Translations under genes and position numbers: made by a program | From: Escherichia coli | Lineage (GTDB): Bacteria > Pseudomonadota > Gammaproteobacteria > Enterobacterales > Enterobacteriaceae | DNA length: 64,000 nt | Reading direction: 5' to 3' (one strand) | Assembly: GCF_046105845.1 (NCBI RefSeq) | Contig: NZ_CP151004.1 | Notes under the pieces: generated by a model | What the model saw: only the letters and a program-made list of their open reading frames with translations | Told to the model about the DNA's origin: nothing | The model's database searches: none | Shown: positions 1 to 64,000 of the stretch, piece after piece | Layout of the letters: each line of letters starts with the position of its first letter | Numbering within the stretch: position 1 is the first letter of the stretch

Positions 1-73
1 AACGTATGTAATAAATGAGATAATTTACAGTGAGCTAAAAATCAGCCAGGCGATAATGACCCGGCTGATAGTT

Positions 74-1369
<1,296 letters not shown>

Positions 1370-1469
1370 CTACATTTGCCAACTGTATGCTACGCCTGTG
1401 TTGCCGCTTCTCTGGCCCACGGTTCGCTGTCGTTGTAGGCCCGGTAGCATGTGTACCGGGCCAGGGTTG

Positions 1470-3404
1470 TTAAGACGATTTACGTACGCGCAAATACCAT
1501 TCGCACAGTAAACGCACCTGTTTACGGGTGTAGCCTTTTTCCATCATACGGTCGACAAAATCGTCGTGTTTCTTTTGCTCGTCGGTTGACGTTTTGGCGT
1601 TAAACGAAATAACCGGCAACAGCTCCTCGGTATTGGAGAACATTTTCTTCTCGATAACCGTGCGCAGTTTTTCATAGCTGGTCCAGTTCGGATTGCGTCC
1701 GCTGTTATTCGCTCTGGCGCGCAGTACGAAGTTAACAATCTCGTTGCGGAAATCTTTTGGATTACTGATCCCCGCCGGTTTCTCGATTTTCTCCAGCTCG
1801 GCGTTAAGAGACTCGCGGTCAAACAACTGCCCGGTATCCGGATCGCGATACTCCTGATCCTGAATCCAGAAATCCGCGTAGGTAACATAACGGTCGAAAA
1901 TGTTTTGCCCATATTCGGAATAGGATTCAAGGTAGGCCGTCTGGATCTCTTTGCCAATAAACTCGGCATATTTCGGGATCAGATAACCTTTCAGGAACTC
2001 CAGATAGCGTTCTGCCTGCTCTTGTGGGAACTGCTCGCGCTCGATCTGCTGTTCCAGGACGTAGAACAGATGGACCGGGTTTGCCGCCACTTCTACATGA
2101 TCGAAGTTGAACACGCGGGAGAGGATCTTAAACGCAAAACGCGTCGACAGACCGTTCATCCCTTCATCGACACCGGCGTAGTCACGATATTCCTGATACG
2201 ACTTGGCTTTGGGATCGGTGTCTTTCAGACTTTCGCCATCATAAACCCGCATCTTTGAATAAATGCTGGAGTTTTCTGGCTCTTTAAGGCGCGAAAGAAT
2301 GGAAAAACGTGACAGCGTTTCCAGCGTGCCAGGGGCGCAGGGGGCGTGAGTCAATTCACTGTGATTAAGCAATTTCTCGTAGATTTTGATCTCTTCGGAA
2401 ATGCGCAAGCAATACGGCACCTTCACGATGTAAACACGATCGAGGAAGGCTTCGTTGTTTTTGTTATTACGGAAAGTGACCCATTCGGATTCGTTCGAGT
2501 GGGCGAGAATAATCCCGTTGAACGGCAGGGCGGAGATACCTTCCGTCCCGTTGTAGTTACCTTCCTGAGTGGCGGTTAGCAAGGGATGCAGCACTTTAAT
2601 CGGTGCTTTAAACATCTCAACGAATTCCATGATCCCCTGGTTGGCGCGGCACAGTGCACCGGAATAGCCGTAGGCGTCCGGGTCATTCTGCGCGTAGTGT
2701 TCGAGTTTACGAATATCGACTTTCCCAACCAGCGCGGAGATGTCCTGGTTGTTCTCATCACCGGGTTCCGTTTTGGCGATAGCAATTTGTTGCAGAATTG
2801 ACGGCCAGACCTTCACTACCCGGAACTTAGTGATATCGCCACCAAATTCATGCAGGCGTTTTGCCGCCCACGGCGACATGATGGTGCCGAGATAACGGCG
2901 AGGAATGCCATACTCTTTTTCCAGAATCTGCGCATCTTCCTGCGGATTGAAAAGACAGAACGGATGATCGTTGACCGGGCTACGCTCACCGTTGGCGCTC
3001 AATACATAAATCGGTACGAGCTGCATTAATGATTTCAGTCGCTCAGCAAGCGATGATTTACCCCCACCCACAGGCCCCAGCAGATACAGGATTTGTTTCT
3101 TCTCTTCCAGCCCCTGAGCCGCGTGTTTCAGATAAGAGACAATCTGTTCAATCGCGTCTTCCATGCCGTAAAACTCTTCAAATGCCGGATAACGTGCTAT
3201 GACCCGGTTAGAAAAGAGTCGAGAAAGTCTGGGTTCCTGGGCTGTATCGACCATGACAGGCTCACCGATAGCCATCAATAGCCGCTCAGCCGCGTTGGCA
3301 TAAGCACTGCGATCTTGCCGACAAGTGGTAAGAAACTCCTGCAGTGTGAACTCTTCGTCCTTGGCAGCTTCATATCGCTGGCGATAGTGATCGAATATAT
3401 TCAT
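1470..3404 (-). CDS. yeaG: YeaG, PrkA-family serine protein kinase
   Basis: 644 aa ORF with P-loop (LLGPVGGGKSS); matches remembered YeaG; synteny. Confidence 0.9.
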   Translation of the reverse strand: MNIFDHYRQRYEAAKDEEFTLQEFLTTCRQDRSAYANAAERLLMAIGEPVMVDTAQEPRLSRLFSNRVIARYPAFEEFYGMEDAIEQIVSYLKHAAQGLEEKKQILYLLGPVGGGKSSLAERLKSLMQLVPIYVLSANGERSPVNDHPFCLFNPQEDAQILEKEYGIPRRYLGTIMSPWAAKRLHEFGGDITKFRVVKVWPSILQQIAIAKTEPGDENNQDISALVGKVDIRKLEHYAQNDPDAYGYSGALCRANQGIMEFVEMFKAPIKVLHPLLTATQEGNYNGTEGISALPFNGIILAHSNESEWVTFRNNKNNEAFLDRVYIVKVPYCLRISEEIKIYEKLLNHSELTHAPCAPGTLETLSRFSILSRLKEPENSSIYSKMRVYDGESLKDTDPKAKSYQEYRDYAGVDEGMNGLSTRFAFKILSRVFNFDHVEVAANPVHLFYVLEQQIEREQFPQEQAERYLEFLKGYLIPKYAEFIGKEIQTAYLESYSEYGQNIFDRYVTYADFWIQDQEYRDPDTGQLFDRESLNAELEKIEKPAGISNPKDFRNEIVNFVLRARANNSGRNPNWTSYEKLRTVIEKKMFSNTEELLPVISFNAKTSTDEQKKHDDFVDRMMEKGYTRKQVRLLCEWYLRVRKSS

Positions 3405-3507
3405 GGTATGCCGTCCTTTCGTTTTTTAGCACAGGTTAAGAGCCGTTCATATGAATAGTAGAGGCTCCCGGAAGAGGTAAACTGAACGACGTCTCTTGCT
3501 AAAACAC

Positions 3508-3523
3508 AGCAACTCTCATGCCA
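3508..3523 (-). promoter_or_regulatory. sigma54-type promoter motif (minus strand reads TGGCAT-N5-TTGCT) about 100 nt upstream of yeaG
   Basis: GG-N10-GC spacing read directly; yeaG is known to be nitrogen-starvation (NtrC) induced. Confidence 0.45.
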
Positions 3524-3839
3524 TTTTATCGACGATGAGAACAACGTGCCCGGTGATACACCTTCAAAATTAAGCGTAGATGGCAAATGGAAAACTTGCC
3601 TGCACGGCTTTCTTAATTTCAATGGCATATCAACAACTCATCCATAAATTTTGCATAATTAATGTAAAGACCAGGCTCGCCAGTAACGCTAAATTCATTT
3701 GGCTGTAAGCGCGGTGTCATCCGCGTCAGGAAAATTAAACAGTTACTTTAAAAAATGAAAACGTAAAAAGGTTGGGTTTCGATGTATTGACGGGTAAACT
3801 TTGTCGCCCGCTAAACATTTGTTTAAGGAATGATTAATT

Positions 3840-4586
3840 GTGACCAAACTCAAACTTCTGGCACTTGGAGTGCTTATCGCAACGTCTGCAGGCGTAGCGC
3901 ACGCTGAAGGTAAATTTTCCCTGGGCGCAGGCGTAGGTGTCGTTGAACACCCATATAAAGATTACGATACCGATGTTTACCCAGTACCGGTAATCAACTA
4001 TGAAGGCGATAACTTCTGGTTCCGTGGCTTAGGTGGTGGTTACTACCTGTGGAATGACGCAACGGATAAACTTTCAATTACCGCTTACTGGTCGCCGCTT
4101 TACTTCAAAGCGAAAGACAGTGGCGATCACCAAATGCGTCACCTGGATGACCGTAAGAGCACCATGATGGCTGGTCTGTCTTATGCTCACTTTACCCAGT
4201 ACGGTTACCTGCGTACCACCCTGGCTGGCGATACCCTGGATAACAGCAACGGCATTGTTTGGGATATGGCCTGGTTGTATCGTTACACCAACGGCGGCCT
4301 GACCGTGACCCCGGGTATCGGTGTGCAGTGGAACAGCGAAAACCAGAACGAATACTATTATGGCGTATCGCGCAAAGAGTCCGCTCGCAGCGGTCTGCGT
4401 GGCTATAACCCGAACGACAGCTGGAGCCCTTACCTGGAGCTGAGCGCCAGCTACAACTTCCTCGGCGACTGGAGTTTTTACGGTACCGCGCGCTACACCC
4501 GTCTGTCTGATGAAGTTACTGACAGCCCAATGGTGGATAAATCCTGGACTGGCCTGATTTCTACCGGGATCACCTACAAATTCTGA
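3840..4586 (+). CDS. mipA: MipA, MltA-interacting outer membrane protein
   Basis: 248 aa ORF with signal peptide, GTG start; ends YKF typical of outer membrane beta-barrel; matches MipA. Confidence 0.9.
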   Translation: MTKLKLLALGVLIATSAGVAHAEGKFSLGAGVGVVEHPYKDYDTDVYPVPVINYEGDNFWFRGLGGGYYLWNDATDKLSITAYWSPLYFKAKDSGDHQMRHLDDRKSTMMAGLSYAHFTQYGYLRTTLAGDTLDNSNGIVWDMAWLYRYTNGGLTVTPGIGVQWNSENQNEYYYGVSRKESARSGLRGYNPNDSWSPYLELSASYNFLGDWSFYGTARYTRLSDEVTDSPMVDKSWTGLISTGITYKF

Positions 4587-4616
4587 TAATGCATCTTTCC
4601 AGGGCATTTTGTGCAT

Positions 4617-4643
4617 AAAAACAGGGCGTCATGCCCTGTTTTG
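4617..4643 (+). terminator. rho-independent terminator after mipA
   Basis: hairpin AAAACAGGGC-gtcat-GCCCTGTTTT followed by T-rich run. Confidence 0.7.
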
Positions 4644-4675
4644 CATTACGGTGGTGCAATACCTGGGAGGAAACA

Positions 4676-5530
4676 ATGCAACAAAAAATGATTCAATTTA
4701 GTGGCGATGTCTCACTGCCAGCCATAGGGCAGGGAACATGGTATATGGGCGAAGATGCCAGTCAGCGTAAAACAGAAGTTGCTGCACTACGCGCGGGCAT
4801 TGAGCTCGGTTTAACCCTCATTGATACCGCCGAAATGTATGCCGAGGGCGGTGCCGAAATGGTGGTTGGGGAAGCATTAACCGGCCTACGTGAGAACGTC
4901 TTTCTCGTCTCTAAAGTCTATCCGTGGAATGCTGGCGGGCAAAAAGCGATAAATGCATGCGAAGCCAGTTTACGCCGTCTCAATACTGATTATCTCGATC
5001 TCTACTTATTACACTGGTCTGGCAGTTTCGCTTTTGAAGAGACTGTCGCAGCGATGGAAAAATTGATCGCCCAGGGAAAAATTCGCCGCTGGGGCGTTTC
5101 TAACCTTGATTATGCCGATATGCAGGAACTCTGGCAGCTGCCGGGGGGAAATCAGTGTGCCACTAATCAGGTGCTTTACCATCTCGGTTCACGAGGGATT
5201 GAGTACGATCTACTTCCCTGGTGCCAGCAACAATATATGCCAGTGATGGCTTACAGTCCATTAGCCCAGGCCGGGCGGTTGCGCAATGGACTGTTAAAAA
5301 ACGCGGTAGTCAACGAAATTGCACATGCTCACAATATCAGCTCGGCACAAGTATTGTTGGCGTGGGTGATCAGTCATCAGGGTGTGATGGCGATTCCAAA
5401 AGCGGCCACGATTGCCCATGTCCAACAAAATGCGGCTGTGCTTGAGGTCGAACTTTCATCAGCGGAATTAGCTATGCTGGATAAGGCATATCCGGCACCA
5501 AAAGGAAAAACTGCGCTGGATATGGTGTGA
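4676..5530 (+). CDS. yeaE: YeaE, aldo-keto reductase
   Basis: ORF trimmed to the ATG preceded by GGAGG (284 aa); AKR family; synteny. Confidence 0.85.
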   Translation: MQQKMIQFSGDVSLPAIGQGTWYMGEDASQRKTEVAALRAGIELGLTLIDTAEMYAEGGAEMVVGEALTGLRENVFLVSKVYPWNAGGQKAINACEASLRRLNTDYLDLYLLHWSGSFAFEETVAAMEKLIAQGKIRRWGVSNLDYADMQELWQLPGGNQCATNQVLYHLGSRGIEYDLLPWCQQQYMPVMAYSPLAQAGRLRNGLLKNAVVNEIAHAHNISSAQVLLAWVISHQGVMAIPKAATIAHVQQNAAVLEVELSSAELAMLDKAYPAPKGKTALDMV

Positions 5531-5544
5531 TGTTGATACGTGCC

Positions 5545-5575
5545 GGATGCATCGCACCCGGCACACAACATTAAC
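5545..5575. repeat. REP-like palindromic element between convergent yeaE and yeaD
   Basis: GTGCCGGATGCATCGCACCCGGCAC imperfect palindrome resembling REP consensus. Confidence 0.4.
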
Positions 5576-5580
5576 GCAAA

Positions 5581-6465
5581 TTAACGTTTCGCAACGCGAA
5601 TGGATTGCGCCAGATGTGCAGGTTTCTCTTTGGTGACTTTTTGCGTTTCTGAGGCGTAAGCTGTTTCTACACAAACAAAGGTCTTGTAGCCATCATCCGG
5701 CATATCGCCCATGCTAACTGAAAGCGCCGGTCCTGGGTTCCAGCCTACAACGTTCAGATGATGCTGGTGGCCTACGGCGATAATACGATTCAGCGCTTCG
5801 TCATTAATCACGCTGCAATCTTGCGGATTCAGATACACGCGATCGGTACGGTCAGGGAAGGTCTGAATACCGTCGGTCAGTACATCTTCTTTCGCGTCAT
5901 TCACTTTATCAATGAAGCGATCGCCCAGTCCACTGACGCTTACCTTAGTGATATCACCCACGTTAAAGTAGGTATGCAGGGCAGAGGTGGTTTCAAATTC
6001 GCCGTGTGCTTCAAGATCGATTTCACAGGCTTTACCCACGCGGAAATGCGCTAATAGCGTAAAGTCGTGCGGCCAGAATTTTTTCGTCTCTTCGCTTTGT
6101 GTCAATTCAAAAGTCAGCGCTACGCCATCAGCATCTTCACGATGTGATTTCAGCGTCCACGGCAGGTTGCGGGCAAAACCGTGCGCAGGCAGACCTTGTT
6201 GTGCAGCCGGACCAAACCACGGCCAGCAAACCGGTACGCCACCGCGAATAGCGACGCCATTTTTGAACGGTGTGTTGTTGCTCAACCACAGAACTTCTTC
6301 TTCGCCCGCAGGTTTCCACGAGAGAAGGTGTGCGCCCTGTAATGCAAAAGAGGCTTTTACCTGGGGATGATCGACCACAATGAGGTCCAGTTCATCCAGT
6401 TTACGACGGGAGAGGACAGGGGAGATTTGTTCGATGACCGGAAGGGCAAAAATTTTCTTAATCAT
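5581..6465 (-). CDS. yeaD: YeaD, glucose-6-phosphate 1-epimerase (aldose epimerase family)
   Basis: ORF trimmed to internal Met giving 294 aa; matches YeaD; synteny. Confidence 0.85.
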   Translation of the reverse strand: MIKKIFALPVIEQISPVLSRRKLDELDLIVVDHPQVKASFALQGAHLLSWKPAGEEEVLWLSNNTPFKNGVAIRGGVPVCWPWFGPAAQQGLPAHGFARNLPWTLKSHREDADGVALTFELTQSEETKKFWPHDFTLLAHFRVGKACEIDLEAHGEFETTSALHTYFNVGDITKVSVSGLGDRFIDKVNDAKEDVLTDGIQTFPDRTDRVYLNPQDCSVINDEALNRIIAVGHQHHLNVVGWNPGPALSVSMGDMPDDGYKTFVCVETAYASETQKVTKEKPAHLAQSIRVAKR

Positions 6466-6496
6466 GACGCAGTCCTTTAACTTCATTTTATCAGGT

Positions 6497-6526
6497 AAAA
6501 AAAAGAGCGACCGAAGTCGCTCTTTT
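6497..6526 (-). terminator. rho-independent terminator after gapA
   Basis: hairpin AAAGAGCGAC-cgaa-GTCGCTCTTT flanked by A/T runs on both sides. Confidence 0.7.
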
Positions 6527-6548
6527 TAGATCACAGTGTCATCTCAAC

Positions 6549-7556
<1,008 letters not shown>

Positions 7557-7885
7557 CTATTTGTTAGTGAATAAAAGGTTGCCTGTAAAATTACAAAAAC
7601 CTTACGCAGCGTCAAGCGGAATCGTGTCAATCATTGCGACAAATCAATCCTGTGCCTAAGCATTACGCGACTGACTCGCCTCACTCTTCCTTTGGGCTTG
7701 AGACCACATGGGGTCGGCGTCCCGAATTTTAAAGGGCAATTACGATAAAAATGTGATTTTCATCACGATTTAGGTGCAGCCATTTCGTCGAGATCAAGTT
7801 TAGGACAAATTTTTACCAGTTGGTGTTAATGTTTTGTTAGAATCAGTCGCGTAATGTGAGCACGATTAAAGTGAGATGTGAGCAA

Positions 7886-8299
7886 ATGGCTAATAAACCT
7901 TCGGCAGAAGAACTGAAAAAAAATTTGTCCGAGATGCAGTTCTACGTGACGCAGAATCATGGGACAGAGCCGCCATTTACGGGTCGTTTACTGCATAACA
8001 AGCGTGACGGCGTATATCACTGTTTGATCTGCGATGCCCCGCTGTTTCATTCCCAAACCAAGTATGATTCCGGCTGTGGCTGGCCCAGTTTCTACGAACC
8101 GGTGAGTGAAGAATCCATTCGTTATATCAAAGACTTGTCACATGGAATGCAGCGCATAGAAATTCGTTGCGGTAACTGTGATGCCCATCTGGGGCATGTC
8201 TTCCCTGACGGGCCGCAGCCAACGGGCGAACGTTATTGTGTTAACTCTGCTTCTTTACGCTTCACTGATGGTGAAAACGGCGAAGAAATCAACGGTTGA
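7886..8299 (+). CDS. msrB: Peptide methionine sulfoxide reductase MsrB
   Basis: 137 aa from [12 protein letters not shown]; CxxC...CxxC zinc motifs and [13 protein letters not shown]. Confidence 0.92.
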
Positions 8300-8340
8300 A
8301 AAAACGATTCAGCAACTTATTCCACAGGAGCGGAAAAATT

Positions 8341-8613
8341 ATGAATCTTGATGACATTATCAACAGCATGACGCCTGAGGTATACCAGCGTTTGTCGACC
8401 GCCGTTGAACTGGGGAAATGGCCTGATGGCGTTGCGTTGACCGAGGAACAAAAAGAGAACTGCCTGCAACTGGTGATGCTGTGGCAAGCCCGCCATAATA
8501 CCGAAGCACAGCATATGACAATTGACACAAATGGTCAGATGGTTATGAAGAGCAAACAGCAGTTAAAAGAAGATTTTGGTATCTCAGCAAAGCCGATTGC
8601 CATGTTTAAGTAA
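8341..8613 (+). CDS. yeaC: YeaC, DUF1315 small protein
   Basis: 90 aa from MNLDDIINSM; synteny downstream of msrB. Confidence 0.85.
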   Translation: MNLDDIINSMTPEVYQRLSTAVELGKWPDGVALTEEQKENCLQLVMLWQARHNTEAQHMTIDTNGQMVMKSKQQLKEDFGISAKPIAMFK

Positions 8614-8982
8614 GTGGTTTGTCCCCTTTTTGCCGCGGCTATGAAGGGGATAGCCAACAATGACCCCACGACTCATCTCAATTATCTCGCCATGACCTGG
8701 CTAAGTCCCAGTCCGATCTCTTGCCGTCGCGTTCACGCCTGAATGACTTCTCCTGAACTTAAGTCTCAGACCTATTTGGCCGGTAATCCCTCTCGAATTT
8801 GCTCTTTTTGCGTTCCGCCTTCCACCAACCTGTAACAGACCCAGCCATTTTCTGCGTAATTGTGATCTGAGTTGTAAAACGCAGATCATTATCTGTGTTT
8901 TACAGATTTAATGTTGACCTCAAAAATCATGTGGGTAAGTATGATGACCATCTAAGCAAAACAAAACACAGAGGATGACGCA

Positions 8983-10059
8983 ATGAAAGCACTGGCTCGG
9001 TTTGGCAAAGCCTTTGGCGGCTACAAGATGATCGATGTCCCACAACCCATTTGTGGCCCGGAAGATGTAGTGATTGAAATTAAAGCCGCGGCAATCTGCG
9101 GCGCAGACATGAAGCACTACAATGTCGATAGCGGTTCTGATGAGTTTAACTCTATCCGCGGCCATGAGTTCGCAGGTTGTATTGCGCAGGTTGGTGAAAA
9201 AGTCAAAGACTGGAAAGTGGGGCAACGCGTCGTGTCAGATAACAGCGGTCACGTCTGCGGCGTTTGTCCGGCCTGTGAACAAGGTGATTTTCTGTGTTGT
9301 ACAGAAAAAGTAAACCTTGGTCTGGATAACAATACCTGGGGCGGTGGTTTTTCCAAATATTGTCTGGTTCCTGGTGAAATTCTCAAAATTCATCGTCATG
9401 CGTTGTGGGAAATCCCTGATGGTGTTGATTATGAGGACGCAGCCGTACTTGACCCTATCTGTAATGCCTACAAATCCATCGCGCAGCAATCGAAATTCCT
9501 TCCTGGTCAGGATGTGGTCGTCATCGGCACTGGCCCACTCGGGCTGTTCTCCGTACAAATGGCGCGGATTATGGGGGCGGTAAATATCGTCGTCGTTGGT
9601 CTGCAAGAAGATGTGGCGGTCCGCTTTCCGGTTGCAAAAGAACTGGGTGCGACGGCTGTAGTAAATGGTTCTACCGAAGATGTGGTGGCGCGCTGCCAGC
9701 AAATTTGTGGCAAAGACAATCTGGGACTGGTGATTGAATGCTCCGGTGCCAATATCGCACTGAAACAAGCCATCGAAATGCTCCGTCCGAACGGGGAAGT
9801 GGTACGCGTTGGAATGGGCTTCAAACCTCTTGATTTCTCGATTAATGACATTACCGCCTGGAACAAAAGCATCATTGGGCATATGGCCTATGACTCCACC
9901 TCATGGCGTAACGCTCTCCGGCTATTAGCCAGCGGCGCTATCAAAGTCAAACCGATGATCACGCATCGTATCGGCCTGTCGCAATGGCGCGAAGGGTTTG
10001 AAGCGATGGTCGATAAAACCGCAATCAAAGTGATCATGACTTACGACTTTGATGAATAA
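8983..10059 (+). CDS. ydjL: YdjL, Zn-dependent alcohol/polyol dehydrogenase
   Basis: 358 aa; MDR family with GHEFAG and Cys-rich structural zinc motif. Confidence 0.88.
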   Translation: MKALARFGKAFGGYKMIDVPQPICGPEDVVIEIKAAAICGADMKHYNVDSGSDEFNSIRGHEFAGCIAQVGEKVKDWKVGQRVVSDNSGHVCGVCPACEQGDFLCCTEKVNLGLDNNTWGGGFSKYCLVPGEILKIHRHALWEIPDGVDYEDAAVLDPICNAYKSIAQQSKFLPGQDVVVIGTGPLGLFSVQMARIMGAVNIVVVGLQEDVAVRFPVAKELGATAVVNGSTEDVVARCQQICGKDNLGLVIECSGANIALKQAIEMLRPNGEVVRVGMGFKPLDFSINDITAWNKSIIGHMAYDSTSWRNALRLLASGAIKVKPMITHRIGLSQWREGFEAMVDKTAIKVIMTYDFDE

Positions 10060-10085
10060 CTACTCTCCTGAAGGAACGTTATCGC

Positions 10086-11465
10086 ATGGAACAGATAACA
10101 AAACCGCATTGTGGTGCACGGCTGGATCGCTTACCGGATTGCCGCTGGCATTCGTCAATGTTTGCTATCGTCGCGTTTGGCTTGCTTGTCTGCTGGAGTA
10201 ATGCCGTTGGTGGCTTGATCCTCGCGCAGCTGAAAGAGTTGGGCTGGACAGATAATTCCACCACTGCCACATTCTCAGCAATCACGACCGCCGGAATGTT
10301 TCTCGGTGCGCTGGTTGGCGGCATCATCGGTGACAAAACCGGTCGCAGAAATGCGTTCATCCTCTATGAGGCCATTCATATTGCCTCGATGATGGTCGGT
10401 GCTTTTTCACCGAATATGGATTTCCTTATTGCCTGCCGTTTTGTGATGGGCGTTGGGCTGGGAGCTTTACTGGTGACGCTGTTTGCTGGGTTCACCGAAT
10501 ATATGCCCGGTAGAAATCGCGGAACGTGGTCCAGTCGGGTTTCCTTTATTGGCAACTGGTCATATCCGCTCTGTTCATTGATTGCGATGGGACTCACGCC
10601 GCTGATTAGTGCTGAGTGGAACTGGCGGGTACAACTGCTTATCCCTGCAATATTGTCGCTTATCGCTACGGCGCTGGCCTGGCGCTACTTTCCTGAATCC
10701 CCGCGCTGGCTGGAATCGCGCGGACGGTATCAGGAAGCCGAGAAAGTCATGCGGAGTATAGAAGAAGGCGTCATACGCCAGACGGGTAAACCTTTGCCGC
10801 CCGTGGTTATTGCTGATGACGGTAAAGCGCCACAAGCGGTGCCGTATTCAGCCTTACTGACAGGAGTATTACTGAAACGCGTGATATTAGGTTCTTGTGT
10901 GCTGATTGCCATGAACGTTGTGCAGTACACACTAATTAACTGGTTGCCAACGATATTCATGACCCAGGGGATTAATTTAAAAGACTCGATTGTTTTAAAT
11001 ACCATGAGTATGTTTGGTGCGCCATTTGGTATTTTTATTGCCATGCTGGTGATGGATAAAATTCCGCGTAAAACAATGGGTGTGGGGCTATTAATCCTGA
11101 TTGCGGTGCTCGGATATATCTATTCACTGCAAACCAGTATGTTGCTCATAACGCTGATTGGTTTCTTCCTGATTACTTTCGTCTATATGTACGTTTGCTA
11201 TGCCTCGGCAGTGTATGTCCCTGAGATCTGGCCGACAGAGGCCAAATTACGTGGCTCCGGTCTGGCGAATGCAGTAGGGCGAATCAGTGGTATTGCCGCA
11301 CCTTATGCCGTTGCAGTGCTGCTCAGTAGTTATGGCGTAACGGGAGTCTTTATTCTTCTGGGGGCGGTTTCAATTATTGTCGCAATTGCTATCGCCACCA
11401 TTGGAATTGAAACCAAAGGTGTCTCCGTTGAAAGTTTAAGTATTGATGCAGTAGTCAATAAATAA
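10086..11465 (+). CDS. ydjK: YdjK, MFS transporter
   Basis: 459 aa multi-TM protein; MFS motifs; synteny. Confidence 0.88.
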   Translation: MEQITKPHCGARLDRLPDCRWHSSMFAIVAFGLLVCWSNAVGGLILAQLKELGWTDNSTTATFSAITTAGMFLGALVGGIIGDKTGRRNAFILYEAIHIASMMVGAFSPNMDFLIACRFVMGVGLGALLVTLFAGFTEYMPGRNRGTWSSRVSFIGNWSYPLCSLIAMGLTPLISAEWNWRVQLLIPAILSLIATALAWRYFPESPRWLESRGRYQEAEKVMRSIEEGVIRQTGKPLPPVVIADDGKAPQAVPYSALLTGVLLKRVILGSCVLIAMNVVQYTLINWLPTIFMTQGINLKDSIVLNTMSMFGAPFGIFIAMLVMDKIPRKTMGVGLLILIAVLGYIYSLQTSMLLITLIGFFLITFVYMYVCYASAVYVPEIWPTEAKLRGSGLANAVGRISGIAAPYAVAVLLSSYGVTGVFILLGAVSIIVAIAIATIGIETKGVSVESLSIDAVVNK

Positions 11466-11481
11466 TACTGGTGGATTCAAA

Positions 11482-12525
11482 ATGAAAAATTCAAAAGCAA
11501 TATTGCAGGTGCCGGGCACAATGAAAATTATTTCAGCAGAAATACCTGTGCCTAAAGAAGATGAAGTTTTGATTAAAGTAGAATATGTCGGTATTTGTGG
11601 TTCAGATGTACATGGTTTTGAATCAGGCCCGTTTATTCCGCCTAAAGACCCAAATCAAGAAATTGGCCTGGGACATGAATGCGCCGGGACGGTTGTGGTT
11701 GTGGGAAGCCGTGTGCGCAAATTTAAAGCGGGGGATCGGGTAAATATCGAACCTGGCGTTCCTTGCGGTCACTGTCGTTACTGTCTGGAAGGCAAATATA
11801 ACATCTGCCCGGACGTTGATTTTATGGCGACACAACCTAACTACCGCGGCGCATTAACGCACTATCTGTGTCATCCGGAGAGCTTTACTTACAAACTGCC
11901 CGACAATATGGACACGATGGAAGGGGCGCTGGTGGAGCCTGCCGCAGTCGGGATGCATGCCGCGATGCTGGCAGATGTTAAACCGGGTAAGAAGATAATT
12001 ATTCTGGGAGCGGGTTGTATTGGTTTGATGACGTTGCAAGCGTGCAAATGCCTGGGAGCTACGGATATTGCCGTCGTTGATGTACTGGAAAAACGTCTGA
12101 CAATGGCGGAACAGCTCGGCGCGACAGTAGTTATTAACGGCGCAAAAGAAGACACTATTGCACGCTGTCAGCAATTTACTGAAGAAATGGGCGCAGATAT
12201 TGTTTTCGAAACAGCGGGTTCTGCGGTCACCGTTAAACAGGCACCTTATCTGGTAATGCGCGGCGGTAAAATTATGATTGTTGGTACTGTACCGGGCGAT
12301 TCGGCAATCAATTTCCTCAAAATCAATCGCGAAGTCACTATTCAGACAGTATTCCGCTATGCCAATCGTTATCCTGTCACGATTGAAGCTATTTCCTCAG
12401 GGCGATTCGATGTGAAATCGATGGTGACACATATTTACGATTATCAGGATGTACAACAGGCATTTGAAGAGTCGGTTAACAACAAACGCGACATTATTAA
12501 AGGCGTTATTAAAATTAGCGATTAA
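11482..12525 (+). CDS. ydjJ: YdjJ, Zn-dependent dehydrogenase
   Basis: 347 aa; GHECAG and CGHCRYC motifs. Confidence 0.88.
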   Translation: MKNSKAILQVPGTMKIISAEIPVPKEDEVLIKVEYVGICGSDVHGFESGPFIPPKDPNQEIGLGHECAGTVVVVGSRVRKFKAGDRVNIEPGVPCGHCRYCLEGKYNICPDVDFMATQPNYRGALTHYLCHPESFTYKLPDNMDTMEGALVEPAAVGMHAAMLADVKPGKKIIILGAGCIGLMTLQACKCLGATDIAVVDVLEKRLTMAEQLGATVVINGAKEDTIARCQQFTEEMGADIVFETAGSAVTVKQAPYLVMRGGKIMIVGTVPGDSAINFLKINREVTIQTVFRYANRYPVTIEAISSGRFDVKSMVTHIYDYQDVQQAFEESVNNKRDIIKGVIKISD

Positions 12526-12545
12526 TTAATACGGGAGAACAGAAT

Positions 12546-13382
12546 ATGCTCGCAGATATCAGATATTGGGAAAACGATGCCACAAATAAACATTATGCAA
12601 TTGCCCATTTTAACGTATGGAATGCAGAAATGTTGATGGGCGTTATCGACGCAGCCGAAGAAGCGAAATCACCGGTTATTATTTCTTTTGGTACAGGTTT
12701 TGTCGGCAACACCTCATTTGAAGATTTCTCTCACATGATGGTATCAATGGCACAAAAAGCAACGGTGCCGGTAATAACTCATTGGGATCATGGTCGGAGT
12801 ATGGAGATTATTCATAACGCCTGGACTCATGGTATGAATTCACTAATGCGTGATGCTTCCGCGTTTGATTTCGAAGAAAATATTCGTTTAACCAAAGAGG
12901 CTGTTGATTTTTTCCATCCGCTGGGTATTCCGGTAGAGGCGGAATTAGGGCATGTCGGTAATGAAACCGTTTATGAGGAAGCTCTGGCGGGCTATCACTA
13001 TACCGATCCTGACCAGGCGGCTGAATTTGTTGAACGTACGGGCTGTGACTCATTGGCTGTCGCCATCGGCAACCAGCATGGGGTTTATACGTCAGAGCCA
13101 CAATTGAACTTTGAGGTCGTCAAACGCGTACGCGATGCCGTTTCTGTTCCGCTGGTTTTGCACGGTGCATCGGGGATCAGTGATGCCGACATTAAAACTG
13201 CAATTTCGTTGGGTATCGCGAAAATCAACATTCATACGGAGCTCTGTCAGGCCGCAATGGTAGCAGTGAAAGAAAACCAGGATCAGCCTTTCCTGCATTT
13301 AGAACGTGAAGTACGTAAAGCTGTAAAAGAACGGGCATTGGAAAAAATTAAACTGTTCGGTTCTGATGGCAAAGCGGAATAA
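12546..13382 (+). CDS. ydjI: YdjI, class II aldolase
   Basis: 278 aa; FBP/tagatose-bisphosphate aldolase family. Confidence 0.88.
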   Translation: MLADIRYWENDATNKHYAIAHFNVWNAEMLMGVIDAAEEAKSPVIISFGTGFVGNTSFEDFSHMMVSMAQKATVPVITHWDHGRSMEIIHNAWTHGMNSLMRDASAFDFEENIRLTKEAVDFFHPLGIPVEAELGHVGNETVYEEALAGYHYTDPDQAAEFVERTGCDSLAVAIGNQHGVYTSEPQLNFEVVKRVRDAVSVPLVLHGASGISDADIKTAISLGIAKINIHTELCQAAMVAVKENQDQPFLHLEREVRKAVKERALEKIKLFGSDGKAE

Positions 13383-13386
13383 TGAT

Positions 13387-14334
13387 ATGGATAATCTCGA
13401 CGTTATTTGTATAGGTGCCGCTATTGTTGATATTCCATTGCAACCGGTCAGTAAAAATATCTTTGATGTGGATTCTTATCCTCTTGAAAGAATCGCAATG
13501 ACCACCGGGGGTGATGCAATAAATGAAGCAACAATTATTTCTCGTCTGGGCCATCGCACAGCATTAATGAGTCGTATTGGTAAAGATGCCGCCGGGCAAT
13601 TTATTCTCGACCATTGCCGCAAAGAGAATATTGATATTCAAAGCCTGAAGCAGGACGTCAGCATAGATACCTCTATTAACGTTGGACTGGTGACGGAGGA
13701 TGGCGAGCGGACGTTTGTCACAAACCGTAACGGCAGTCTGTGGAAATTGAATATTGACGATGTTGATTTTGCGCGGTTTTCTCAGGCGAAATTATTATCA
13801 CTGGCCAGTATTTTCAACAGTCCCCTATTGGATGGTAAAGCGCTAACAGAAATTTTTACGCAAGCTAAAGCCCAGCAGATGATTATCTGTGCCGATATGA
13901 TCAAACCGCGGTTGAATGAAACGCTGGATGATATTTGCGAAGCATTGAGTTATGTCGATTATCTGTTTCCTAATTTTGCCGAGGCAAAATTACTCACCGG
14001 GAAAGAGACACTGGATGAAATTGCTGACTGCTTTCTTGCGTGCGGCGTAAAAACGGTGGTGATTAAAACGGGTAAAGACGGCTGCTTTATCAAGCGTGGT
14101 GACATGACGATGAAGGTGCCGGCGGTCGCAGGAATAACCGCCATCGACACTATTGGCGCAGGCGATAACTTTGCTTCTGGCTTTATAGCGGCTCTGTTAG
14201 AAGGCAAAAATCTGCGTGAATGCGCACGCTTTGCCAATGCAACGGCGGCTATCTCGGTTCTAAGCGTCGGTGCCACCACCGGCGTAAAAAACAGAAAGCT
14301 GGTCGAACAATTGCTGGAAGAATACGAAGGATAA
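13387..14334 (+). CDS. ydjH: YdjH, PfkB-family sugar kinase
   Basis: 315 aa from MDNLDV; GAGDNF motif. Confidence 0.88.
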   Translation: MDNLDVICIGAAIVDIPLQPVSKNIFDVDSYPLERIAMTTGGDAINEATIISRLGHRTALMSRIGKDAAGQFILDHCRKENIDIQSLKQDVSIDTSINVGLVTEDGERTFVTNRNGSLWKLNIDDVDFARFSQAKLLSLASIFNSPLLDGKALTEIFTQAKAQQMIICADMIKPRLNETLDDICEALSYVDYLFPNFAEAKLLTGKETLDEIADCFLACGVKTVVIKTGKDGCFIKRGDMTMKVPAVAGITAIDTIGAGDNFASGFIAALLEGKNLRECARFANATAAISVLSVGATTGVKNRKLVEQLLEEYEG

Positions 14335-14343
14335 TGAAGGCAA

Positions 14344-15324
14344 ATGAAAAAGATACCTTTAGGCACAACGGATATTACGCTTTCACGAATGGGGTTGGGG
14401 ACATGGGCCATTGGCGGCGGTCCTGCATGGAATGGCGATCTCGATCGGCAAATATGTATTGATACGATTCTTGAAGCCCATCGTTGTGGCATTAATCTGA
14501 TTGATACTGCGCCAGGATATAACTTTGGCAATAGTGAAGTTATCGTCGGTCAGGCGTTAAAAAAACTGCCTCGTGAACAGGTTGTAGTAGAAACCAAATG
14601 CGGCATTGTCTGGGAACGAAAAGGAAGTTTATTCAACAAAGTTGGCGATCGGCAGTTGTATAAAAACCTTTCCCCGGAATCTATCCGCGAAGAGGTAGAA
14701 GCCAGCTTGCAACGTCTGGGTATTGATTACATCGATATCTACATGACGCACTGGCAGTCGGTGCCGCCATTTTTTACGCCGATCGCTGAAACTGTCGCAG
14801 TGCTCAATGAGTTAAAGGCCGAAGGGAAAATTCGCGCTATAGGCGCTGCTAACGTCGATGCTGACCATATCCGCGAGTATCTGCAATATGGTGAACTGGA
14901 TATTATTCAGGCGAAATACAGTGTCCTCGACCGGGCAATGGAAAGCGAACTGCTGCCGCTATGTCGTGATAATGGCATTGTGGTACAGGTTTATTCCCCG
15001 TTAGAGCAGGGATTGTTGACCGGCACCATCACGCGTGATTACGTTCCGGGCGGCGCTCGGGCAAATAAAGTCTGGTTCCAGCGTGAAAACATGCTGAAAG
15101 TGATTGATATGCTTGAACAGTGGCAGCCACTCTGTGCTCGTTATCAGTGCACAATTCCCACTCTGGCACTGGCGTGGATATTAAAACAGAGTGATTTAAT
15201 CTCCATTCTTAGTGGGGCTACTGCACCGGAACAGGTACGCGAAAATGTCGCGGCATTGAATATCAACTTATCGGATGCAGACGCAACATTGATGAGGGAA
15301 ATGGCAGAGGCCCTGGAGCGTTAA
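14344..15324 (+). CDS. ydjG: YdjG, aldo-keto reductase
   Basis: 326 aa AKR family. Confidence 0.88.
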   Translation: MKKIPLGTTDITLSRMGLGTWAIGGGPAWNGDLDRQICIDTILEAHRCGINLIDTAPGYNFGNSEVIVGQALKKLPREQVVVETKCGIVWERKGSLFNKVGDRQLYKNLSPESIREEVEASLQRLGIDYIDIYMTHWQSVPPFFTPIAETVAVLNELKAEGKIRAIGAANVDADHIREYLQYGELDIIQAKYSVLDRAMESELLPLCRDNGIVVQVYSPLEQGLLTGTITRDYVPGGARANKVWFQRENMLKVIDMLEQWQPLCARYQCTIPTLALAWILKQSDLISILSGATAPEQVRENVAALNINLSDADATLMREMAEALER

Positions 15325-15460
15325 ATACTCAACACGATTCACCTCTGTTTCTGTGAAAACTGTGATGAAAATCTGTGATTCAAACAGGTTATTTTGAAAG
15401 TAAACATCGGTTATGCGATAATCGCGCTAATGTGATGTAAAAAGATACAGGGGTGTAATC

Positions 15461-16219
15461 GTGGCGGCAAAAGACAGGATTCAGGCAATTAAGCAAATGG
15501 TTGCCAACGATAAAAAGGTGACAGTCTCAAATTTGAGTGGGATTTTTCAGGTAACCGAAGAAACCATTCGCCGCGATCTTGAGAAGCTGGAAGATGAAGG
15601 CTTTTTGACCAGAACCTATGGTGGTGCTGTTTTAAATACAGCGATGTTGACGGAGAATATCCATTTTTATAAGCGCGCTTCATCGTTTTATGAAGAGAAG
15701 CAGCTTATTGCACGCAAGGCACTATCCTTTATCGACAATAAAACCACTATGGCAGCCGATTCCAGTAGTACCGTTATGGAATTGCTCAAATTGTTGCAGG
15801 ACCGTAGTGACCTGACGTTGCTAACTAACTCGGCGGAAGCGATTCATGTTCTGGCTCAATCAGAAATTAAAGTCGTTTCAACGGGGGGGGAACTAAACAA
15901 AAATACACTTTCCCTGCAAGGAAGAATTACTAAAGAGATCATCAGCCGCTACCATGTCGATATCATGGTAATGAGTTGTAAAGGTCTTGATATTAACAGC
16001 GGCGCGCTGGACTCTAACGAAGCGGAAGCTGAAATCAAAAAGACAATGATCCGTCAGGCGACAGAGGTTGCGTTATTGGTTGATCACTCTAAGTTTGATC
16101 GCAAAGCTTTTGTCCAGTTAGCTGACTTTAGTCATATTAATTACATAATAACTGATAAATCACCGGGTGCAGAGTGGATAGCATTTTGCAAAGACAATAA
16201 TATCCAGCTGGTGTGGTAA
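15461..16219 (+). CDS. ydjF: YdjF, DeoR-family transcriptional regulator
   Basis: 252 aa, GTG start; N-terminal HTH and DeoR C-terminal domain. Confidence 0.88.
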   Translation: MAAKDRIQAIKQMVANDKKVTVSNLSGIFQVTEETIRRDLEKLEDEGFLTRTYGGAVLNTAMLTENIHFYKRASSFYEEKQLIARKALSFIDNKTTMAADSSSTVMELLKLLQDRSDLTLLTNSAEAIHVLAQSEIKVVSTGGELNKNTLSLQGRITKEIISRYHVDIMVMSCKGLDINSGALDSNEAEAEIKKTMIRQATEVALLVDHSKFDRKAFVQLADFSHINYIITDKSPGAEWIAFCKDNNIQLVW

Positions 16220-16335
16220 TTTAAGCACACGTTGTCAATATTATTTGTTCCTGCGCCTGGAAATAAAATGATGATAAAGATGCGGCAAGTGAATTTGCCG
16301 CAATTGCTACCTTTTTAGCAAATCCGAGGCACCTA

Positions 16336-17694
16336 ATGGAACAATATGATCAAATTGGCGCAAGACTGGACCGCTTGCCTTTGGCCCGGTTTCATTATCG
16401 TATATTTGGTATTATAAGCTTTAGTCTGTTATTAACGGGTTTTTTGAGTTATTCAGGCAATGTTGTTTTAGCAAAGCTGGTAAGCAATGGATGGTCAAAT
16501 AATTTCCTCAATGCCGCCTTTACCTCGGCATTAATGTTTGGTTATTTCATCGGCTCTCTTACCGGTGGGTTCATCGGTGATTATTTTGGGCGGCGCAGGG
16601 CTTTTCGCATAAATCTTCTCATCGTCGGTATTGCGGCAACAGGGGCCGCTTTTGTCCCTGATATGTACTGGCTCATTTTCTTTCGCTTCCTGATGGGCAC
16701 AGGAATGGGGGCGCTGATTATGGTTGGCTATGCTTCGTTTACGGAGTTTATCCCCGCGACGGTGCGTGGAAAATGGTCCGCGCGGCTGTCATTTGTCGGT
16801 AACTGGTCGCCCATGCTGTCTGCGGCGATAGGCGTGGTGGTTATCGCTTTTTTTAGTTGGCGGATAATGTTTCTGCTGGGTGGTATTGGCATACTGTTAG
16901 CCTGGTTTCTCTCAGGTAAATACTTTATTGAGTCGCCTCGATGGTTGGCGGGGAAAGGGCAAATCGCAGGTGCAGAAAGCCAACTTCGTGAAGTAGAGCA
17001 GCAAATTGAAAGAGAGAAGAGTGTTCGTTTACCCCCGCTTACTTTGAATCAGAGCAACAGCAAGGCTAACGTAATCAATGGTACTTTCTGGCTGCTGTTT
17101 AAAGGGGAAATGTTACGACGTACATTAGTCGCGATTACTGTTTTAATTGCAATGAACATTTCACTTTATACCATCACCGTATGGATACCGACCATATTTG
17201 TTAACTCCGGCATTGATGTCGATAAATCAATATTAATGACTGCTGTTATTATGATTGGCGCTCCGGTAGGAATATTTATTGCGGCATTAATTATTGATCA
17301 TTTTCCTCGTCGATTATTTGGCTCCGCCTTACTTATTATTATTGCCGTGTTAGGCTATATCTATTCAATTCAAACTACAGAGTGGGCGATTTTAATCTAT
17401 GGCCTGGTGATGATCTTCTTTTTATACATGTATGTTTGCTTCGCGTCGGCGGTTTATATCCCGGAGCTTTGGCCAACGCATTTACGCTTGCGCGGTTCGG
17501 GTTTCGTTAATGCCGTCGGACGGATCGTCGCGGTCTTCACGCCTTATGGCGTTGCGGCACTATTAACGCATTATGGGTCAATCACGGTGTTTATGGTGCT
17601 TGGCGTGATGTTAGTGCTCTGTGCGCTGGTCCTCTCCATTTTTGGCATCGAAACGCGGAAGGTGTCATTGGAAGAGATTTCTGAGGTGAATTAA
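16336..17694 (+). CDS. ydjE: YdjE, MFS transporter
   Basis: 452 aa multi-TM protein, paralogous to YdjK. Confidence 0.88.
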   Translation: MEQYDQIGARLDRLPLARFHYRIFGIISFSLLLTGFLSYSGNVVLAKLVSNGWSNNFLNAAFTSALMFGYFIGSLTGGFIGDYFGRRRAFRINLLIVGIAATGAAFVPDMYWLIFFRFLMGTGMGALIMVGYASFTEFIPATVRGKWSARLSFVGNWSPMLSAAIGVVVIAFFSWRIMFLLGGIGILLAWFLSGKYFIESPRWLAGKGQIAGAESQLREVEQQIEREKSVRLPPLTLNQSNSKANVINGTFWLLFKGEMLRRTLVAITVLIAMNISLYTITVWIPTIFVNSGIDVDKSILMTAVIMIGAPVGIFIAALIIDHFPRRLFGSALLIIIAVLGYIYSIQTTEWAILIYGLVMIFFLYMYVCFASAVYIPELWPTHLRLRGSGFVNAVGRIVAVFTPYGVAALLTHYGSITVFMVLGVMLVLCALVLSIFGIETRKVSLEEISEVN

Positions 17695-17744
17695 ATCTTT
17701 CGTTGATGGCGTCAATTGCCAGATGTACCACTGACGTGTTTTAT

Positions 17745-17779
17745 CTGGCCTACAATGGCAGTACAGAATTGTAGGCCAG
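17745..17779. terminator. 12-bp perfect inverted repeat between convergent ydjE and pncA (bidirectional terminator or palindromic unit)
   Basis: CTGGCCTACAAT-N11-ATTGTAGGCCAG. Confidence 0.45.
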
Positions 17780-17786
17780 CATAAAA

Positions 17787-18428
17787 TTACTCCTGCGTCT
17801 CTTCCCAATCTGCCAGCGTATATAGCGTTGCCCCAGCTGCTGACATCTCCATAAACGCGTGCGCACTGTCCTGTGGCTGGATATTCACGCCACGACAACC
17901 ATCGGTAATCACATTAACCTTATAACCTAACTGTAACGCGTCCAGCACGGTAAACTTCACGCAATAGTCAGTAGCCAGGCCCATAATGATCAATTCATCG
18001 ATTTCATGATCGCGTAACCAGTCATCGAGCGTGGTTTTCTGCCGACGGCCGTTATCAAAAAAGGCACTGTAACTGTCAACTAAAGGATTTTCGCCTTTAT
18101 GGAACACCGCTGCGATCGCTTTTTGGTTCAGTAACGGATGTAATTGTGCGCCTTCACTGTTCTGCACACAGTGATCTGGCCAGAAGGTTTGTGGCAAACC
18201 GTCGAGTTGGCCTGGCGTATAAGGCTCTACACCGTGCTGACTGGCAAAACTGCCGTGATTCGCCGGGTGCCAGTCCTGACTGGCGATAACCGCTTCACCG
18301 CGCGACTGGCACCAGTCAATCAGGCGGTTAGCGACATCCACCGTACTGTCACCTTCCGGCACGGCGAGCGCGCCACCAGCACAGAAATCATTTTGTAAAT
18401 CGACCAGTAACAGGGCGCGAGGGGGCAT
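17787..18428 (-). CDS. pncA: Nicotinamidase/pyrazinamidase
   Basis: 213 aa from MPPRALLLVDLQNDF; isochorismatase fold. Confidence 0.92.
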   Translation of the reverse strand: MPPRALLLVDLQNDFCAGGALAVPEGDSTVDVANRLIDWCQSRGEAVIASQDWHPANHGSFASQHGVEPYTPGQLDGLPQTFWPDHCVQNSEGAQLHPLLNQKAIAAVFHKGENPLVDSYSAFFDNGRRQKTTLDDWLRDHEIDELIIMGLATDYCVKFTVLDALQLGYKVNVITDGCRGVNIQPQDSAHAFMEMSAAGATLYTLADWEETQE

Positions 18429-18438
18429 TGCAGTCTCC

Positions 18439-19455
18439 TTAATCATCCGGCGTCAGTTCGCCGCGCAGGTTTTGGCTCATGGCCTTGCGAATGGTTTCAG
18501 TATCCAGTTCCTGGCTAAGCAGGTAATGCAGTTTGGTTAGTGTGGCTTCTACAGTCATATCTGCACCGCCAATAACGCCGGCATGGGCGAGGGCGTTACC
18601 GGTGGCATAACCACCCATGTTCACTTTACCGGACATACATTGTGTCAGGTTGACCACCACAATACCGCGATCGCTGGCTTCTTGTAATTCCTGCAGGAAG
18701 GCTTTGTTTTGTGGCGCATTACCCACGCCATATGAGCGCAGAATCAATGCTTTCACAGGTTGGCGCAGAAAATTGCGCACGACGTCAGCAGAAATCCCCG
18801 GATAAATCGTCACTACGCCAATTGGTTGCGGCGTGATTGGATGAACGATCAATTCCCCTTCACCGTGCGGGGCGGGTGGCGTATTCAAACGACGAATATG
18901 GATACCTGCTTCCAGTAACGGAGGAAGGTTTGGAGAGGCAAACGCATCAAAACCATCGGCATGGGCTTTGGTGGTACGGTTGCCACGATAAAGTCGGTTA
19001 TTAAAAAAGAGAGTTACTTCGTTGGTAGGATAATTCGCCGCAACGTACAACGCATTCAGCAGATTAATTTGTCCGTCAGAGCGTAACTCAGCTAGCGGGA
19101 TTTGTGACCCTGTCACAATAACCGGTTTACCGAGATTCTCGAGCATGAACGACAGCGCAGAGGCGGTATACGCCATCGTGTCGGTGCCGTGCAGAATGAC
19201 AAAACCATCATAGTCGTCATAATGCGCTTTAATATCTTCAGCAATATGCTGCCAGTCTTCTGGCGTCATATCTGAAGAGTCCATCAGCGGCGTATATTCA
19301 TGAATGGTGAAATCTGGCATCTCCGGGCGATGGAATTCCGGCATCAGCGCCAGTTGGCGCTGTAGATGACCTGACACCGGAATATAACCCTGCTCGGAAC
19401 GCTGCATCCCGATGGTCCCGCCCGTGTAGGCGACGTAAATTGATTTCTTTTGCAT
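18439..19455 (-). CDS. ansA: L-asparaginase 1 (cytoplasmic)
   Basis: 338 aa from MQKKSIYVAYTGGTIGM; the 402 aa track ORF is an upstream in-frame extension. Confidence 0.92.
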   Translation of the reverse strand: MQKKSIYVAYTGGTIGMQRSEQGYIPVSGHLQRQLALMPEFHRPEMPDFTIHEYTPLMDSSDMTPEDWQHIAEDIKAHYDDYDGFVILHGTDTMAYTASALSFMLENLGKPVIVTGSQIPLAELRSDGQINLLNALYVAANYPTNEVTLFFNNRLYRGNRTTKAHADGFDAFASPNLPPLLEAGIHIRRLNTPPAPHGEGELIVHPITPQPIGVVTIYPGISADVVRNFLRQPVKALILRSYGVGNAPQNKAFLQELQEASDRGIVVVNLTQCMSGKVNMGGYATGNALAHAGVIGGADMTVEATLTKLHYLLSQELDTETIRKAMSQNLRGELTPDD

Positions 19456-19619
19456 GATATTGATATGAATGATATCGAAAGAGCAAAAGTATATACGTGA
19501 GGCAGGGGGAGCGCACCTGATACTATGCGGATAAGGAAATATGGGGCGAGACAGCGGGAAGAGGATTCGTCGAGGTAAAAAAATGTGGCCGACGATCTGT
19601 CGGCCACTCAGTACAAGAC

Positions 19620-21476
19620 TTAACGCACGTTGGCGCAGGTCAGGCAAAACGCATAACGGTTTTGTGGGTCGTTAAACGCTGCCAGCTTGTCGCTTTCACT
19701 TTTAACGGTAGAGGCTACCGAGGCCAGCGGTGCAGGTAACATGGCCTGGAACGCATCTGGCAACATTGCCCGGACAGAACCAGACATGTTGTCCATCACT
19801 TTGTCGAAGAAGGTCGGTTCATCAACGTAGTATTCCAGATGCCACTGTTTCACTTTTGCCAGCTCTGCTGCTTTGGCGACCGCATCATCGAAATCACCGA
19901 GACTATCGACCAGCCCGTTAGCTTTTGCATCCTGACCGGTCCAGACGTGGCCCTGGGCGATTTTATCAATCTGCTCCGGCGTCGAATGACGCGCATCAGC
20001 AACCAGCGTGATAAAGCGTTTATAGCCATTCTCAATGCTTAACTGCATCATCTGCTGCGCTTCCGGCGGCAGTGCCTTGGTGATAGAAACATCCGCCAAC
20101 GGTGAAGTTGATACACCATCAGTATGAACACCAATCGAATCCAGACTATTTTCTACGGTGGTGATCACGCCGAAGATACCGATAGAACCGGTCAGGGTGC
20201 TGGGGTTAGCCACAATGTAATTAGCTGGTGTGGAAATCCAGTAACCACCAGATGCCGCCATGCCGCCCATCGATACAACCACAGGCTTACCCGCTGCCCG
20301 GGCTGCTGCCAGTTCAGCGCGAATCACTTCAGACGCGGTAACGCTGCCACCTGGGCTATTAACACGCAGAACAATCGCTTTCACTTTCGGGTCAAGGCGA
20401 GCGTCGCGGATTTGTGCCGCAGTGGTATCACCGCCAACATTCCCCTGAGTTTCCTCGCCATCCATAATTGCGCCATTAGCGAAGACGACACCGATACTGT
20501 CACCGGTATCTGCCGGCGTTTTCAATGCGTAATCGTAATAACTGATGGCGCGATAATTTTTATCAGTCTTACTCCAGCCGAACTCTTTGGTCAGAGCTTT
20601 TTCGATTTCCGCACTCGATGCCAGTGCATCGACCAGCTTGTTTTCCAGCGCATATTTCGCGGTATCGCCACCGGTTTTGGTTAAACCCTCAAGCAACCCT
20701 TGCGCGCCAGGGAATACCTGCTGAGCAGGGATCTGCCGGTTAGCGGCAACAGTATTCAGATAGTTTTGCCACAGCTCACCAATCCAGCGGCTGTCAGCTT
20801 CGCGAGCTGCCGGCGACATATCATCACGAATAAACGGTTCAACGGCAGATTTATACGTACCCACGCGGAACACATGGGTGGAAACTTTCAGCTTATCCAG
20901 TAACGATTTGTAGTACAGACCGTTGGTGGCAAAACCGTGCAGATCAACCACGCCTTGCGGAGACAGCCAAATTTTATTGGCGAAACTGGCGAGATAATAT
21001 TGCCCCTGGCTGTAGTTCTCGCCAACGGCATAAACCGGTTTCCCGCTGTCACGAAACTCTTTCAGGGCTTTGCCGATGTATTGCATAGACGGCTGGTCGC
21101 CGCCTGCGAAGTTTTTCAGATCCATCACGATACCGGTGATATTGCGGTCATCCTTCGCCTGGCGAATGGTATTGACGATATCAAACAGTGAGTTTTCCTG
21201 CAGACGATCGGAACTGGCACCAAGCAGTTGGCGGCTTAATTTACTAAACCGCTGAGAACTGTCGGGTTTATCGACGATCACACCAGAAATGTCCAGCAGC
21301 AGTGCGCCACGACTGGCCGTTTCTTTCGAATCACCACCACTGACCTGCATCCAAATCCCCACACCAACCAGTACGAGAAAAATAAAGAACAGGTTAAGTA
21401 CCATTTCACGGACGAAATTCAGCAGACGCCACGTCCATTTAAAAAATCCGGCAATAAATCGCCAAAGGGTTCGCAT
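19620..21476 (-). CDS. sppA: Signal peptide peptidase A (protease IV)
   Basis: 618 aa from [12 protein letters not shown]; tandem ClpP/crotonase-like domains. Confidence 0.92.
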
Positions 21477-21636
21477 GTATTCTCCCAACTTAAGGTCACA
21501 CCTGTTTCAGGCGCAATAGATGTGGTTATCGTAATGACCCAACCGGCACTTGTCAGCAGGAATTGCGGACTGTGCTGTAACAAAATCCACTCTCGTGTTA
21601 ATTTTGTGAATAAATATCATGACAGGAGTTAATCAA

Positions 21637-22188
21637 ATGGATGCACTCGAACTATTGATCAATCGCCGTAGCGCCTCCCGCCTGGCTGAACCTGCGCCAA
21701 CGGGTGAACAACTGCAAAACATCCTGCGTGCGGGTATGCGTGCCCCGGACCATAAATCCATGCAACCGTGGCATTTTTTTGTGATTGAAGGGGAAGGACG
21801 CGAGCGTTTCAGCGCATTATTGGAACAGGGGGCGATTGCTGCCGGTAGTGATGACAAAGCTATCGACAAAGCGCGTAATGCGCCGTTCCGCGCACCGCTC
21901 ATCATAACGGTGGTGGCAAAATGCGAAGAAAATCATAAAGTCCCGCGCTGGGAACAGGAAATGTCTGCGGGATGCGCGGTCATGGCGATGCAAATGGCAG
22001 CAGTTGCCCAGGGGTTTGGCGGCATCTGGCGCAGTGGCGCATTAACTGAAAGTCCGGTAGTGCGTGAAGCATTCGGTTGCCGTGAGCAGGATAAAATTGT
22101 CGGTTTTCTCTACCTTGGTACGCCGCAGTTGAAAGCATCTACGTCGATAAACGTTCCGGACCCGACGCCGTTTGTGACTTATTTCTGA
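21637..22188 (+). CDS. ydjA: YdjA, NAD(P)H nitroreductase
   Basis: 183 aa from [12 protein letters not shown]. Confidence 0.9.
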
Positions 22189-22304
22189 TAATTGTCGCGA
22201 AACTGTCTGGATTGTGAGCAAAGGCGCAGGAATTCAGACACTCTCACTTATCACTTCACGGAATGAGGGTTACCATACCCGGATTGCATTGACAGGAGAT
22301 GTCC

Positions 22305-23348
22305 ATGAGCGAGAACTCGATTCGTTTGACCCAATACAGCCACGGAGCTGGTTGCGGCTGTAAAATTTCCCCAAAAGTGTTGGAAACCATCCTGCACAGT
22401 GAGCAGGCGAAGTTTGTTGATCCGAATTTGCTTGTGGGTAATGAAACCCGCGACGATGCGGCGGTGTACGATCTGGGCAATGGCACCAGCGTTATCAGTA
22501 CCACCGACTTCTTTATGCCGATCGTTGATAATCCTTTCGATTTTGGCCGCATTGCGGCGACTAACGCCATCAGCGATATCTTCGCGATGGGGGGCAAACC
22601 GATTATGGCGATTGCGATCCTCGGCTGGCCTATTAACAAACTTTCCCCTGAAATTGCCCGCGAAGTAACCGAAGGTGGACGCTATGCATGCCGTCAGGCG
22701 GGTATTGCGCTGGCTGGCGGTCACTCCATCGATGCGCCGGAGCCGATTTTTGGTCTGGCGGTAACGGGGATCGTACCGACCGAGCGAGTGAAGAAAAACA
22801 GTACCGCACAAGCCGGATGTAAACTGTTCCTGACGAAACCGCTGGGGATCGGCGTTCTTACCACGGCTGAGAAAAAATCACTGCTGAAACCAGAACATCA
22901 GGGACTGGCGACGGAAGTGATGTGCCGGATGAACATCGCAGGCGCGTCCTTTGCCAACATCGAAGGCGTAAAAGCGATGACCGACGTTACGGGCTTTGGT
23001 CTGCTGGGGCATTTAAGCGAAATGTGTCAGGGGGCTGGTGTGCAGGCGCGCGTCGACTATGAAGCGATCCCGAAACTGCCGGGGGTTGAAGAGTACATTA
23101 AGTTGGGCGCAGTGCCTGGCGGCACCGAACGTAACTTTGCCAGCTACGGTCATCTGATGGGTGAAATGCCGCGTGAAGTGCGCGATCTGCTGTGCGATCC
23201 GCAAACTTCTGGCGGTCTGCTGCTGGCGGTCATGCCGGAAGCAGAAAATGAGGTCAAAGCTACAGCCGCCGAGTTTGGCATTGAACTGACGGCGATTGGC
23301 GAACTGGTGCCAGCGCGCGGCGGTCGTGCCATGGTTGAGATCCGTTAA
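22305..23348 (+). CDS. selD: Selenide, water dikinase (selenophosphate synthetase)
   Basis: 347 aa from [23 protein letters not shown]. Confidence 0.95.
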
Positions 23349-23352
23349 TTCA

Positions 23353-32370: not shown

Positions 32371-33678
32371 TTATTTGCTGCTGTCCGGGCCGCGTTCACC
32401 CGTTGCTACCGGATTTTTTGGATTGCTGCTCCATTCGTACCAGCCGCCGTCGTAAACGGAGACGTTATTCCAGCCCATTGCTCGTGCGTACATAAAGGTT
32501 TCGGACGCGCGCCAGCCGGTGCCGCAGTAGAATGAAACTTGCTGATCTGGTCTGATATTCCATGCTTTCCACATAGCCGTAATATCATCGGCGCTGCGCA
32601 TGGTGCCATCCGGGTTATGAAAATCTTCCATATGCGTCGAGTCGCTACCAGCGTGTCCCCAACGTGCTCCGGCTATTTCACCTTTTGGTTTAATATAGCT
32701 GTAACCGCTGGTCGTACCGATAAATTCTGGCCACGAACGAATGCTCACCAGCGATGCATCCTGGCGATGCAGCAGTCCACGGGCCTGTTCCATATCGAGC
32801 ATCAACTGCGGTTGTGCCGGGATCTTCACGCCGAAATCCGGTTCCGCTTTCACTTTCGGTGGCGTTCCGCGCTCAACGGGCAGTCCCGCGTCGGACCAGG
32901 TTTGCCAGCCGCCGTCCAGCAGGCGCACATCTTTCACGCCAGCGTAGAGCATAATTTGCGCCACACGCGCTGCAGCGTATACGTCACGCCCGTACAGAAT
33001 GACCGTGGTGTCATGGCGAATGCCGTGTTTTGCCAGCATCGCTTTCAGTTGTTCATCAGAAACTTTGTTCCACAGCGGTTCGCTTTCCACTTCGTTGGTG
33101 TCGATGTAGTCAGCGCCGGGAATATGGCTGATAAGGTAAAATTTTGGAGCGCCCCAGGCCGCTTCAATGACTTTCCAGTCACCGGCAGGTTTCGCCGTAA
33201 CCTCTTTACCTTGTTGCAGGTCATGCAGCCACTGCGGATATACCAGCTGTTCAAAGTGCGGCAGTTTTTGCAGACGGGAAGGTTCGCTTAGCGCGTCACT
33301 CAGGATGGAGATATGCGTAAAACCTGCTTTTTGCAGTCGCGTTTTGACGGCGTCGACATCTTTGTCATTACCGTACAGTGCCACCGGGGCATCGGCTTTC
33401 AGGTTATGTTGCTTGATCCACTCGTTGAGCTGTTCGGTGCTCATTTTGTCGAGCCAGCTAGCAGAGAGGTTTAAGGCGGCAGGTTCATGACCGGAAGGGC
33501 CATTTAAGGTTTGTGGCCAGCCGTTATAAAACGCGCTGGGGCGAGTATCTATCGCTTTGCCATTTTGTTGTTGAAGCTGGTCAAGTGTAAGAGGCTTCGC
33601 CAGTTCAGCGGCCCACGAAGAAGCGCAAGCCAGCCCTAAAGCCATTGCCAGCGCGGTCATTTGAGAAACACGTTTCAT
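32371..33678 (-). CDS. ynjE: YnjE, periplasmic thiosulfate sulfurtransferase (rhodanese)
   Basis: 435 aa from MKRVSQMTALAMAL with signal peptide; tandem rhodanese domains. Confidence 0.88.
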   Translation of the reverse strand: MKRVSQMTALAMALGLACASSWAAELAKPLTLDQLQQQNGKAIDTRPSAFYNGWPQTLNGPSGHEPAALNLSASWLDKMSTEQLNEWIKQHNLKADAPVALYGNDKDVDAVKTRLQKAGFTHISILSDALSEPSRLQKLPHFEQLVYPQWLHDLQQGKEVTAKPAGDWKVIEAAWGAPKFYLISHIPGADYIDTNEVESEPLWNKVSDEQLKAMLAKHGIRHDTTVILYGRDVYAAARVAQIMLYAGVKDVRLLDGGWQTWSDAGLPVERGTPPKVKAEPDFGVKIPAQPQLMLDMEQARGLLHRQDASLVSIRSWPEFIGTTSGYSYIKPKGEIAGARWGHAGSDSTHMEDFHNPDGTMRSADDITAMWKAWNIRPDQQVSFYCGTGWRASETFMYARAMGWNNVSVYDGGWYEWSSNPKNPVATGERGPDSSK

Positions 33679-33744
33679 CGAAAATCCCGACATTGTAGTT
33701 TTGAGAGCGCCATTCTGAACTGACGCATCGGGAAAAACTTTGCG

Positions 33745-34398
33745 TTATCGCAGTTTGTTGTAATTTTCTGACCACTGCGCCATATCCAGAACGGGGCTAT
33801 CAGGAGGAACATCCTGAAGATCGTGCGTCACCTGCACAACAGGGATCGCCATGGCGCGAATTTCGCTGAACACCCAATGGCGAAAATTATCGCGCAGGGC
33901 CACATCAAGACGGCTGAATGGCTCATCCAGTAGCAACGCTTTTGGCTGAGCGAGAAGGGCGCGAAGCAGAGCAACGCGCGCTCGCTGACCGCCAGACAAA
34001 GTGGCAGGATCCTGATGGAACGCTCCGTCAAGGCCTGAACGCTCAAGTGCATCATTCACGGCATTACGTCGGGCATTCCCCTTAAGTGTCGCCGGTAGCG
34101 CCAGCAGTAAATTTTGCCCGACGCTGAACTGGTCAAATAACAGTGCATCCTGGAAAAGAATGCCAATCTGACGCTGTGCGGTGGGTAGCATGTCAATCCG
34201 TTGCTCATTAAGCCATAGCTCCCCTGTACAAGAAAACTGTCCGGCCAGCGCACCAATCATCCACGAAAACAGAGTGGATTTCCCGCAGCCGGATGGTCCC
34301 ATTAACGTGACAATGTCACCTTTATCTACTGTAAAGTTAACGTTTGTCAGCAAGCGGCTTTCTGGTAAACGTAGCGAAACATTTTTCACGCAGAGCAT
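33745..34398 (-). CDS. ynjD: YnjD, ABC transporter ATP-binding protein
   Basis: 217 aa from MLCVKNVSL; Walker A GPSGCGKST, LSGGQ signature. Confidence 0.88.
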   Translation of the reverse strand: MLCVKNVSLRLPESRLLTNVNFTVDKGDIVTLMGPSGCGKSTLFSWMIGALAGQFSCTGELWLNEQRIDMLPTAQRQIGILFQDALLFDQFSVGQNLLLALPATLKGNARRNAVNDALERSGLDGAFHQDPATLSGGQRARVALLRALLAQPKALLLDEPFSRLDVALRDNFRHWVFSEIRAMAIPVVQVTHDLQDVPPDSPVLDMAQWSENYNKLR

Positions 34399-35933
34399 TA
34401 GCGGAGTCCTTGTCTGACATAACCTACCCATTTTGCGACTAACGCGGTCAGGGCAAAAATAATAAGCGGTAACAGCAGTTGCCATAAAGCCTGGGCGGCG
34501 AGAATACCGTTGCTGCCGCCGCTGCTTAATGCCACCGCTTCAGTGGTGAGCGTCGGAAAACGCCCCGCGCCCAGCCACAGCGTCGGCATATACTGCGCAA
34601 TACTGACTGAAAATCCCACCGCGAAGGCAATCAGCGCAGGGCGCAACATGAGTGGGCATTTTACGTAAAAGAAGATTTTGGCCCGCGACCAGCCCAGTGT
34701 TTGCGCAATCAAAATTAACCGTGAATCAATGCGCTGCCAGGCGGGTTGCAGGATAAACAGCATCCACGGCATTACCCACAGCAGATGCCCCCAGACCACC
34801 GCCGTCCAGCTTCCATCCAGGTTCAGCCATAGCGCCAGCGTGTACTGGCCCGCCACCAGCGGCAGAGCGGGTAATAAAATGGGCAACCATAGCCACAACT
34901 GGCGACGCTGTGGCCCCCATTCCAGCCACAGCAGTAACAGGAGCAAAGCGATGAATGCCGCCACCAGCCCCATTGTCAGGCTGTTGATGAGCGCTTCACT
35001 ATTGATCGTCGACTGATCCGCGAGGATCGCCAGCAGAACCACACACAGCACACCGGTTAAGGGTAAAAGACTCGCCAGCGTAATGCCAGGCAATAAAGGC
35101 GTGGCAGGCTTACGAACGCCATCTACGCGGGGAATAGTACGCCGCCAGCTACGCCATAGCAGATAGCCCAGCAAAACGTAGGCGGCGAGTAACAGCATCA
35201 GCAGCAGGCTGGCGAGTGCGCCTTTCGTTTGTTGATCGGCTTCGCCCTGAGTTAACCACTGCCAGCTAATTACTGCCAGCGTCGGTGGATTACCTGGCCC
35301 AAGAATAATCGCCACATCCACGACCGACAGCGACCAGGCAACAATCGCCAGCATCGCCATTGCCAGCGCAGGCGCGACGGAGGGCAACAGTAGCCAGTTC
35401 AGGCATTGCCAGCGGCTGTAGCCCAGCGAATCCAGCACAATGAGTTGCTGCAACAGCCGTTTTTCGCTCAATACTGCCGCTAAGATCCACAATAGAAATG
35501 CGCTTTCTTTCACCGCCAGCGTGAAGCCCAGCCCAATACCCAATTTGTCCATTGGCGGAGTGAAATATGGGAAATAGTCATAAAGCAGCCCTCCGTCAGC
35601 AAAGAGCAGAAGGGCGCTGGTGGCAAAAGCCACATGGGGAATGGCGAGCAGCCACGGCAGACGGGCGCACATACGCTGCCATTTCGGCCCGGGCCACAGC
35701 GCCACAATCACCAGCAGGGCAATCAACAACGCCCCGCCCGCCGCGATGGTTGTCGACACCAGCGTTGCCAGTAATGCCTGCGGTAACTGCGGGTCAGCAA
35801 ATAACGCCTGCCAGTGTGTCAACGACAAAGCAGGCGATATCAGCGTGAGAGTTGCCGGGATCAGCGGTGCATAAATCACCGCCACCATCGCCCACAGCAA
35901 AAAGATTAATGCGTACCGTAACGGTGTAGCCAT
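34398..35933 (-). CDS. ynjC: YnjC, ABC transporter permease (fused two-domain)
   Basis: 511 aa from MATPLRYALIFL; multi-TM. Confidence 0.88.
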   Translation of the reverse strand: MATPLRYALIFLLWAMVAVIYAPLIPATLTLISPALSLTHWQALFADPQLPQALLATLVSTTIAAGGALLIALLVIVALWPGPKWQRMCARLPWLLAIPHVAFATSALLLFADGGLLYDYFPYFTPPMDKLGIGLGFTLAVKESAFLLWILAAVLSEKRLLQQLIVLDSLGYSRWQCLNWLLLPSVAPALAMAMLAIVAWSLSVVDVAIILGPGNPPTLAVISWQWLTQGEADQQTKGALASLLLMLLLAAYVLLGYLLWRSWRRTIPRVDGVRKPATPLLPGITLASLLPLTGVLCVVLLAILADQSTINSEALINSLTMGLVAAFIALLLLLLWLEWGPQRRQLWLWLPILLPALPLVAGQYTLALWLNLDGSWTAVVWGHLLWVMPWMLFILQPAWQRIDSRLILIAQTLGWSRAKIFFYVKCPLMLRPALIAFAVGFSVSIAQYMPTLWLGAGRFPTLTTEAVALSSGGSNGILAAQALWQLLLPLIIFALTALVAKWVGYVRQGLR

Positions 35934-37072
35934 TCTTGTTCCAGCGCATTTACCCAACCTGCGTGCGGTTCAGCCAGTACCGGCGGCAGATCCTGCGGCA
36001 TTCTTGATTGCAATTTTTCGCGCTGCCCGTCAGGCAGTTTTTGCGGATCGAGAACCGAAGGATCGCCCCAGACAGCAGGGTCTGCTTTACGCAGTTGTGC
36101 ATCGGGTGAGAGCAGGAAATTGGCGACAACCTTCGCCGCAGCACTGGCATTCGCGTTAGCAGGAATGGTGACGAAATGCACGTTGCCAATCATTCCCTCG
36201 CTAAAGCCAAAGCTGTAACTGCTGGCGGGTAAATCGCCGCTGGCAATTTTTTGCTGCGCATGAGCGGGGTTAAAAGTGAGCGACAGGCGCAATGTGCCGG
36301 CTTTCAGCAGAGCATCCATCCGCGCGGGCGAAGGCGGAAAATCCTTTCCTTCGCGCCATAAATACGGATGCAGCGCATCAAGAAATTGCCACAAGGGCGC
36401 AGTGACACGGGCGAAAGTCGCATCGTCCGGCGCTTCTTTTAACGCGGCGGGATCTGGTGTCAGCATAATCAGCAACTGTTCAAGAAACGCCGTGCCGGTA
36501 AAGTCCGGTGGGCGCGGATAGGTAACCGTGCCGGGATTGGCTTTAGCAAACTCCAGCAACGCTTGCGGCGTTTGTGGTGGCTGTGGCGTAACATCGCGGC
36601 GGGCGATAAACGTCAGTTGTGCGCCACCCCAGGGCGATTCAGCCCCTTCTGTAGGCACTGAAAAATCTTCCCGCACCGGCAGCTGTGTGTCGACATAGCG
36701 CCAGTTGGGCAGAGTCTCCACCCAGCCCGTTTGTAATAAATTGGCCTCTTTTAAGGTGCGGAAGTTTTCGCCGTTCACCCAGAGCAGATCCACCGAACCG
36801 CCTGTTTTGCGTCCGGCAGCAGCTTCGGTCTGAATGCGCTTCACCGCGTCTGCGGCATCCGCGAGACGAACAATCTTCAGGTTTATAGCGTAATGGGTTT
36901 TCATCTCGCCGCTAACCCAGTCGAGATAGCGGTTAATTGCGGTATCGCCGCCCCAGGCGTTAAACCAGACGGTTTGCCCTTTGGCCTCATTTTTAATTTC
37001 CTGCCAGTCACTGGCATGTGTTGCCAAAGAAAACAGCGATAACAATCCCAGCAACCACCCACAATGGCGCAT
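35906..37072 (-). CDS. ynjB: YnjB, ABC transporter periplasmic binding protein
   Basis: 388 aa with signal peptide; overlaps ynjC start. Confidence 0.88.
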   Translation of the reverse strand: MRHCGWLLGLLSLFSLATHASDWQEIKNEAKGQTVWFNAWGGDTAINRYLDWVSGEMKTHYAINLKIVRLADAADAVKRIQTEAAAGRKTGGSVDLLWVNGENFRTLKEANLLQTGWVETLPNWRYVDTQLPVREDFSVPTEGAESPWGGAQLTFIARRDVTPQPPQTPQALLEFAKANPGTVTYPRPPDFTGTAFLEQLLIMLTPDPAALKEAPDDATFARVTAPLWQFLDALHPYLWREGKDFPPSPARMDALLKAGTLRLSLTFNPAHAQQKIASGDLPASSYSFGFSEGMIGNVHFVTIPANANASAAAKVVANFLLSPDAQLRKADPAVWGDPSVLDPQKLPDGQREKLQSRMPQDLPPVLAEPHAGWVNALEQEWLHRYGTH

Positions 37073-37081
37073 CTTCTCTCC

Positions 37082-37630
37082 TTAAGCACGTTTTTCCGGA
37101 ATACGGCACAGCCCCTGAGCGGGAATGTCCATGGCAGAATTAAAACGAGCCGACAGGTTTTGCAGGCCGATCAATGCCGTCAGTTCGGTGAGCGCCTGGG
37201 CGTCAAAATGCGCAGCCAGTCGGGTACGCAGGGCATCATCGACCGTTGGCGGCGTTACGCTTGCGGCTTCGGCGTACTCCAGCGCCAGCCGTTCTTCATC
37301 GCTAAAGAGCGGGCTTTGCCGCCAGTCAGCCACTGCCAGCAGTTTATCGGTGCTGCCAGTGCGCTCGGCGACTTTCATACTGGTGATATCCACGCAAAAC
37401 TCACACAGACACATTTGCGCAATGCGCGCGCTGACAAGCGATCGCACTACTGGATCCAGCGGTGAGCGTTTGCGCTCCAGCCAGCCGACAAACATCGACA
37501 CCAGATAAAAGATAAACGGGATCCGCCCCCACCAGCGAATCGGGCTTAGCACCTCGCCGTAATGGCGACGATGCAGCCACGCCTGCGGACGTAAAATGAA
37601 AGGAATTTTGCTAAGCGGCGGTAAACCCAT
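37082..37630 (-). CDS. ynjA: YnjA, carboxymuconolactone decarboxylase (AhpD-like) family protein
   Basis: 182 aa; synteny. Confidence 0.85.
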   Translation of the reverse strand: MGLPPLSKIPFILRPQAWLHRRHYGEVLSPIRWWGRIPFIFYLVSMFVGWLERKRSPLDPVVRSLVSARIAQMCLCEFCVDITSMKVAERTGSTDKLLAVADWRQSPLFSDEERLALEYAEAASVTPPTVDDALRTRLAAHFDAQALTELTALIGLQNLSARFNSAMDIPAQGLCRIPEKRA

Positions 37631-38337
37631 CAGGCATTCCTCTTCTGGCGCTCAAGCCATATTTTCTTCGCCATAAAAATCACCACGGTCAGGGCAAACA
37701 GAATAAACAGTCCGGTGACAAACCAGAAAGTACCGCCTGTTAACATGCTGCCCGCCCAGGAATAAACAATAGTCGCTGGTAACTGACCAAGCCCGGTGGC
37801 GATAAAAAATGAGCGAAAACGGATTGAAGTCAAACCGGCAGCATAGCTGATTGGATCGAAAGGGACAAAAGGCAATAACCGACATACCAGGATGGTGTGT
37901 TTGCCGTAGCGAGTGAAAAAGCCGTCCATACTGTCAAGTACGGTTTTGCCGGTTAATTTTTCCACCACTTCGCGGCCCATCACTCTGGCGATAAAAAAGC
38001 ACAGCGCCGCGCCGGCCATCGAACTGGTCCACGACAGCAAGCCGCCCCAGAACGCGCCAAACAGCGACGCATTGGCAAAGGTGATCAAAAACGCAGGTAG
38101 CGGTGCAGCAATGGCCTGCAAAATCATCAACAAGAACGAGACAACTGCCGCCAGTGCGCCGTAAGACTGAATAAAGCGTTCTATACCCTGTTGGTCCACG
38201 GCGGCAAACGCCGCAACGCTGCGATTAATAAACTCATTGACGCCGGGAAGCAGCGCCCATGCCAGCAGCATAGCGAACAACAGGATGATGAGGGTTATAC
38301 GGTAGTACCAGATTTTTCGCGATTGCATCTTCATCAT
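37630..38337 (-). CDS. ydjZ: YdjZ, DedA/TVP38-family inner membrane protein
   Basis: 235 aa multi-TM. Confidence 0.85.
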   Translation of the reverse strand: MMKMQSRKIWYYRITLIILLFAMLLAWALLPGVNEFINRSVAAFAAVDQQGIERFIQSYGALAAVVSFLLMILQAIAAPLPAFLITFANASLFGAFWGGLLSWTSSMAGAALCFFIARVMGREVVEKLTGKTVLDSMDGFFTRYGKHTILVCRLLPFVPFDPISYAAGLTSIRFRSFFIATGLGQLPATIVYSWAGSMLTGGTFWFVTGLFILFALTVVIFMAKKIWLERQKRNA

Positions 38338-38351
38338 CCTTTATCCTGGCT

Positions 38352-39029
38352 TTATTCGGTGATTTTAAAGGTAACCGTTGCCAGCGTATTATCCGCCGGG
38401 AGAACCGAGGCATTGCCTTTGAATTTCACTTCGCCGCGTTTTTCCACCGCACCATAAGTGTATGTTGCATTGCTGACGATGCCGACCGGGCAGCTATCCA
38501 GACACACCAGGCAGCCCGTTTTCTTCTCTTCTGCTGCCGTTAAATTACCGCCAAAGCGCATGTCCAGTTTCTTGCCATTACTGTCAACAATCACTTCATC
38601 GAAGGAATACGCTTTTGCCGCCCCTTGCCAGTTGACCGAAATATCCAGTTTGCTGCCTGTGACATGAGTCGTTTCTTTATTATCCATCGTCATGTTTTCG
38701 CCCGGCGTACCACCTGCCTCTTTCAGGGCTTCATAAAATGCTTTCGGGGTCGCATAACCCATAAACAGCGATTTATGTCCGTTGGAGCCATCTTTAAACA
38801 CAATACCGTGACGAGTGTCGTCGGTGAGGAAACGACCATTAATTTGCACCAGCATGGTTACCGTATGGTTATTGGCATCGACACGCAGCGGTTGGCTGTT
38901 CGAAAGTCCGTCGTATTCCACTTTTGCAGCCGCATTCTCTTTTTGATCGCAGCCGCTAAGCCCGGCAACAGCCAGTAAGCAGAGTGCAGCCAGTCCTTTT
39001 TTCCATGACACTGAATAATGTTGCAACAT
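38352..39029 (-). CDS. ydjY: YdjY, predicted lipoprotein/exported protein
   Basis: 225 aa from MLQHYSVSWKKGLAALCLLAVAGLSGC (lipobox); track ORF is N-terminally extended. Confidence 0.8.
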   Translation of the reverse strand: MLQHYSVSWKKGLAALCLLAVAGLSGCDQKENAAAKVEYDGLSNSQPLRVDANNHTVTMLVQINGRFLTDDTRHGIVFKDGSNGHKSLFMGYATPKAFYEALKEAGGTPGENMTMDNKETTHVTGSKLDISVNWQGAAKAYSFDEVIVDSNGKKLDMRFGGNLTAAEEKKTGCLVCLDSCPVGIVSNATYTYGAVEKRGEVKFKGNASVLPADNTLATVTFKITE

Positions 39030-39033
39030 CGTT

Positions 39034-39744
39034 CTATCCTTCATTTTTTGGGTGAGAAAGTGGGCTGCGGCGAGAAGCAGACAGATCCACATGTTTGTGT
39101 CGGGCGTAGAGTTTTGCGAGCTGGACGAGAATAAACAGCGCCAGGCCCGCCAGACAGAGTTGTAAAATAAAGCGCAGCGTAATGCCTTCATTGGCGAGAT
39201 CGCTTGCCATCACGGTATAAATAACAATACCGGGTAGGGTTGTGAGTGCCGAAATAAGGGTATAAGGCCAGAAGGCGATTGTGGTTAATCCGTAAGCGTA
39301 ATTTTGAATATTGTAAGGAAACAACGGGATTAAGCGGGTCAGAATAAGAAAATCAATACCGTTACGCGCAATGCCTTTTTCAATGGCCTGGAAGGTATGG
39401 CTATGGCCAACGTATTTCAGCAGTAAATCACGTCCCAGCCAGCGCGCCAGCAGGAATGAGCACGAGGAGGCCAGCGTGGCGGCAATTAATGATAGTAGTG
39501 TCCCTAAGAGCGGGCCAAAAACTATTCCTCCAGCGATCACCAGTATGCTTCCTGGTAACAGAAAGAGGGTGGCAATGATGAATAACAGAATATAGAGGCT
39601 ATAACCGAACAATCCGCTCTGGCGAATGAGTGTCTGTAAGTGGGGTAAATCGGTGAGCAGATCGAATAAACCGAAAGCGTGGATAGCGTAAATGAGCAGC
39701 GCAAAAATAAGACAGGCAAAAAGAAATTTACGCTCAGCGTTCAT
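39034..39744 (-). CDS. ydjX: YdjX, DedA/TVP38-family inner membrane protein
   Basis: 236 aa from MNAERKFLFACLIF. Confidence 0.85.
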   Translation of the reverse strand: MNAERKFLFACLIFALLIYAIHAFGLFDLLTDLPHLQTLIRQSGLFGYSLYILLFIIATLFLLPGSILVIAGGIVFGPLLGTLLSLIAATLASSCSFLLARWLGRDLLLKYVGHSHTFQAIEKGIARNGIDFLILTRLIPLFPYNIQNYAYGLTTIAFWPYTLISALTTLPGIVIYTVMASDLANEGITLRFILQLCLAGLALFILVQLAKLYARHKHVDLSASRRSPLSHPKNEG

Positions 39745-39910
39745 TGTGGAGTTTCCTATATCAAACTTGATAATAGAGAAGTGGACAGACAACTAAAAAC
39801 GCAGTGACGGTATAACAAAGGGCGGCAGGCAACAAATCATTACTGACAGTTTGTTGATTTTTCTCAAGGTTAATTCTCCTGACCCAGTTTGAGCCAGGAG
39901 AACAGCTAAA

Positions 39911-40717
39911 TTAGCGGCGGAAGGTCGCCCAGACGGGGGCATGATCTGACGGTTTTTCCATGCTGCGGATTTCATAGTCGATGCCGGTTTCAACACAACA
40001 TTCTGCCAGCGGTTGGCTGGCGAGAAGCAGGTCGATGCGCAGACCACGGTTATCGTCAAAACCTTTTGAGCGGTAATCAAACCATGAGAAACGATCGGCT
40101 GTTTGCGGATTCGCATGGCGGAAGGTATCGACCAACCCCCAGCTCATCAGTCTCTCCATCCATTCGCGTTCTTCCGGAAGGAAAGAGCATTTTCCGGTAC
40201 GCAGCCAGCGTTTACGGTTCTCTTCGCCAATGCCAATATCCAGGTCGCCAGGACTGATATTCATATCGCCCATAATCAGCACCGGATTTTCACGCTTGAG
40301 TTCGGTTTCCAGGTAGTTTTGCAGATTCTGATAAAACTGCGCCTTTGCCGGGAATTTTATCGGATGGTCGCGGCTTTCACCCTGCGGGAAGTAACCGTTG
40401 ATCACGGTAACATTGCCCAGCGTCGAGGGGATTTCAGCCATAATAATTCGCCGTTGCGCCTCTTCGTCATCACCCGGAAAGCCGCGACGCACGGTAATCG
40501 GCGTCTCTTTGGTCAGCAGCGCCACGCCATAATGGCCTTTCTGCCCGTGATAAAACACGTTGTAGCCGAGCTTCGCCACCTCTTCGAGTGGAAACATATC
40601 GTCATGAACTTTTGTCTCCTGCAGGCCAATCACATCCGGCTGGTGCTTTTCGACGATGGCTTCAAGCTGGTGAGGTCTGGCGCGCAGGCCGTTGATATTA
40701 AAAGAGACAAATTTCAT
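39911..40717 (-). CDS. xthA: Exodeoxyribonuclease III
   Basis: 268 aa from [14 protein letters not shown]; EEP nuclease motifs. Confidence 0.95.
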
Positions 40718-41074
40718 AGTCGCTGCCATTTATTCAGATAAAGAGTGCGTGGATGGTAGCAGAATTTCGCTTTGCGTACCGCCTGTTGTTAAGTGATTTG
40801 ATCGATGGTTGTTAATGATGTCAACGATGGCGCAAAAAATGCCCGCTTTTGGTGCGCGCTGCGTCAGAATGGCGCAGTAATTTCCAGTAAATTTCGTCAA
40901 TGATCACAATTCCAGAATTATATTTTACTTCTGCATAACATTGCGTTTTTTATTCTTTTTATTCACCCACATCGCAAACGTATTCACTTTATATGCACTT
41001 TAAATGCATATGGTTTGGTTATAACTCCTTGATTTCCAGTTAGCCTCCGCCGTTTATGCACTTTTATCACTGGC

Positions 41075-41090
41075 TGGCACGAACCCTGCA
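41075..41090 (+). promoter_or_regulatory. sigma54 promoter motif TGGCAC-N5-CTGCA upstream of astC
   Basis: GG-N10-GC read directly; ast operon is known to be NtrC/sigma54 dependent. Confidence 0.6.
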
Positions 41091-41126
41091 ATCTACATTT
41101 ACAGCGCAAACATTACTTATTATTAA

Positions 41127-47190
<6,064 letters not shown>

Positions 47191-47194
47191 TACT

Positions 47195-47220
47195 TACCCG
47201 CAGAAATCATTCTGCGGGTA
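47195..47220 (+). terminator. putative terminator hairpin after astE
   Basis: CCCGCAGAA-atcat-TCTGCGGG. Confidence 0.5.
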
Positions 47221-47519
47221 TTAAGTTACTTTCTTATAAATTAATACAGATTAATCCTGGTTATTTGCTTTATTTATCACCAGTCATCCGGTATAGTTCT
47301 TCATAATCTCTGCAAAATCATCGTGTTGTAATATTCCCTCATCACTCTCCATCAAATTTTCTTTTTTTCTCCATAATTGGCGCAAAAGTGTTTTTTACAC
47401 TTTCATTGTTTTACCGTTGCTCTGATTAATTGACGCTAAAGTCAGTAAAGTTAATCTCGTCAACACGGCACGCTTCTTAAGAAAGCCGTAATAAATAACT
47501 GAAAGGAAGGATATAGAAT

Positions 47520-48005
47520 ATGCGTAAATTAACTGCACTGTTTGTTGCCTCTACCCTGGCTCTTGGCGCGGCTAACCTGGCCCATGCCGCAGACACCACT
47601 ACCGCAGCACCGGCTGACGCGAAGCCGATGATGCACCACAAAGGCAAGTTCGGTCCGCATCAGGACATGATGTTCAAAGACCTGAACCTGACCGACGCGC
47701 AGAAACAGCAGATCCGCGAAATCATGAAAGGCCAGCGTGACCAGATGAAACGTCCGCCGCTGGAAGAACGCCGCGCAATGCATGACATCATTGCCAGCGA
47801 TACCTTCGATAAAGCAAAAGCTGAAGCGCAGATCGCAAAAATGGAAGAACAGCGCAAAGCTAACATGCTGGCGCACATGGAAACCCAGAACAAGATTTAC
47901 AACATCCTGACGCCGGAACAGAAAAAGCAATTTAATGCTAATTTTGAGAAGCGTCTGACAGAACGTCCAGCGGCAAAAGGTAAAATGCCTGCAACTGCTG
48001 AATAA
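47520..48005 (+). CDS. spy: Spy, periplasmic ATP-independent chaperone
   Basis: 161 aa with signal peptide; matches Spy. Confidence 0.95.
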   Translation: MRKLTALFVASTLALGAANLAHAADTTTAAPADAKPMMHHKGKFGPHQDMMFKDLNLTDAQKQQIREIMKGQRDQMKRPPLEERRAMHDIIASDTFDKAKAEAQIAKMEEQRKANMLAHMETQNKIYNILTPEQKKQFNANFEKRLTERPAAKGKMPATAE

Positions 48006-48027
48006 TCTTTCAGCCAAAAAACGTAAG

Positions 48028-48090
48028 ACCGCCGGTCTTGTCCACTACCTTGCAGTAATGCGGTGGACAGGATCGGCGGTTTTCTTTTTT
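48028..48090 (+). terminator. rho-independent terminator after spy
   Basis: 18-bp stem ACCGCCGGTCTTGTCCAC / GTGGACAGGATCGGCGGT (two mismatches, G-U wobble in RNA) followed by TTTTCTTTTTT. Confidence 0.8.
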
Positions 48091-48129
48091 GTTCTCAAAC
48101 AGATGCAAAAAAAGCCTGATCGCCACTAA

Positions 48130-49630
<1,501 letters not shown>

Positions 49631-49643
49631 TGTTGACTCCGAA

Positions 49644-49663
49644 TGCTGGTTATCTATCCAGTG
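49644..49663 (-). promoter_or_regulatory. LexA box upstream of cho (CACTGGATAGATAACCAGCA on minus strand)
   Basis: CTGG-N8-CCAG palindrome read directly; matches the box I recall being reported for ydjQ/cho. Confidence 0.6.
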
Positions 49664-49709
49664 TAACAGGCGGGGAGCGATTAAAAAAGAGGCGGGTTGA
49701 TGACAAAGG

Positions 49710-49820
49710 TTACACCGTCTGACGTGCTACGCCTGTCAGGCCTATTCGACTCATGCAATATATTGAATTTGCATAGTTTTGTGGGGCGAATAAGGCGTTC
49801 ACGCCGCATCCGGCGTGAAC
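49710..49820. repeat. REP/BIME palindromic units between cho and nadE
   Basis: GGCGTTCACGCCGCATCCGGCG and CGCCTGTCAGGCCTA motifs resembling REP consensus. Confidence 0.6.
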
Positions 49821-49859
49821 AAAGTACTCTTTTTCGCACAAACCAATATGTGCAAATTA

Positions 49860-50687
49860 TTACTTTTTCCAGAAATCATCGAAAACGGTAATTGGCGGAC
49901 GGCGTTTATGTTCGGTTTTCAGATACCAGTTCTCTATTGTTCTGGCGACCTGTTCAGGTAGGTTTTTCCCTTCCAGATAGTCGTCGATATTGTCATAGGT
50001 CACGCCGAGTGCCACTTCATCTGGCAGAGAAGGGCGATCATCTTCCAGATCGGCCGTTGGGGCTTTCTTATAAAGGTGTTCCGGGCAACCTAATGCCGCC
50101 AGTAACTGTTTACCCTGGCGTTTGTTGAGACGATACAGCGGATTAATATCCGTACCGCCGTCACCATATTTAGTGAAGAATCCGGTAATGGCTTCTGCTG
50201 CATGATCGGTGCCCACCACGACACCGCTGGTCATACCCGCAATGCTATATTGTGCTTTCATCCGCTCACGCGCTTTTTCATTGCCACGGACAAAATCGCT
50301 CAGTTCAATGCCTGCTTCCCGCAATGCCTGCTCGCTGGCCAATACCGCGCCCTTGATATTAACGGTTAATACGCGATCCGGTTGAATAAAGGCAATGGCA
50401 TCCTGGCAATCTTGTTCGTCGGCCTGAACACCATAGGGCAGGCGTACGGCAATAAATTGCAGTGATTCGTTGCCGGTCTCCTGGCGCAGCTCATTAATCG
50501 CCATCTGGCACAGCTTACCGGCAAGCGTGGAGTCCTGACCGCCGCTGATCCCTAGCACCAGTGATTTAATGAACGGATAAGTTTGCAGGTAGCTTTTCAG
50601 AAAATCGACACTACGACGAATTTCCTCTTCAGCATTAATTTGCGGTTTTGCGCCCAGCGCCTTTATTATTTGTTGTTGCAATGTCAT
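49860..50687 (-). CDS. nadE: NH3-dependent NAD+ synthetase
   Basis: 275 aa from [23 protein letters not shown]; SGGQDS PP-loop. Confidence 0.96.
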
Positions 50688-50888
50688 TGAACCCCTCCAG
50701 ACAGAAAAGACAAAACTTCCTTAAAGCTAACCCGTTGCTACTGAAACGACAAGCGACAGCAGGTTGAATGGTGGTTAAAACGTCATACAGGAATCCTCTG
50801 AAAGCGGAGCCGTTTCGTTCACGGGCTTGAAAAAGCGCCCAATGTATTCCAGGCTTATCTAACACGCTGATAAACAAGAGGACGGAAT

Positions 50889-51227
50889 ATGAACAAGAAT
50901 ATGGCAGGAATTCTGAGTGCAGCGGCGGTATTAACCATGCTGGCGGGTTGTACGGCTTATGATCGTACCAAAGACCAGTTTGTACAGCCTGTGGTGAAAG
51001 ACGTCAAAAAAGGCATGAGCCGGGCGCAGGTTGCACAAATTGCGGGTAAACCTTCGTCTGAAGTGAGCATGATCCATGCTCGTGGTACTTGCCAGACCTA
51101 CATCCTGGGTCAACGTGATGGTAAAGCAGAAACCTACTTTGTCGCGTTAGATGATACCGGACATGTCATCAACTCCGGTTATCAGACCTGTGCTGAATAC
51201 GACACTGATCCACAGGCTGCGAAGTAA
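50889..51227 (+). CDS. osmE: OsmE, osmotically inducible lipoprotein
   Basis: 112 aa with lipobox LAGC. Confidence 0.92.
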
Positions 51228-51259
51228 TCACTTCGCCTGAAAGCTTGAGTTACAACGGA

Positions 51260-51288
51260 AACCGGCCATTGCGCCGGTTTTTTTTGGC
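51260..51288 (+). terminator. rho-independent terminator after osmE
   Basis: AACCGGC-cattgc-GCCGGTT followed by TTTTTTT. Confidence 0.8.
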
Positions 51289-51525
51289 CTGAGTTCTTAA
51301 TTATCTTCGCGAATTATTTGCCCGAAATGTGAAGAGGGTCATAACCGCAGGTCAAGGAGAGACAATTTATAAGGTCAAAGAAATACTATTGCTCAGGTCT
51401 ATACCGTATACTCCTTTCAGCCACAAAAAAAGTCATGTTGGTTTCGCAAGTTACCCAGAGCATGGAAGCAGGTTAAGGCTTGCGGAGTGTCTGGCTGACG
51501 GATAATCGTCGATGAGGGCAGTTTT

Positions 51526-51846
51526 ATGGAAAAGAAACACATTTATCTGTTTTGTTCTGCGGGCATGTCTACCTCTTTACTGGTATCAAAAATGCGCGCA
51601 CAGGCAGAAAAATATGAAGTTCCGGTCATTATTGAAGCATTTCCGGAAACACTGGCTGGTGAAAAAGGTCAGAATGCCGATGTCGTGTTATTAGGGCCGC
51701 AGATTGCTTATATGTTGCCCGAAATCCAGCGTTTGTTACCCAACAAACCGGTTGAAGTAATTGACTCGCTGCTTTATGGCAAAGTCGATGGTTTAGGCGT
51801 GCTTAAGGCTGCGGTTGCAGCGATTAAAAAAGCCGCAGCAAATTAA
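51526..51846 (+). CDS. chbB: PTS chitobiose EIIB
   Basis: 106 aa; synteny chbBCARFG. Confidence 0.93.
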
Positions 51847-51930
51847 TTTATTTTAAATTTTCCCGTCAAAGAGTTATTTCATAAATCAATACCGCAATAT
51901 TTAAATTGCGGTTTTTAAGGGTATTTTTCT

Positions 51931-53289
51931 ATGAGTAATGTTATTGCATCGCTTGAAAAGGTACTCATCCCTTTTGCAGTTAAAATAGGAAAGCAGCCAC
52001 ACGTTAATGCAATCAAAAATGGCTTTATTCGCTTAATGCCGTTAACCCTTGCGGGGGCCATGTTTGTATTAATTAACAACGTTTTTCTAAGCTTTGGGGA
52101 GGGGTCGTTTTTTTATTCCTTAGGTATTCGCCTGGATGCCTCAACCATTGAAACACTTAATGGTCTGAAAGGTATTGGCGGCAACGTATATAACGGAACA
52201 TTAGGGATAATGTCTTTAATGGCACCGTTCTTTATTGGCATGGCACTGGCAGAAGAGCGTAAAGTCGATGCGCTGGCGGCTGGGTTGTTATCCGTTGCAG
52301 CATTTATGACCGTCACCCCTTATAGTGTCGGTGAGGCCTATGCGGTTGGCGCAAACTGGTTAGGTGGGGCGAATATCATCTCCGGGATTATTATTGGCCT
52401 GGTGGTGGCAGAAATGTTTACCTTTATTGTCCGCCGCAATTGGGTCATTAAATTGCCCGACAGCGTACCTGCTTCAGTATCGCGTTCCTTCTCGGCTTTA
52501 ATTCCCGGCTTTATTATTCTTTCCGTGATGGGGATTATTGCCTGGGCGTTGAATACCTGGGGCACCAACTTCCATCAGATCATTATGGATACCATCTCAA
52601 CCCCACTGGCATCGTTGGGTAGCGTGGTGGGCTGGGCCTATGTGATCTTTGTTCCACTGCTCTGGTTCTTCGGTATTCATGGCGCGCTGGCGCTGACCGC
52701 ACTGGACAACGGCATTATGACGCCGTGGGCGCTGGAAAACATCGCGACCTATCAGCAATATGGTTCCGTCGAAGCGGCGCTGGCAGCCGGTAAGACCTTC
52801 CATATCTGGGCCAAGCCGATGCTGGACTCCTTTATTTTCCTCGGTGGCAGTGGTGCGACTTTGGGTCTGATCCTGGCTATCTTTATCGCTTCTCGCCGTG
52901 CTGATTATCGTCAGGTGGCAAAACTGGCGCTGCCGTCCGGCATCTTCCAGATTAACGAACCGATTCTGTTTGGTCTGCCAATTATCATGAACCCGGTGAT
53001 GTTTATCCCGTTTGTACTGGTACAACCGATTCTGGCGGCAATCACCCTGGCAGCGTACTACATGGGCATTATTCCTCCGGTGACCAATATTGCACCGTGG
53101 ACCATGCCAACCGGTCTGGGAGCCTTCTTTAACACCAACGGTAGCGTCGCCGCATTGCTGGTCGCACTCTTCAACCTTGGTATCGCAACGTTAATTTATC
53201 TGCCCTTTGTTGTGGTCGCTAACAAAGCACAAAATGCGATTGATAAAGAAGAGAGCGAAGAAGATATCGCTAACGCCCTGAAATTTTAA
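51931..53289 (+). CDS. chbC: PTS chitobiose EIIC
   Basis: 452 aa multi-TM. Confidence 0.93.
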
Positions 53290-53339
53290 TCGATGCCGGT
53301 ACGGGTAATCGTGCCGGTAAGAATAGAGAGGAACGATGT

Positions 53340-53690
53340 ATGATGGATCTCGATAATATTCCCGATACGCAAACGGAAGCTGAAGAGCTGGAAGAAGTGG
53401 TGATGGGGCTTATCATCAACTCCGGACAAGCGCGCAGCCTGGCGTATGCGGCACTGAAACAGGCGAAGCAGGGCGATTTTGCCGCAGCAAAAGCCATGAT
53501 GGATCAGTCACGGATGGCATTGAATGAAGCGCATCTGGTACAGACGAAACTGATTGAAGGCGATGCGGGCGAAGGTAAGATGAAAGTGAGTCTGGTGCTG
53601 GTCCACGCTCAGGATCATTTAATGACGTCCATGCTTGCGCGTGAACTGATTACCGAATTAATTGAGCTTCATGAAAAACTGAAGGCATAA
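53340..53690 (+). CDS. chbA: PTS chitobiose EIIA
   Basis: 116 aa. Confidence 0.93.
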
Positions 53691-53697
53691 GGAGTCG

Positions 53698-54540
53698 ATG
53701 ATGCAGCCAGTGATTAACGCGCCGGAAATTGCCACTGCCCGAGAACAGCAGTTGTTTAATGGCAAAAACTTCCATGTGTTTATCTATAACAAAACTGAGA
53801 GTATCAGCGGACTGCATCAGCACGACTATTATGAATTTACTCTGGTATTAACCGGGCGTTATTTCCAGGAGATTAACGGTAAGCGCGTGTTACTGGAACG
53901 GGGCGATTTTGTTTTTATTCCGTTAGGTTCGCACCATCAAAGTTTTTATGAGTTTGGTGCCACGCGTATATTGAACGTTGGGATCAGTAAACGCTTTTTT
54001 GAGCAGCATTACCTGCCGTTGTTGCCTTATTGCTTTGTCGCTTCGCAGGTATACCGGACCAATAACGCTTTTCTCACCTATGTGGAAACAGTGATTTCTT
54101 CATTGAATTTCCGCGAAACAGGGCTGGAAGAGTTTGTTGAGATGGTTACTTTTTATGTCATTAACCGTTTACGTCATTACCGCGAAGAACAGGTGATTGA
54201 TGATGTACCGCAGTGGCTGAAAAGTACGGTAGAAAAGATGCATGATAAAGAGCAGTTTAGTGAATCGGCGCTGGAGAATATGGTGACGTTGTCAGCCAAA
54301 TCACAGGAATATTTGACGCGAGCGACTCAACGATATTATGGCAAAACACCAATGCAGATTATTAATGAGATCCGTATTAATTTTGCCAAAAAACAACTGG
54401 AAATGACCAACTATTCCGTGACGGATATTGCGTTTGAGGCCGGTTATAGTAGCCCGAGCTTGTTTATTAAAACGTTTAAGAAATTAACGTCCTTTACGCC
54501 TAAGAGCTATCGTAAGAAATTGACTGAATTTAATCAGTAA
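53698..54540 (+). CDS. chbR: ChbR, AraC-family regulator of the chb operon
   Basis: 280 aa; C-terminal AraC HTH. Confidence 0.92.
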
Positions 54541-54642
54541 GTCGTTATACCTGACAATTCACATATCTGTCCTGTTGCTGGATTATGTATGTCCGGGGGC
54601 AGATATGCCAGATATCAGTATTCTGTACTGAAGGGAGAAATT

Positions 54643-55995
54643 ATGAGCCAGAAATTAAAAGTCGTCACTATTGGTGGCGGGAGCAGCTATACCCCGGAGT
54701 TACTGGAAGGATTTATTAAGCGTTATCACGAATTGCCGGTCAGCGAATTATGGCTGGTGGATGTCGAAGGTGGTAAAGCTAAACTGGATATTATTTTTGA
54801 TCTCTGCCAACGGATGATTGATAACGCTGGCGTCCCGATGAAGCTTTATAAAACGCTGGATCGCCGCGAAGCATTGAAAGATGCTGATTTCGTTACTACC
54901 CAACTGCGCGTAGGCCAATTACCGGCGCGCGAACTGGATGAACGTATTCCATTAAGTCATGGTTATCTTGGTCAGGAAACCAACGGCGCGGGCGGTCTGT
55001 TTAAAGGTCTGCGTACCATTCCGGTGATTTTTGACATCGTAAAAGATGTCGAAGAACTTTGTCCGAATGCATGGGTGATTAACTTCACTAACCCGGCGGG
55101 AATGGTCACTGAAGCCGTTTATCGTCATACCGGATTTAAACGCTTTATCGGCGTGTGTAATATTCCGATCGGCATGAAGATGTTTATTCGCGATGTTCTG
55201 ATGCTGAAAGACAGCGATGATTTATCTATCGATCTGTTCGGCCTCAACCATATGGTGTTCATTAAGGATGTGCTGGTAAATGGCAAATCACGCTTTGCCG
55301 AATTGCTTGATGGTGTGGCATCCGGGCAGTTAAAAGCATCTGGCGTTAAAAATATTTTCGATCTGCCATTTAGCGAAGGCTTAATTCGTTCTCTGAATCT
55401 GTTGCCGTGTTCTTATTTGCTTTATTACTTCAAGCAAAAAGAGATGCTGGCTATTGAAATGGGCGAATACTACAAAGGCGGCGCACGAGCGCAGGTAGTA
55501 CAGAAAGTCGAGAAACAACTTTTTGAGCTGTATAAAAACCCGGAGTTGAAAGTTAAGCCGAAAGAACTGGAACAGCGCGGTGGGGCTTATTACTCTGATG
55601 CAGCATGCGAAGTGATCAACGCTATCTACAACGACAAGCAAGCTGAACATTACGTTAATATCCCGCATCATGGGCATATTGATAATATTCCGGCAGACTG
55701 GGCGGTAGAAATGACCTGTACGCTGGGGCGCGATGGCGCGACGCCACATCCGCGCATTACGCATTTCGATGATAAAGTGATGGGGCTGATTCACACCATT
55801 AAAGGCTTCGAGATTGCTGCCAGCAACGCTGCACTTAGCGGAGAATTTAACGATGTGTTACTGGCGCTAAACCTTAGTCCGTTGGTGCATTCCGATCGCG
55901 ATGCTGAGCTGCTGGCACGCGAGATGATTCTGGCGCACGAGAAATGGCTGCCAAATTTTGCCGACTGCATCGCAGAGCTTAAAAAAGCACATTAA
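54643..55995 (+). CDS. chbF: ChbF, 6-phospho-beta-glucosidase (GH4)
   Basis: 450 aa from MSQKLKVVTIGGGSSYTPEL. Confidence 0.93.
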   Translation: MSQKLKVVTIGGGSSYTPELLEGFIKRYHELPVSELWLVDVEGGKAKLDIIFDLCQRMIDNAGVPMKLYKTLDRREALKDADFVTTQLRVGQLPARELDERIPLSHGYLGQETNGAGGLFKGLRTIPVIFDIVKDVEELCPNAWVINFTNPAGMVTEAVYRHTGFKRFIGVCNIPIGMKMFIRDVLMLKDSDDLSIDLFGLNHMVFIKDVLVNGKSRFAELLDGVASGQLKASGVKNIFDLPFSEGLIRSLNLLPCSYLLYYFKQKEMLAIEMGEYYKGGARAQVVQKVEKQLFELYKNPELKVKPKELEQRGGAYYSDAACEVINAIYNDKQAEHYVNIPHHGHIDNIPADWAVEMTCTLGRDGATPHPRITHFDDKVMGLIHTIKGFEIAASNAALSGEFNDVLLALNLSPLVHSDRDAELLAREMILAHEKWLPNFADCIAELKKAH

Positions 55996-56766
<771 letters not shown>

Positions 56767-56776
56767 GTAAGGTGGT

Positions 56777-56806
56777 AAGGTCACTCCCCAGGGGGCGTGA
56801 CCTTAT
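56777..56806. terminator. bidirectional terminator between chbG and katE
   Basis: AAGGTCAC-tcccca/ggggg-GTGACCTT hairpin. Confidence 0.6.
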
Positions 56807-56812
56807 CCATAT

Positions 56813-59074
56813 TTACGCCGGAATTTTGTCAATCTTAGGAATGCGTGACCACACGCGGTGTGCTGCCATCAGCGTTAACAGTTCATCCATAAAACTACCA
56901 TCGGCGCTGTCAGCTTCCACAATCCCTTCTTCACCCTGGTCAGCGACCTTGATTGTTGCTTTAAACTTGCGCGCGTCTCCTGCCAGCGCAATCGGTTTAA
57001 GGTGTTTGTAGGCTTCCATCAGGTAGTAGCTGGCATCGCCGTTGTCAGCGATATCCGCGATATTGCCGCAAGGGACAATAACCGCATCGACCGTCAGCGA
57101 AGGCGCTCCGGCAAAGGTAGCAGCTATAGGCAGCACCGTACCGTCATCCGCAGTCACTTCACCCATTCGGGAGTAGAGCAGTTTGGCATGAACGCCTTTG
57201 GCCTTCAGCGCCTTGAGAATGGTCAGAAGGTCTGCCGATCTCACTTCATCATTAAGCAAAATCGCTACCACGCGACCTTTTACATCACCGTTAGGAATGG
57301 CGTACAGACTTAAGGATGGATCCTTTTTCAGACCGTTGACGTCCGGAGGCGGGGAGATATTCAGCTGGTCGTCAGTCAGTTCGATACCGAGATTTTTCGC
57401 CACCGCCTGGGCCAGAGTGAGATCAATATGCGCCAGCTGGTCAACAACGCGCTCACGAATATACGGCCGAACTACTTTGCTTAACTCAAAACTGAAACCA
57501 TCGACAATATGGCGCTGCTCGAATGGCGTCTGACTTAGCCAGAACAGACGCGGATGGGAATAATATTCGCCAAACGATGGACTGCGCTCGCGAACTTTAT
57601 TGCCTTCCACGCGTTCCTGGTATGATTCAAAACCGCCACGTTTCGGCCCCGGCGGTGTTTCGCGCGGCCAGTTATCGTTGATCGAGTTCGGTTCGTAATT
57701 CGCCGGGTTAGTGTCGATCCCCATACGATGCATGCCGTCACGCTGGAAATTATGGTAAGGGCAGGTCGGGCGGTTAATCGGAATCTCATGGAAATTTGGT
57801 CCGCCAAGACGACTGATTTGTGTATCGGTATAAGAGAACAAACGCCCCTGCAACAGCGGATCGTTGGTGAAATCCAGACCGGGGACAATATGCCCAGGAT
57901 GGAAAGCCGCCTGTTCGTTTTCGGCAAAGAAGTTATCCGGGTTGCGATTGAGCACCATTTTGCCAACACGCTGAACGGGTACCAGTTCTTCCGGGATGAG
58001 TTTGGTTGGATCGAGAAGATCGAAGTCAAACTTGAATTCATCTTCTTCAGGAATCAACTGGAAGCCCAGTTCGTATTCCGGAAAATCGCCTGCTTCGATG
58101 GCTTCCCACAACTCGCGGCGGTGGAAGTCCGGGTCACGTCCGGTTAGTTTTTGTGCTTCATCCCAAACGAGTGAGGCTTTACCTGCCACTGGTTTCCAGT
58201 GGAAGCGTACGAACGTTGCCTTCCCTTCGGCATTAATCAGGCGGAAGGTGTGAATACCAAAGCCTTCCATGGTGCGGTAACTGCGTGGGATCCCGCGATC
58301 CGACATCGCCCACATCACGTTGTGCAGAGTTTCAGGTTGCAGAGAAACATAATCCCAGAAAGTATCGTGGGCGCTTTGCCCTTGTGGGATTGCCCAGTGC
58401 GGTTCTGGTTTTACCGCATGAACAAAATCGGGGAATTTATGCGCATCCTGGATAAAGAAGATTGGCGTGTTATTGCCAACGAGGTCAAAAATACCCTCTT
58501 CAGTATAGAACTTGGTGGCAAAGCCACGGATATCACGCACGGTATCGGCAGAGCCAGCACCACCCTGAACGGTAGAGAAACGTACAAATACTGGGGTGAT
58601 TTTGTTCGGATCTGAGAGGAAATCCGCTTTGGTGATATCGCTTAAGCTTTTATATGGCTGGAAATAACCGTGAGCGGCTGATCCGCGTGCATGAACAATA
58701 CGTTCCGGGATGCGCTCATGGTCAAAGTGAGTGATTTTCTCGCGCAGAATAAAATCTTCCAGCAGCGTTGGACCACGGCTACCGGCACGCAGTGAGTTTT
58801 GATCATCGGCGATGCGCACGCCCTGATTAGTGGTCAGCGCAAAATTTTCACTGCCTTTGCGTACGTCTTCCAGAGAATTAAGTTTTTCGTTACGCGTATC
58901 AGGGGCTTTCAGGCTCCCAGGGGCGGTAGGTTGTGCACCTGGCGGTGTTGGTTCAGCCGCTGGACGATGAGAGCCGTCTTCAGGTGCCAGTGAGTCCATC
59001 CCCGGTTTCGCTTCGCTGGAATCGTGTAGTGGTGACTGGTGCTGATGTGGGTTCTTTTCGTTATGTTGCGACAT
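56813..59074 (-). CDS. katE: Catalase HPII
   Basis: 753 aa from [20 protein letters not shown]; large-subunit catalase. Confidence 0.96.
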
Positions 59075-59277
59075 TGAACTCGTCTCCTTAACTTATTACT
59101 GAAAGGGCCGCTGTTTTGGTCAAAAAACCCTCTAAATATAGACCATCAGCCAGATCCCGCTTCGGAGACTATTCTGGAAACGGTGTTATGAAATACACGC
59201 AAAGCGGGACGTACAGGGGCTAAATCGGCTAAACTACAGTTTTTCTGATTTTTAATATGCGTTTAGTGAAGCCAGTA

Positions 59278-59520
59278 ATGAAGAAACCGCTCCGTCAGCA
59301 AAACCGCCAGATTATTAGCTATGTCCCACGCACGGAACCCGCGCCGCCAGAACATGCGATAAAGATGGATTCGTTTCGTGATGTCTGGATGCTGCGTGGC
59401 AAATATGTTGCGTTTGTACTGATGGGAGAGTCATTTCTGCGCTCACCGGCGTTTACTGTGCCTGAATCCGCCCAGCGTTGGGCAAATCAGATCCGCCAGG
59501 AAGGGGAAGTGACTGAGTAA
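59278..59520 (+). CDS. cedA: CedA, cell division modulator
   Basis: 80 aa from MKKPLRQQNRQ (track ORF starts 59257). Confidence 0.85.
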   Translation: MKKPLRQQNRQIISYVPRTEPAPPEHAIKMDSFRDVWMLRGKYVAFVLMGESFLRSPAFTVPESAQRWANQIRQEGEVTE

Positions 59521-59808
59521 AGATTACGTACCTCCCGGTTTTGCCGGGAGTTACATGACCTGAAATTCTGTATTTCATTGCTACATTCATTCAAACCACC
59601 TGTAACAAAAAGCTGCCTTTGACGATCTATTGCTATAAATAAGTGAACTTTTTTCTTTAATTGTTTATTTATTTTAAAATGGTTAAATTTTGCTAATCAT
59701 GATGAGCTATTTTTGATAGTTCATCCTGTGGCGTCGCTCTTAAACTTATATTGTAAATGACTTAGATTTAAATGAGATAATAATTTTGTTAACAATATGA
59801 GGCGGGAG

Positions 59809-60612
59809 ATGCTTTCTACAAACTTAATACAGAGTAATTATGGTGATTTAAATATTAAAAGCCTGGCTTTCGACTCTTTTAAAGAAAGGCTGCAGTCTAC
59901 TATGACAGCACTCACTTTCTTTATATCAACGGGTCAATGTGCCTGCGATGAAATAGCAGAATCAAACTTCAATTATATGATTGCCTATATGTCTAACATT
60001 AACTATGATGCCTCAAAGCCAGGAGCGCCAGCACTTAGTTTTGATACATATCTGCAGGACAATGTTAAATATAGAGTGATAATTAATAATCTTTATGGTA
60101 GTGAAATTAGGATAAGAGGTATTAATGAGAATTTTGTTGGGATGGATTTTACCTGTGAATTCCGACCAGAAAAAATGACCAATTTGATCAATATAAAAAA
60201 CAGGTTGGTTATTCACTATTTAAGAACGATATACTATGAACAAAATTATATACATCCTGTTGGGAGCATTTTTGCTGCGATTCAAAAAAATGAGAGTCTC
60301 CTAAAGTTTCCTTCGGTAATATCAATGCTTAATGTCAATCTTCTTTTTAATCCACTGAATCTTCCGGGAATGGGAAGTGGTGTGCTTGAAGAGATTATGA
60401 GTATTTCAGATAGTTCACTTAGAAAACGTCTTGGGTATGAGGTTTTAAGCTTTTCGCTACAGGCACATTCATTGAGTCAGGAATGTATCGATAAGTTAGC
60501 CATTTTTTTCGCTGACGATCTGTTTAAATATGAGTCAGTATGCATCGCCGCGATGGAACATTTAAAAAGTAAGGCAACGGCTCCTATACAAAACGGACCG
60601 TTGCCAGCATAA
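59809..60612 (+). CDS. ydjO: YdjO, uncharacterised protein in a very AT-rich region
   Basis: 267 aa from MLSTNLIQ (track ORF starts 59797); synteny. Confidence 0.75.
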   Translation: MLSTNLIQSNYGDLNIKSLAFDSFKERLQSTMTALTFFISTGQCACDEIAESNFNYMIAYMSNINYDASKPGAPALSFDTYLQDNVKYRVIINNLYGSEIRIRGINENFVGMDFTCEFRPEKMTNLINIKNRLVIHYLRTIYYEQNYIHPVGSIFAAIQKNESLLKFPSVISMLNVNLLFNPLNLPGMGSGVLEEIMSISDSSLRKRLGYEVLSFSLQAHSLSQECIDKLAIFFADDLFKYESVCIAAMEHLKSKATAPIQNGPLPA

Positions 60613-60615
60613 GAA

Positions 60616-62007
60616 TTAACGGTGTGCCAGTTCGGCGTCGTCTTCGCTATCCAGAATGGCTTTATCGGTTTGCTTCAGCCACTGGCTGGTCAGCGTGCCA
60701 GCGGTCATCGAGCCACTAACGTTTAGCGCCGTACGCCCCATGTCGATAAGCGGTTCAACGGAGATTAACAGCGCCACCAGGGTTACTGGCAGGCCCATCG
60801 CAGGCAGCACAATCAGTGCGGCGAAAGTTGCACCACCACCGACACCGGCAACGCCTGCGGAACTAACGGTAACAATACCGACCAGCGTCGCAATCCACAT
60901 CGGGTCCATCGGGTTAATGCCAACCGTAGGCGCAACCATCACCGCCAGCATCGCCGGATACAAACCGGCACAGCCGTTCTGACCAATGGTTGCACCGAAA
61001 GAGGCGGCGAAACTGGCGATGGATTCAGGAACACCCAGACGACGCGTTTGTGCTTCCACATTCAGTGGGATAGACGCAGCACTGGAACGGCTGGTAAAGG
61101 CAAACGTCAGTACTGGCCATACCTTACGGAAGTACTTCAGCGGGCTCACGCCATTAATACCCAGCAGAAGGCCATGCACTGCAAACATAATCAGAAGACC
61201 GAGGTAGGACGCGACAACGAAACTTCCCAGTTTGATGATGTCTTGCAGGTTAGAACCTGCAACCACTTTGGTCATCAGCGCCAGAACGCCGTAAGGGGTC
61301 AACTGCATGACCAGGCGAACCAGCTTCATTACCCAGCTTTGCAGGGTATCGATAGCGGTTAAGACGCGTTCACCTTTCGGGGCATCATCCTTCAGCAGTT
61401 TCAGCGCAGCTACACCGAGGAATGCGGCAAAAATTACCACGCTGATAATTGACGTCGGATTGGCTCCGGTCAGATCGGCAAACGGGTTTTTCGGGATAAA
61501 GGACAAGACCAGCTGCGGAACGCTCAGGTCAGAGACTTTACCAACATAGTTACTTTCAATGGCGTTCAGACGTGCAGTTTCTGCACCACCCTGAACCAGA
61601 CCTTCAGCCGTCAAACCAAACAGGTTGGTGACCAGCACACCGACCAGCGCCGCAATCAGCGTGGTAAACAAAAGCGTACCGATGGTCAGAAAACTGATTT
61701 TGCCTAACTGAGATGCGTTATGCAGACGGGCAACCGCGCTCAGAATAGAGGCGAAGACTAACGGCATAACGATCATTTGCAGCAGTTGAACATAGCCGTT
61801 ACCAACAATGTTAAACCACTGTACAGAATCTTTAAGTACCTGGCTGTCAGAACCATAAATGGTATGCAGGGCAAGGCCAAAAACCACACCCATCACCAGA
61901 CCCACCAGCACTTTTTTCGCCAGACTCCACTGTTTATGGCGGGTCTGAGCCAGCGCAAACAGCAGTACAACGAACACCACGATGTTCGCAATTAATGGAA
62001 AGTTCAT
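60616..62007 (-). CDS. tcyP: TcyP (YdjN), L-cystine:cation symporter of the DAACS family
   Basis: 463 aa multi-TM. Confidence 0.9.
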
Positions 62008-62139
62008 CCCCGTTCTCCTGATCTTATTATTTCTATCACTGCGTAGCAGTCATAGTGTTGGCGCAAGATTAACAGAACTGTGAGCTGGCTCTTATATTCA
62101 AATGGAATTGCTTATTCCAGAAAGGTGATTTTTGCCTTT

Positions 62140-62730
62140 TTAGTATTCAACCTGATGCTTAATAAGCCGATGAAACTGGATCTGCAAAGTATTGATCATT
62201 TGCGATGACCAACGAACAGCGCTGTTTTCGGGTAATGAATGGGGCATCCATACCGACCAGACAAATAATGCCATGCAGATAAAACGTTCCAGTTGGTTGC
62301 CCTTTTGGGGAACCAGGATAGGCAAGCGGAAACGCCAGCGGCATGGCCAGAGCAGGGGAACACCGGCGGGTGTCAGCATATCGGCAAGTATGTGGCTCAA
62401 ATAACCCAGCACCATTCCTTGTAGCGCATCAGCCGGAATGAACCAGCTTTCAGGAACCTTAAGGTAAAAGGTTGCCAGCAGCGCAAATACCGCCAGCAGA
62501 CTGTGGGTAAAACCACGATGCCCAAAAGCGCGGGCGATCGGTTTTGATATCCACTTTAATCGCTGCCCAAGAAACGACTTTGGGTGATCGATGTCCGGTA
62601 ACAAACACGTCAGGATTGCGGAAGGGACAATATGCCACCAGTCACCCTGTGCCAGCACGGGCGTCAGCTCGGCATTTTTGGCAAATACCGCACAAGCAAT
62701 AGAAAAGAGAAGGTGACCTTCCGCCGTCAT
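62140..62730 (-). CDS. ydjM: YdjM, LexA-regulated inner membrane protein
   Basis: 196 aa from MTAEGHLLFSIA. Confidence 0.88.
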   Translation of the reverse strand: MTAEGHLLFSIACAVFAKNAELTPVLAQGDWWHIVPSAILTCLLPDIDHPKSFLGQRLKWISKPIARAFGHRGFTHSLLAVFALLATFYLKVPESWFIPADALQGMVLGYLSHILADMLTPAGVPLLWPCRWRFRLPILVPQKGNQLERFICMALFVWSVWMPHSLPENSAVRWSSQMINTLQIQFHRLIKHQVEY

Positions 62731-62744
62731 GATAAAACTCACTA

Positions 62745-62764
62745 AACTGTCGATACGTACAGTA
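62745..62764. promoter_or_regulatory. LexA box upstream of ydjM (CTGT-N8-ACAG)
   Basis: AACTGTCGATACGTACAGTA read directly; a second degenerate box may follow at 62759-62782. Confidence 0.75.
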
Positions 62765-62892
62765 TAGGATTTTTATACAGTGCACGGAAGTGGTGACGGT
62801 GTAACTCTTTCTCTTAAATTGACGATTAATCCGCCAGTTGAATGCAAATTCAGATAAAGAACCAGGGGCAGCGTGATAACTGCCCCTGGTTA

Positions 62893-63561
62893 TTAACCGA
62901 GAAGGTCTTTTGCGGTGAGTTCTGTCAGCGATGAGAGTTTGACGTTTGCTAATACAAAACGTGGATCATTTTGCGCTTCTGGCGCAGGAACGACGATGGA
63001 ACGCATGCGGGCTGCTTTAGAGGCGATCATGCCATTTACCGAATCTTCCAGCGCTACGCAGGTCAGTGGGTCAACGCCCAGTTTTGCTGCGCAGTCGAGA
63101 TATACTTGCGGATGCGGCTTGCTGTAAGGCAATTTTTCAGCCGAGGCGAGGGCATCGAAACTGTCGCGTAAGTCAAACATGGTCAACACTTTTTCCAGCA
63201 TATGTAGTGGTGACGCGGAGGCCAGTCCCACCAATAAACCTTGTTCTTTGCATAACGCAACGGCTTCACGCACGCCTGGCAATAATGGGCGTGTCTCTTC
63301 AACCAGTGAAATGGCACGAGCAATAACCCGTTCTACTACTTCCTGACGGCTTGGCCCATTCCAGGGTTGCCGGGCGTACCAAAGATCGACCACCATATCG
63401 ATGCGTAAACCTAAGGTGTCCGGCAGCTCGTTACGACGGGAGATATCCACCCCCAGGCTTGCCATCACATCCAGTTCAGCTCGATCCCATAAAGGTTCTG
63501 AGTCGATAAGTAATCCATCCATATCAAAAATTGCAGCAAGAATCTGACGCGGGGTTGACAT
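62893..63561 (-). CDS. yniC: YniC/HxpB, HAD-family sugar phosphatase
   Basis: 222 aa; DxDG HAD motif (FDMDGLL). Confidence 0.9.
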   Translation of the reverse strand: MSTPRQILAAIFDMDGLLIDSEPLWDRAELDVMASLGVDISRRNELPDTLGLRIDMVVDLWYARQPWNGPSRQEVVERVIARAISLVEETRPLLPGVREAVALCKEQGLLVGLASASPLHMLEKVLTMFDLRDSFDALASAEKLPYSKPHPQVYLDCAAKLGVDPLTCVALEDSVNGMIASKAARMRSIVVPAPEAQNDPRFVLANVKLSSLTELTAKDLLG

Positions 63562-63707
63562 TACAACCTCTCCTTTAGAGCATTATGTGTAAGGTATTAA
63601 GCCGTGCTTATGATTAAGCGCCTATCATATCGCCTTTAAAGAATGGGCGAAAACAGATATCTACAGGTAAACTAAGTGAAACGACGCGTCTTAATCAAGG
63701 AGAACTC

Positions 63708-64000
63708 ATGACGTATCAACAAGCTGGACGCATTGCTGTTTTGAAAAGGATTTTGGGTTGGGTGATTTTTATACCTGCATTGATCTCTACATTGATTTCT
63801 TTGCTTAAATTTATGAATACCCGGCAGGAAAACCAGGAAGGCATTAATGCGGTCATGCTCGACTTTACTCATGTCATGATCGATATGATGCAGGCGAATA
63901 CGCCTTTTTTGAATCTGTTCTGGTATAACTCCCCGACGCCCAATTTTAATGGTGGCGTGAACGTTATGTTCTGGGTGATTTTCATCCTGATTTTTGTCGG
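63708..64000 (+). CDS. yniB: YniB, inner membrane protein (partial, runs off window end)
   Basis: ATG at 63708 with AAGGAG RBS; no stop before the window end. Confidence 0.75.
   Translation, partial: MTYQQAGRIAVLKRILGWVIFIPALISTLISLLKFMNTRQENQEGINAVMLDFTHVMIDMMQANTPFLNLFWYNSPTPNFNGGVNVMFWVIFILIFV

Follow-up and report, generated by a model that had tools for sequence, protein, structure and literature searches.

The stretch of DNA that was analysed, 64,000 nucleotides in length and referred to here as the window, originates from Escherichia coli. A 601-base segment around the motif discussed below is present in 5425 of the 5426 complete E. coli genomes, where it is annotated with yeaG and mipA. 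The first gene of the operon, yeaG (1470..3404, minus strand), encodes a PrkA-family serine protein kinase; its open reading frame of 644 amino acids starts at 3404 and matches the NCBIfam PrkA family serine protein kinase equivalog with 1342 bits. The second gene, yeaH (74..1357, minus strand), belongs to the DUF444 family, and a DUF444 gene is the next gene after yeaG in every genus fetched. mipA is divergent from yeaG and starts at 3840, and the spacer between the two genes comprises 435 bp (3405-3839). We also note that yeaG of the laboratory strain E. coli K-12 AG100 (NZ_LN832404.1) carries an insertion of ~182 bp after codon 13-15 (at ~840-1025 of the fetched locus), and that the gene has received another annotated start in that genome. 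The window is without this insertion, the ends of which resemble IS2 terminal repeats.

A sigma54-type -24/-12 element, the 17-mer ATGGCATGAGAGTTGCT (3508..3524, minus strand), is situated inside the mipA-yeaG spacer, in sense orientation to yeaG. Its 16-nt core TGGCATGAGAGTTGCT at 3523..3508 reads TGGCAT-GAGAG-TTGCT, with GG at 3522-3521 and GC at 3510-3509, which gives the GG-N10-GC arrangement. The initial annotation had read the minus strand in this way and placed the motif about 100 nt upstream of the yeaG start; the reading is correct, and 103 nt separate the end of the motif from the yeaG ATG (3404). The annotation had also proposed scoring the site with a position weight matrix (PWM) for sigma54. 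The matrix was derived from 41 intergenic E. coli sites defined by ChIP-seq, from which yeaG was excluded (leave-one-out). The yeaG site scores 15.9 bits; only one sequence in the window scores higher, and in the set of 42 real sites it ranks 21st. The top match of the window is CTGGCACGAACCCTGCA (41074-41090, plus strand), the promoter of astC. Both this 17-mer and that of yeaG are found in the sigma54 ChIP-seq tables, and none of the five other high-scoring 17-mers of the window that were queried is listed there.

Taken alone, the motif does not exceed chance expectation. For the pattern TGGCANNNNNNTTGCW, 0.63 occurrences are expected in the window and one is observed; 46 of 100 shuffles contain it at least once. 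Markov-random sequences of 64 kb contain 0.52 sites that score as high as the yeaG site or higher. Within the 435-bp spacer and in sense orientation, ~0.002 such sites are expected. The motif is convincing because of this sense intergenic placement, its conservation, and the published data. A second sigma54-like site, TTGGCATAAGCACTGCG (3295-3311, plus strand), with a score of 13 bits, is found antisense in codons 32-37 of yeaG and recurs in other genera including Yersinia. It is absent from the sigma54 ChIP-seq tables, and its conservation (11-13 bits across genera) most likely reflects coding constraint.

The conservation of the -24/-12 element was examined in 80 yeaG loci, fetched with one genome per species, by scanning the 500 nt upstream of each. 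The motif TGGCA(Y)-N5-TTGC(W), searched as a regular expression, is present in 24 of the 30 Enterobacterales loci scanned, and TGGCA(Y)-N5-TTGCT is the best upstream PWM match there. The carriers include Escherichia, Citrobacter, Enterobacter, Kosakonia, Pluralibacter, Erwinia, Pantoea, Serratia, Rahnella, Brenneria, Dickeya, and Tatumella, among others. Scores of the motif in these loci range from 14 to 17.7 bits, and its distance to the yeaG ATG is 78-138 nt, except in Brenneria (226 nt); the best antisense matches in the same upstream regions, which serve as a control, reach 1.3-10.6 bits. An alignment of 16 Enterobacterales genera (A1) reveals that TGGCA and GTTGCT are invariant and that the 5-nt spacer between them is variable, at a mean column identity of 47%. 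The motif was not found upstream of yeaG in Yersinia, Edwardsiella, all Vibrionaceae, Shewanella, Aeromonas, and the Alteromonadales loci scanned, and it is likewise missing in the scanned lineages in which mipA has been lost or replaced. Yersinia and Edwardsiella retain the mipA-yeaG arrangement and lack the motif. In Enterobacter sp. Bisph1 the motif is missing and a dlt-like operon takes the place of mipA, in an insect symbiont of the genus Pantoea the motif and mipA are both missing, and in Candidatus Pantoea persica the GC of the -12 element has changed to TC. What the present analysis shows directly, from sequence, is that the motif exists, where it lies, and how far it is conserved.

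Upstream of the -24/-12 element the spacer harbors a sigmaS-type extended -10 element, TCTACGCTTAA (3570..3580, minus strand), which agrees with KCTAYRCTTAA at every position, the C at -13 included. This consensus has a single match in the 64 kb against 0.18 expected, and the CTAnnnT core of the element is invariant in all 16 genera of A1. A distance of 57 nt separates it from the -24 element. The sigmaS promoter of yeaGH probably corresponds to TCTACGCTTAA, with a predicted start at ~3566-3564, i.e. ~69 nt upstream of the sigma54 start. The assignment fits the report that Salmonella yeaG, together with its 5' non-coding region, is ~220-fold RpoS-dependent in stationary phase (PMC4330354), a dependence that was published for the gene. 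An alternative -10 element, CTACTAT (3461..3455, minus strand), is weaker and is conserved in Enterobacteriaceae only. A scan of the spacer for sigma70-type promoters returned only two consensus matches, both on the plus strand, which is about the number expected from shuffles.

Further upstream, a conserved block, GGATGAGTTGTTGATATGCCATTGAAATTAAGAA (3612..3645, minus strand), consists of a GTYATTGAWAT core and an A-rich tract, and corresponds to the invariant columns T121..A143 of A1. It would occupy -52..-80 relative to the predicted sigmaS start and -115..-148 relative to the sigma54 start. The block resembles an IHF site, the consensus of which is WATCAANNNNTTR. Its distance to the sigmaS-type -10 is constant at 55-57 bp in 12 loci. 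Helical phasing of the block relative to the -24 element was considered, as the observed distances (105, 114-119, 136-138, and 167 bp) are suggestive of multiples of 10.5. This was rejected, since the block is fixed relative to the sigmaS-type -10 and the spread within Enterobacteriaceae amounts to half a turn.

Taking C3509 as -12, transcription from the sigma54 element is predicted to start at ~3497 and to yield a leader of 93 nt (3405..3497, minus strand). The predicted length agrees with the "distance 93" listed for yeaG (PMC4591121) and with the -93..+63 5'UTR construct (PMC10954441). McQuail et al. took the yeaG 5'UTR as -93..+63 and reported that the small RNA SdsR pairs at -31..-22 (PMC10954441), which corresponds to CCTGTGCTAA (3426..3435, minus strand) in the window. 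Within this region GTG is invariant in A1 and CCTGTGCT (3435..3428) is nearly invariant. The leader folds no better than shuffled sequence (z 0.47) and matches none of the families in Rfam. We also note that CTTCCGGGAGC (3463-3473, minus strand), at ~+25..+35 of the predicted sigma54 transcript, is conserved across families, with its T and GG.G columns invariant. This element may fold into a small hairpin whose loop is UCCG.

EcoCyc and two sigma54 ChIP studies already document the sigma54 promoter of yeaGH. Binding by sigma54, an association with NtrC, and induction by nitrogen starvation have all been shown in published work. Bonocora et al. (2015) reported the identical 17-mer as the intergenic sigma54 ChIP-seq peak OS18, assigned to yeaG at a distance of 93; OS18 is flagged as an EcoCyc predicted promoter that is confirmed by their ChIP-seq data (PMC4591121). 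In Salmonella, Samuels et al. found by ChIP-chip that TGGCATGAGAGTTGCTTT upstream of yeaG is bound by sigma54, and that yeaGH is up 2.5-fold in the presence of the constitutive activator DctD250 in an rpoS-defective LT2 strain (PMC3844500). A plasmid-borne fusion of the Salmonella yeaG promoter to lacZ was sigma54-independent in the same study, with activity in the rpoN mutant that was equal or higher. Brown et al. reported an NtrC ChIP-seq peak at yeaGH (PMC4066584), and Figueira et al. observed that yeaG mRNA rises 36-fold at nitrogen run-out (PMC4664914). A review describes two adjacent yeaGH promoters, one sigma54-dependent and one sigma38-dependent, and counts yeaGH among the most strongly induced operons of the NtrC regulon (PMC6299236). 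yeaG is not listed in the main text of a gSELEX study of the RpoN holoenzyme. The accessible literature contains neither a mapped 5' end of yeaG nor a measurement of yeaG in rpoN or glnG mutants. The initial annotation had linked the motif to nitrogen-starvation control of the yeaG operon; OS18, the Salmonella ChIP-chip result, the NtrC peak, the 36-fold induction, and the phylogenetic footprint support such control via sigma54.

NtrC sites were searched in the spacer with the consensus at up to 3 mismatches, and none was found between 3405 and 3839. The best NtrC-like site there has 5 mismatches in 13 positions, which is the mode for random windows of 435 bp. Paired NtrC sites of the TGCACC-N5-GGTGCA type are not present ~100-250 bp upstream of the yeaG promoter, and in 25 orthologous loci, scanned over 1.2 kb of upstream flank, no proximal NtrC site is conserved. 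As a positive control, the same search at astC located two 3-mismatch NtrC sites 215-235 bp upstream (40840-40876). The peaks of Brown et al. (2014) were considered as a means to locate the enhancer. Their 80-bp intervals overlap or abut the centre of the sigma54 motif at glnK, glnH, astC, nac, ddpX, and argT. These intervals cannot place the enhancer, because the astC interval, too, overlaps or abuts the motif centre even though the NtrC sites are located more than 200 bp upstream.

Taken together, the site is very probably the sigma54 (RpoN) promoter of yeaG-yeaH, activated by phosphorylated NtrC on nitrogen starvation and located downstream of a tandem sigmaS-type promoter. In the proposed mechanism, RNA polymerase-sigma54 would bind TGGCAT-N5-TTGCT and form a closed complex, which phosphorylated NtrC would remodel with ATP on nitrogen starvation. 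Transcription would then proceed from ~3497 and produce the 93-nt leader, which would contain the ribosome binding site as well as the region paired by SdsR. Expression of yeaG under general stress and in stationary phase would arise from the sigmaS-type promoter ~69 nt upstream.

The element may alternatively act mainly as a brake. A stably bound but inactive sigma54 closed complex would then, provided that the sigmaS assignment holds, sit at ~+43..+58 of a transcript made by sigmaS or sigma70 polymerase, transcription from the upstream promoter would be blocked or dampened while NtrC is inactive, and the promoter role would be secondary. The sigmaS-type -10 located 57 nt upstream of the -24 element is consistent with such an arrangement, as is the equal or higher activity of the Salmonella yeaG reporter in the rpoN mutant (PMC3844500), and at relA P2/P4 bound sigma54 polymerase has been proposed to antagonise the promoter next to it. 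However, the 36-fold induction on nitrogen run-out and the association of NtrC are explained most simply by activation. We regard a predominant brake as unlikely, and we note that the two roles are compatible.

If the motif were a chance occurrence devoid of promoter function, nitrogen induction would have to arise from the sigmaS promoter through ppGpp and accumulation of RpoS. The statistics of the motif by itself, the ~220-fold RpoS dependence of yeaG in stationary phase, the lack of a proximal NtrC site in the spacer, and the gSELEX study in which yeaG is not reported are all in keeping with this explanation. It is nevertheless highly improbable: sigma54 ChIP signals from two species coincide precisely with this sequence, TGGCA and GTTGCT do not change from one family to another even as the bases between them drift, and the induction by DctD250 takes place in rpoS-defective LT2 (PMC3844500). 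A genuine sigma54 promoter that responds to a different enhancer-binding protein instead of NtrC would agree with a spacer devoid of the NtrC consensus and with the block at 3612-3645, which lies at the usual enhancer distance and is unlike an NtrC site, but we give this very little credence in view of the NtrC ChIP-seq peak at yeaGH, the publications that class the operon as NtrC-regulated, and the fixed position of the block relative to the sigmaS-type -10 rather than to the -24/-12 element.

The reading of the site as an NtrC-activated sigma54 promoter leads to the question of where NtrC would bind. Two NtrC-like palindromes, TGCATCTTTCCAGGGCA (4590-4606) and TGCATTACGGTGGTGCA (4642-4658, 2 mismatches), form a candidate remote enhancer. 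They are placed 52 bp apart, centre to centre, just past the mipA stop, where they flank the terminator hairpin of mipA (~4617-4642), and their distance to the yeaG -24/-12 element is 1.08-1.13 kb. Shimada et al. (2021) showed that NtrC binds the mipA-yeaE spacer in vitro (gSELEX peak 1,863,654; gel shift), attributed this binding to yeaE, and found that the nitrogen response of yeaE depends on rpoN and ntrC (PMC8743547). From the start of mipA to that of yeaE there is no sigma54 site above 10 bits; the best matches, with 9.7 and 9.2 bits, are inside mipA. A sigma54 promoter for yeaE near the pair was consequently rejected, as these best matches stay below 10 bits and fall within mipA.

Conservation of the pair was followed in longer flanks from ten genera. 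The pair is present there at a spacing of 51-52 bp in Enterobacter, Kosakonia, Serratia, Rahnella, and Dickeya, which together with Escherichia makes six genera, and Erwinia and Pantoea possess weaker versions. In Enterobacter and Serratia, which are without yeaE, the pair is kept between the ends of two convergent genes, a place that calls for no promoter. In Yersinia and Edwardsiella, the genera without the sigma54 motif, the pair is a remnant or absent. From -3.2 to +1 kb in the genera that carry the pair, the yeaG -24/-12 element is the sole conserved non-coding sigma54 match of at least 11 bits; Erwinia and Pantoea each have one further match, of 16.9 and 15.5 bits, respectively, which is located ~1.9 kb upstream and is not conserved. 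A role of the pair that is specific for yeaE is less favoured because of the lack of a sigma54 site for yeaE, the retention of the pair in genera without yeaE, and its co-occurrence with the yeaG motif.

Tentatively, the pair at 4590-4658 may therefore be a remote NtrC enhancer for yeaGH that loops out the whole mipA gene, an assignment that we regard as somewhat less likely than not. Against it stand the lack of a reported in vivo NtrC peak at the pair, the small number of genera, which are phylogenetically related, and the nitrogen response of yeaE itself. If the assignment is true, the pair would be a natural bacterial enhancer that acts over 1.1 kb across a gene, which would be unusual, and the published binding of NtrC at the "yeaE promoter" would be read differently. 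The published work on YeaG in nitrogen starvation rests on the sigma54 promoter that is re-identified here. Finding a known promoter again adds nothing new by itself, and it confirms that the motif call and its interpretation are sound. The question of the enhancer, i.e. how yeaGH is strongly induced with no recognisable NtrC site nearby, is the only part that might matter.

The element does not differ from the OS18 promoter of E. coli yeaGH and its Salmonella counterpart at STM1285; the 17-mer, the gene, and the distance of 93 nt are the same, and it is that promoter. A further likeness exists with relA, where the sigma54 promoter P4 is similarly situated among other promoters, beside the sigma70 promoter P2, and where antagonism by the bound sigma54 polymerase has been proposed (Brown et al. 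2014). At yeaG, in contrast, the partner promoter is of the sigmaS type and is located upstream, and interference is only putative.

The astCADBE promoter (41074-41090, plus strand) is, like that of yeaG, a sigma54 promoter of the NtrC regulon, and its PWM score is of a similar class. This operon is also co-regulated by sigmaS. The two promoters differ in their surroundings, as astC has its NtrC sites 215-235 bp upstream (40840-40876) and yeaG has none in the 435-bp spacer. For yeaG the mechanism of glnAp2 would be expected, in which the closed complex is remodelled by phosphorylated NtrC bound at paired palindromes on one face of the helix. The NtrC sites of glnA are located at ~-110 and -140, and its enhancer is known to act at kilobase range only if it is moved there artificially. 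This is in contrast to yeaG, where the sole NtrC-like pair in the vicinity is located ~1.1 kb away, beyond mipA.

Follow-up and report, generated by a model that had tools for sequence, protein, structure and literature searches.

GlpR, a DeoR-family regulator, acts at glpD through phased operators near the promoter and further operators inside the structural gene, with CRP as co-activator and a phosphorylated intermediate as inducer; DeoR, UlaR and LacR are likewise released by a phosphorylated intermediate. In the deo system, the operators O1, O2 and OE are palindromes of 16–17 bp with copies hundreds of bp apart, bound by a looping, oligomeric DeoR, and activation is CRP-dependent. Class I CRP-dependent promoters carry CRP centred near −61.5, −71.5, −82.5 or −92.5. 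The region upstream of ydjL in Escherichia coli, analysed here within a window of 64 kb (the whole stretch of DNA under study, 98.9% identical to E. coli chromosomes), can be compared with these systems. Our model of ydjL control shares with glp a DeoR-type sugar-phosphate regulator, phased and intragenic operators that would act at a distance, and CRP. However, the motif is unrelated, the strongest ydjL site lies 5′ of the −35 rather than over −10/+1, and binding, looping and inducer are what we infer for ydjL. With deo the model shares distant palindromic operators, a proposed looping oligomer and CRP; the deo operators overlap the −10 of two promoters, whereas ydjL has one predicted promoter and its distant site is intragenic. 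An earlier note on this DNA had described interleaved inverted repeats upstream of ydjL, and had offered them either as an operator for the DeoR-type regulator YdjF or as an RNA switch. We propose that this element is probably the upstream half of the ydjLKJIHG transcriptional control region, that is, protein-binding DNA comprising a YdjF operator array with co-control by CRP.

The plus strand of the window carries msrB, yeaC, ydjL, ydjK, ydjJ, ydjI, ydjH, ydjG, ydjF and ydjE in this order, with ydjF coming after ydjG. YdjF contains HTH_DeoR and DeoRC domains (Pfam matches at 2.8e-17 and 1.7e-49). The yeaC–ydjL intergenic region is 369 nt long and holds both inverted repeats, 79–122 nt 5′ of the ydjL ATG (Table 1). 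The region is present in 4,333 of 5,426 complete E. coli genomes, as a single copy per genome, and the promoter and 5′ region of ydjL find no match in 1,096 genomes of that set. Between 8826 and 8946, K-12 MG1655 and the window are identical, all 10 differences in the intergenic region falling outside this segment; other E. coli strains vary at 8868/8869 and 8910. According to PMC6561318, the ydjL promoter is silent in culture and becomes active in the mouse gut, as expected of a repressed, inducible operon. Directly 3′ of yeaC lies a hairpin, CCCCTTTTTGCCGCGGCTATGAAGGGG, at 8623–8660, and Term-seq places a strong yeaC 3′ end at K-12 position 1861655, equal to window position 8660 (Adams et al.). 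The segment 8644–8850, 5′ of the promoter module, is C-rich and G-poor (~20 C vs 10 G per 60 nt). Its composition is reminiscent of a Rho utilisation region, in agreement with the Rho-dependent termination that has been published for read-through transcripts early in ydjL.

Table 1 Coordinates of features in the window (positions count from the first nucleotide of the 64-kb window).
Feature	Position	Strand	Sequence	Remarks
End of yeaC	8613
ydjL ATG	8983
Inverted repeat 1	8864–8887		GATCTG-N12-CAGATC	GATCTG 8864–8869, CAGATC 8882–8887; contains Dam GATC sites 8864–8867 and 8884–8887
Inverted repeat 2	8873–8904		TGTAAAAC-N16-GTTTTACA	TGTAAAAC 8873–8880, GTTTTACA 8897–8904
Candidate CRP site	8861–8876		TGTGATCTGAGTTGTA	left half TGTGA perfect, right half poor; centre 8868.5, ~−81 from predicted start
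Site L, weaker putative YdjF site	8870–8886	+	AGTTGTAAAACGCAGAT	inverted relative to R, 21 bp from R
Site R, main putative YdjF operator	8891–8907	−	ATCTGTGTTTTACAGAT	arms ATCTGT / ACAGAT; centre ~−50 from predicted start
Weak third phased site	8911–8926	+	ATGTTGACCTCAAAAA	20 bp after R; overlaps −35 hexamer
Predicted sigma-70 promoter PydjL	8914–8942	+		−35 TTGACC 8914–8919, 17-nt spacer, −10 AAGTAT 8937–8942
Putative internal operator	9290–9306		TTCTGTGTTGTACAGAA	ydjL codons 103–108; third-best matrix match in window
First phased site 5′ of ydjF (ydjG–ydjF spacer)	15371–15386	+	ATCTGTGATTCAAACA	the two ydjF sites are matrix ranks 4 and 6 in window
Second phased site 5′ of ydjF (ydjG–ydjF spacer)	15391–15406	+	ATTTTGAAAGTAAACA	as above

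The interleaved inverted repeats were borne out by direct reading and by a pattern search, which place both where they had been described. Repeat 1 is the sole match to its pattern in 64 kb even when 1 mismatch is allowed (0.07 expected), and repeat 2 is the sole match to its own even at 2 mismatches (0.04 expected). A repeat finder extends repeat 1 to 11-nt arms (8863–8873 / 8878–8888) with one mismatch, and repeat 2 to a near-palindrome with 14-bp arms, TGTAAAACGCAGAT-CATT-ATCTGTGTTTTACA (8873–8886 / 8891–8904), with one G·T. Folded as RNA, 8858–8912 reaches −18.4 kcal/mol (z = −4.46), a stability equalled by 0 of 200 shuffles, which argues that the symmetry did not arise by chance. Short 6-bp inverted repeats are common, and the symmetry might in principle be a coincidence of an AT-rich intergenic region. 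However, only ~0.05 matches are expected per pattern, and the element is kept in ~24 species; given this conservation, coincidence can be regarded as refuted, with a virtually negligible residual probability.

A search with YdjL, taking one genome per species, yielded 37 loci in which ydjL is accompanied by neighbouring ydj genes. The cluster continues through a YdjF homologue in 34 of the 37, the remaining three (L008, L023 and L026) ending before the ydjF position. Loci in Enterobacterales belong to Escherichia, Citrobacter, Klebsiella, Raoultella, Yokenella, Intestinirhabdus, Budvicia, Serratia, Enterobacillus and Symbiopectobacterium. Unexpectedly, ydjLKJIHGF also occurs in Firmicutes and Actinobacteria (L024–L039), namely in Lachnospiraceae, Eubacteriaceae, Enterococcus alishanensis, Anaerococcus, Megamonas and Atopobiaceae. 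The YdjL proteins of these phyla are 76–84% identical to E. coli YdjL, a similarity suggestive of transfer between phyla. Their ydjL-upstream regions contain arrays in which a ~16-mer occurs two to five times with a 20–21-bp period, as exemplified by the Atopobiaceae copies ATCTTGCAAACACAGA, TTCTGTGAAACACAGA and ATCTTGTAAACAGAAA.

A 16-mer weight matrix was built from the Firmicute and Actinobacteria arrays only; the seed for its refinement was picked when the enterobacterial sequences had already been seen, while the final matrix consists of sites from the distant phyla only. When the 64-kb window was scanned on both strands (127,970 positions), the top match was 8892–8907 within site R (ATCTGTAAAACACAGA on the minus strand, 21.1 bits), with the runner-up at 14.8 bits. 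The best match likewise falls at −89 to −93 from the ydjL ATG in 19 of 22 other Enterobacterales loci (11–19 kb each), all of which lie outside the matrix training. In Serratia and Enterobacillus, site R is perfectly palindromic (AAATCTGTGTTTCACAGATTT). Site L, matched at 8870–8885, scores 9.1 bits with the same distant-taxa matrix (rank 21 of 127,970) and the third site 7.8 bits (rank 46 of 127,970). The chance of finding ranks this high within one base of the 21- and 20-bp spacings is ~0.001–0.002 for each, and this phasing at E. coli ydjL is the same as in the distant-phylum arrays. A matrix match at 30115 lies inside a long ORF and was taken as chance.

These sites account for the appearance of the repeats. 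L and R carry one motif, roughly ATCTKTGAAACAnAGA with arms TCTGT / ACAGA, in inverted orientation and split by CATT, hence their cores read TGTAAAAC...GTTTTACA, while their ATCTG/CAGAT arms generate GATCTG...CAGATC and thereby the look of interleaved inverted repeats. The nested palindromes are thus best read as arising from cross-matching of two neighbouring 17-bp sites, which lie over a probable CRP half-site. The G at 8869 varies within E. coli and between genera and 8882 shows no compensating change. The anatomy proposed earlier, with two nested palindromes as the operator, gives way to adjacent sites of which only R is strong. Site L is kept as GTTGTGAAATGCAGAT in Citrobacter, Klebsiella and Raoultella, and is lost or replaced in the most distant genera. 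Given its poor score and its overlap with the CRP candidate, it could be something other than a YdjF site.

An alignment of the 160 nt 5′ of ydjL from 24 Enterobacterales shows conservation setting in abruptly at ~8857 and covering the sites, the −35 and the −10. The conserved blocks are, in order, TTTGTGATCT (with TGTGA and a C invariant), the L block given above, ATCTGTGTTTTAAAGATTT, TTGACC, a 17-nt spacer and AAGTAT; no conservation was seen 5′ of 8857 in this alignment. The distance to yeaC is ~2 kb in Citrobacter and Klebsiella, hence the promoter module belongs to ydjL and travels with it. PydjL scores 8/12, one below the threshold of the promoter scan; its TTGA is invariant and the A2 and T6 of the −10 are kept across the 24 species. 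The ydjL start site is predicted at ~8949–8950, which would give a leader of ~34 nt. Site R ends 6 bp before this conserved, predicted −35, and the weak third site overlaps it. The arrangement of an upstream operator array with an "ATGTTGA" site over the −35 is common to Enterobacterales and the distant phyla: such sites overlap the −35 in the Firmicute loci L025, L035 and L038 as well as at PydjF, and the succession of a strong site and an ATGTTGA site over the −35 is seen, among the Firmicutes, in L025 and L035 for example.

The most invariant element of the module is TGTGA at 8861–8865, which together with a C is unchanged in all 24 Enterobacterales. The 16-mer 8861–8876 is the best match to TGTGA-N6-TCACA in the conserved promoter module, with 3 mismatches that all fall in the right half. 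An EMSA published in PMC8085971 showed binding of Crp to the ydjLKJIHG promoter fragment, a result that the invariant TGTGA fits, and the same paper lists the operon under "Crp activation". The likeness to class I promoters lies in this binding and in a perfect TGTGA with its flank (AATTGTGATCT) ~81 bp 5′ of the predicted ydjL start; it differs in that the right half-site matches at 2 of 5 positions only and in that the start is a prediction. We conclude that the TGTGA overlapping L is probably a CRP half-site through which cAMP-CRP activates PydjL. Across the 64-kb window the count of CRP-like TGTGA-N6-TCACA matches is at chance level. A further such sequence with 2 mismatches, TATGACAATTGACACA (8514–8529), follows the yeaC-internal start site of Adams et al. 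(primer from 8506).

The invariance of TGTGA and the in vitro binding of Crp raise the question whether a regulator other than YdjF occupies the sites, either CRP alone, through the TGTGA-rich repeats, or an unlinked transcription factor. CRP genomic SELEX also took up the ydjF upstream region, which contains the same TGTGA-containing words. However, R (TCTGT-N5-ACAGA) is not a TGTGA-N6-TCACA site, and the chance-level count of CRP-like matches offers no support to CRP acting alone. Furthermore, the same arrays occur in Firmicutes and Actinobacteria, where the YdjF homologue is the only regulator shared with the E. coli cluster. We therefore consider another regulator unlikely. A TyrR box, whose consensus is TGTAAA-N6-TTTACA, was also considered and rejected: the half-sites TGTAAA/TTTACA lie 20 nt apart, which is the wrong spacing, and are Escherichia-specific, being TGTGAA and TTTAAA in other genera.

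The motif recurs at the promoter of ydjF itself, as autoregulation predicts. Two phased sites, kept across Enterobacterales, precede ydjF; the second overlaps the ydjF −35 TTGAAA (15394–15399), which is followed by the −10 GATAAT at 15417–15422. Shimada et al. list TTGAAA-17-GATAAT as the ydjF promoter (PMC3946193). The first ydjF site begins 23 nt before the −35, the same spacing as that of R at PydjL.

A further copy lies inside ydjL, 399 bp from R centre to centre; 14 of 15 positions agree with the R core. R and this internal copy are the only matches to the pattern TCTGTGTTNTACAGA in the window. In most Enterobacterales loci the internal site is the second-best matrix match. The 7-codon stretch at 9286–9306 ranks first of 351 for synonymous constraint in ydjL among the 24 Enterobacterales, with a synonymous variability of 0.036 at the internal-site window compared to a ydjL mean of 0.32. 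No conservation of the internal site was found in Firmicutes.

The comparative evidence supports the operator part of the earlier proposal and not its RNA part. The claim of a YdjF operator is strengthened by the presence of the same motif before ydjL in distant phyla, by its recurrence at ydjF and by its position abutting a conserved, predicted promoter. The RNA switch would operate in read-through transcripts starting at ~8506 in yeaC, with a hairpin at 8863–8888 competing with one at 8873–8904, and with 8886–8901 of the right arm alternatively pairing with the complementary 8963–8978, which covers the ydjL Shine–Dalgarno sequence; this would link translation to termination by Rho within ydjL. 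Each of the three helices is present in E. coli, and the middle one has the stability shown by the folding energy and z-score given above. Adams et al. worked with a cloned ydjL leader of 477 nt that starts at window position 8506 and takes in the element; a leader-plus-ORF fusion was expressed >2-fold more strongly in rhoR66S, and they report a bicyclomycin-sensitive region at K-12 position 1861188 (~window 9127). Together with the base composition of 8644–8850, C-rich and G-poor, these Rho effects and the leader indicate that the palindrome can be transcribed. The likeness to attenuators and riboswitches is that the E. coli sequence allows three helices which exclude one another, the last of them spanning the Shine–Dalgarno sequence, and that Rho termination of the long leader transcript has been published.

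The ydjL region nevertheless departs from attenuators and riboswitches in having neither covariation, nor a conserved Shine–Dalgarno-sequestering helix, nor an Rfam family, and in lying 5′ of a conserved promoter. In the 24-species alignment, covariation of the helices I2, I5 and I1 does not exceed that of shuffles (I2 scores 0.118 vs 0.119), and I2 shows one two-sided change in 336 cells. Pairing is retained in 84% of cells for I2 (L–R) and 79% for I5, but in only 63% for the helix that pairs with the Shine–Dalgarno sequence. In distant genera L changes without compensation in R, and folding across the 24 species shows the L–R hairpin yielding to an R-only hairpin. A permissive Rfam scan of 8200–9400 returned chance-level matches to eukaryotic snoRNA and lncRNA (E above 1), and folding of the 146-nt context gave no stability beyond that of shuffles (z = −1.3). 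Furthermore, the element lies 5′ of the conserved −35/−10, the sequence 5′ of 8857 is not conserved, and Term-seq shows yeaC transcripts ending at ~8660 and lists no 3′ end at the palindrome. An RNA switch with alternative hairpins is hence very unlikely. The persistence of L–R pairing follows from the sequence conservation of both arms, and could still reflect a secondary role in RNA or DNA structure.

The stable 14-bp stem could alternatively serve as an intrinsic terminator or insulator against msrB–yeaC read-through before the ydjL promoter, and a consensus scan marks 8872–8905 together with ATTTAATGTT as terminator-like. However, only 4 of its 15 pairs are G–C and the U-tract is broken (tail AUUUAAUGUU). 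The Term-seq tables contain no 3′ end at the matching K-12 coordinates (18614xx), the yeaC 3′ end being that at 8660, and the element is still conserved in Citrobacter and Klebsiella, which have a different upstream gene. Hence, a terminator is extremely unlikely.

The reading as an operator array is favoured by the distribution of the motif. Its presence at the operon promoter, at the ydjF promoter and inside ydjL, and its retention wherever the cluster and the DeoR-type regulator occur, form the standard signature of a cluster's own regulator. It is this co-localisation that suggests YdjF as the protein binding L and R. A search of the literature for YdjF binding or operator descriptions (ChIP-exo, SELEX) retrieved none. 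The TIRRDL segment of the YdjF HTH is conserved in an alignment across phyla; this segment is presumably generic to the DeoR family and says little on specificity.

In the model we propose, YdjF would bind R with high affinity and, from there, cooperatively occupy L and the weak site that overlaps the −35. An oligomer on the phased sites, lying on one helix face, would block the −35 region, and would probably loop from the upstream sites to the internal ydjL site. Release would be brought about by a phosphorylated pathway intermediate. The centre of R near −50 is a position more typical of activators, and R could equally serve an activator; FucR, of the same family as YdjF, is one. Given this position of R, repression would require looping and occupancy of the weak −35 site, two deduced features of the model. 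We tentatively extend the model to a repression loop between R and the internal operator, the 399 bp corresponding to ~38 helical turns. Such an operator may have fixed the synonymous positions in six or seven codons across Enterobacterales, and the operator–promoter module, in addition to the genes, may have been retained or transferred with ydjLKJIHGF among Firmicutes, Actinobacteria and Enterobacterales.

The two Dam GATC sites lie 20 bp apart within the CRP/L region, and the first is kept in 21 of the 24 Enterobacterales. It is conceivable that a bound protein shields both from methylation. Heritable occupancy at Dam GATC sites is known from the methylation patterns of gut and pap, and the two sites might possibly make occupancy heritable at ydjL also. 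Natural variants of the region occur in E. coli. In strain ERL03-1416 (L079), the right arm of R is changed from ACAGAT to ACATGT and the second GATC is lost (changes at 8887, 8905 and 8906); this variant is possibly an operator-down allele. In strain 2017.15.02CC (L080, 2501–2600), the promoter module is kept and IS1 elements replace ydjL through most of ydjE.

The repressor sites proposed for the ydjL promoter were previously undescribed, while the kind of control region is ordinary for sugar operons and the mechanism a familiar one. The ydjLKJIHG operon still belongs among the E. coli sugar-catabolic clusters without a known physiological substrate, and the operator motif, the predicted promoter and the candidate intragenic operator provide direct handles on it. 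If the model is true, deletion of ydjF or mutation of the operators should de-repress the operon. Purified YdjF together with its sites could be used to screen inducers and hence to find the substrate of the pathway, and the motif allows regulon prediction in gut Firmicutes that carry the same cluster.

Follow-up and report, generated by a model that had tools for sequence, protein, structure and literature searches.

The E. coli pathways for L-idonate (IdnD) and L-galactonate (LgoD) convert an aldonate into a keto-uronate by oxidation at C5; the enzyme responsible is a Zn-dependent medium-chain dehydrogenase, accompanied by an MFS transporter and a dedicated regulator. The sulfo-EMP pathway (yihS-T-U-V) of the same species combines a PfkB kinase, a DHAP-releasing aldolase, a reductase for an anionic aldehyde, a DeoR-family regulator and two transporters. 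The galactitol and N-acetylgalactosamine systems (gatYZABCDR and agaR/kbaY) have a class II ketose-phosphate aldolase and a DeoR-family repressor, and gat also has a Zn-dependent dehydrogenase. The ydj cluster, one of a small number of E. coli K-12 operons that encode several catabolic enzymes but lack a known natural substrate, resembles each of these in part. With the idonate and galactonate pathways it shares the established set of Zn-dependent dehydrogenase, MFS transporter and regulator, but there gluconate or hexuronate metabolism receives the keto-uronate after a reduction or an isomerisation, whereas ydj continues with a C1 kinase and a DHAP aldolase. With sulfoquinovose breakdown by sulfo-EMP it shares the kinase-aldolase-reductase-regulator-transporter logic, although by analogy only: the sulfo-EMP aldolase is of another family, the ketose there comes from an isomerase instead of dehydrogenases, and the ydj cluster gives no hint of sulfonates. 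In gat and aga, uptake is by PTS and the compound cleaved is a bisphosphate, whereas ydj has MFS uptake and its reported substrate is a 1-phosphate whose opposite end is a carboxylate (summarised in PMC9602453).

The window analysed here, a 64,000-nucleotide stretch of E. coli DNA, carries ydjL-K-J-I-H-G, ydjF and ydjE at 8983-17694 on the + strand, all eight intact, as their open reading frames show, and named as in the RefSeq annotation of matching regions:

8983..10059, + strand: ydjL, Zn-dependent medium-chain dehydrogenase, 358 aa (Pfam ADH_N and ADH_zinc_N)
10086..11465, + strand: ydjK, MFS transporter, 459 aa (Pfam MFS_1, Sugar_tr)
11482..12525, + strand: ydjJ, Zn-dependent dehydrogenase resembling polyol/aldonate dehydrogenases, 347 aa (Pfam ADH_N and ADH_zinc_N)
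12546..13382, + strand: ydjI, class II Zn-dependent aldolase using DHAP, 278 aa (PF01116, E=7e-89)
13387..14334, + strand: ydjH, PfkB-family sugar kinase, 315 aa (PF00294, E=5e-74)
14344..15324, + strand: ydjG, NADH-dependent aldo-keto reductase, 326 aa (Pfam aldo-keto reductase, E=6e-66)
15461..16219, + strand: ydjF, DeoR/GlpR-family transcription regulator, 252 aa, GTG start (PF08220 HTH_DeoR, E=3e-17; PF00455 DeoRC, E=2e-49)
16336..17694, + strand: ydjE, second MFS transporter, 452 aa, a ydjK paralogue (Pfam MFS_1, Sugar_tr)

The order L-K-J-I-H-G-F-E on one strand, flanked by msrB-yeaC and pncA-ansA, is that of the E. coli ydj cluster. A sequence-only reading had given these gene names, order and coordinates, and the ORFs and the RefSeq annotation from yeaC through ydj to pncA agree with it; Pfam likewise bears out its domain classes (two Zn-dehydrogenases, two MFS transporters, a class II aldolase, a PfkB kinase, an aldo-keto reductase and a DeoR regulator). 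Its description of very short intergenic gaps fits only the stretch from ydjL to ydjG, where they measure 26, 16, 20, 4 and 9 nt; the ydjG-ydjF and ydjF-ydjE gaps are longer, at 136 and 116 nt. Since every E. coli reference annotates the cluster, calling these genes is a routine matter. For ydjH the start used in the annotation is 13387 rather than 13366, where a longer ORF begins.

The genes, their order, orientation and lengths, and the position between yeaC and pncA are the same in K-12 MG1655 (b1776-b1769). Nucleotide identity to K-12 is 96.1-99.0% with the same start and stop codons, no internal stops and 0-9 amino acid changes per gene, which sum over the eight genes to 168 nucleotide and 29 amino acid differences. 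YdjI is identical (0 differences), as is the ydjG-ydjF intergenic region; ydjL has 98.6% nucleotide identity and three amino acid changes, ydjF has three, and YdjH has the single change R163Q, in a column where orthologues vary freely. The most diverged of the eight is ydjE (96.1%, nine amino acid changes, dS 0.149). In the orthologue alignment all amino acid changes fall at variable columns, and dN/dS against K-12 and E. whittamii is 0.00-0.11 for every gene; the eight genes are under strong purifying selection. The surrounding window is at most 97.5% identical to its nearest complete E. coli genome in a 25-kb comparison. Here the ydjLKJIHG operon is present in intact, functional form, together with the regulator gene ydjF and the second transporter gene ydjE. 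The cluster is already known, and this copy leaves existing knowledge unchanged.

The two dehydrogenases are only 28% identical to each other. The match of YdjJ to PDB 5VM2 spans the full length of the protein (E=4e-231), and next in rank come ketose reductase and the dehydrogenases for sorbitol, xylitol and L-arabinitol; the closest solved structure to YdjL is L-threonine 3-dehydrogenase (E=2e-42). Both show sub-threshold similarity to the NCBIfam model for L-idonate 5-dehydrogenase (IdnD; 117-175 bits against a cut-off of 469). As candidate L-idonate 5- or L-threonine 3-dehydrogenase equivalogs they were rejected, with best scores of 117-217 bits against NCBIfam cut-offs of 380-469, which makes them relatives of these enzymes, not members. 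A literature search found no reported activity for YdjL or YdjJ.

YdjI belongs to the ketose-bisphosphate aldolase subfamily TIGR00167 (325 bits, cut-off 215.6) and matches the structure deposited as YdjI aldolase (PDB 6OFU, E=6e-188); it resembles the NCBIfam tagatose-bisphosphate aldolase models (E~1e-72) yet remains below the GatY and KbaY cut-offs. YdjH matches PDB 3H49/3IN1, deposited as sugar kinase ydjH (E=6e-206). RefSeq names the K-12 proteins L-glycero-L-galacto-octuluronate-1-phosphate aldolase (YdjI) and L-glycero-L-galacto-octuluronate kinase (YdjH). The 2019 in vitro work of Huddleston and Raushel is summarised as reporting aldol chemistry with DHAP and L-arabinuronate and a preference of both enzymes for long-chain monosaccharides with a carboxylate end (PMC9602453, PMC11194214). 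From this literature and the product name, the reported and here putative reaction of YdjI is retro-aldol cleavage of a ketose-1-phosphate to DHAP and an aldehyde. The best in vitro substrate reportedly 'has no natural abundance' (PMC9602453), and therefore the true substrate could differ from it in chain length or charge; our literature search found no later paper naming a natural one. The sequence-only reading had called the pathway poorly understood and its substrate debated, which is fair.

We think it rather likely that ydj serves the repressor-controlled use of an anionic sugar available in the gut, an aldonate or keto-uronate that probably has more than six carbons. YdjK and/or YdjE would take up the acid sugar, and YdjJ and YdjL would oxidise the carbon adjoining its terminal CH2OH to give a 2-keto sugar acid, a step modelled on the action of L-idonate 5-dehydrogenase and sorbitol dehydrogenase. 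As the reported in vitro enzymology suggests, YdjH would then phosphorylate the C1 hydroxyl and YdjI would cleave the product into dihydroxyacetone phosphate, which would enter glycolysis, and a shorter aldehyde-acid; YdjG may reduce the latter. The label of sugar-acid catabolism, given earlier from the sequence, fits the reported preference for a carboxylate end (PMC9602453, PMC11194214), the octuluronate names in RefSeq and the anion-type transporters found elsewhere. A relevance to the gut is indicated by the ydjL promoter, which is on in the mouse gut, and by the carriers outside the enterobacteria, which are mostly from gut or rumen.

The transporters and the cassettes of other phyla bear on the charge of the substrate. 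YdjK and YdjE are 44% identical, and their top NCBIfam scores are to anion or aromatic-acid symporter subfamilies, the best similarity of YdjK being to the aromatic acid/H+ symporter subfamily, under its cut-off. We compared 80 ydj loci, drawn from Enterobacterales, Lachnospiraceae and other Clostridia, Negativicutes, Erysipelotrichaceae, Anaerococcus, Atopobiaceae and Synergistaceae; outside the enterobacteria, most carriers are isolates or metagenome-assembled genomes from gut or rumen. Most of the loci keep the order L-(K)-J-I-H-G-F, which suggests that the cassette acts as one functional unit, and among the loci compared ydjE follows ydjF only in Enterobacterales. A sodium:dicarboxylate-symporter-family gene is present in 28 loci, and in about 10-12 that lack ydjK a Liv-type ABC system takes its place; these homologous cassettes have recruited neither sugar ABC nor PTS systems, and the replacement families typically move anions or amino acids.

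In Firmicutes cassettes (Schaedlerella arabinosiphila and a further Lachnospiraceae locus) the order L-K-J-I-H-G-F is the same and protein identity to the window is 82-83% for YdjL, 85-87% for YdjI, 78-79% for YdjJ, 67% for YdjH, 63-66% for YdjG, 52-54% for YdjK and 51-53% for YdjF, whereas DNA identity is merely 68-72% and G+C matches each host. These loci differ further in having an epimerase-family gene between L and K and a dicarboxylate-symporter-family gene after F, and in lacking ydjE. About 26 Firmicutes cassettes have such an extra ribulose-phosphate-3-epimerase-family gene, which the E. coli cassette does not, and therefore the E. coli and Firmicutes pathways may differ.

That ydj instead catabolises a neutral polyol or rare ketose (hexitol, heptitol, octitol) seems unlikely to us. 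On such a route the dehydrogenases would make a ketose, YdjH would phosphorylate it, YdjI would yield DHAP and a neutral aldose, and YdjG would reduce the aldose. The polyol dehydrogenases and ketose reductase nearest to YdjJ and the Pfam Sugar_tr matches of YdjK and YdjE are consistent with this, and the YdjI work reportedly found a phosphate terminus to be accepted too, so that the carboxylate may not be required. Against it stand the published preference for carboxylate-terminated substrates (PMC9602453), the transporter scores, and the dicarboxylate symporters and Liv-type ABC systems of other phyla.

We regard it as very improbable that the cluster mainly defends against reactive aldehydes such as methylglyoxal, with YdjG at its centre. 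The one known activity of YdjG is the reduction of an aldehyde (methylglyoxal), and at 627.8 bits it exceeds the cut-off of 550 for the NCBIfam equivalog NF049922, NADH-dependent methylglyoxal reductase, but aldo-keto reductases often reduce methylglyoxal as a side activity, and defence does not account for the kinase, the DHAP aldolase, the two transporters and the DeoR regulator, whose order is fixed across phyla. Methylglyoxal was suggested as a possible cause of the gut expression by the authors who observed it (PMC6561318).

Uptake and breakdown of an acidic sugar would be controlled by YdjF, which has an N-terminal HTH_DeoR and a C-terminal DeoRC domain. Around its gene and ydjL lie the following elements, with one further element beyond ydjE:

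8614..8982, no strand: yeaC-ydjL intergenic region, 369 nt, containing the ydjL control region; absent from cluster-less E. coli
8861..8905, + strand: candidate operator array 5' of ydjL, with a TGTGATC box (8861-8867) and an imperfect palindrome TTGTAAAACGCAGAT/ATCTGTGTTTTACAG (8872-8905)
8914..8942, + strand: likely ydjL promoter, -35 TTGACC (8914-8919), 17-nt spacer, weak -10 AAGTAT (8937-8942)
15340..15385, + strand: conserved motifs upstream of the ydjF promoter, CACCTCTGTTTCTGTGAAAA then AAATCTGTGATTCA
15394..15422, + strand: likely ydjF promoter, -35 TTGAAA, 17-nt spacer, extended -10 TGcGATAAT
16281..16302, no strand: G+C-rich hairpin TGCGGCAAGTGAATTTGCCGCA in the ydjF-ydjE gap (terminator-like scan and sequence reading)
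17718..17781, no strand: REP-like palindromic element between ydjE and pncA (sequence reading and empty-site alignment)

The yeaC-ydjL region differs from K-12 at 10 of its 369 positions. Across 13 Enterobacterales loci the operator block is conserved and TGTGATC is invariant, whereas sequence further upstream is not conserved; in the promoter, TTGAC is invariant and the A/T positions of the -10 are invariant or nearly so across these 13 genera or species. The palindrome forms a 15-pair inverted repeat, and its core CAGAT-N4-ATCTG occurs twice in the window against 0.05 expected. In the ydjG-ydjF gap, positions from about 15338 to 15466 are conserved across the 13 loci, and the ydjF promoter, the best promoter-like match of the region (10/12 plus the TG extension), has its TG and most key hexamer positions invariant there. 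The sequence ATCTGTGWTT has only two copies in the window, at 8891-8900 and 15371-15380, each 23 nt 5' of the start of a -35 hexamer. This motif common to both promoters is probably the YdjF operator, at which YdjF would repress ydjL and ydjF until released by a pathway intermediate, perhaps most plausibly a phosphorylated ketose. The ydjF-ydjE hairpin may bring about termination or attenuation of transcription after ydjF. In published work, a ydjL promoter fragment was silent in vitro and in culture and became active as the bacteria passed through the mouse gut (PMC6561318), and Rho-dependent termination was reported in the ydjL leader or ORF (bioRxiv 10.1101/2020.07.18.207399). The position of the shared motif, upstream of the -35, would suit an activator too.

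The cluster is carried by 4335 of 5426 complete E. coli genomes, and in the other 1091 the yeaC-pncA site is empty; 81 of the carriers have less than 80% of the cluster covered in one place. A survey of meat-plant isolates found it in only ~30% of phylogroup B1. We find it scarcely credible that the copy described here is a silent remnant on its way to the loss already seen in a fifth of E. coli, as the empty and incompletely covered genomes, the silence in laboratory culture (PMC6561318) and the Rho-dependent termination (bioRxiv 10.1101/2020.07.18.207399) might suggest, given its eight intact ORFs with low dN/dS, differences from K-12 confined to variable columns, conserved promoter regions and a ydjL promoter that is active in the gut.

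More tentatively than the use of an anionic sugar by E. coli itself, we suggest that the cassette represents a widely shared gut-bacterial pathway for an acidic sugar, exchanged among Firmicutes, Actinobacteria and Proteobacteria and then extremely constrained, its compound possibly being an aldonate or keto-uronate of seven to nine carbons that microbial or dietary glycans release. The protein sequences are common, almost unchanged, to many gut anaerobes. If the suggestion is true, the compound would define a new nutrient niche, open to 80% of E. coli and closed to most of B1. Induction in the gut, absence from a fifth of genomes and sharing with gut anaerobes together make the substrate question tractable.

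The segment that is present or absent measures 9.1 kb, and the empty-site alignment breaks directly after the yeaC stop codon. The cluster has a G+C content of 46.4%, compared with 49.6% for the window; across 11-18 kb the values are 44-48%, and in the flanks they are 50-53%. While this variable presence and lowered G+C accord with the word island used in the sequence-only reading, the term is apt only loosely, because no integrase or IS element is annotated by RefSeq in the matching ydj regions, there is no tRNA in window positions 1-30000, and no direct repeats flank the segment at both boundaries. One repeat pair about 9.1 kb apart (8421 inside yeaC and 17541 inside ydjE) lies off the segment boundaries. 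Just past the right edge of the segment is the REP-like element, a diverged form of which is kept at the empty site; it gives a weak, sub-threshold match to naRNA4, a family derived from REP elements.

The sequence-only reading had placed eight genes at 8983-17694, and eight + strand open reading frames occupy exactly these coordinates, with Pfam assignments that agree with the classes it had proposed:

8983-17694, + strand: ydjL, ydjK, ydjJ, ydjI, ydjH, ydjG, ydjF and ydjE, between yeaC and pncA
ydjL and ydjJ: Zn-dependent medium-chain dehydrogenases (Pfam)
ydjK and ydjE: MFS transporters (Pfam)
ydjI: class II aldolase (Pfam, E=7e-89)
ydjH: PfkB kinase (Pfam, E=5e-74)
ydjG: aldo-keto reductase (Pfam, E=6e-66)
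ydjF: DeoR-family regulator (Pfam HTH_DeoR and DeoRC)

The very short intergenic gaps noted in that reading are found from ydjL to ydjG (26, 16, 20, 4 and 9 nt), but not before ydjF (136 nt) or ydjE (116 nt). For ydjH, the longest-ORF start at 13366 was dropped for 13387, in agreement with RefSeq and the PDB construct.

The cluster itself is not new, and its existing annotation is correct. Structure matches were obtained for YdjI (PDB 6OFU, 'YdjI aldolase'), YdjH (3H49/3IN1) and YdjJ (5VM2), and the K-12 RefSeq product names are 'L-glycero-L-galacto-octuluronate kinase' for YdjH, 'L-glycero-L-galacto-octuluronate-1-phosphate aldolase' for YdjI and 'NADH-dependent methylglyoxal reductase' for YdjG, which also passed the NCBIfam equivalog of that name. 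The YdjI protein is identical to that of K-12, so published results on the K-12 enzyme are directly applicable. As relayed by a citing paper (PMC9602453), the primary enzymology of YdjH and YdjI (Huddleston and Raushel, Biochemistry 2019, two papers) showed that both favour long-chain monosaccharides with a carboxylate end, and the top YdjI substrate 'has no natural abundance'. The description of the pathway as coherent but poorly understood was accurate: in-vitro substrate names are known, and a full-text literature search found no paper naming a natural ydj substrate. The context added here comprises cross-phylum conservation, transporter swapping, an exact 4335/1091 split among genomes and a shared promoter motif; it leaves the classification unchanged, and parts of it may already be in the primary enzymology papers.

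The literature, as far as citing papers convey it, together with sequence identity, indicates that YdjH phosphorylates 2-keto sugars at C1, that YdjI splits the product into DHAP and an aldehyde-acid, and that YdjG carries out the NADH-dependent reduction of an aldehyde. The 2-keto sugar acid may be made jointly by YdjJ and YdjL from an imported aldonate or polyol acid, by oxidation at the carbon next to the terminal CH2OH. The nearest relatives of YdjJ are ketose reductase and sorbitol dehydrogenases, and YdjL, 28% identical to YdjJ, is nearest to threonine dehydrogenase; L-idonate 5-dehydrogenase performs the same oxidation as that proposed here, with sub-threshold similarity. YdjK and YdjE would carry the substrate and possibly also the reduced by-product. 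DeoR-family repressors usually respond to a phosphorylated intermediate, and YdjF may sense one. The sulfoquinovose pathway of E. coli likewise runs from a kinase through a DHAP-releasing aldolase to reduction of the leftover anionic aldehyde, a likeness that we treat as analogy and not membership. The overall outline, a sugar-acid route via dehydrogenases, kinase, DHAP aldolase and reductase under YdjF control, is in our judgement probably right.

The transporters found in other taxa bear on the nature of the substrate. A YdjI scan of one genome per species gave 148 relatives; the best 80 loci were fetched, the eight window proteins were mapped onto them, and their flanking ORFs were clustered and representatives scanned against Pfam. 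Three transporter solutions appear among these best 80 of 148 loci: the MFS gene ydjK plus a gene of the sodium:dicarboxylate-symporter family, 28 loci having the latter; a Liv-type ABC system whose binding protein is of the Peripla_BP_6 type (about 10-12 loci without ydjK); and, in Enterobacterales, two MFS paralogues (YdjK and YdjE are 44% identical). The usual ABC or PTS systems for neutral sugars are not among the three, an absence that agrees with an anionic substrate. The main rival to a sugar acid, a neutral polyol substrate, we regard as unlikely though worth keeping in mind, and a role of the cluster in aldehyde detoxification as very improbable.

Among the best 80 of 148 loci, the L-(K)-J-I-H-G-F order is kept well beyond Enterobacterales, in Lachnospiraceae and other Clostridia, Veillonella, Megamonas, Erysipelotrichaceae and Anaerococcus, as well as in Atopobiaceae and Parafannyhessea and in Synergistaceae; Gilliamella has the cassette in rearranged form. 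Protein identity between the window and Lachnospiraceae is 85-87% for YdjI, ~83% for YdjL, ~79% for YdjJ, 67% for YdjH, ~62% for YdjG, ~54% for YdjK and ~52% for YdjF. Recent transfer across phyla is ruled out, because DNA identity of the cassette is only 68-72% and its G+C has moved to that of the respective host (32% in Clostridium puniceum, 37% in Veillonella, 46-50% in Lachnospiraceae). The comparison points instead to old transfers, followed by what would be very strong constraint on the three most conserved enzymes. When L+J+I+H+G were concatenated for a neighbour-joining tree, Enterobacterales came out as a single clade within a set of Firmicutes clades, and Gilliamella was placed elsewhere; because the tree is distance-based and rooted at the midpoint, it is indicative only. 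Of the best 80, 26 Firmicutes loci have a ribulose-phosphate-3-epimerase-family gene inserted between L and K. Nothing equivalent is present in E. coli, and a one-step difference between the pathways is therefore possible.

Several side observations concern these loci. The best 80 of 148 include E. whittamii and Escherichia sp. E1V33 and no E. coli, E. albertii, E. fergusonii, Salmonella or Enterobacter, the absence of E. coli probably being due to the collection's choice of representative genome. A GH18 chitinase-family gene (Pfam E=7e-64) lies on the opposite strand between yeaC and ydjL in one fetched locus (L009, 4446-6219) and at the same position in 10-12 Citrobacter, Klebsiella and Yokenella loci of the best 80; it is usually accompanied by a small ORF with an HNH-like Cys/His motif, and Escherichia has neither. 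In six clostridial loci (L047, L050, L056 and L077-L079), a recurring module flanks cassette variants without ydjK and comprises LamB/YcsF (5-oxoprolinase subunit A family), a class I/II aminotransferase, an RraA-like aldolase, a LysR regulator and two more ORFs, putatively the other two 5-oxoprolinase subunits. This module may be part of the same pathway or an unrelated neighbour.

Compared with K-12 MG1655, each of the eight genes has equal length, identical start and stop codons and no internal stops, with DNA identity of 96.1-99.0% and 0-9 amino-acid changes per gene. The dN/dS values across the eight are 0.00-0.11 against K-12 and 0.007-0.057 against Escherichia whittamii. All amino-acid changes relative to K-12 fall at columns variable among orthologues, with the partial exception of YdjF P89S, where proline is fixed in Enterobacterales and variable elsewhere. 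By these sequence measures all eight genes appear to be alive, and that the cluster is a decaying remnant we consider highly implausible. Within ydjE (16336-17694), dS against K-12 is 0.149, compared with 0.04-0.08 for its neighbours, with 53 nt differences; six of the nine amino-acid changes cluster at residues 230-248, and per-kb identity falls to 96-97% at 16-17 kb. Such divergence points either to a tract of recombination or to a central loop that evolves quickly.

Within the species, the cluster is a clean two-state polymorphism. With 8983-17694 as megablast query, 4335 of 5426 complete E. coli genomes proved to carry the region, and the annotation there gives ydjL, K, J, I, H, G, F and E. 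A second query joined 1 kb from either side, up to the yeaC stop codon on the left and from the pncA stop codon on the right, and exactly 1091 genomes, the exact complement of the carriers, had both flanks ~160 bp apart in one place; the site is thus occupied in 79.9% and empty in 20.1%. The YdjI paper reportedly gives about 80% of E. coli genomes. In the megablast results, one copy comes from a plasmid record, up to three places per genome are matched in some cases, and in 81 carriers no single place covers 80% of the cluster; the match in strain GF43 is split in two and extends over 9,911 bp, implying that ~1.2 kb has been inserted. The ydjI gene occurs in only ~30% of the phylogroup B1 isolates of PMC9602453.

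At one empty site (L003), homology ends directly after the yeaC stop codon and returns, diverged, at a REP-like element beside pncA, so the variable segment runs from ~8617 to ~17715 (9.1 kb). The cluster had been called an island, and the presence/absence polymorphism and low G+C agree with that term (46.4% vs 49.6% for the window; 44-48% at 11-18 kb vs 50-53% in the flanks). Against it, no integrase or IS element is annotated in the cluster, a tRNA scan of 1-30000 found none, no direct repeats occur at either boundary of the variable segment, and the same site is used across genera. A classical mobile island is ruled out by the lack of a tRNA and of a direct repeat at the two boundaries. The msrB-yeaC/pncA-ansA position is common to E. 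whittamii, Citrobacter, the Klebsiella oxytoca group, Yokenella and Intestinirhabdus, and the Raoultella cluster adjoins msrB and ansA. We infer that in Escherichia the occupied state would be ancestral and the empty state a loss.

The REP-like palindromic element (17718-17781) lies between the convergent ydjE and pncA. Its copy at the empty site is ~65-70% identical by eye, compared with 98.6-99.4% identity to the window for the genes that flank this site. An Rfam scan of 8000-18500 at a permissive threshold gave only two sub-threshold matches, both in this element, which weakly resembles naRNA4 below threshold; no riboswitch or sRNA was found by it in the 369-nt leader region upstream of ydjL.

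The ydjL promoter has been reported to be off in culture and on during mouse gut passage (PMC6561318), and the ydjL leader or ORF to be a site of Rho-dependent termination (bioRxiv 10.1101/2020.07.18.207399). When the upstream regions of 13 Enterobacterales loci were aligned, conservation upstream of ydjL started abruptly at ~8860, and the ydjG-ydjF gap was mostly conserved:

8861-8867: TGTGATC box, invariant in the 13 loci
8872-8905: imperfect palindrome TTGTAAAACGCAGAT/ATCTGTGTTTTACAG, within the conserved block
8914-8919: ydjL -35, TTGAC invariant in the alignment
8937-8942: weak ydjL -10, AAGTAT, in the conserved block
15394-15422: ydjF promoter-like match TTGAAA-17-TGcGATAAT, best in the region

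TTGACC-17-AAGTAT was preferred to a consensus-scan promoter at 8899-8927 because it is conserved across genera, and a CRP site at 8861-8876 (TGTGA-N6-TTGTG) is not claimed because only one half-site agrees with the consensus. The motif ATCTGTGWTT has only two copies in the 64-kb window, at 8891-8900 and 15371-15380, each starting 23 nt upstream of the start of a -35 hexamer, and a YTGTGAAA-like element lies ~20 nt further upstream in both regions. From the conservation we infer a candidate YdjF operator, common to both promoters, that could serve operon repression and autoregulation; sites upstream of the -35 would suit an activator equally. An arm at the ydjL ribosome-binding site (8963-8978) is complementary to 8886-8901, and its exact copy occurs only in Escherichia and not in K-12; it is a weak candidate for a motif copy.

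A second copy of the palindrome core lies inside ydjH (13876-13889), where CAGATGATTATCTG matches CAGATCATTATCTG at 8882-8895, with 16/17 bases matching over 13875-13891. These are the only two matches to CAGAT-N4-ATCTG in 64 kb, against 0.05 expected. Present in K-12 and absent from E. whittamii and other genera, the internal copy could be an auxiliary operator or chance.

In the surrounding DNA, no complete E. coli genome matches 20000-44999 (25 kb) at >97.5%, the ydj cluster reaches 99.3% identity in some strains, and the 18-kb region is 98.0% identical to K-12. These identities suggest that the window derives from an E. coli lineage that is divergent and sparsely sampled, and the ydj segment may have a recombination history different from its surroundings. 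Between topB and gdhA, where K-12 presumably has no such pair, two long + strand ORFs (25729-29375; 571 and 649 aa) are annotated in the best-matching genome as an Hsp70-family protein and a J-domain protein.

Follow-up and report, generated by a model that had tools for sequence, protein, structure and literature searches.

The eight genes ydjX to ynjE of Escherichia coli, together with the convergent gene ynjF, may form a single envelope system, an enterobacterial version, of a 'salvage' type, of a rare module that occurs mainly in anaerobes and host-associated bacteria; judging from gene families and neighbourhoods, we give this reading a probability of about 0.35. The core of the module would consist of YdjY, a lipoprotein with a triad of cysteines, and a DedA membrane protein of the YdjZ type (COG0398). 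Elsewhere, this core is encoded within ArsS/TIGR04282/TIGR04283 operons, alongside a rhodanese of the YnjE type and a thiol/disulfide redox partner in the cytoplasm, and in E. coli and some Firmicutes the YnjBCD importer and YnjF take the place of the biosynthetic genes in the cluster. Possible substrates are organo-arsenic, selenium or sulfur compounds. The cluster is already well annotated in E. coli, yet uncharacterised.

The window, that is, the whole stretch of 64 kb that was analysed, belongs to E. coli proper (98.0% identity to strain A21, 96.3% to K-12). The open reading frames and megablast searches against E. coli genomes confirmed the eight co-directional genes that the first-pass annotation had placed at 32371–39744, and these limits are exact, extending from the final base of the ynjE stop codon (32371) to the base at which the ydjX start codon begins (39744). 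The genes lie on the minus strand in the order ydjX-ydjY-ydjZ-ynjA-ynjB-ynjC-ynjD-ynjE, colinear with K-12, and all are intact, with K-12 lengths and no internal stops. From ydjX to ynjE, the intergenic gaps are 4, 14, −1, 9, −28, −1 and 66 nt. Of 5426 complete E. coli genomes, 5424 match the region (megablast). Counted from the identities and amino-acid differences of the eight genes, the nucleotide differences from K-12 number ~236 and the amino-acid changes only 53, which indicates purifying selection. The families previously assigned to the products, namely, a DedA pair, a lipoprotein, an AhpD-like protein, an ABC importer and a rhodanese, also hold in the light of Pfam, NCBIfam and PDB matches.

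By contrast, the single operon proposed for all eight genes was not borne out, since two FNR-activated units have been published on the basis of ChIP and RNA-seq data: ydjXYZ-ynjABCD (FNR site at −60.5) and ynjE (FNR site at −41.5) (Myers et al. 2013, PMC3688515). Independent transcription units regulated in unrelated ways had been named as the result that would speak against an operon; the units are separate, but their regulation is not unrelated, FNR being common to both. Under anaerobic conditions, FNR activates each unit from its own promoter. An FNR-like box, TTGAGAAAAATCAA (39854–39867, minus strand), is located 116 nt upstream of ydjX, has one mismatch to TTGAT-N4-ATCAA, is kept in K-12, Citrobacter and Kluyvera, and is accompanied by a candidate −10 hexamer of the ydjX promoter, TTATAC (39810–39815, minus strand). 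The location of the box fits the reported −60.5 FNR site (PMC3688515). Promoter-like hexamers are also found within the 66-nt ynjD-ynjE gap. The palindrome CTGCGATAACGCAA (33740–33753, minus strand), which spans the ynjD stop codon, may be a regulatory element of the ynjE promoter, and TGCG(A/T)TAACGCA is present at the equivalent place in E. coli, Citrobacter and Kluyvera. From the −10 sequence CAGAAT (33712–33717) we infer a start site, and the palindrome would be centred 41.5 nt upstream of it. Furthermore, ynjE and ydjY shift together in a ygfI-mutant data set (PMC9068703).

YdjY (38352–39029, minus strand; 225 aa) is a lipoprotein whose lipobox, LSGC, ends at Cys27 and whose invariant cysteines are arranged as C173-x2-C176-x-D-S-C180-P. 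The family is rare, with only 93 confirmed stretches in a survey of one genome per species (100,044 species) and 396 representatives among 1.84 billion proteins. YdjY proteins of Firmicutes, Desulfobacterota, Campylobacterota and Escherichia are 50–60% identical, and the three cysteines are invariant among them. The K-12 name describes YdjY as a 4Fe-4S ferredoxin-type protein, an assignment that we reject: there are just three conserved cysteines, CxxCxxxCP, as opposed to CxxCxxCxxxCP. A search of YdjY for Fer4 families found none at E ≤ 0.01, ferredoxin chains of PDB were matched at E ≥ 0.3, and PDB contained no fold relative. Moreover, the signal, as read from the sequence, is of the lipoprotein type without a twin-arginine motif, so that YdjY is expected to be exported as an unfolded chain, which argues against a cofactor-folded ferredoxin. 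Of 79 YdjY loci, 70 encode a VTT protein no more than 6 kb away, as a rule directly downstream, and in most of these it is of the YdjZ type (typically E 1e-60 to 1e-84). A natural VTT-YdjY fusion (P0311) also exists, and natural YdjY-rhodanese fusions (P0271, P0277, P0269 and P0349), each with an export signal, are found in several lineages. Many YdjY loci, among them those of Gemella and Finegoldia, comprise YdjY and YdjZ only, so that this core might serve a simpler function by itself. In Citrobacter and Kluyvera, ydjY is missing and the set is ydjX-ydjZ-ynjBCD-ynjE; judging from these gene sets, YdjY is non-essential to the enterobacterial system.

YdjX (39034–39744, minus strand; 236 aa) and YdjZ (37630–38337, minus strand; 235 aa) are DedA/VTT inner-membrane proteins of the COG0398 type, scoring 93 and 87 bits, respectively, against PF09335 (cut-off 33.9). 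They were rejected as UptA-type undecaprenyl-phosphate flippases, having scores of 27.5 (YdjX) and 36.4 bits (YdjZ) versus an NCBIfam cut-off of 250. DedA proteins of COG0398 are similar to the phospholipid scramblases of eukaryotes, do not have the UndP-flippase residues and frequently occur as fusions with disulfide oxidoreductases (bioRxiv 10.1101/2023.01.04.522824). Fe-S/CCG disulfide-reductase-like domains fused to VTT were found in Desulfarculus, Syntrophus and related deltaproteobacterial loci.

YnjE (32371–33678, minus strand; 435 aa, with a signal peptide) is a periplasmic rhodanese whose catalytic loop, C385-GTGWR, is visible in the alignment. The first-pass annotation took it for a tandem, two-domain protein, whereas Pfam reveals three rhodanese stretches, and three rhodanese domains are named in the title of the crystal-structure paper; the match to PDB 3IPO/2WLR has E 1e-285. 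Over 405 aa, YnjE shares 38% identity with the rhodanese of a Campylobacter ArsS-YdjY operon (L068), and distant phyla also have rhodaneses of the YnjE type alongside YdjY and VTT. Matches to the NCBIfam (seleno)rhodanese and ExtH models are weak, the former being far under cut-off. Described as periplasmic, YnjE in purified form displayed no apparent thiosulfate:GSH activity and was poor with thiosulfate or 3-mercaptopyruvate, the source of thiosulfate-derived sulfane sulfur being PspE (PMC10215317). The link to sulfur trafficking raised earlier is thus supported in one respect, the YdjY-rhodanese fusions, and weakened in another, the reported poor sulfurtransferase activity.

YnjA (37082–37630, minus strand; 182 aa) is a CMD/AhpD-like protein (PF02627, 36.4 bits, cut-off 23) with the motif C74-x-C76-x2-C79, in which the CxxC is C76-E-F-C79, as read from the sequence. 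The catalytic motif of AhpD alkylhydroperoxidase is CxxCxxxH. In YnjA, the residue four after the second Cys is Thr (E. coli) or Asn (Citrobacter), and we therefore rejected it as an AhpD proper; the score against the TIGR01926 peroxidase-related model is 22.7, versus a cut-off of 81.8. Among NCBIfam models, YnjA comes closest to the YciW-related (seleno)protein, far under cut-off. In Citrobacter, a 57%-identical YnjA orthologue is encoded upstream of ynjF, and the two genes form a two-gene operon in both Citrobacter and Kluyvera. In the window, ynjF (31742–32362, plus strand) lies beyond 32371–39744, convergent with ynjE, and encodes a membrane protein of the CDP-alcohol phosphatidyltransferase family (PF01066, 43.8 bits, cut-off 22). 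Its motif, read from the sequence as DGALAR-RRGLTDA-G-GFL-D-ISL-D, fits DG-x2-AR-x7/8-G-x3-D-x3-D, and the nearest models, archaetidylinositol- and phosphatidylinositol-phosphate synthases, are matched under cut-off. In Firmicutes, YdjX/Y/Z, YnjB/C/D and a YnjF-like CDP-alcohol phosphatidyltransferase are encoded in one operon. YnjF-like genes are located between ydjZ and ynjB in three of these operons (L050, L056 and L064) and adjoin ydjY in a fourth locus (L038); the order in L050 and L056 is YdjY, small membrane protein, YdjX, YdjZ, CCG protein, YnjF-like protein, YnjB, two YnjC-like proteins and YnjD. E. coli YnjF and the YnjF-like protein of Firmicutes share only 25% identity. The Firmicute gene set in one operon, taken together with the ynjA-ynjF pair of Citrobacter and Kluyvera, suggests that ynjF probably belongs with the ydjXYZ-ynjABCD-ynjE system.

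YnjB (35906–37072; 388 aa), YnjC (34398–35933; 511 aa) and YnjD (33745–34398; 217 aa), all encoded together on the minus strand, represent the SBP_bac_8, BPD_transp_1 and ABC_tran components of an ABC importer. YnjB, the periplasmic substrate-binding protein, has a signal peptide (read from the sequence) and its own NCBIfam subfamily, PRK11622 (560 bits). Its AF2 model (pLDDT 88.6) displays, according to Foldseek, the fold of cluster-D binding proteins (STM0429, PotD, FbpA, TbpA and AfuA) at an identity of just 13–17%, and the modelled fold gives no ligand-level inference. YnjC, the start of which overlaps ynjB by 28 nt, is a fused two-domain permease with a BPD_transp_1 match at residues 346–502; two separate Firmicute permease genes align to its residues 181–238 and 355–501. 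The ATPase YnjD scores 103 bits against PF00005, and its nearest NCBIfam models, PhnT2, sulfate ATPase and ThiQ, are all matched under their own cut-offs. A thiamine, 2-AEP, sulfate or polyamine transporter was rejected, there being no equivalog-level match (PhnT2 144 versus 458, ThiQ 131 versus 245).

Operons with the radical-SAM protein ArsS and TIGR04282/TIGR04283 hold the YdjY/DedA/YnjE-type core in Campylobacter, Facklamia, Syntrophus and others. In a Campylobacter MAG (L068) and in C. corcagiensis (L091), YdjY, VTT protein(s), TIGR04282/kinase, a glycosyltransferase, CCG, ArsS and a rhodanese are encoded in one operon; the glycosyltransferase is TIGR04283-like in L068 and Pfam Glycos_transf_2 in L091, and the rhodanese is of the three-domain YnjE type in L068 and a 129-aa single domain in L091. 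The Facklamia locus (L078), in which ArsS, TIGR04282 and TIGR04283 are all over NCBIfam cut-offs, also has ArsM, a nucleoside hydrolase and selenocysteine machinery. ArsM is present in one YdjY locus only, and a nucleoside hydrolase and kinase are found in several. ArsS adds 5'-deoxyadenosyl to an organo-arsenical, after which adenine is removed and the ribose can be derivatised (bioRxiv 10.64898/2026.04.29.721666). ArsS proteins far outnumber those of the YdjY family, and often neither YdjY nor VTT accompanies them. Gene content follows a 'make or import' pattern, ArsS never occurring with YnjB nor YnjF with TIGR04283, which is not statistically significant, the expected overlap being ~1 locus. 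We rejected the E. coli window as an ArsS-type arsenosugar cluster, no TIGR04167, TIGR04282 or TIGR04283 being present within 64 kb. Homologues of ArsS, TIGR04282, TIGR04283, CCG and the small membrane protein were not detected in the window at E ≤ 1e-3, so that the link to the ArsS pathway rests on shared accessory genes only, and we found no papers tying YdjY or DedA proteins to the arsenosugar pathway.

The families and neighbourhoods are consistent with the following scheme. A small polar precursor would be bound by YnjB in the periplasm and imported by YnjCD, whereupon YnjF might join it, or a derivative, to a phospholipid at the cytoplasmic face of the membrane. The lipid-linked compound would reach the outer leaflet via the DedA pair YdjX/YdjZ, where YdjY, together with YnjE through a persulfide on Cys385, could carry out thiol or sulfur-transfer chemistry on it; YnjA, with its CxCxxC, would be the redox partner.

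Alternatively, the cluster might serve periplasmic sulfur scavenging, which we consider rather unlikely: in the absence of oxygen, YnjE would draw on thiosulfate or polysulfide for sulfane sulfur and hand this to YdjY, YnjBCD would import a sulfur compound for assimilation and YnjA would reduce it, the DedA proteins and YnjF being unrelated neighbours. The rhodanese itself, its fusions to YdjY, the resemblance (under cut-off) of the ATPase and permease to sulfate/molybdate transporter subunits, the activation of both units by FNR (PMC3688515) and the sulfur-metabolising anaerobes among the hosts, e.g. Sulfurospirillum and Desulfobacterota, all agree with such a role. However, the poor activity of YnjE and the coverage of thiosulfate-derived sulfane sulfur by PspE (PMC10215317) argue against it, and the near-obligate YdjY-DedA pairing, the conserved YnjF-like gene and the placement in ArsS/TIGR04282/TIGR04283 operons would be left unexplained.

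Selenium acquisition, for anaerobic selenoproteins such as formate dehydrogenases or for selenouridine, appears quite unlikely; here, Se captured by the cluster would be bound to the rhodanese and to the cysteines of YdjY, and DedA would take it across the membrane. Of 73 YdjY loci, 7 (5 taxon labels) have SelD no more than 10 kb away, nine have YedF and a few have SclA-like desulfurases, the hosts being Desulfobacterota and Facklamia, and in the window selD is 9 kb away. A DedA protein of Cupriavidus is reportedly linked to selenite uptake, which likewise counts for this reading, as do the coincidence of FNR control with anaerobic selenoprotein use and the (seleno)protein matches of YnjA and YnjE. 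Yet those matches all fall far under cut-off, unrelated genes separate the E. coli selD from the cluster, and most YdjY loci have no selenium gene nearby. Moreover, the Sec machinery of Facklamia, including tRNA-Sec, adjoins families with selenoprotein forms (ArsS and a PrdB-like fragment), a sufficient explanation there. It is highly improbable that YnjE is a helper of a cytoplasmic pathway, a molybdopterin synthase sulfurtransferase merely adjacent to an unrelated transporter/membrane operon. Molybdopterin synthesis is cytoplasmic, which counts against this role, and YnjE-type rhodaneses recur beside YdjY and VTT in distant phyla. The role is given in the K-12 annotation and cited in PMC3688515, but YnjE has a signal peptide, is described as periplasmic (PMC10215317), and the PDB constructs begin at residue 20–23.

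The envelope system proposed here resembles several known systems in part. After itself, the best solved relative of YnjE is a three-domain rhodanese labelled only 'Sulfurtransferase' (PDB 6KTV/6H98; E 1e-88, residues 33–427), which we take to be EanB, the anaerobic ergothioneine synthase that places sulfur directly onto a small molecule; unlike that enzyme, YnjE is exported to the periplasm, and a hercynine-forming methyltransferase is absent nearby. Cluster-D importers (ThiBPQ, PhnSTUV, FbpABC and PotABCD) share the fold of YnjB and the two-domain permease fusion of YnjC, and PhnU2/PhnT2, ThiQ and PotA are the models nearest to YnjC/YnjD, although YnjB has only 13–17% identity to solved binding proteins and the equivalog cut-offs are missed widely. 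The VTT/DedA domain is common to YdjX, YdjZ and lipid transporters of the DedA superfamily, namely, UptA, PetA, which is reported to distribute phosphatidylethanolamine between membrane leaflets (PMC10193950), and the TMEM41B/VMP1 scramblases, to which COG0398 is the closest DedA subfamily. YdjX and YdjZ differ from UptA in being far under its cut-off and, as COG0398 proteins, in lacking the UndP-binding residues, and from all of these in forming a pair that brackets a dedicated lipoprotein. ArsS/ArsM arsenosugar genes (ArsS TIGR04167, TIGR04282 and the glycosyltransferase-like TIGR04283) are co-operonic with YdjY, YdjX/YdjZ and rhodanese homologues in Campylobacter, Facklamia, Syntrophus, Thermincola and others, whereas the E. 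coli window has the importer and YnjF instead of ArsS, ArsM, TIGR04282 and TIGR04283. Finally, although YdjY and ArnT are not homologous, the Arn pathway (ArnC, ArnE/F and ArnT), to whose ArnC-type transferases TIGR04283 is weakly matched, offers an analogy, and no more, for the proposed logic, in which a lipid would be charged by a cytoplasmic transferase and passed by a small membrane flippase to the periplasmic protein that uses it.

Eight co-directional genes occupy 32371-39744, as the first-pass annotation had proposed, and lie on the minus strand; the lower limit of this interval coincides exactly with the stop codon of ynjE and the upper limit with the start codon of ydjX. In order, they are ydjX (39034-39744), ydjY (38352-39029), ydjZ (37630-38337), ynjA (37082-37630), ynjB (35906-37072), ynjC (34398-35933), ynjD (33745-34398) and ynjE (32371-33678), separated by 4, 14, -1, 9, -28, -1 and 66 nt. 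All eight are intact, equal in length to their K-12 counterparts and 94–98% identical to them in nucleotide sequence. From these identities we derived ~236 nucleotide differences and just 53 amino acid changes, which points to purifying selection on the cluster. The identity to K-12 is uneven, 98.2–98.5% for ydjX-ydjZ (37630-39744) versus 94.3–96.2% for ynjB-ynjD (33745-37072), and this suggests a recombination mosaic. The cluster has the same flanks as in K-12: xthA and astC at one end, and ynjF, nudG, ynjH and gdhA at the other. At 98.0% identity to strain A21, the window belongs to E. coli proper, and a search of 5426 complete E. coli genomes matched the 8-kb region in 5424. The plus-strand gene ynjF (31742-32362) is convergent with ynjE, with 8 nt between the stop codons (32362-32371) and no terminator-like hairpin in this gap, and the pair is among the overlapping-transcript ‘excludon’ candidates (PMC12288877). 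In Kluyvera ascorbata, ~2.5 kb of extra genes lie between ynjE and ynjF.

The overlapping and closely spaced genes had been taken to suggest a single operon. Published data instead define two directly FNR-activated units of seven genes plus one, ydjXYZ-ynjABCD and ynjE, with FNR located at -60.5 and -41.5, respectively (Myers et al. 2013, PMC3688515). The two units share anaerobic control, and the single-operon reading is only partly right. A near-consensus FNR box, TTGAGAAAAATCAA (39854-39867), precedes the ydjX ATG by 116 nt and is kept in K-12, Citrobacter and Kluyvera; a plausible -10 element follows ~58 nt downstream of its centre. Upstream of ynjE, our consensus search detected no FNR site at up to two mismatches, and for this promoter we therefore relied on the published ChIP data. 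The ynjD stop codon is spanned by a palindrome, CTGCGATAACGCAA (33740-33753), whose core, TGCG(A/T)TAACGCA, is found at the same place in E. coli, Citrobacter freundii and Kluyvera, while the neighbouring sequence has diverged. By our placement, the palindrome would lie 41.5 nt upstream of the ynjE start site implied by the -10 element CAGAAT, and it may correspond to the published weak FNR site (-41.5) or serve another regulator. A consensus promoter scan also revealed TTCAGA-16-TACAAT in the ynjD-ynjE gap. Scanning of the same gap detected no minus-strand terminator, and hence read-through from ynjD into ynjE is possible. As for other regulators, ynjABCD was mildly induced on BaeR overproduction (PMC2731931), and in a ygfI mutant ynjE and ydjY both fell (-5.3 and -5.2 fold, respectively), alongside hyc, frdA and dcuC (PMC9068703).

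Both YdjX and YdjZ carry the VTT (DedA) domain, and in an NCBIfam profile search both fall far under the cut-offs for the undecaprenyl-phosphate transporter UptA. The CMD/AhpD-like protein YnjA contains the motif C74-x-C76-x2-C79. True AhpD has a histidine four residues past the second cysteine; the YnjA sequence has a threonine there. The ABC importer is complete, consisting of the binding protein YnjB, the fused permease YnjC, the halves of which align with two separate Firmicute permease genes, and the ATPase YnjD. For YnjB, a PDB sequence search returned no significant match, and Foldseek with its model retrieved generic cluster-D binding proteins only, permitting no ligand inference. YnjE turned out to have three rhodanese stretches rather than the two of the annotated tandem rhodanese; among solved structures, its best match is PDB 3IPO/2WLR (E 1e-285), followed by the sulfurtransferase 6KTV/6H98 (E 1e-88), which we take to be EanB. 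YnjF bears the CDP-alcohol phosphatidyltransferase motif, and its nearest profile models are inositol-phosphate-type phosphatidyltransferases.

YdjY matches a single profile, the NCBIfam ‘YdjY domain’, and has the lipobox LSGC with Cys27. Homologues 50–60% identical are found in Escherichia, Firmicutes, Desulfobacterota and Campylobacterota and share 35 invariant positions, among them R73, H74, C173, C176, D178, S179 and C180. The family is scarce, with 93 confirmed stretches among 100,044 species (one genome per species) and 396 representatives among 1.84 billion clusters, and a PDB sequence search with YdjY gave no significant match. The K-12 name of the protein, ‘4Fe-4S ferredoxin-type’, is unsupported: there are just three cysteines, arranged as CxxCxxxCP, there is no Fer4 family match, PDB ferredoxins appear only at E >= 0.3 and the lipoprotein signal lacks a twin-arginine motif. 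Four representatives, all carrying export signals, are YdjY-rhodanese fusions; in one representative YdjY is joined to a VTT domain, and in one to a fatty-acid hydroxylase. These fusions provide independent evidence for the partners of YdjY. A 451-aa VTT-YdjY protein from a public collection (P0242) was discarded: it is an assembly or frameshift artefact that resembles a fusion, arising by read-through from E. coli ydjX into ydjY owing to their 4-nt spacing.

Partners of YdjY also recur in its genomic neighbourhoods. A VTT protein is encoded within 6 kb of ydjY in 70 out of 79 YdjY loci, and in most of these a YdjZ-type VTT protein (typically E 1e-60 to 1e-84) lies directly downstream of YdjY. 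Within 10 kb in 73 non-enterobacterial loci with 38 taxon labels, where related genera inflate the counts, we found a ~130-aa membrane protein (30/73 loci), a Fe-S/CCG disulfide-reductase-like protein, sometimes VTT-fused (20/73 loci; 13/38 labels), the ‘arsenosugar’ genes TIGR04283 (16/73; 9/38) and TIGR04282 (13/73; 9/38), a YnjB-like binding protein with permeases (10/73; 7/38), the radical-SAM protein ArsS (8/73; 8/38), rhodanese (7/73; 4/38), SelD (7/73; 5/38) and a YnjF-like transferase (5/73; 5/38). MprF-type flippase-like genes occur in five YdjY loci, and the thiol-type partners comprise CCG, AhpD-like, C-GCAxxG-C-C and CcdA/ResA proteins. Four forms of the locus can be distinguished: biosynthetic, with ArsS and TIGR04282/TIGR04283; import with TIGR04282/TIGR04283, as in Catonella and Bacillus benzoevorans; import with YnjF, as in E. 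coli and some Firmicutes; and minimal, with YdjY and YdjZ alone, as in Gemella and Finegoldia. No locus has both ArsS and YnjB, or both YnjF and TIGR04283, but with an expected overlap of ~1 locus such mutual exclusion is not significant. Rfam scans of 15 YdjY loci revealed no riboswitch that could name a ligand. In Catonella morbi (L035), a Clostridiales-1 RNA motif (RF01699; 49.5 bits versus a gathering score of 48) is located at 10571-10678 and separates the YdjY gene from the VTT gene downstream of it.

Gene order in other genomes also bears on ynjF. In two Firmicute MAGs (L050 and L056), one operon encodes YdjY, a small membrane protein, YdjX, YdjZ, CCG, a YnjF-like protein, YnjB, two YnjC-like proteins and YnjD, which is in essence the gene set of E. 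coli. At the same chromosomal site, Citrobacter freundii and Kluyvera carry xthA-ydjX-ydjZ-ynjB-ynjC-ynjD-ynjE but no ydjY, and they have a 57%-identical ynjA directly upstream of ynjF on the opposite strand. Thus, the CMD gene (ynjA family) moves between two transcription units, tying ynjF to the cluster. Collectively, these genes probably form one functional system that includes both ynjE and ynjF.

The core of this system recurs in ArsS-type operons. In a Campylobacter MAG (L068), a single operon encodes YdjY, a small membrane protein, TIGR04282/kinase, YdjZ, YdjX, TIGR04283, CCG, ArsS, a 180-aa protein and a rhodanese of three domains. Over 405 residues this rhodanese shares 38% identity with YnjE, and the active-site loops are the same. 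The arrangement in Campylobacter corcagiensis (L091) is similar, with a 129-aa single-domain rhodanese. Proteins of 466, 275 and 180 aa without Pfam/NCBIfam matches lie inside these YdjY-ArsS operons (L091 1265-3489; L068 9480-10022) and may be further components. Facklamia lactis (Lactobacillales; L078) has a compact island, 1487-18235, built around the YdjY/DedA genes. It encodes TIGR04282/kinase, TIGR04283 and ArsS, all above NCBIfam cut-offs, together with CcdA-like, ResA-like, YdjZ, YdjX, a nucleoside hydrolase, a small membrane protein, YdjY and rhodanese, and further tRNA-Sec, ArsM, SelD, YedF, SelB and SelA. The selenocysteine trait seems to travel with the island, and a PrdB-like open reading frame there stops early, possibly at a selenocysteine codon. 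ArsS is described as adding 5'-deoxyadenosyl to an organo-arsenical, after which adenine is removed and the ribose derivatised (bioRxiv 10.64898/2026.04.29.721666); the hydrolase, kinase, nucleotidyltransferase-like and glycosyltransferase genes are consistent with such a route. Several points call for caution about this link: the ArsS family is very large and frequently found without YdjY or VTT neighbours, and the window has no homologue of ArsS, TIGR04282 or TIGR04283. ArsM is present in only one YdjY locus, and we therefore do not claim arsenic as the substrate. In a CMD protein beside ArsS in another genome (L022), similarity to YnjA is confined to the region of the CxxC motif, and the two were not equated.

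We propose, with a probability of roughly 0.35, that the cluster encodes an enterobacterial envelope system in which an imported precursor is linked to lipid, flipped and subjected to periplasmic thiol/sulfur chemistry. A polar precursor would be imported by YnjBCD and attached to phospholipid by YnjF, YdjX/YdjZ would carry the lipid-linked compound across the membrane, and YdjY and YnjE would act on it at the periplasmic face via cysteine or persulfide chemistry, with YnjA as a redox partner; each individual step is less probable than the whole. The lipid role is supported by the DedA literature, the MprF-type genes and the transferase families, and the thiol chemistry by the YdjY cysteine triad, the YdjY-rhodanese fusions and the thiol-type partners. 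Plain sulfur scavenging would fit the presence of a rhodanese, but is unlikely, as it accounts for neither the DedA, YnjF and ArsS associations nor the poor activity of YnjE, a periplasmic protein, with thiosulfate or 3-mercaptopyruvate (PMC10215317). That periplasmic location conflicts with a role of YnjE in molybdopterin synthesis, which we consider very improbable.

Selenium trafficking, suggested by SelD, YedF and SclA-like neighbours and by FNR control, is somewhat less likely than sulfur scavenging, since most YdjY loci are without a selenium gene and the Sec genes of Facklamia are explained by island families having selenoprotein forms. Several Desulfobacterota, and Facklamia, do have SelD genes near YdjY. 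In the window, selD (selenophosphate synthetase; 22299-23348, plus strand) is ~9 kb from ynjE; the unrelated topB, gdhA, ynjH and nudG intervene, and its nearness is probably a coincidence. A more specific and quite doubtful extension of the envelope system, slightly less probable even than selenium trafficking, is that E. coli and scattered gut and sediment anaerobes share a dedicated pathway salvaging or making organo-arsenical sugars/lipids, or a selenium analogue. After import or synthesis, the compound would be joined to a lipid and flipped by COG0398 DedA proteins; a YnjE-type rhodanese, together with the Cys-triad lipoprotein YdjY, would then thiolate it on the outer face. Enteric bacteria do convert arsenosugars from oxo to thio forms (PMC6656958), and this pathway, if real, would offer a genetic basis for the conversion and give bacterial COG0398 DedA proteins their first physiological substrate. 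An arsenical or selenium link, should it hold, would bear on gut-bacterial transformation of dietary arsenic species.

The locus and its regulation are already known and annotated, and the outcome here is a testable hypothesis rather than a demonstrated function. In the limited set of literature searched, neither YdjY nor the DedA proteins of COG0398 had been connected to rhodanese fusions, to YnjF or to operons of the ArsS type. Three findings are put forward: a probable single conserved system including ynjF, the coupling of a rhodanese to a putatively novel-fold cysteine lipoprotein, and the recurrence of the core in ArsS-type organo-arsenical operons. All nine genes, the eight plus ynjF, are ‘y-genes’ that still await characterisation in the best-studied of all bacteria. 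Even if the arsenical or selenium link fails, the cluster is a clean entry point to the substrate of DedA proteins, two of the nine genes belonging to the DedA subfamily nearest to the human scramblases TMEM41B and VMP1.

Follow-up and report, generated by a model that had tools for sequence, protein, structure and literature searches.

The sigma-54 motif upstream of astC in Escherichia coli very probably represents the characterised NtrC-activated promoter astCp2

The locus is part of a 64,000-nt stretch of Escherichia coli DNA (contig NZ_CP151004.1), the whole of which was analysed and is referred to as the window. It comprises the astCADBE operon, the genes of which lie on one strand in the order astC-A-D-B-E, downstream of a sigma-54 promoter motif in the xthA-astC intergenic region; open reading frames and RefSeq annotation agree on this arrangement. 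The gene astC, coding for succinylornithine transaminase, extends from 41163 to 42383 on the plus strand according to the open reading frame list and to a genome of 99.9% identity annotated in RefSeq. It is followed on the same strand by astA (42380-43414), astD (43411-44889), astB (44886-46229) and astE (46222-47190). The original prediction, made from the sequence alone, had described a compact operon with a stop-start overlap at every junction, and all four junctions were found to overlap. Three of them share an ATGA, which overlaps the stop codon of astC at 42380-42383, that of astA at 43411-43414 and that of astD at 44886-44889. The fourth is the 8-nt overlap of astE with the end of astB (ATGGATAA, 46222-46229). 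Shortly past the stop codon of astE, the plus strand features a GC-rich hairpin, CCCGCAGAA-atca-TTCTGCGGG (47197-47219), which probably marks where the operon ends. The hairpin was not called by the terminator scan because it is not followed by a T-run.

The core of the promoter, CTGGCACGAACCCTGCA, occupies positions 41074-41090 on the plus strand. It is composed of TGGCAC (41075-41080), the spacer gaacc (41081-41085) and CTGCA (41086-41090), and the predicted coordinates of the motif, 41075-41090, proved exact on direct reading of the sequence. The GG doublet of the -24 element is located at 41076-41077 and the GC doublet of the -12 element at 41088-41089, with exactly 10 nt between them, within TGGCACgaaccCTGCA. 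Compared to the consensus TGGCAC-N5-TTGCW, the motif shows a single mismatch, a C instead of the T preceding the GC (CTGCA, not TTGCA). It is intergenic, points towards astC and lies less than 100 nt from the start of this gene. Relative to the ATG at 41163 it spans positions -88 to -73, and the 73 bp between its 3' end and the ATG fit the predicted distance of about 75 bp when this is measured from the -12 end. Of 5426 complete E. coli genomes, 5424 contain a match to the 700 bp around the motif (at least 90% identity), always between xthA and astC, and the identity of this region between the window strain and sequenced E. coli isolates is 99.9%.

A search of the 64-kb window with TGGCACN5TTGCW, allowing up to one mismatch, yielded 5 matches against 3.76 expected, which is not above chance level. 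For a weight matrix, 40 intergenic sigma-54 ChIP-seq motifs were taken from Table 1 of PMC4591121, with astC and yeaG left out. Scoring with such a matrix had been proposed beforehand as a check, and the astC site obtained the highest score, 18.2 bits, of about 128,000 positions on both strands of the window. First-order Markov simulations give an expectation of 0.09 sites of 18.2 bits per random 64 kb, and the median of the training sites is 15.8 bits (range 8.7-21.6). The second rank (15.8 bits) is held by ATGGCATGAGAGTTGCT at 3508-3524 on the minus strand, which is the published yeaG site OS18, EcoCyc-predicted and bound in ChIP-seq (PMC4591121). This sequence is also identical to the yeaG sigma-54 site of Salmonella. 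The third rank (14.9 bits), GTGGCGCAAATTATGCT at 32948-32964 on the minus strand, falls exactly on the published intragenic ynjE site IS23, the spacer of which carries an A in the window strain where K-12 has a G. The matrix is thus validated by its top three matches in the window, each of which is a published site of sigma-54 binding.

For a comparison across genera, species-representative genomes were scanned with a degenerate DNA pattern for the AstC-specific peptide ENFDEWM, a search that does not condition on the promoter. Of the 76 loci obtained, 60 encode AstC. Two of these 60, in which the contig ends within 500 bp upstream of the match to the peptide, were left out. The loci belong to about 12 genera (Escherichia, Salmonella, Citrobacter, Enterobacter, Leclercia, Lelliottia, Kosakonia, Phytobacter, Silvania, Pseudenterobacter, Huaxiibacter and other Enterobacteriaceae). 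In 57 of the 58 remaining loci, the highest-scoring sigma-54 site in the 520 bp upstream lies at the equivalent distance of 109-111 nt from the coding sequence. In the exception (locus L021) it is outscored by an NtrC-like palindrome, and the aligned orthologous position still carries CTGGCACGAAGCGTGCAAT.

The 58 loci and the window gave 59 distinct sequences, which were aligned with MAFFT. Positions 41070-41079 (CTGGCTGGCA) and 41087-41090 (TGCA) are invariant in all 59 sequences and their spacing is fixed, while the 5-nt spacer of the motif occurs in 13 variants. On average, the aligned sequences agree with the window at 99.5% of positions in the two elements, at 77% in the spacer and at 71% over the intergenic region taken as a whole. 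Invariant elements at a fixed distance, separated by a drifting spacer, are the pattern expected from selection on the contacts of sigma-54. The sequence of Escherichia albertii NBRC 107761 has ATA, not ATG, at the position orthologous to 41163-41165, which could reflect loss of the start codon or a sequencing error. Its promoter reads TGGCACAAACCCTGCA, with a G-to-A exchange at the first base of the spacer.

A primer-extension study of the astC sigma-54 promoter was reportedly published by Kiupakis and Reitzer in 2002. In sigma-54 ChIP-seq, the 17-mer CTGGCACGAACCCTGCA is recorded as site OS17 with astC as downstream gene, a modest occupancy (FAT 7) and the flag 'C' for experimentally confirmed in EcoCyc; sigma-54 was bound there in non-starved M9 cultures (PMC4591121). 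A table from 2010 includes astC among the known sigma-54-dependent promoters (tggcTGGCACGAACCCTGCAATctac, -88 to -71), and expression changes were reported upon alteration of sigma-54 levels (PMC2831329). Binding of NtrC in the xthA-astC intergenic region was observed by ChIP-seq (PMC4066584), and gSELEX recovered the same region with RpoN holoenzyme, with NtrC and with the two combined (PMC8743547). The orthologous site of Salmonella, TGGCACGAATGCTGCAAT, is bound by sigma-54 in ChIP-chip (PMC3844500), and that of Klebsiella, TGGCACGAACCGTGCA, is a predicted site 74 nt upstream of astC (PMC11704786 supplement). The sigma-54 promoter of astC has been described as weak, and NtrC-dependent reporter expression is driven by the ast promoter (bioRxiv 086108). 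An analysis of 1035 transcriptomes identifies NtrC as the dominant regulator of ast, the expression of which varies together with that of other operons under NtrC control, ddp among them (PMC13401006).

The distance of 62 nt between the start predicted for OS17 and astC (PMC4591121) places the sigma-54 transcription start at position 41101 of the window. This start, which that study predicted by a rule (19 bp from the motif centre), is an A on the plus strand, 12 nt downstream of the C in the GC element. The original prediction of a start about 12 nt past the GC element therefore agrees with the rule-based position and with the EcoCyc 'confirmed' flag, and with these only; the exact base is best regarded as a predicted one. 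The ACA at 41101-41103 is invariant in all 59 orthologous regions. Folding of the resulting 62-nt leader (41101-41162) predicts nothing unusual (z = +0.92), and a riboswitch or attenuator was rejected on this basis. A search of the intergenic region against Rfam yielded nothing above threshold, the mgtC_leader hit of 21 bits (gathering score 48) being a chance match, and the sigma-70 scan found no promoter on the plus strand from the sigma-54 site to astC. Two blocks of the leader, TTAACAT and TTATTTA (within 41121-41129 and 41143-41149, plus strand), are kept across genera and are devoid of stable predicted RNA structure.

The extended -10 element recognised by sigma-S has the consensus KCTAYRCTTAA. 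A candidate for such an element, TCTACATTTAC, is located at 41092-41102 on the plus strand, where it overlaps the -12 to +1 region of the sigma-54 promoter. It matches the consensus at 9 of 11 positions. The stretch AATCTACATTTACAG (41090-41104) is nearly invariant among the 59 orthologous regions, and as judged from the alignment this conservation appears to exceed what contacts with sigma-54 should need. Expression of astC is RpoS-dependent (PMC1413537; bioRxiv 082537), with which a sigma-S start near 41106, some 5 nt downstream of that of sigma-54, would be consistent. The candidate element would imply two near-coincident starts, at about 41101 and about 41106, and the two forms of polymerase may compete for the site.

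The main role of the motif might then be a negative one, in which the stable closed sigma-54 complex blocks the overlapping sigma-S -10 element and so keeps astC transcription in stationary phase low until NtrC becomes active. We regard this as unlikely, although several observations speak for it: TCTACATTTAC is nearly invariant beyond the needs of sigma-54 contacts, astC depends on RpoS, and sigma-54 occupies the site in non-starved M9 cultures, in which NtrC activity is not expected. However, the signal that dominates in expression compendia is NtrC-dependent induction, and the promoter drives NtrC-dependent reporter expression. A blocking function would moreover add to the explanation as an NtrC-activated sigma-54 promoter and not replace it.

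NtrC activation requires a look at the region further upstream, where consensus matches for NtrC, as for ArgR and CRP, occur at chance level throughout the window; such matches were therefore used only in combination with positional conservation across genera. Two NtrC-like 17-mers on the plus strand, TGCCCGCTTTTGGTGCG (40840-40856) and TGCGTCAGAATGGCGCA (40860-40876), have their centres 253 and 233 nt upstream of the predicted start. Each has 3 mismatches to TGCACCN4TGGTGCA, a level that alone is not above chance. Nevertheless, 52 of the 59 orthologous regions have an NtrC-like 17-mer centred at -253/-254 and 37 have one at -233/-234, compared to only 12 with a match anywhere from -210 to -30, and the half-sites conserved upstream belong to the TGCACC/GGTGCA type. 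Based on these conserved positions, 40840-40876 was assigned as the candidate NtrC enhancer, together with a GGCGCA half-site at 40829-40834 (both plus strand). The published NtrC ChIP-seq interval (1830021-1830101, PMC4066584) lies over the core promoter and not over the sites proposed here about 230-250 bp upstream, an offset that may be due to peak-calling resolution or to cross-linking through a loop.

A low-stringency sigma-54 ChIP-seq peak upstream of astC (FAT 3) falls inside the candidate enhancer, on ATGGCGCAAAAAATGCCC (40828-40845, plus strand). This sequence resembles two adjoining NtrC half-sites (GGCGCA-N5-TGC) that mimic TGGCAC-N5-TTGC, and the peak could result from cross-linking through the DNA loop.

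The three consensus mismatches in each candidate NtrC site would also be compatible with a real promoter that is activated by an enhancer-binding protein other than NtrC, and a promiscuous activator can indeed fire the ast promoter of Salmonella (PMC3844500). This is very improbable, since NtrC itself was located at the locus by ChIP-seq and gSELEX, the conserved half-sites are of the NtrC type, and ast co-varies with ddp and other operons under NtrC control. That the motif is a chance resemblance, with astC transcribed only from sigma-S or sigma-70 promoters, can practically be dismissed: the plain consensus is as frequent in the window as expected by chance, but no position of the window scores higher with the weight matrix (0.09 sites expected), the elements TGGCA and TGCA do not vary over about 12 genera while the spacer drifts, and sigma-54 occupancy in ChIP-seq, ChIP-chip and gSELEX contradicts it.

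Taken together, we conclude with high confidence that the motif is astCp2, the NtrC-activated sigma-54 (-24/-12) promoter of the E. coli astCADBE operon. NtrC/sigma-54 control of ast, as originally predicted, is borne out by identity with the OS17 17-mer, the table of known promoters, NtrC ChIP-seq and gSELEX, the weight matrix and the conservation across genera. Since astCp2 is already characterised and database-curated, that reading was right and the finding is an ordinary one.

The DNA between the candidate enhancer and astCp2 contains further conserved features, all on the plus strand. ArgR is an accessory, non-essential enhancer of the astC sigma-54 promoter (PMC3037356), and a candidate operator for it would extend over 40982-41020. 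It includes an ARG-box-like 18-mer (40982-40999), the sole match to the ARG box with up to 3 mismatches in the intergenic region, and an adjoining conserved half-site, TG(A/C)ATA (41003-41010). Recurring TG(A/C)AT half-sites fit ArgR, while the search with the ARG-box consensus remained at chance level across the window. Placement of all ARG boxes by eye was tried and dropped; only the one 18-mer and the conserved TG(A/C)AT half-sites are defensible, and the box positions given here are to be read as putative. Blocks conserved across genera in the alignment are TATTCACTTT.TATGCA with (G/A)TG(A/C)ATA (40981-41010), CTG(A/C)ATAA (40929-40936) and GTTTATGCA.TTTT (41052-41065).

In the same loop region, a 37-nt block, TAAATTTCG...GATCACAATTCCAGAATTATATTT (40887-40923), is invariant across about 12 genera and better conserved than the sites resembling those of NtrC or ArgR. 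Within it lie an AATTC-N2-GAATT palindrome and GATCACA, which resembles the right half of a CRP site. The CRP-like 16-mer at 40893-40908 has 3 mismatches, which is not above chance, and the CRP search was at chance level in the window as a whole. The block may bind a regulator that has so far not been assigned to the ast promoter. A wider proposal would be that sigma-54 and sigma-S polymerases are mutually exclusive over the nearly invariant stretch at 41087-41103, which connects the sigma-54 -12 element with the sigma-S-type -10, that idle sigma-54 polymerase represses ast in stationary phase and, separately, that a further regulator binds 40887-40923; we consider this combination doubtful.

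For astCp2 as an NtrC-activated promoter, the following course of events is proposed, the general steps of sigma-54/NtrC activation being established knowledge of the family. RNA polymerase with sigma-54 would bind TGGCAC-N5-CTGCA and wait as a closed complex. Under nitrogen limitation, phosphorylated NtrC on the tandem sites about 230-255 bp upstream would loop to the polymerase, and its ATP hydrolysis would open the promoter. ArgR with bound arginine on the intervening DNA would boost the output as an accessory, not an essential, factor. Transcription from near 41101 would yield a single mRNA for the five ast genes with a 62-nt unstructured leader, and the overlapping stop and start codons would favour coupled translation. 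Both the looping geometry and the translational coupling are inferred.

The promoter connects arginine catabolism with nitrogen starvation (NtrC, sigma-54) and with the availability of arginine (ArgR). Beyond annotation the result is of little importance, as the element is of textbook level and database-curated. It constitutes a clean positive control, in which the correct promoter was identified from sequence alone and the matrix recovered three published sites on top.

Compared to astCp2 of the astCADBE operon of E. coli K-12 (EcoCyc/RegulonDB), the site in the window has the same 17-mer, the same xthA-astC location and the same distance to astC; there is no difference of substance. The promoter of astC in Salmonella Typhimurium (STM1303) is likewise found at the orthologous position, with the elements TGGCAC and CTGCAAT and sigma-54 occupancy in ChIP-chip, and differs in its spacer, GAATG instead of GAACC. 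With glnAp2 and glnHp2, astCp2 has in common a -24/-12 core and tandem upstream NtrC sites. The NtrC sites of glnAp2 are nearer to the promoter than the enhancer proposed for astC (about -230 to -255). In glnHp2, the auxiliary protein between enhancer and promoter is IHF, whereas in astCp2 it is ArgR. Unlike the classical promoters glnAp2 and glnHp2, astCp2 is classed as weak (bioRxiv 086108).

Follow-up and report, generated by a model that had tools for sequence, protein, structure and literature searches.

We identify the 20-bp sequence CACTGGATAGATAACCAGCA, at positions 49663..49644 on the minus strand of a 64,000-nucleotide (64-kb) stretch of Escherichia coli chromosomal DNA, as the LexA operator (SOS box) of the cho promoter. 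The whole stretch that was analyzed is called the window throughout. The probability that this is an operator of medium strength, at which LexA keeps RNA polymerase from the promoter until the DNA is damaged, is put at about 0.93. The assignment is based on the reading of the sequence, on its heterology index (HI), on its published identity and on its conservation.

The LexA box of cho is real, functional and already published, and it is an ordinary one. It is how E. coli confines the backup excision nuclease Cho to DNA-damaged cells, and beyond a correct annotation it is of little importance. The addition made here is a modest one: a conserved sequence that looks like an extended -10 element overlaps the operator, which would make position 1 of the box common to the recognition by RNA polymerase and by LexA.

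The LexA box and the cho gene

On the plus strand positions 49644..49663 read tgctggttatctatccagtg, the reverse complement of which is CACTGGATAGATAACCAGCA. Counted from the first base of the cho start codon, the box occupies nucleotides 14-33 on the upstream side, leaving a gap of 13 nt (TTCGGAGTCAACA on the minus strand) between the box and the GTG. Reading of the sequence bore out what an earlier note on this DNA had given for the identity of the box as a LexA site, for its coordinates (49644-49663), for its sequence and for its distance to the gene. The CTG-N10-CAG core is intact (CTGGATAGATAACCAG, 49661..49646, minus strand) and has the exact 10-bp spacing that is expected of an SOS box. 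The palindrome is imperfect: six of the ten symmetric pairs match, and the mismatches fall in pairs 1/20, 2/19, 7/14 and 10/11.

The coding sequence of cho (ydjQ) extends over 48743..49630 on the minus strand, comprises 295 aa with a GTG start and is annotated as excinuclease Cho in RefSeq. The ORF scored 576 bits against the NCBIfam equivalog NF007833 ('excinuclease Cho'), for which the cut-off is 367. Judged from its sequence, the product is excinuclease Cho, a UvrC-like GIY-YIG 3' incision nuclease.

The GTG start codon (49628..49630, minus strand) was read from the ORF and is the one given by RefSeq; among the 79 orthologous loci described below the start codon is GTG in 76, the rest having TTG, ATG or GTA. 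The 13 nt that separate the box from the GTG include a Shine-Dalgarno sequence, GGAG (49637..49640, minus strand), 6 nt ahead of the start codon. This GGAG is kept across genera at +24 to +27 relative to the operator, in 68-75 of the 79 loci per column.

The gene order around the site in the RefSeq annotation is spy-ves-cho-nadE-osmE. The 1.2 kb surrounding the site showed 100% identity to several swine ETEC genomes and were found in 5425 of 5426 complete E. coli genomes. The genes cho, on the minus strand, and ves, on the plus strand, are convergent and share 41 nt at their 3' ends (48743-48783, as annotated by RefSeq for the identical region). Between nadE and cho, directly past the nadE stop codon, a REP-like perfect hairpin (gttcacgccg-gatg-cggcgtgaac) is located at approximately 49797-49820 on the minus strand.

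Binding of LexA and LexA-dependent induction were reportedly shown for ydjQ by Fernandez de Henestrosa et al. in 2000, and Cho is said, following work of Moolenaar et al. in 2002, to make the 3' incision in UvrAB-dependent repair.

In Thomassen et al. 2010 (PMC3009722, Table 4) the 25-mer TACACTGGATAGATAACCAGCATTC is the LexA motif given for the region ahead of cho; the gene was UV-induced, and its upstream region was one of those that fed the motif search of that study. In the review by Maslowska et al. (PMC6590174) cho(ydjQ) appears among the entries headed 'Known SOS box', with Fernandez de Henestrosa 2000 and Courcelle 2001 as the sources, and Vaisman et al. (PMC3820734) describe cho as LexA-regulated. 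For the Salmonella ydjQ box, Mérida-Floriano et al. (PMC8072944) reported an HI of 6.69 and a 3.3-fold induction by nalidixic acid; a GFP fusion of Salmonella ydjQ was too dim to score in the same study.

Strength of the box

Calculation of the HI, which the earlier note had named as a check, was performed with the Berg-von Hippel/Lewis formula, in which ln[(n_consensus+0.5)/(n_observed+0.5)] is summed across all positions of the box. Table 4 of Thomassen et al. 2010 (PMC3009722) supplied the LexA boxes for the matrix; cho was set aside and the 17 others were used. The cho box obtained a leave-one-out HI of 7.93, and an HI of 5.70 with cho in the matrix, the absolute value depending on the training set. 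Among the 18 published boxes it ranked 12th, between uvrD (7.82) and ruvA (8.52). The HI values of the 17 other boxes span from 0.58 (umuD, sbmC) to 12.82 (dinG), and cho falls within this functional range.

When both strands of the window were scanned, the cho box was the top 20-mer of the 64 kb. In first-order Markov simulations of the window, sites that reach the score of cho arose by chance at 0.027 per 64 kb. The second and third matches were the tandem ydjM boxes, TACTGTACGTATCGACAGTT (62745-62764, HI 9.94) and CACTGTATAAAAATCCTATA (62763-62782, HI 10.00), the latter being listed for ydjM in PMC4576408. All other 20-mers of the window had an HI of at least 12.4. The ydjM boxes serve as an internal positive control for the HI scan, and any search of the window for LexA boxes has, in these two and the cho box, a clean positive control.

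The tandem ydjM boxes (62745-62782, minus strand) overlap by 2 nt and closely precede a 200-aa ORF whose ATG is at 62729. This ORF was called ydjM by its position, and the distal box is without the CAG arm. The number of bare CTG-N10-CAG sequences in the 64-kb window (24 observed against 12.3 expected) was considered as a test of significance and was dropped as uninformative.

The box had been described in the earlier note as non-canonical. This description is correct in that G6 and C15 replace the consensus T and A, and it is overstated otherwise, the CTG-N10-CAG core being intact and the arms identical to those of ruvA. C at position 15 was found in six of the 17 other known boxes and G at position 6 in two of them. 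According to Culyba et al. 2018, who varied positions 14 and 15 systematically, A or C at position 15 favours slow LexA dissociation and tight binding, and G or T does not. Positions 6 (1.82) and 15 (0.57) contribute together only 2.4 of the 7.9 HI units of cho, and G10 (3.14) and C1 (1.44) contribute more. G6 and C15 are tolerated variants, useful for future LexA-box scans.

The same note had also called cho a weakly repressed, late SOS gene. In such a reading the CTGG/CCAG arms would make an unusually weak, non-canonical operator, and this weakness would cause weak repression and late induction of cho. The rarity of G6 is compatible with it, as are the low induction of Salmonella ydjQ (3.3-fold only, with an undetectable GFP fusion; PMC8072944) and the place of E. 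coli among its orthologues, its HI of 7.93 being above the orthologue median of 6.91 with 53 of the 79 orthologous boxes stronger. We nevertheless consider it improbable. The rank of the box, beside uvrD and ruvA, argues against unusual weakness; C15 is biochemically as favourable as A, and positions 6 and 15 account for the 2.4 of 7.9 HI units given above.

As for lateness, the claim reverses the standard equilibrium model, in which weaker operators are activated earlier and shut off later; with a higher HI, expression is predicted to come earlier and to be leakier, not to come later. In Culyba et al. 2018 the late promoters are those of sulA and umuD and the early set includes uvrD. The boxes of sulA and umuD are stronger than that of cho, with leave-one-out HI values of 6.05 and 0.58, and the HI of cho lies beside that of the early uvrD. 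With an HI of 7.93, cho does not have the low-HI, slow-dissociation operator of 'late' genes of the sulA/umuDC type. That paper does not include cho among the 14 promoters that were timed and does not name it in the text on 28 native operators, and a search of the literature for cho as a 'late' gene, or for any timing of cho, found nothing relevant. The Salmonella data lend some support to a low induction ratio and a low absolute expression of cho.

Conservation of the box among the Enterobacteriaceae

Conservation of the LexA operator was analyzed in a scan for the Cho protein with one genome per species, which yielded 80 loci, and the 79 with upstream sequence were used. The genera sampled were Escherichia, Salmonella, Citrobacter, Klebsiella, Raoultella, Enterobacter, Kosakonia, Phytobacter, Lelliottia, Leclercia, Franconibacter, Pluralibacter, Cedecea and Buttiauxella, among others.

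Each of the 79 Enterobacteriaceae cho loci had CTG-N10-CAG ahead of its start codon, at a distance of 11-16 nt. When these loci were aligned on the box, positions 2-5 (ACTG) and 16-18 (CAG) were invariant, and the columns of the centre (10-11) and of the flank from -15 to -7 were near random (0.1-0.4 bits). Invariant arms together with a free centre are the footprint expected of a LexA operator. The HI of the orthologous boxes ranged from 3.0 to 10.6 around the median given above, with E. coli on the weaker side.

Within the species, the 42-mer which includes the box and the Shine-Dalgarno sequence was found exactly in 4936 of 5426 complete E. coli genomes, and approximately 457 of 5393 differ somewhere within it. 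In E. coli GN4738 (locus L082), T replaces C at box position 1, the equivalent of 49663. This variant, the only one inspected, improves the -10 hexamer described below (to TATACT) as well as the match to LexA (HI 6.49 against 7.93).

The proximity of the repeat to the Shine-Dalgarno sequence could suggest that it acts as an RNA hairpin in the 5'-UTR, on translation or stability, and the AT-rich centre GATAGATAAC, which in our own reading only is vaguely like a GATAAT repeat, could suggest binding of another protein. Both readings have a negligible probability. A 45-nt segment folded with -8.6 kcal/mol (z = -0.52), and 54 of 200 shuffled sequences folded equally well. From species to species, the bases at positions 6 and 15 change independently of each other (T/A 26, G/A 24, G/C 23, T/C 4), and half of these combinations are unable to pair, so that no compensatory pattern is seen. 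The hairpin was rejected on these two grounds, the fold being no better than that of the shuffles and compensatory changes being absent. In addition, the start site predicted below falls within the repeat, and the full hairpin would therefore not be transcribed. Against another DNA-binding factor, the centre is the least conserved part of the site.

A chance occurrence of the palindrome, with no regulatory role, is effectively refuted: the core is indeed common (24 per 64 kb) and the palindrome holds in six of ten pairs only, but the site is the best match to the LexA matrix in the window where 0.027 were expected, its arms stay unchanged and in a fixed place throughout the 79 loci with the adjacent intergenic columns near random, and it has been published as an SOS box.

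A putative extended -10 element overlaps the operator

The alignment of the 79 loci revealed a conserved block, C-T-G-y-T-A followed by y-A-C-T-G, that is fused to the 5' end of the LexA box. T(-2), A(-1), A2, C3 and T4 are invariant, and TGnTAyACT or a close variant of it, with the TG intact, was found in 74 of the 79 loci. From this conservation we infer that TGTTACACT (TG-n-TACACT; 49660..49668, minus strand) works as an extended -10 element, the final four bases of which are positions 1-4 of the operator.

No promoter was found by a sigma-70 two-hexamer scan of 49500-49900, which would be due to the extended -10 having no match to a -35. Likewise, no TTGACA-like -35 is conserved in the 79-locus alignment. 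Standard spacing alone, of approximately 7 nt past the -10 hexamer, would place the start of transcription in the zone 49651..49655 (minus strand), that is within the operator. The leader would then be approximately 22-25 nt long and would carry the conserved GGAG. No entry for a mapped cho start site was present in the supplements of ROSE, Shigella M90T and Romero 2014, nor in the available portion of the Cappable-seq supplement.

At the -35 distance of the putative promoter a conserved C-TTTTTT tract is located (49683..49689, minus strand; columns -26 to -20 of the alignment, strongly conserved). In the upstream regions of Phytobacter, Enterobacter and Intestinirhabdus a strong GC hairpin (-17 to -25 kcal/mol) precedes this tract, and the simplest reading of this arrangement is that C-TTTTTT probably belongs to the nadE terminator as its tail. 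The stem ahead of the tract is largely degraded in E. coli, and read-through from nadE into cho may be possible there.

The overlap of the box with the conserved extended -10 suggests that LexA probably blocks RNA polymerase directly. In the undamaged cell a LexA dimer would occupy both CTG/CAG half-sites and, once bound, would cover both the putative -10 and the site predicted for the start of transcription, thus excluding RNA polymerase. Upon DNA damage RecA* would trigger the self-cleavage of LexA, the operator would be emptied and cho would be transcribed. UvrAB-dependent excision repair could then draw on Cho as a second nuclease for the 3' incision. The proposal of a direct block, made from the overlap of box and -10, is new here.

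A more detailed model, to which we give somewhat less than even odds, combines three elements: the operator would be fused to an extended -10 that needs no -35, the choice of C or T at position 1 would shift promoter strength and LexA affinity together, and the T-tract would be a reused tail of the nadE terminator. No description of this architecture was found in the literature searched, and curated databases may already hold it. In TAyACT, the putative -10 hexamer, the third base coincides with position 1 of the operator, and variation between C and T should therefore alter both properties. If the model is true, the C/T difference at position 1, which is seen between genera and within E. coli in GN4738, would set the basal level of Cho and its induction ratio.

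Comparison with known LexA boxes

In K-12 MG1655 the cho box is the same 20-mer (1823482-1823501), located 13 nt before the cho GTG (start 1823515). The 25-mer TACACTGGATAGATAACCAGCATTC is identical in K-12 and in the window, the operator is the same, and the two sequences, which belong to different E. coli lineages, differ by a few substitutions upstream of the box.

The Salmonella enterica ydjQ box TACTGGATGAATAACCAGTT is the orthologous site, with CTGG...CCAG arms and a gap of 13 nt to the GTG, as in E. coli. It is nearer to the consensus than the E. coli cho box (HI 6.69 as published in PMC8072944 and 5.97 with our matrix). Table 1 of PMC8072944 gives the distance of the ydjQ box to the ATG as 0. 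In the Salmonella loci (L006, L011) an in-frame ATG is found within the LexA box, approximately 22 nt upstream of the GTG (GGATGAATAACC). This ATG would explain the published distance, and it was presumably the annotated start. The conserved GGAG and GTG argue that the real start in Salmonella is the GTG, as in E. coli.

The ruvAB box CGCTGGATATCTATCCAGCA shares with cho the CTGG-N8-CCAG arms and the ...CAGCA 3' end, and its HI is similar (8.52 against 7.93), whereas its centre is different and it belongs to another gene. In Culyba et al. 2018 the ruvA promoter is suspected of using an alternative sigma factor. The uvrD box ATCTGTATATATACCCAGCT is close to cho in HI (7.82) and has the same right arm, CCAG, but its left arm is the canonical CTGT; uvrD is an accessory gene of nucleotide excision repair and, according to Culyba et al. 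2018, belongs to the 'early' promoter class. Among these boxes the cho operator is a mid-range one, akin to those of uvrD and ruvA, and is neither unusually weak nor the marker of a late gene.

Follow-up and report, generated by a model that had tools for sequence, protein, structure and literature searches.

Several kinds of described genomic features bear on the ydjO locus of Escherichia coli. The promoter islands of strain K-12 are stretches of at least 300 bp in which promoter-like sites are abnormally dense, and the ydjO/cedA spacer of this strain is one of the 78 islands on record (listed as 1811053_320; PMC3661553, Panyukov and Ozoline); two prediction methods assign it a foreign origin, and H-NS occupies it in two K-12 data sets (PMC3661553). 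Genomic SELEX in K-12 detected within this spacer binding of the RpoD holoenzyme, with the predicted promoter ATGACT-16-AATAAT, and an H-NS site (PMC3946193), and a peak of the RpoS holoenzyme has been reported at the 5' end of ydjO (PMC5493296). The AT-richness of ydjO, its predicted foreign origin and the binding of H-NS and RNA polymerase are thus already part of the K-12 literature, and ydjO is a real but ordinary, published example of an acquired 'silenced' gene.

Like the H-NS-silenced xenogeneic islets, ydjO is AT-rich, inserted, reported to bind H-NS, poorly adapted in its codon usage, dispensable and variably present; unlike the typical members of this class, it is a single gene that comes without an integrase, a tRNA site, flanking repeats or an identifiable donor, and its spacer is unusually conserved. 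With the bacterial ORFan genes ydjO shares AT-richness, short to medium length, fast evolution and the lack of a homologue beyond a narrow clade (~15 billion proteins), whereas it differs from ORFans in general in that the insertion boundaries, an ancestral empty allele and a very divergent allele in Escherichia albertii can be identified. The YjfZ and YahL proteins of the DUF2686 family resemble YdjO in size (264-271 aa), are also taxonomically restricted and uncharacterised, and have been proposed jointly with YdjO as qPCR markers, but show no sequence similarity to it. Kinship with YahL or YjfZ was rejected on the grounds that BLASTP of YdjO against the K-12 proteins gave nothing below E = 2 and no match to DUF2686 was obtained.

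The window analyzed here, a stretch of 64,000 nucleotides, comes from an E. coli chromosome: the cedA-ydjO-tcyP locus (59100-60700) was matched in 5424 of the 5426 complete E. coli genomes, with the soil strain VCSW7 as the best match (99.6%), and within the species the ydjO locus is present in a single copy. In closely related E. coli genomes, katE, cedA, ydjO and tcyP are annotated in RefSeq at the corresponding positions, so the names cedA, ydjO and tcyP, which an earlier note had given to these genes from the letters alone, are right. The annotated start of ydjO is at 59809, the RefSeq start in both VCSW7 and K-12, and not at the ATG further upstream, at 59797. The gene is the sole ORF of the cassette described below, and its stop codon lies 3 nt from that of tcyP. 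The strain is not K-12, to which all the H-NS and RNA polymerase binding data pertain. In K-12, the same gene (b1730) occupies the same place; 14 of the 267 residues of the protein and 5 of the 288 positions of the cedA-ydjO interval (59521-59808) differ, and the promoter hexamers of ydjO are identical. Of 34 nucleotide differences from K-12, 15 are concentrated in one local patch. The features of the locus are collected in Table 1.

Table 1. Features of the cedA-ydjO-tcyP region, in window coordinates
Feature	Positions	Strand	Basis and remarks
Left junction: last six cedA codons and stop	59503..59520	+	Alignment with the spacers of empty-site E. coli (L001), other Escherichia, Citrobacter, Salmonella and Enterobacter
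GC-rich hairpin just past the cedA stop, CCTCCCGG-TTT-GCCGGGAG	59532..59550	+	RNA fold -20.3 kcal/mol, z -3.8
Very AT-rich spacer, 24-30% GC, with A/T tracts	59554..59796	.	Counterpart of the K-12 promoter island ydjO/cedA and of the reported H-NS region (PMC3661553, PMC3946193)
Direct repeat TGACGATCTATT, left deletion endpoint in MOD1-EC7003	59620..59631	+	Repeat family D3; the MOD1-EC7003 locus joins this repeat to its partner
Sigma-70 promoter-like site for ydjO, ATGACT-16-AATAAT	59757..59784	+	Consensus scan; hexamers as in PMC3946193; identical in K-12
Shine-Dalgarno sequence GAGG of ydjO, 6-nt spacer, ATG	59799..59811	+	Sequence; RefSeq start in VCSW7 and K-12
ydjO coding sequence	59809..60612	+	267 aa; soluble, pI 5.6, no transmembrane segment
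Direct repeat TGACGATCTGTT, right deletion endpoint in MOD1-EC7003	60513..60524	+	Sequence of the MOD1-EC7003 locus
Hairpin followed by UUACUUUUUAAAU, in the tcyP sense; likely tcyP terminator	60573..60605	-	RNA fold -18.7 kcal/mol, z -3.5

The segment 59530-60612 has a GC content of 34.5%, against 49.6% for the whole window, and is essentially the most GC-poor stretch of 1083 nt in it: only 0.1% of the sliding windows of this length are as low, and all of these overlap the ydjO locus. The cedA-ydjO spacer (59521-59796) has 30.4% GC and the annotated ydjO coding sequence (59809-60612) 35.4%, compared to 51.9% for katE, 51.9% for cedA and 52.9% for tcyP. A profile in steps of 100 nt shows GC dropping from 0.55 to 0.24-0.28 between 59550 and 59850 and abruptly regaining 0.54 at 60600. 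When the 47 non-overlapping ORFs of the window with 150 aa or more are compared, the ydjO ORF has the lowest GC (0.359; next, 0.416), the lowest GC3 (0.327; next, 0.380), the lowest CAI (0.160; next, 0.191; Sharp and Li weights, after the Biopython table) and the highest fraction of rare codons (0.118). The description of the locus as markedly AT-rich relative to katE and tcyP, with atypical codons, which the earlier note proposed to check by computing GC and CAI, is borne out by these values, the GC content lying outside the normal range.

The genomic context of ydjO was assessed with a scan for CedA in one genome per species, which yielded 54 loci; cedA and tcyP are convergent neighbors in 50 species-level genomes. 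The spacing between the two genes is 50-110 nt in most species and 148-911 nt in seven. The convergent arrangement is shared by Citrobacter, Salmonella, Enterobacter, Kluyvera, Klebsiella, Leclercia, Atlantibacter and other genera and, within Escherichia, by E. whittamii and three more lineages; in the six loci from other genera whose spacers were inspected, the spacer contains an A-run, a GC hairpin and a T-run, that is, a bidirectional terminator. No remnant of ydjO was detected in any non-Escherichia cedA locus among those scanned. An empty allele, with the ancestral spacer and the ancestral cedA ending, is present in 1124 of the 5426 complete E. coli genomes (20.7%), including CFT073, S88, clone D i14 and a Nissle derivative, all of which we take to belong to phylogroup B2; the full ydjO allele is present in 4255 genomes of the same set.

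Given that the ydjO allele departs from the empty allele at ~59503, within cedA, and rejoins it at the stop codon of tcyP, the empty allele is ancestral. The ydjO allele carries ~1.1 kb in place of ~60 nt; it replaces the spacer and the last six cedA codons, and the end of CedA is accordingly allele-specific, ...QEGEVTE in the ydjO allele, an ending of the type also found in E. albertii, versus ...QENEVEE in the empty allele. Judging from these alignments, the cassette is an insertion or replacement at the orthologous cedA-tcyP site. The claim that ydjO was acquired therefore holds, the orthologous site being a short terminator spacer in other genera, in a further four species of Escherichia and in the one fifth of E. 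coli genomes mentioned above; the cassette starts, however, ~27 nt before the interval proposed for the AT-rich locus (59530-60612), within cedA. The phylogenetic distribution, another of the proposed checks, places ydjO exclusively in Escherichia and shows that it is not universal even in E. coli. With exact boundaries and a surviving ancestral allele, the locus is a clean small example of a foreign single gene lodging in a convergent terminator.

Neither terminal inverted repeats nor flanking target duplications were found at 59503 and 60612, and the cassette encodes no transposase, integrase or other recombinase, so a mobile-element signature is absent from it. A 21-nt similarity (81%) between the left junction (59491-59511) and an internal segment of ydjO (60359-60379) was judged to be probably due to chance. 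A plasmid origin was rejected when the three 'plasmid' matches proved to be mislabelled chromosomes of 4.8-4.9 Mb, and a phage origin was rejected for lack of any phage match to ydjO; a tblastn search of YdjO against 50,697 phage records gave none. Since no donor was found, the case for horizontal transfer is built on the insertion pattern and the base composition.

The scenario that we favor, and consider quite probable, is that the locus is a xenogeneic single-gene cassette of ~1.1 kb (~59503-60612) that replaced the ancestral spacer, is suppressed by H-NS and carries a real but dispensable gene. Under this scenario, a foreign cassette would in part of Escherichia have displaced the short spacer, with its terminator hairpin, that separates the convergent genes cedA and tcyP, bringing with it terminator-like hairpins for both neighbors, a sigma-70 promoter within an extremely AT-rich upstream region, a ribosome-binding site and the 267-codon gene. 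During ordinary growth, H-NS would nucleate on the AT-rich spacer and spread across the AT-rich ydjO, such that RNA polymerase could still bind the ydjO promoter while productive transcription is suppressed and the gene stays largely silent. The gene would then have been lost repeatedly, through frameshifts, microhomology deletion and insertion of IS elements.

The part of this scenario that concerns H-NS draws on data from K-12. The spacer of that strain is reported to be bound by H-NS both in compilations of ChIP-chip data and in genomic SELEX (PMC3661553, PMC3946193), in agreement with the earlier note, which had suggested H-NS ChIP data sets as a check of probable silencing; the mapping of the old K-12 coordinates onto the spacer of the window is approximate and inferred. 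The sequence proxies, namely A/T tracts of at least four bases and TpA steps, both about twice as frequent in the locus as on average in the window, agree with the reported occupancy. A search for the high-affinity H-NS motif TCGATAAATT with at most two mismatches is uninformative, given that it returned 108 sites across the window against ~74 expected by chance, with three in the ydjO locus. Sites resembling sigma-70 promoters are not in excess (4 against 4.2 expected) in a simple scan for two hexamers, the method that defines the promoter island class being PlatProm. No statement on its expression in hns mutants was found in the searchable papers that mention ydjO, and we infer silencing by H-NS from the K-12 binding data and general knowledge of H-NS.

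The history of the cassette within Escherichia can be traced through three unusual alleles. In E. albertii, the same junction is followed by a heavily diverged AT-rich spacer and then by an open frame of at least 119 codons, cut off by the contig end, whose product shares 40% identity with residues 22-135 of YdjO (E = 2e-23), compared to 92% identity for CedA. This fragment shows no similarity at the nucleotide level to any complete E. coli genome searched, and a protein search with it as the query retrieved a single match, a fragment of 79 aa. In Escherichia sp. MOD1-EC7003 (L004), the flanks are of the ydjO type, the region between two 12-nt direct repeats is gone and only codons 236-267 of ydjO are retained; this loss of ydjO is a secondary (microhomology) deletion. 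Finally, in the E. coli allele P0005 (locus L058), the last 100 residues of YdjO are identical to those of the window, identity drops to ~66% within residues 1-165 and also within the promoter-proximal 60 nt, and the dS of the N-terminal part is 0.9 against 0.04-0.13 in the flanking genes; this allele is a mosaic imported from a deeply diverged ydjO lineage. On the strength of these three alleles, the cassette is old relative to the diversification of E. coli and has been transferred by homologous recombination. Even so, its insertion postdates the genus-level and enterobacterial ancestor, so that the word 'anciently' in the earlier description of the acquisition stands in a relative sense (dS of up to ~0.9 within E. 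coli and a 40% identical copy in E. albertii).

YdjO is a protein of 267 aa and 30 kDa, with a pI of 5.6 and no hydrophobic segment of transmembrane strength in its hydropathy profile. Sequence searches of Pfam, NCBIfam, PADLOC, PHROGs and PDB yielded no match (at E up to 1 for Pfam, PADLOC and PHROGs), a search of 5.8 billion protein clusters recovered E. coli sequences only, and a full HMMER pass over 1.84 billion representative proteins recovered only E. coli fragments and one artefact. An apparent distant homologue (P0034; 26% identity, E = 9e-35) was discarded: swapping A and G in the ydjO gene of the window reproduces 243 of its residues, which identifies it as corrupted data rather than a relative. 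That a purine-swapped copy of the gene in a public protein library can mimic a distant homologue calls for caution in searches with orphan genes. An AlphaFold2 model obtained from an alignment of 8 sequences (pLDDT 67) predicts an N-terminal domain (residues 18-142; pLDDT ~80) composed of two helices, five strands and one helix, followed by a helical, less certain C-terminal half. A search of BFVD with this model gave no match at E up to 0.001, and no significant structural match, including to known defence or effector domains, was obtained with the model, whose confidence is moderate. This missing structural match counts as weak evidence, given that the model is only moderately confident. In sequence, and apparently also in structure to the extent that a model of moderate confidence can tell, YdjO is thus an orphan, and its designation as a gene of unknown function stands, with no family, defence, phage, plasmid or structural match.

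Two features of this orphan, its deep allelic divergence and its presence/absence polymorphism, raise the issue of a conflict-type function, which is where the residual interest of the locus lies. YdjO could be a fast-evolving conflict protein, acting for example in single-gene anti-phage defence, as an effector or as an orphan immunity protein, that is maintained by balancing or diversifying selection and kept quiet by H-NS until needed. AT-rich, H-NS-bound single-gene islets are typical of conflict genes, and the within-species polymorphism, the mosaic alleles with a dS of 0.9 in the N-terminal two thirds, the local patch of differences from K-12 and the contrast between YdjO and CedA in E. 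albertii would all be accounted for. We nevertheless regard this possibility as unlikely: there is no match in PADLOC or PHROGs and none in structure to known defence or effector domains, ydjO has no partner gene, its frequent inactivation suggests little benefit, and the dN/dS values for pairs of alleles are 0.13-0.35, apart from 0.78 in one near-identical pair separated by about two differences, and give no sign of positive selection at the level of the gene. The bolder version of the same idea, in which YdjO is the founder of an unrecognised Escherichia-restricted family of conflict proteins, with the deep alleles and the polymorphism kept by selection rather than drift and with H-NS as the off-switch, seems to us quite unlikely.

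Comparison of intact alleles also bears on whether ydjO encodes a protein at all. The dN/dS is 0.24 overall and 0.18 in the deeply diverged N-terminal part, in which the window and the mosaic allele differ by 59 non-synonymous and 52 synonymous changes (dN 0.166, dS 0.907). By comparison, the dN/dS is 0.024 for katE and 0.039 for tcyP, and the dN of ydjO is ~17-20 times that of these neighbors. The overall dN/dS marks ydjO as a genuine, if weakly constrained, coding gene. Alleles whose synonymous sites are saturated with changes still retain the frame, and the chance of an open frame of 267 codons (804 nt) in DNA of 35% GC is ~3e-9 by hand calculation. Loss is also common: of the seven further alleles sampled, three are annotated as frameshifted or containing internal stops, one allele is truncated by an IS5-family element, and clusters of truncated YdjO comprise ~2700 members compared to 8291 for the full-length protein. 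Insertions of IS10 and other insertion sequences in ydjO are on record (PMC10044804, PMC3486847). From these sequence comparisons, ydjO is a real coding gene that is under weak purifying selection and dispensable.

The pseudogene alleles, together with the very low CAI, the lack of a homologue or a recognisable fold, and the fact that the published phenotypes of ydjO are correlations only, would also fit a young or decaying proto-gene, that is, an incidental frame in AT-rich non-coding DNA or in a degraded arrival, with no protein function. This reading is decidedly improbable given the dN/dS of 0.18-0.28 between deeply diverged alleles, the retention of the 804-nt frame despite saturated synonymous divergence (and of at least 119 codons in E. 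albertii), the good Shine-Dalgarno sequence at the correct spacing, and the pLDDT of ~80 that AlphaFold2 reaches for residues 18-142 from just 8 sequences.

The non-coding parts of the cassette are of interest in their own right. The hairpin that follows cedA is terminator-like, with a weak U-tract, and was missed by a strict terminator scan. The hairpin and U-rich tail at the other end likely constitute the terminator of tcyP, situated within the last 13 codons of ydjO, so that the insert supplies replacement terminators for both neighbors, cedA and tcyP. In serum-treated ExPEC, the ydjO signal drops jointly with that of tcyP, which is regulated by CysB (PMC4145685); this joint fall is probably due to the location of the tcyP terminator inside the 3' end of ydjO. 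An Rfam search of the locus returned only a sub-threshold snoRNA match, attributed to chance. Among ordinary E. coli alleles, the mean pairwise difference in the spacer is 0.022, compared to synonymous divergence of 0.04-0.13 in the flanking genes; this conservation hints at a function beyond passive silencing and may reflect a regulatory or structural constraint.

It could accordingly be proposed that the selected feature is the DNA rather than the protein, namely an H-NS nucleation site, a promoter island and a terminator module shielding the converging cedA and tcyP transcripts from each other. The spacer conservation, the hairpins for both neighbors with one of them lying in the 3' end of ydjO, the joint fall of the ydjO and tcyP signals in serum (PMC4145685), and the retention of exactly both ends of the cassette in the MOD1-EC7003 deletion remnant are all in line with such a role. 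As an explanation of the locus it is very improbable: one fifth of E. coli genomes and all outgroups have a short spacer (mostly ~50-110 nt) with one terminator hairpin, and the purifying selection on the coding sequence is left unexplained. The remaining option, that ydjO is ancestral to Enterobacteriaceae and was deleted elsewhere, with AT-richness a local property, can point to the secondary deletion in the MOD1-EC7003 lineage but is scarcely credible, as the empty sites are not scars and share across genera a homologous terminator and cedA ending (NE..E) that are both missing from the ydjO allele, and as non-Escherichia loci contain no ydjO remnant and no homologue exists elsewhere.

Two reports, a correlation of ydjO with H2 production in LTEE lines (PMC10997342) and a synonymous ydjO mutation in a lactate-evolved line (PMC2784333), give no functional lead for YdjO. 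The gene has further been put forward as a signature marker conserved in E. coli/Shigella, for use in water-quality qPCR, and the YdjO assay came last in that study both in detection rate and in correlation with culture counts (PMC11057252). This weak performance would fit the absence of ydjO from many strains: with the gene missing from 20.7% of complete genomes, including those of major extraintestinal pathogenic strains, ydjO qPCR would under-count such strains. The distribution described here contradicts the use of ydjO as a marker (PMC11057252), ydjO not being a conserved signature of E. coli.

The ancestral cedA-tcyP spacer, which lacks ydjO (the AT-rich orphan gene between cedA and tcyP), is retained in 1124 of the 5426 complete E. 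coli genomes (20.7%), including those of CFT073, S88, clone D i14 and Nissle. The gene has been put forward as a qPCR marker for E. coli (PMC11057252); given the frequency of the empty allele, it is therefore not a universal marker of the species. Where present, ydjO is a recurrent target of insertion sequences. In strain NH-21, it is hit by an IS5-family ISKpn26-like element; trpA/trpB adjoin this insertion, implying that a large rearrangement has taken place. Previous reports describe a K-12 line evolved under heat, with IS10 inserted at codon 175, and O104:H4, in which an insertion sequence interrupts ydjO (PMC10044804; PMC3486847).

Coordinates of features at the ydjO locus and of low-GC open reading frames in the window
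Feature	Sequence	Coordinates	Strand	Remark
Empty cedA-tcyP allele, example	L001 (NZ_OZ040192.1)	1893-1985		
IS-truncated ydjO	L003 (strain NH-21)	3437-4490		
ydjO-like open frame	L006 (E. albertii NBRC 107761)	4466-4822		syntenic; reaches contig end
Mosaic ydjO allele	L058 (GCA_025283635.1)	3950-4500		compared with window 59745-60300
AT-rich cedA-ydjO spacer	window	59521-59808		
21-nt direct repeat, 81% identical	window	59491-59511; 60359-60379		left insertion junction in cedA; internal ydjO sequence
Difference-rich 100-nt bin	window	60109-60208		ydjO nucleotides 300-399; YdjO residues about 101-133
tcyP terminator-like hairpin and U-rich tail	window	60560-60618	minus	within last 13 codons of ydjO
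Moderately low-GC ORFs	window	25744-29375; 53698-54540; 15497-16219		GC 0.42-0.45; GC3 0.38-0.48

The AT-rich spacer upstream of ydjO shows a mean pairwise difference of 0.022 among E. coli alleles and is more conserved than the synonymous sites of katE, tcyP and cedA (0.04-0.13). Such conservation would not be expected if the spacer were foreign DNA under passive silencing. The mosaic allele, L058, is nearly identical to the window in its upstream spacer and last 100 codons and deeply divergent (dS 0.9) in the first 165 codons and in the 60 nt next to the promoter. This allele does not retain the predicted -35/-10 hexamers. The ydjO sequences of the window and K-12 differ at 34 nucleotides, 15 of which lie within a single 100-nt bin. 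This bin corresponds either to a hypervariable segment or to a small patch of recombination. The E. albertii frame encodes a product with 40% identity to YdjO; given the absence of its full-length product from a protein collection of 5.8 billion clusters, this frame may usually be disrupted or uncalled.

At the left junction, the position of the direct repeat coincides exactly with the allele breakpoint; its similarity to the ydjO interior is probably due to chance. At the opposite end, the stop codons of ydjO and tcyP are 3 nt apart. Together with the terminator-like hairpin of tcyP inside the ydjO end, this arrangement suggests that the joint decrease of ydjO and tcyP (ydjN) in published serum arrays (PMC4145685) reflects antisense read-through rather than co-regulation.

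A 299 aa protein (P0034) in a library of 1.84 billion representatives scores 26% identity to YdjO but was rejected as a homologue: it is E. coli ydjO (cf. window 59809-60612) translated after swapping every A and G. Its source is a corrupted public data set, and such entries can misdirect searches on orphan genes.

Other ORFs, in three intervals of the window, have moderately low GC content and low GC3 values compared to the rest of the window.

Follow-up and report, generated by a model that had tools for sequence, protein, structure and literature searches.

The region at 62745-62782, immediately upstream of ydjM, is very probably a tandem SOS operator at which LexA occupies both of two adjoining boxes and keeps RNA polymerase off the gene. 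The operator is not new: it was described in 2000 and has been repeatedly confirmed since. Tandem LexA boxes at this gene (b1728 in Escherichia coli K-12) were reportedly given by Fernandez de Henestrosa et al. in 2000 and by Courcelle et al. in 2001. Here the sequence of the operator, its strength as compared with chance expectation and its degree of conservation were computed for a 64,000-nucleotide stretch of E. coli DNA, hereafter the window, while LexA binding and LexA-dependent induction are taken from published papers. From these we infer that LexA occludes the promoter, where the -10 element lies and that binding at the second box is cooperative.

The coding sequence of ydjM runs along the minus strand (62140-62730), so that upstream corresponds to higher coordinates, and encodes 196 amino acids from an ATG at 62730. 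Its product matches the Pfam family YdjM (PF04307, E = 7e-36) and the NCBIfam equivalog 'metal-dependent hydrolase' (NF008651, 375 bits), and can be described as a YdjM-family inner-membrane protein and putative metal-dependent hydrolase. A comparison with solved structures found no sequence relative of YdjM. A GTG at 62742 was considered as a start codon and rejected in favour of the ATG, both because the spacers between the proximal LexA box and the ATG, 13-23 nt long in different species, vary by indels of lengths not divisible by three and because the K-12 annotation of b1728 places the start at the ATG. The upstream neighbour hxpB (yniC; 62893-63561, minus strand), a HAD phosphatase according to the Pfam HAD families, is outside the SOS unit. 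The other neighbours are tcyP (ydjN; 60616-62007, minus strand) and, in the same region, ydjO (59797-60612, plus strand). The locus is the same in K-12, where ydjM has an identical operator and the gene order hxpB-ydjM-tcyP is preserved.

A hairpin terminator of hxpB at 62860-62891 on the minus strand, with a 13-bp stem containing eight GC pairs, sets ydjM apart from the transcription of hxpB in this lineage. The terminator stretch is not conserved outside Escherichia. More broadly, the stop codon of hxpB and the conserved promoter block of ydjM are held apart in Escherichia by some 70 extra nucleotides (62816-62892), the terminator included. In the remaining genera the same stretch aligns with the 3' end of the hxpB coding sequence, so that ydjM may also receive read-through from hxpB there. 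An Rfam scan of 59500-64000 produced two sub-threshold chance matches and nothing else.

An earlier note on this DNA, made from the sequence alone, had placed a perfect CTGT-N8-ACAG box at 62747-62762, immediately upstream of ydjM, and a second CTGT-containing, AT-rich element beyond it. The palindrome is indeed present at that position (CTGTCGATACGTACAG on the plus strand), is the sole instance in the window, and does lie immediately upstream of the gene. When examined at the full length of a LexA site, 62745-62782 proves to consist of exactly two 20-nt LexA-type boxes that have 2 nt (TA) in common and whose centres are 18 nt apart. Box 1, the strong operator, occupies 62764..62745 on the minus strand (TACTGTACGTATCGACAGTT) and its 3' end is 14 nt from the ydjM ATG. 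Box 2, a weak operator and effectively a half-site, occupies 62782..62763 on the same strand (CACTGTATAAAAATCCTATA) and ends 32 nt before the ATG. Jointly the boxes span about 38 nt, finishing 14 nt 5' of the start codon. Measured against the LexA consensus TACTG(TA)5CAGTA (PMC6590174), box 1 has 15 of 20 matches with both cores intact and box 2 has 14 of 20. The second element of the earlier note is thus correct as regards its CTGT and its AT-rich centre, but only one of its halves is LexA-like, since it has CTA in place of CAG.

Searches with bare patterns proved too weak to decide whether these boxes exceed chance. Chance alone would give 0.53 copies of CTGT-N8-ACAG per 64 kb, and the pattern was present in 42 of 100 dinucleotide shuffles of the window, so that its occurrence is not significant in itself. 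Separately, the looser pattern CTG-N10-CAG occurs 24 times in the window compared with 12.3 expected from dinucleotide shuffles, a count reached by only one shuffle in 100. This excess likely reflects codon usage, since both CTG and CAG are used very often as codons, a feature that is lost in dinucleotide shuffling, and is not evidence for additional LexA sites.

A weight matrix was therefore used instead. The matrix is symmetric and 20 nt long, and was derived from 22 E. coli LexA sites known from published compilations, of which only the two recN sites were checked against sequence; the ydjM and cho sites were omitted. Across the whole 64 kb, its three highest-scoring matches are the cho box, ydjM box 1 and ydjM box 2, none of which is in the training set. 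Box 1, ranked second, scores 17.0 bits, which places it among the training sites (13.0-26.6 bits) and is expected 0.02 times per simulated 64 kb. Box 2, ranked third, scores 11.9 bits, below the weakest training site (13.0 bits); with 0.6 such matches expected per 64 kb it is not significant alone. The probability that a site scoring as box 2 does should abut box 1 by chance is, though, roughly 4e-4 (0.6 x 40/64000). With these scores and their 2-nt overlap, the two boxes fit a strong-plus-weak pair overlapping at the ends.

The best match to the matrix in the window, at 18.8 bits, is found at 49644-49663 on the minus strand (CACTGGATAGATAACCAGCA), 13 nt upstream of the GTG start of an open reading frame at 48743-49630 (minus strand) that encodes the excinuclease Cho (NCBIfam NF007833, 576 bits). 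It is the known cho/ydjQ SOS box. It was missed by the search for CTGT-N8-ACAG because its cores are CTGG and CCAG. The ydjM operator can serve as a positive control: the three boxes known in these 64 kb are exactly those that a simple LexA matrix recovers.

Within E. coli the operator is strongly conserved. The 105 nt 5' of the ydjM ATG, both boxes included, are identical to those of K-12 MG1655, and the five substitutions seen when the comparison is extended to 201 nt all lie beyond that distance, in and around the hxpB terminator. The 85 nt at 62731-62815 were found in 5,422 of 5,426 complete E. coli genomes and are 100% identical in 3,586, most of the non-identical genomes differing at one position. 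As to the wider surroundings, none of the 5,426 genomes exceeds 99.0% identity over the 20 kb at 44000-64000, although gene order is the same; the lineage of the window, apparently a somewhat divergent one of E. coli/Shigella type, appears not to be closely represented among them.

Conservation extends well beyond the species. A scan of species-representative genomes yielded 80 orthologous ydjM loci from Enterobacteriaceae, with 85-99% protein identity and drawn from Escherichia, Citrobacter, Salmonella, Enterobacter, Kosakonia, Raoultella and other genera. Alignment of their upstream regions shows the motif ACTGTATAAAAAyCCTATACTGkATGaATyGACAGTT to be nearly invariant. Over the 80 species the mean majority fraction is 0.94 for box 1 (55% of columns invariant) and 0.95 for box 2 (45%), compared with 0.57, and no invariant columns (0%), for a control set of 53 fourfold-degenerate sites in ydjM. 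Synonymous sites of the gene are saturated and the boxes are conserved beyond neutral expectation. Box 1 is never lost: its ACAG is present in all 81 sequences, and its other core is CTGT in 64 and CTGG in 17, with no third variant. Both CTGT and CTGG cores are known from recognised LexA sites.

The position of box 2 is also conserved. In 79 of the 81 sequences, the second-best matrix match in the 170-nt upstream region has an offset of exactly 18 nt from box 1, on its upstream side, and 78 have CTGTAT or CTGTAC as the left half of box 2 at this fixed offset. The information in the box is unevenly divided between its halves, which score 11.9 bits (left) and 0.4 bits (right) in the window, with medians of 13.9 and -2.1 bits across species, and the inner half reads CCTATA in all 81 sequences. 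On this evidence box 2 would effectively behave as a half-site, with a LexA-like outer half and an inner half devoid of LexA information. The invariance of CCTATA in the absence of such information is better explained by a -10-like TATACT together with the flank of box 1, and CCTATA probably belongs to a -10 element of that sequence.

Three natural variants, differing some 30-50 nt upstream of the ydjM start, bear on the contribution of box 2. Its CTGT is destroyed in Citrobacter amalonaticus S646 and in Intestinirhabdus alba, both of which nevertheless retain box 1 and the invariant CCTATACTG, while in Leclercia adecarboxylata a 1-nt insertion puts box 2 at a 19-nt offset. With its left half lost in two species and shifted in one, box 2 is dispensable in some lineages. 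The three variants could serve to show whether box 2 aids repression.

A scan of 62500-63000 for consensus sigma-70 promoters found none, and a relaxed scan of the 81 sequences returned three weak candidates on the minus strand with no clear winner. The best score, 7.7 out of 12, belongs to a -10 candidate TATAAA inside box 2; a second, TATACT, preceded by C and putatively placed at 62761..62766 at the junction of the boxes, scores 7.3/12; and a third, GTTACA-17-TACTGT, takes its -10 from the outer end of box 2 and scores 6.6/12. All three -10 candidates fall within the two 20-mers, beneath the boxes, and promoter occlusion is therefore the likely mode of repression. TATACT is the only one of them to have A2 and T6 in every one of the 81 sequences, and the CCTATACTG that spans it is the same in all of them. 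A promoter proposed further upstream from RNA-polymerase SELEX (CTGAAA-17-ATTAAT) was set aside as the main ydjM promoter because the stretch containing it is not conserved outside Escherichia.

Upstream of box 2, a 33-nt block at 62783..62815 on the minus strand (GAAAGAGTTACACCGTCACCACTTCCGTG) is conserved like the boxes themselves, with a mean majority fraction of 0.93 and 48% invariant columns. It includes an imperfect inverted repeat, GTTAC-N3-GTCAC, and may hold the -35 region and spacer of the promoter or a site for another regulator. TATACT elements with C at -13 are of a type favoured by sigma-S and used also by sigma-70. We tentatively raise the possibility, which we consider rather doubtful as a whole, that CCTATACT is the real ydjM -10, that box 2 is a half-site in the spacer, that box 1 covers the -10 and the transcription start, and that 62783-62815 constitutes a second regulatory input. 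If this were true, the block would bring ydjM a regulatory input additional to LexA.

Conceivably, box 1 alone is the operator, the second element being core promoter (spacer and -10) whose outer half has no more than a resemblance to a LexA half-site and which owes its conservation to a requirement of RNA polymerase. The poor right half with its invariant CCTATA, which TATACT and the flank of box 1 would account for, fits such an arrangement, as do the lack of significance of box 2 on its own, the retention of box 1 in the two species without the CTGT of box 2, and the location of the best-scoring -10 candidate, TATAAA, inside box 2. We nonetheless judge it unlikely, given the left half held at an 18-nt offset in 78 of 81 sequences, an equal strong-plus-weak pair with the same offset at recN, and two lines of published evidence. 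PMC4951493 cites tandem sites for LexA at ydjM of E. coli as experimentally reported (Fernandez de Henestrosa 2000), and the heterology index of box 2 in Salmonella, 12.85, is below that of accepted sites in the same list (PMC8072944).

The tandem arrangement favoured here has close parallels. In Salmonella enterica, ydjM (STM14_1605) has two boxes whose distances from the ATG, 14 and 32 nt, equal those in the window, and the index of the first is 9.12 (PMC8072944). The centre of Salmonella box 1 is ATGAATTG, compared with ACGTATCG here, and the Salmonella version scores higher with our matrix. In K-12, recN has three LexA boxes, at 48, 26 and 8 nt from the ATG (positions 428-487 of the locus sequence used, L082). 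The strong 20-mer (450-469) and the weak one (468-487) share TA at an 18-nt offset, just as in ydjM, and the weak box has a degenerate half adjoining the strong one and a consensus-like outer half, as in ydjM box 2. The box distances reported for Salmonella recN, 8 and 26 nt, agree with those in K-12 (PMC8072944). The two operators differ in that the weak box of recN is downstream, beside the start codon, while that of ydjM is upstream, and in that recN has a third box 22 nt further upstream whereas ydjM has two only. A strong and a weak box sharing TA at an 18-nt offset thus appears to be a recurring layout, and the layout is consistent with the strong site assisting binding at the weak one.

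As in the ydjM pair, close tandem LexA sites tighten repression in the double operators of colicin genes and of the lexA gene. The tandem LexA sites of lexA are offset by about 21 nt and those of colicin genes by about 15 nt, compared with 18 nt in ydjM. At the colicin genes, strong and weak LexA sites overlap at their ends and bind cooperatively (PMC4951493).

That the palindrome is instead a chance match or the site of another regulator, with induction of ydjM by damage being indirect, seems highly improbable: the bare pattern is indeed expected about once in every two windows of this size and many LexA-dependent genes have no box and are regulated indirectly (PMC11228462), but the score of the full 20-mer is itself rare, the half-sites are invariant over 80 species while synonymous sites are saturated, LexA binding is published (PMC4951493), and ydjM is classed with the boxed SOS genes (PMC11228462).

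Published expression data agree with control by LexA. The gene is counted as a classical boxed SOS gene and has a heterology index of 9.0; it rises 2.5-fold on treatment with AZT and shows an 8.6-fold dependence on cleavable LexA, as judged with lexA3 (PMC11228462). It rises 4.5-fold with ciprofloxacin (PMC10967283) and also in an SOS time course (PMC11002266), and its Salmonella counterpart rises 2.11-fold with nalidixic acid (PMC8072944). The sequence of box 2 determined here is printed for b1728 in PMC4576408. The assignment of ydjM to the SOS regulon in the earlier note is supported by this LexA-dependent induction, and SOS induction, the absence of which it had named as telling against its reading, is seen with AZT and ciprofloxacin and, in Salmonella, with nalidixic acid. 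Its description of the product as a membrane protein of obscure role also still applies, YdjM being termed a poorly characterised inner membrane protein in PMC11575346.

Taken with the sequence, these data suggest how the tandem operator would work. In the SOS response in general, dimers of LexA bind the boxes, and RecA filaments formed on single-stranded DNA trigger self-cleavage of LexA; SOS genes with weaker boxes are readily released and modestly induced. At ydjM in an undamaged cell, one LexA dimer would sit on box 1, the full CTGT-N8-ACAG site, and a second would be bound 18 nt upstream on box 2, probably helped by the dimer on box 1. Some 38 nt would be covered in this way, including every plausible -10 and the likely transcription start, and RNA polymerase would be excluded. 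After DNA damage, RecA filaments would bring about LexA self-cleavage, the boxes would empty and ydjM would be transcribed at a moderate level.

LexA control of YdjM proteins is not confined to the Enterobacteriaceae. In Staphylococcus aureus, SAOUHSC_02424, a gene for a YdjM-motif protein, is LexA-regulated like ydjM of E. coli. Unlike ydjM, it has a single box, with the LexA motif CGAAAATATGTTCG, and forms a three-gene operon together with UDPGP and HlyIII genes. The YdjM family is thus LexA-controlled both in E. coli and in the distantly related S. aureus, and the recurrence of this control suggests that YdjM proteins have a real role, at the level of the membrane, in the response to DNA damage.
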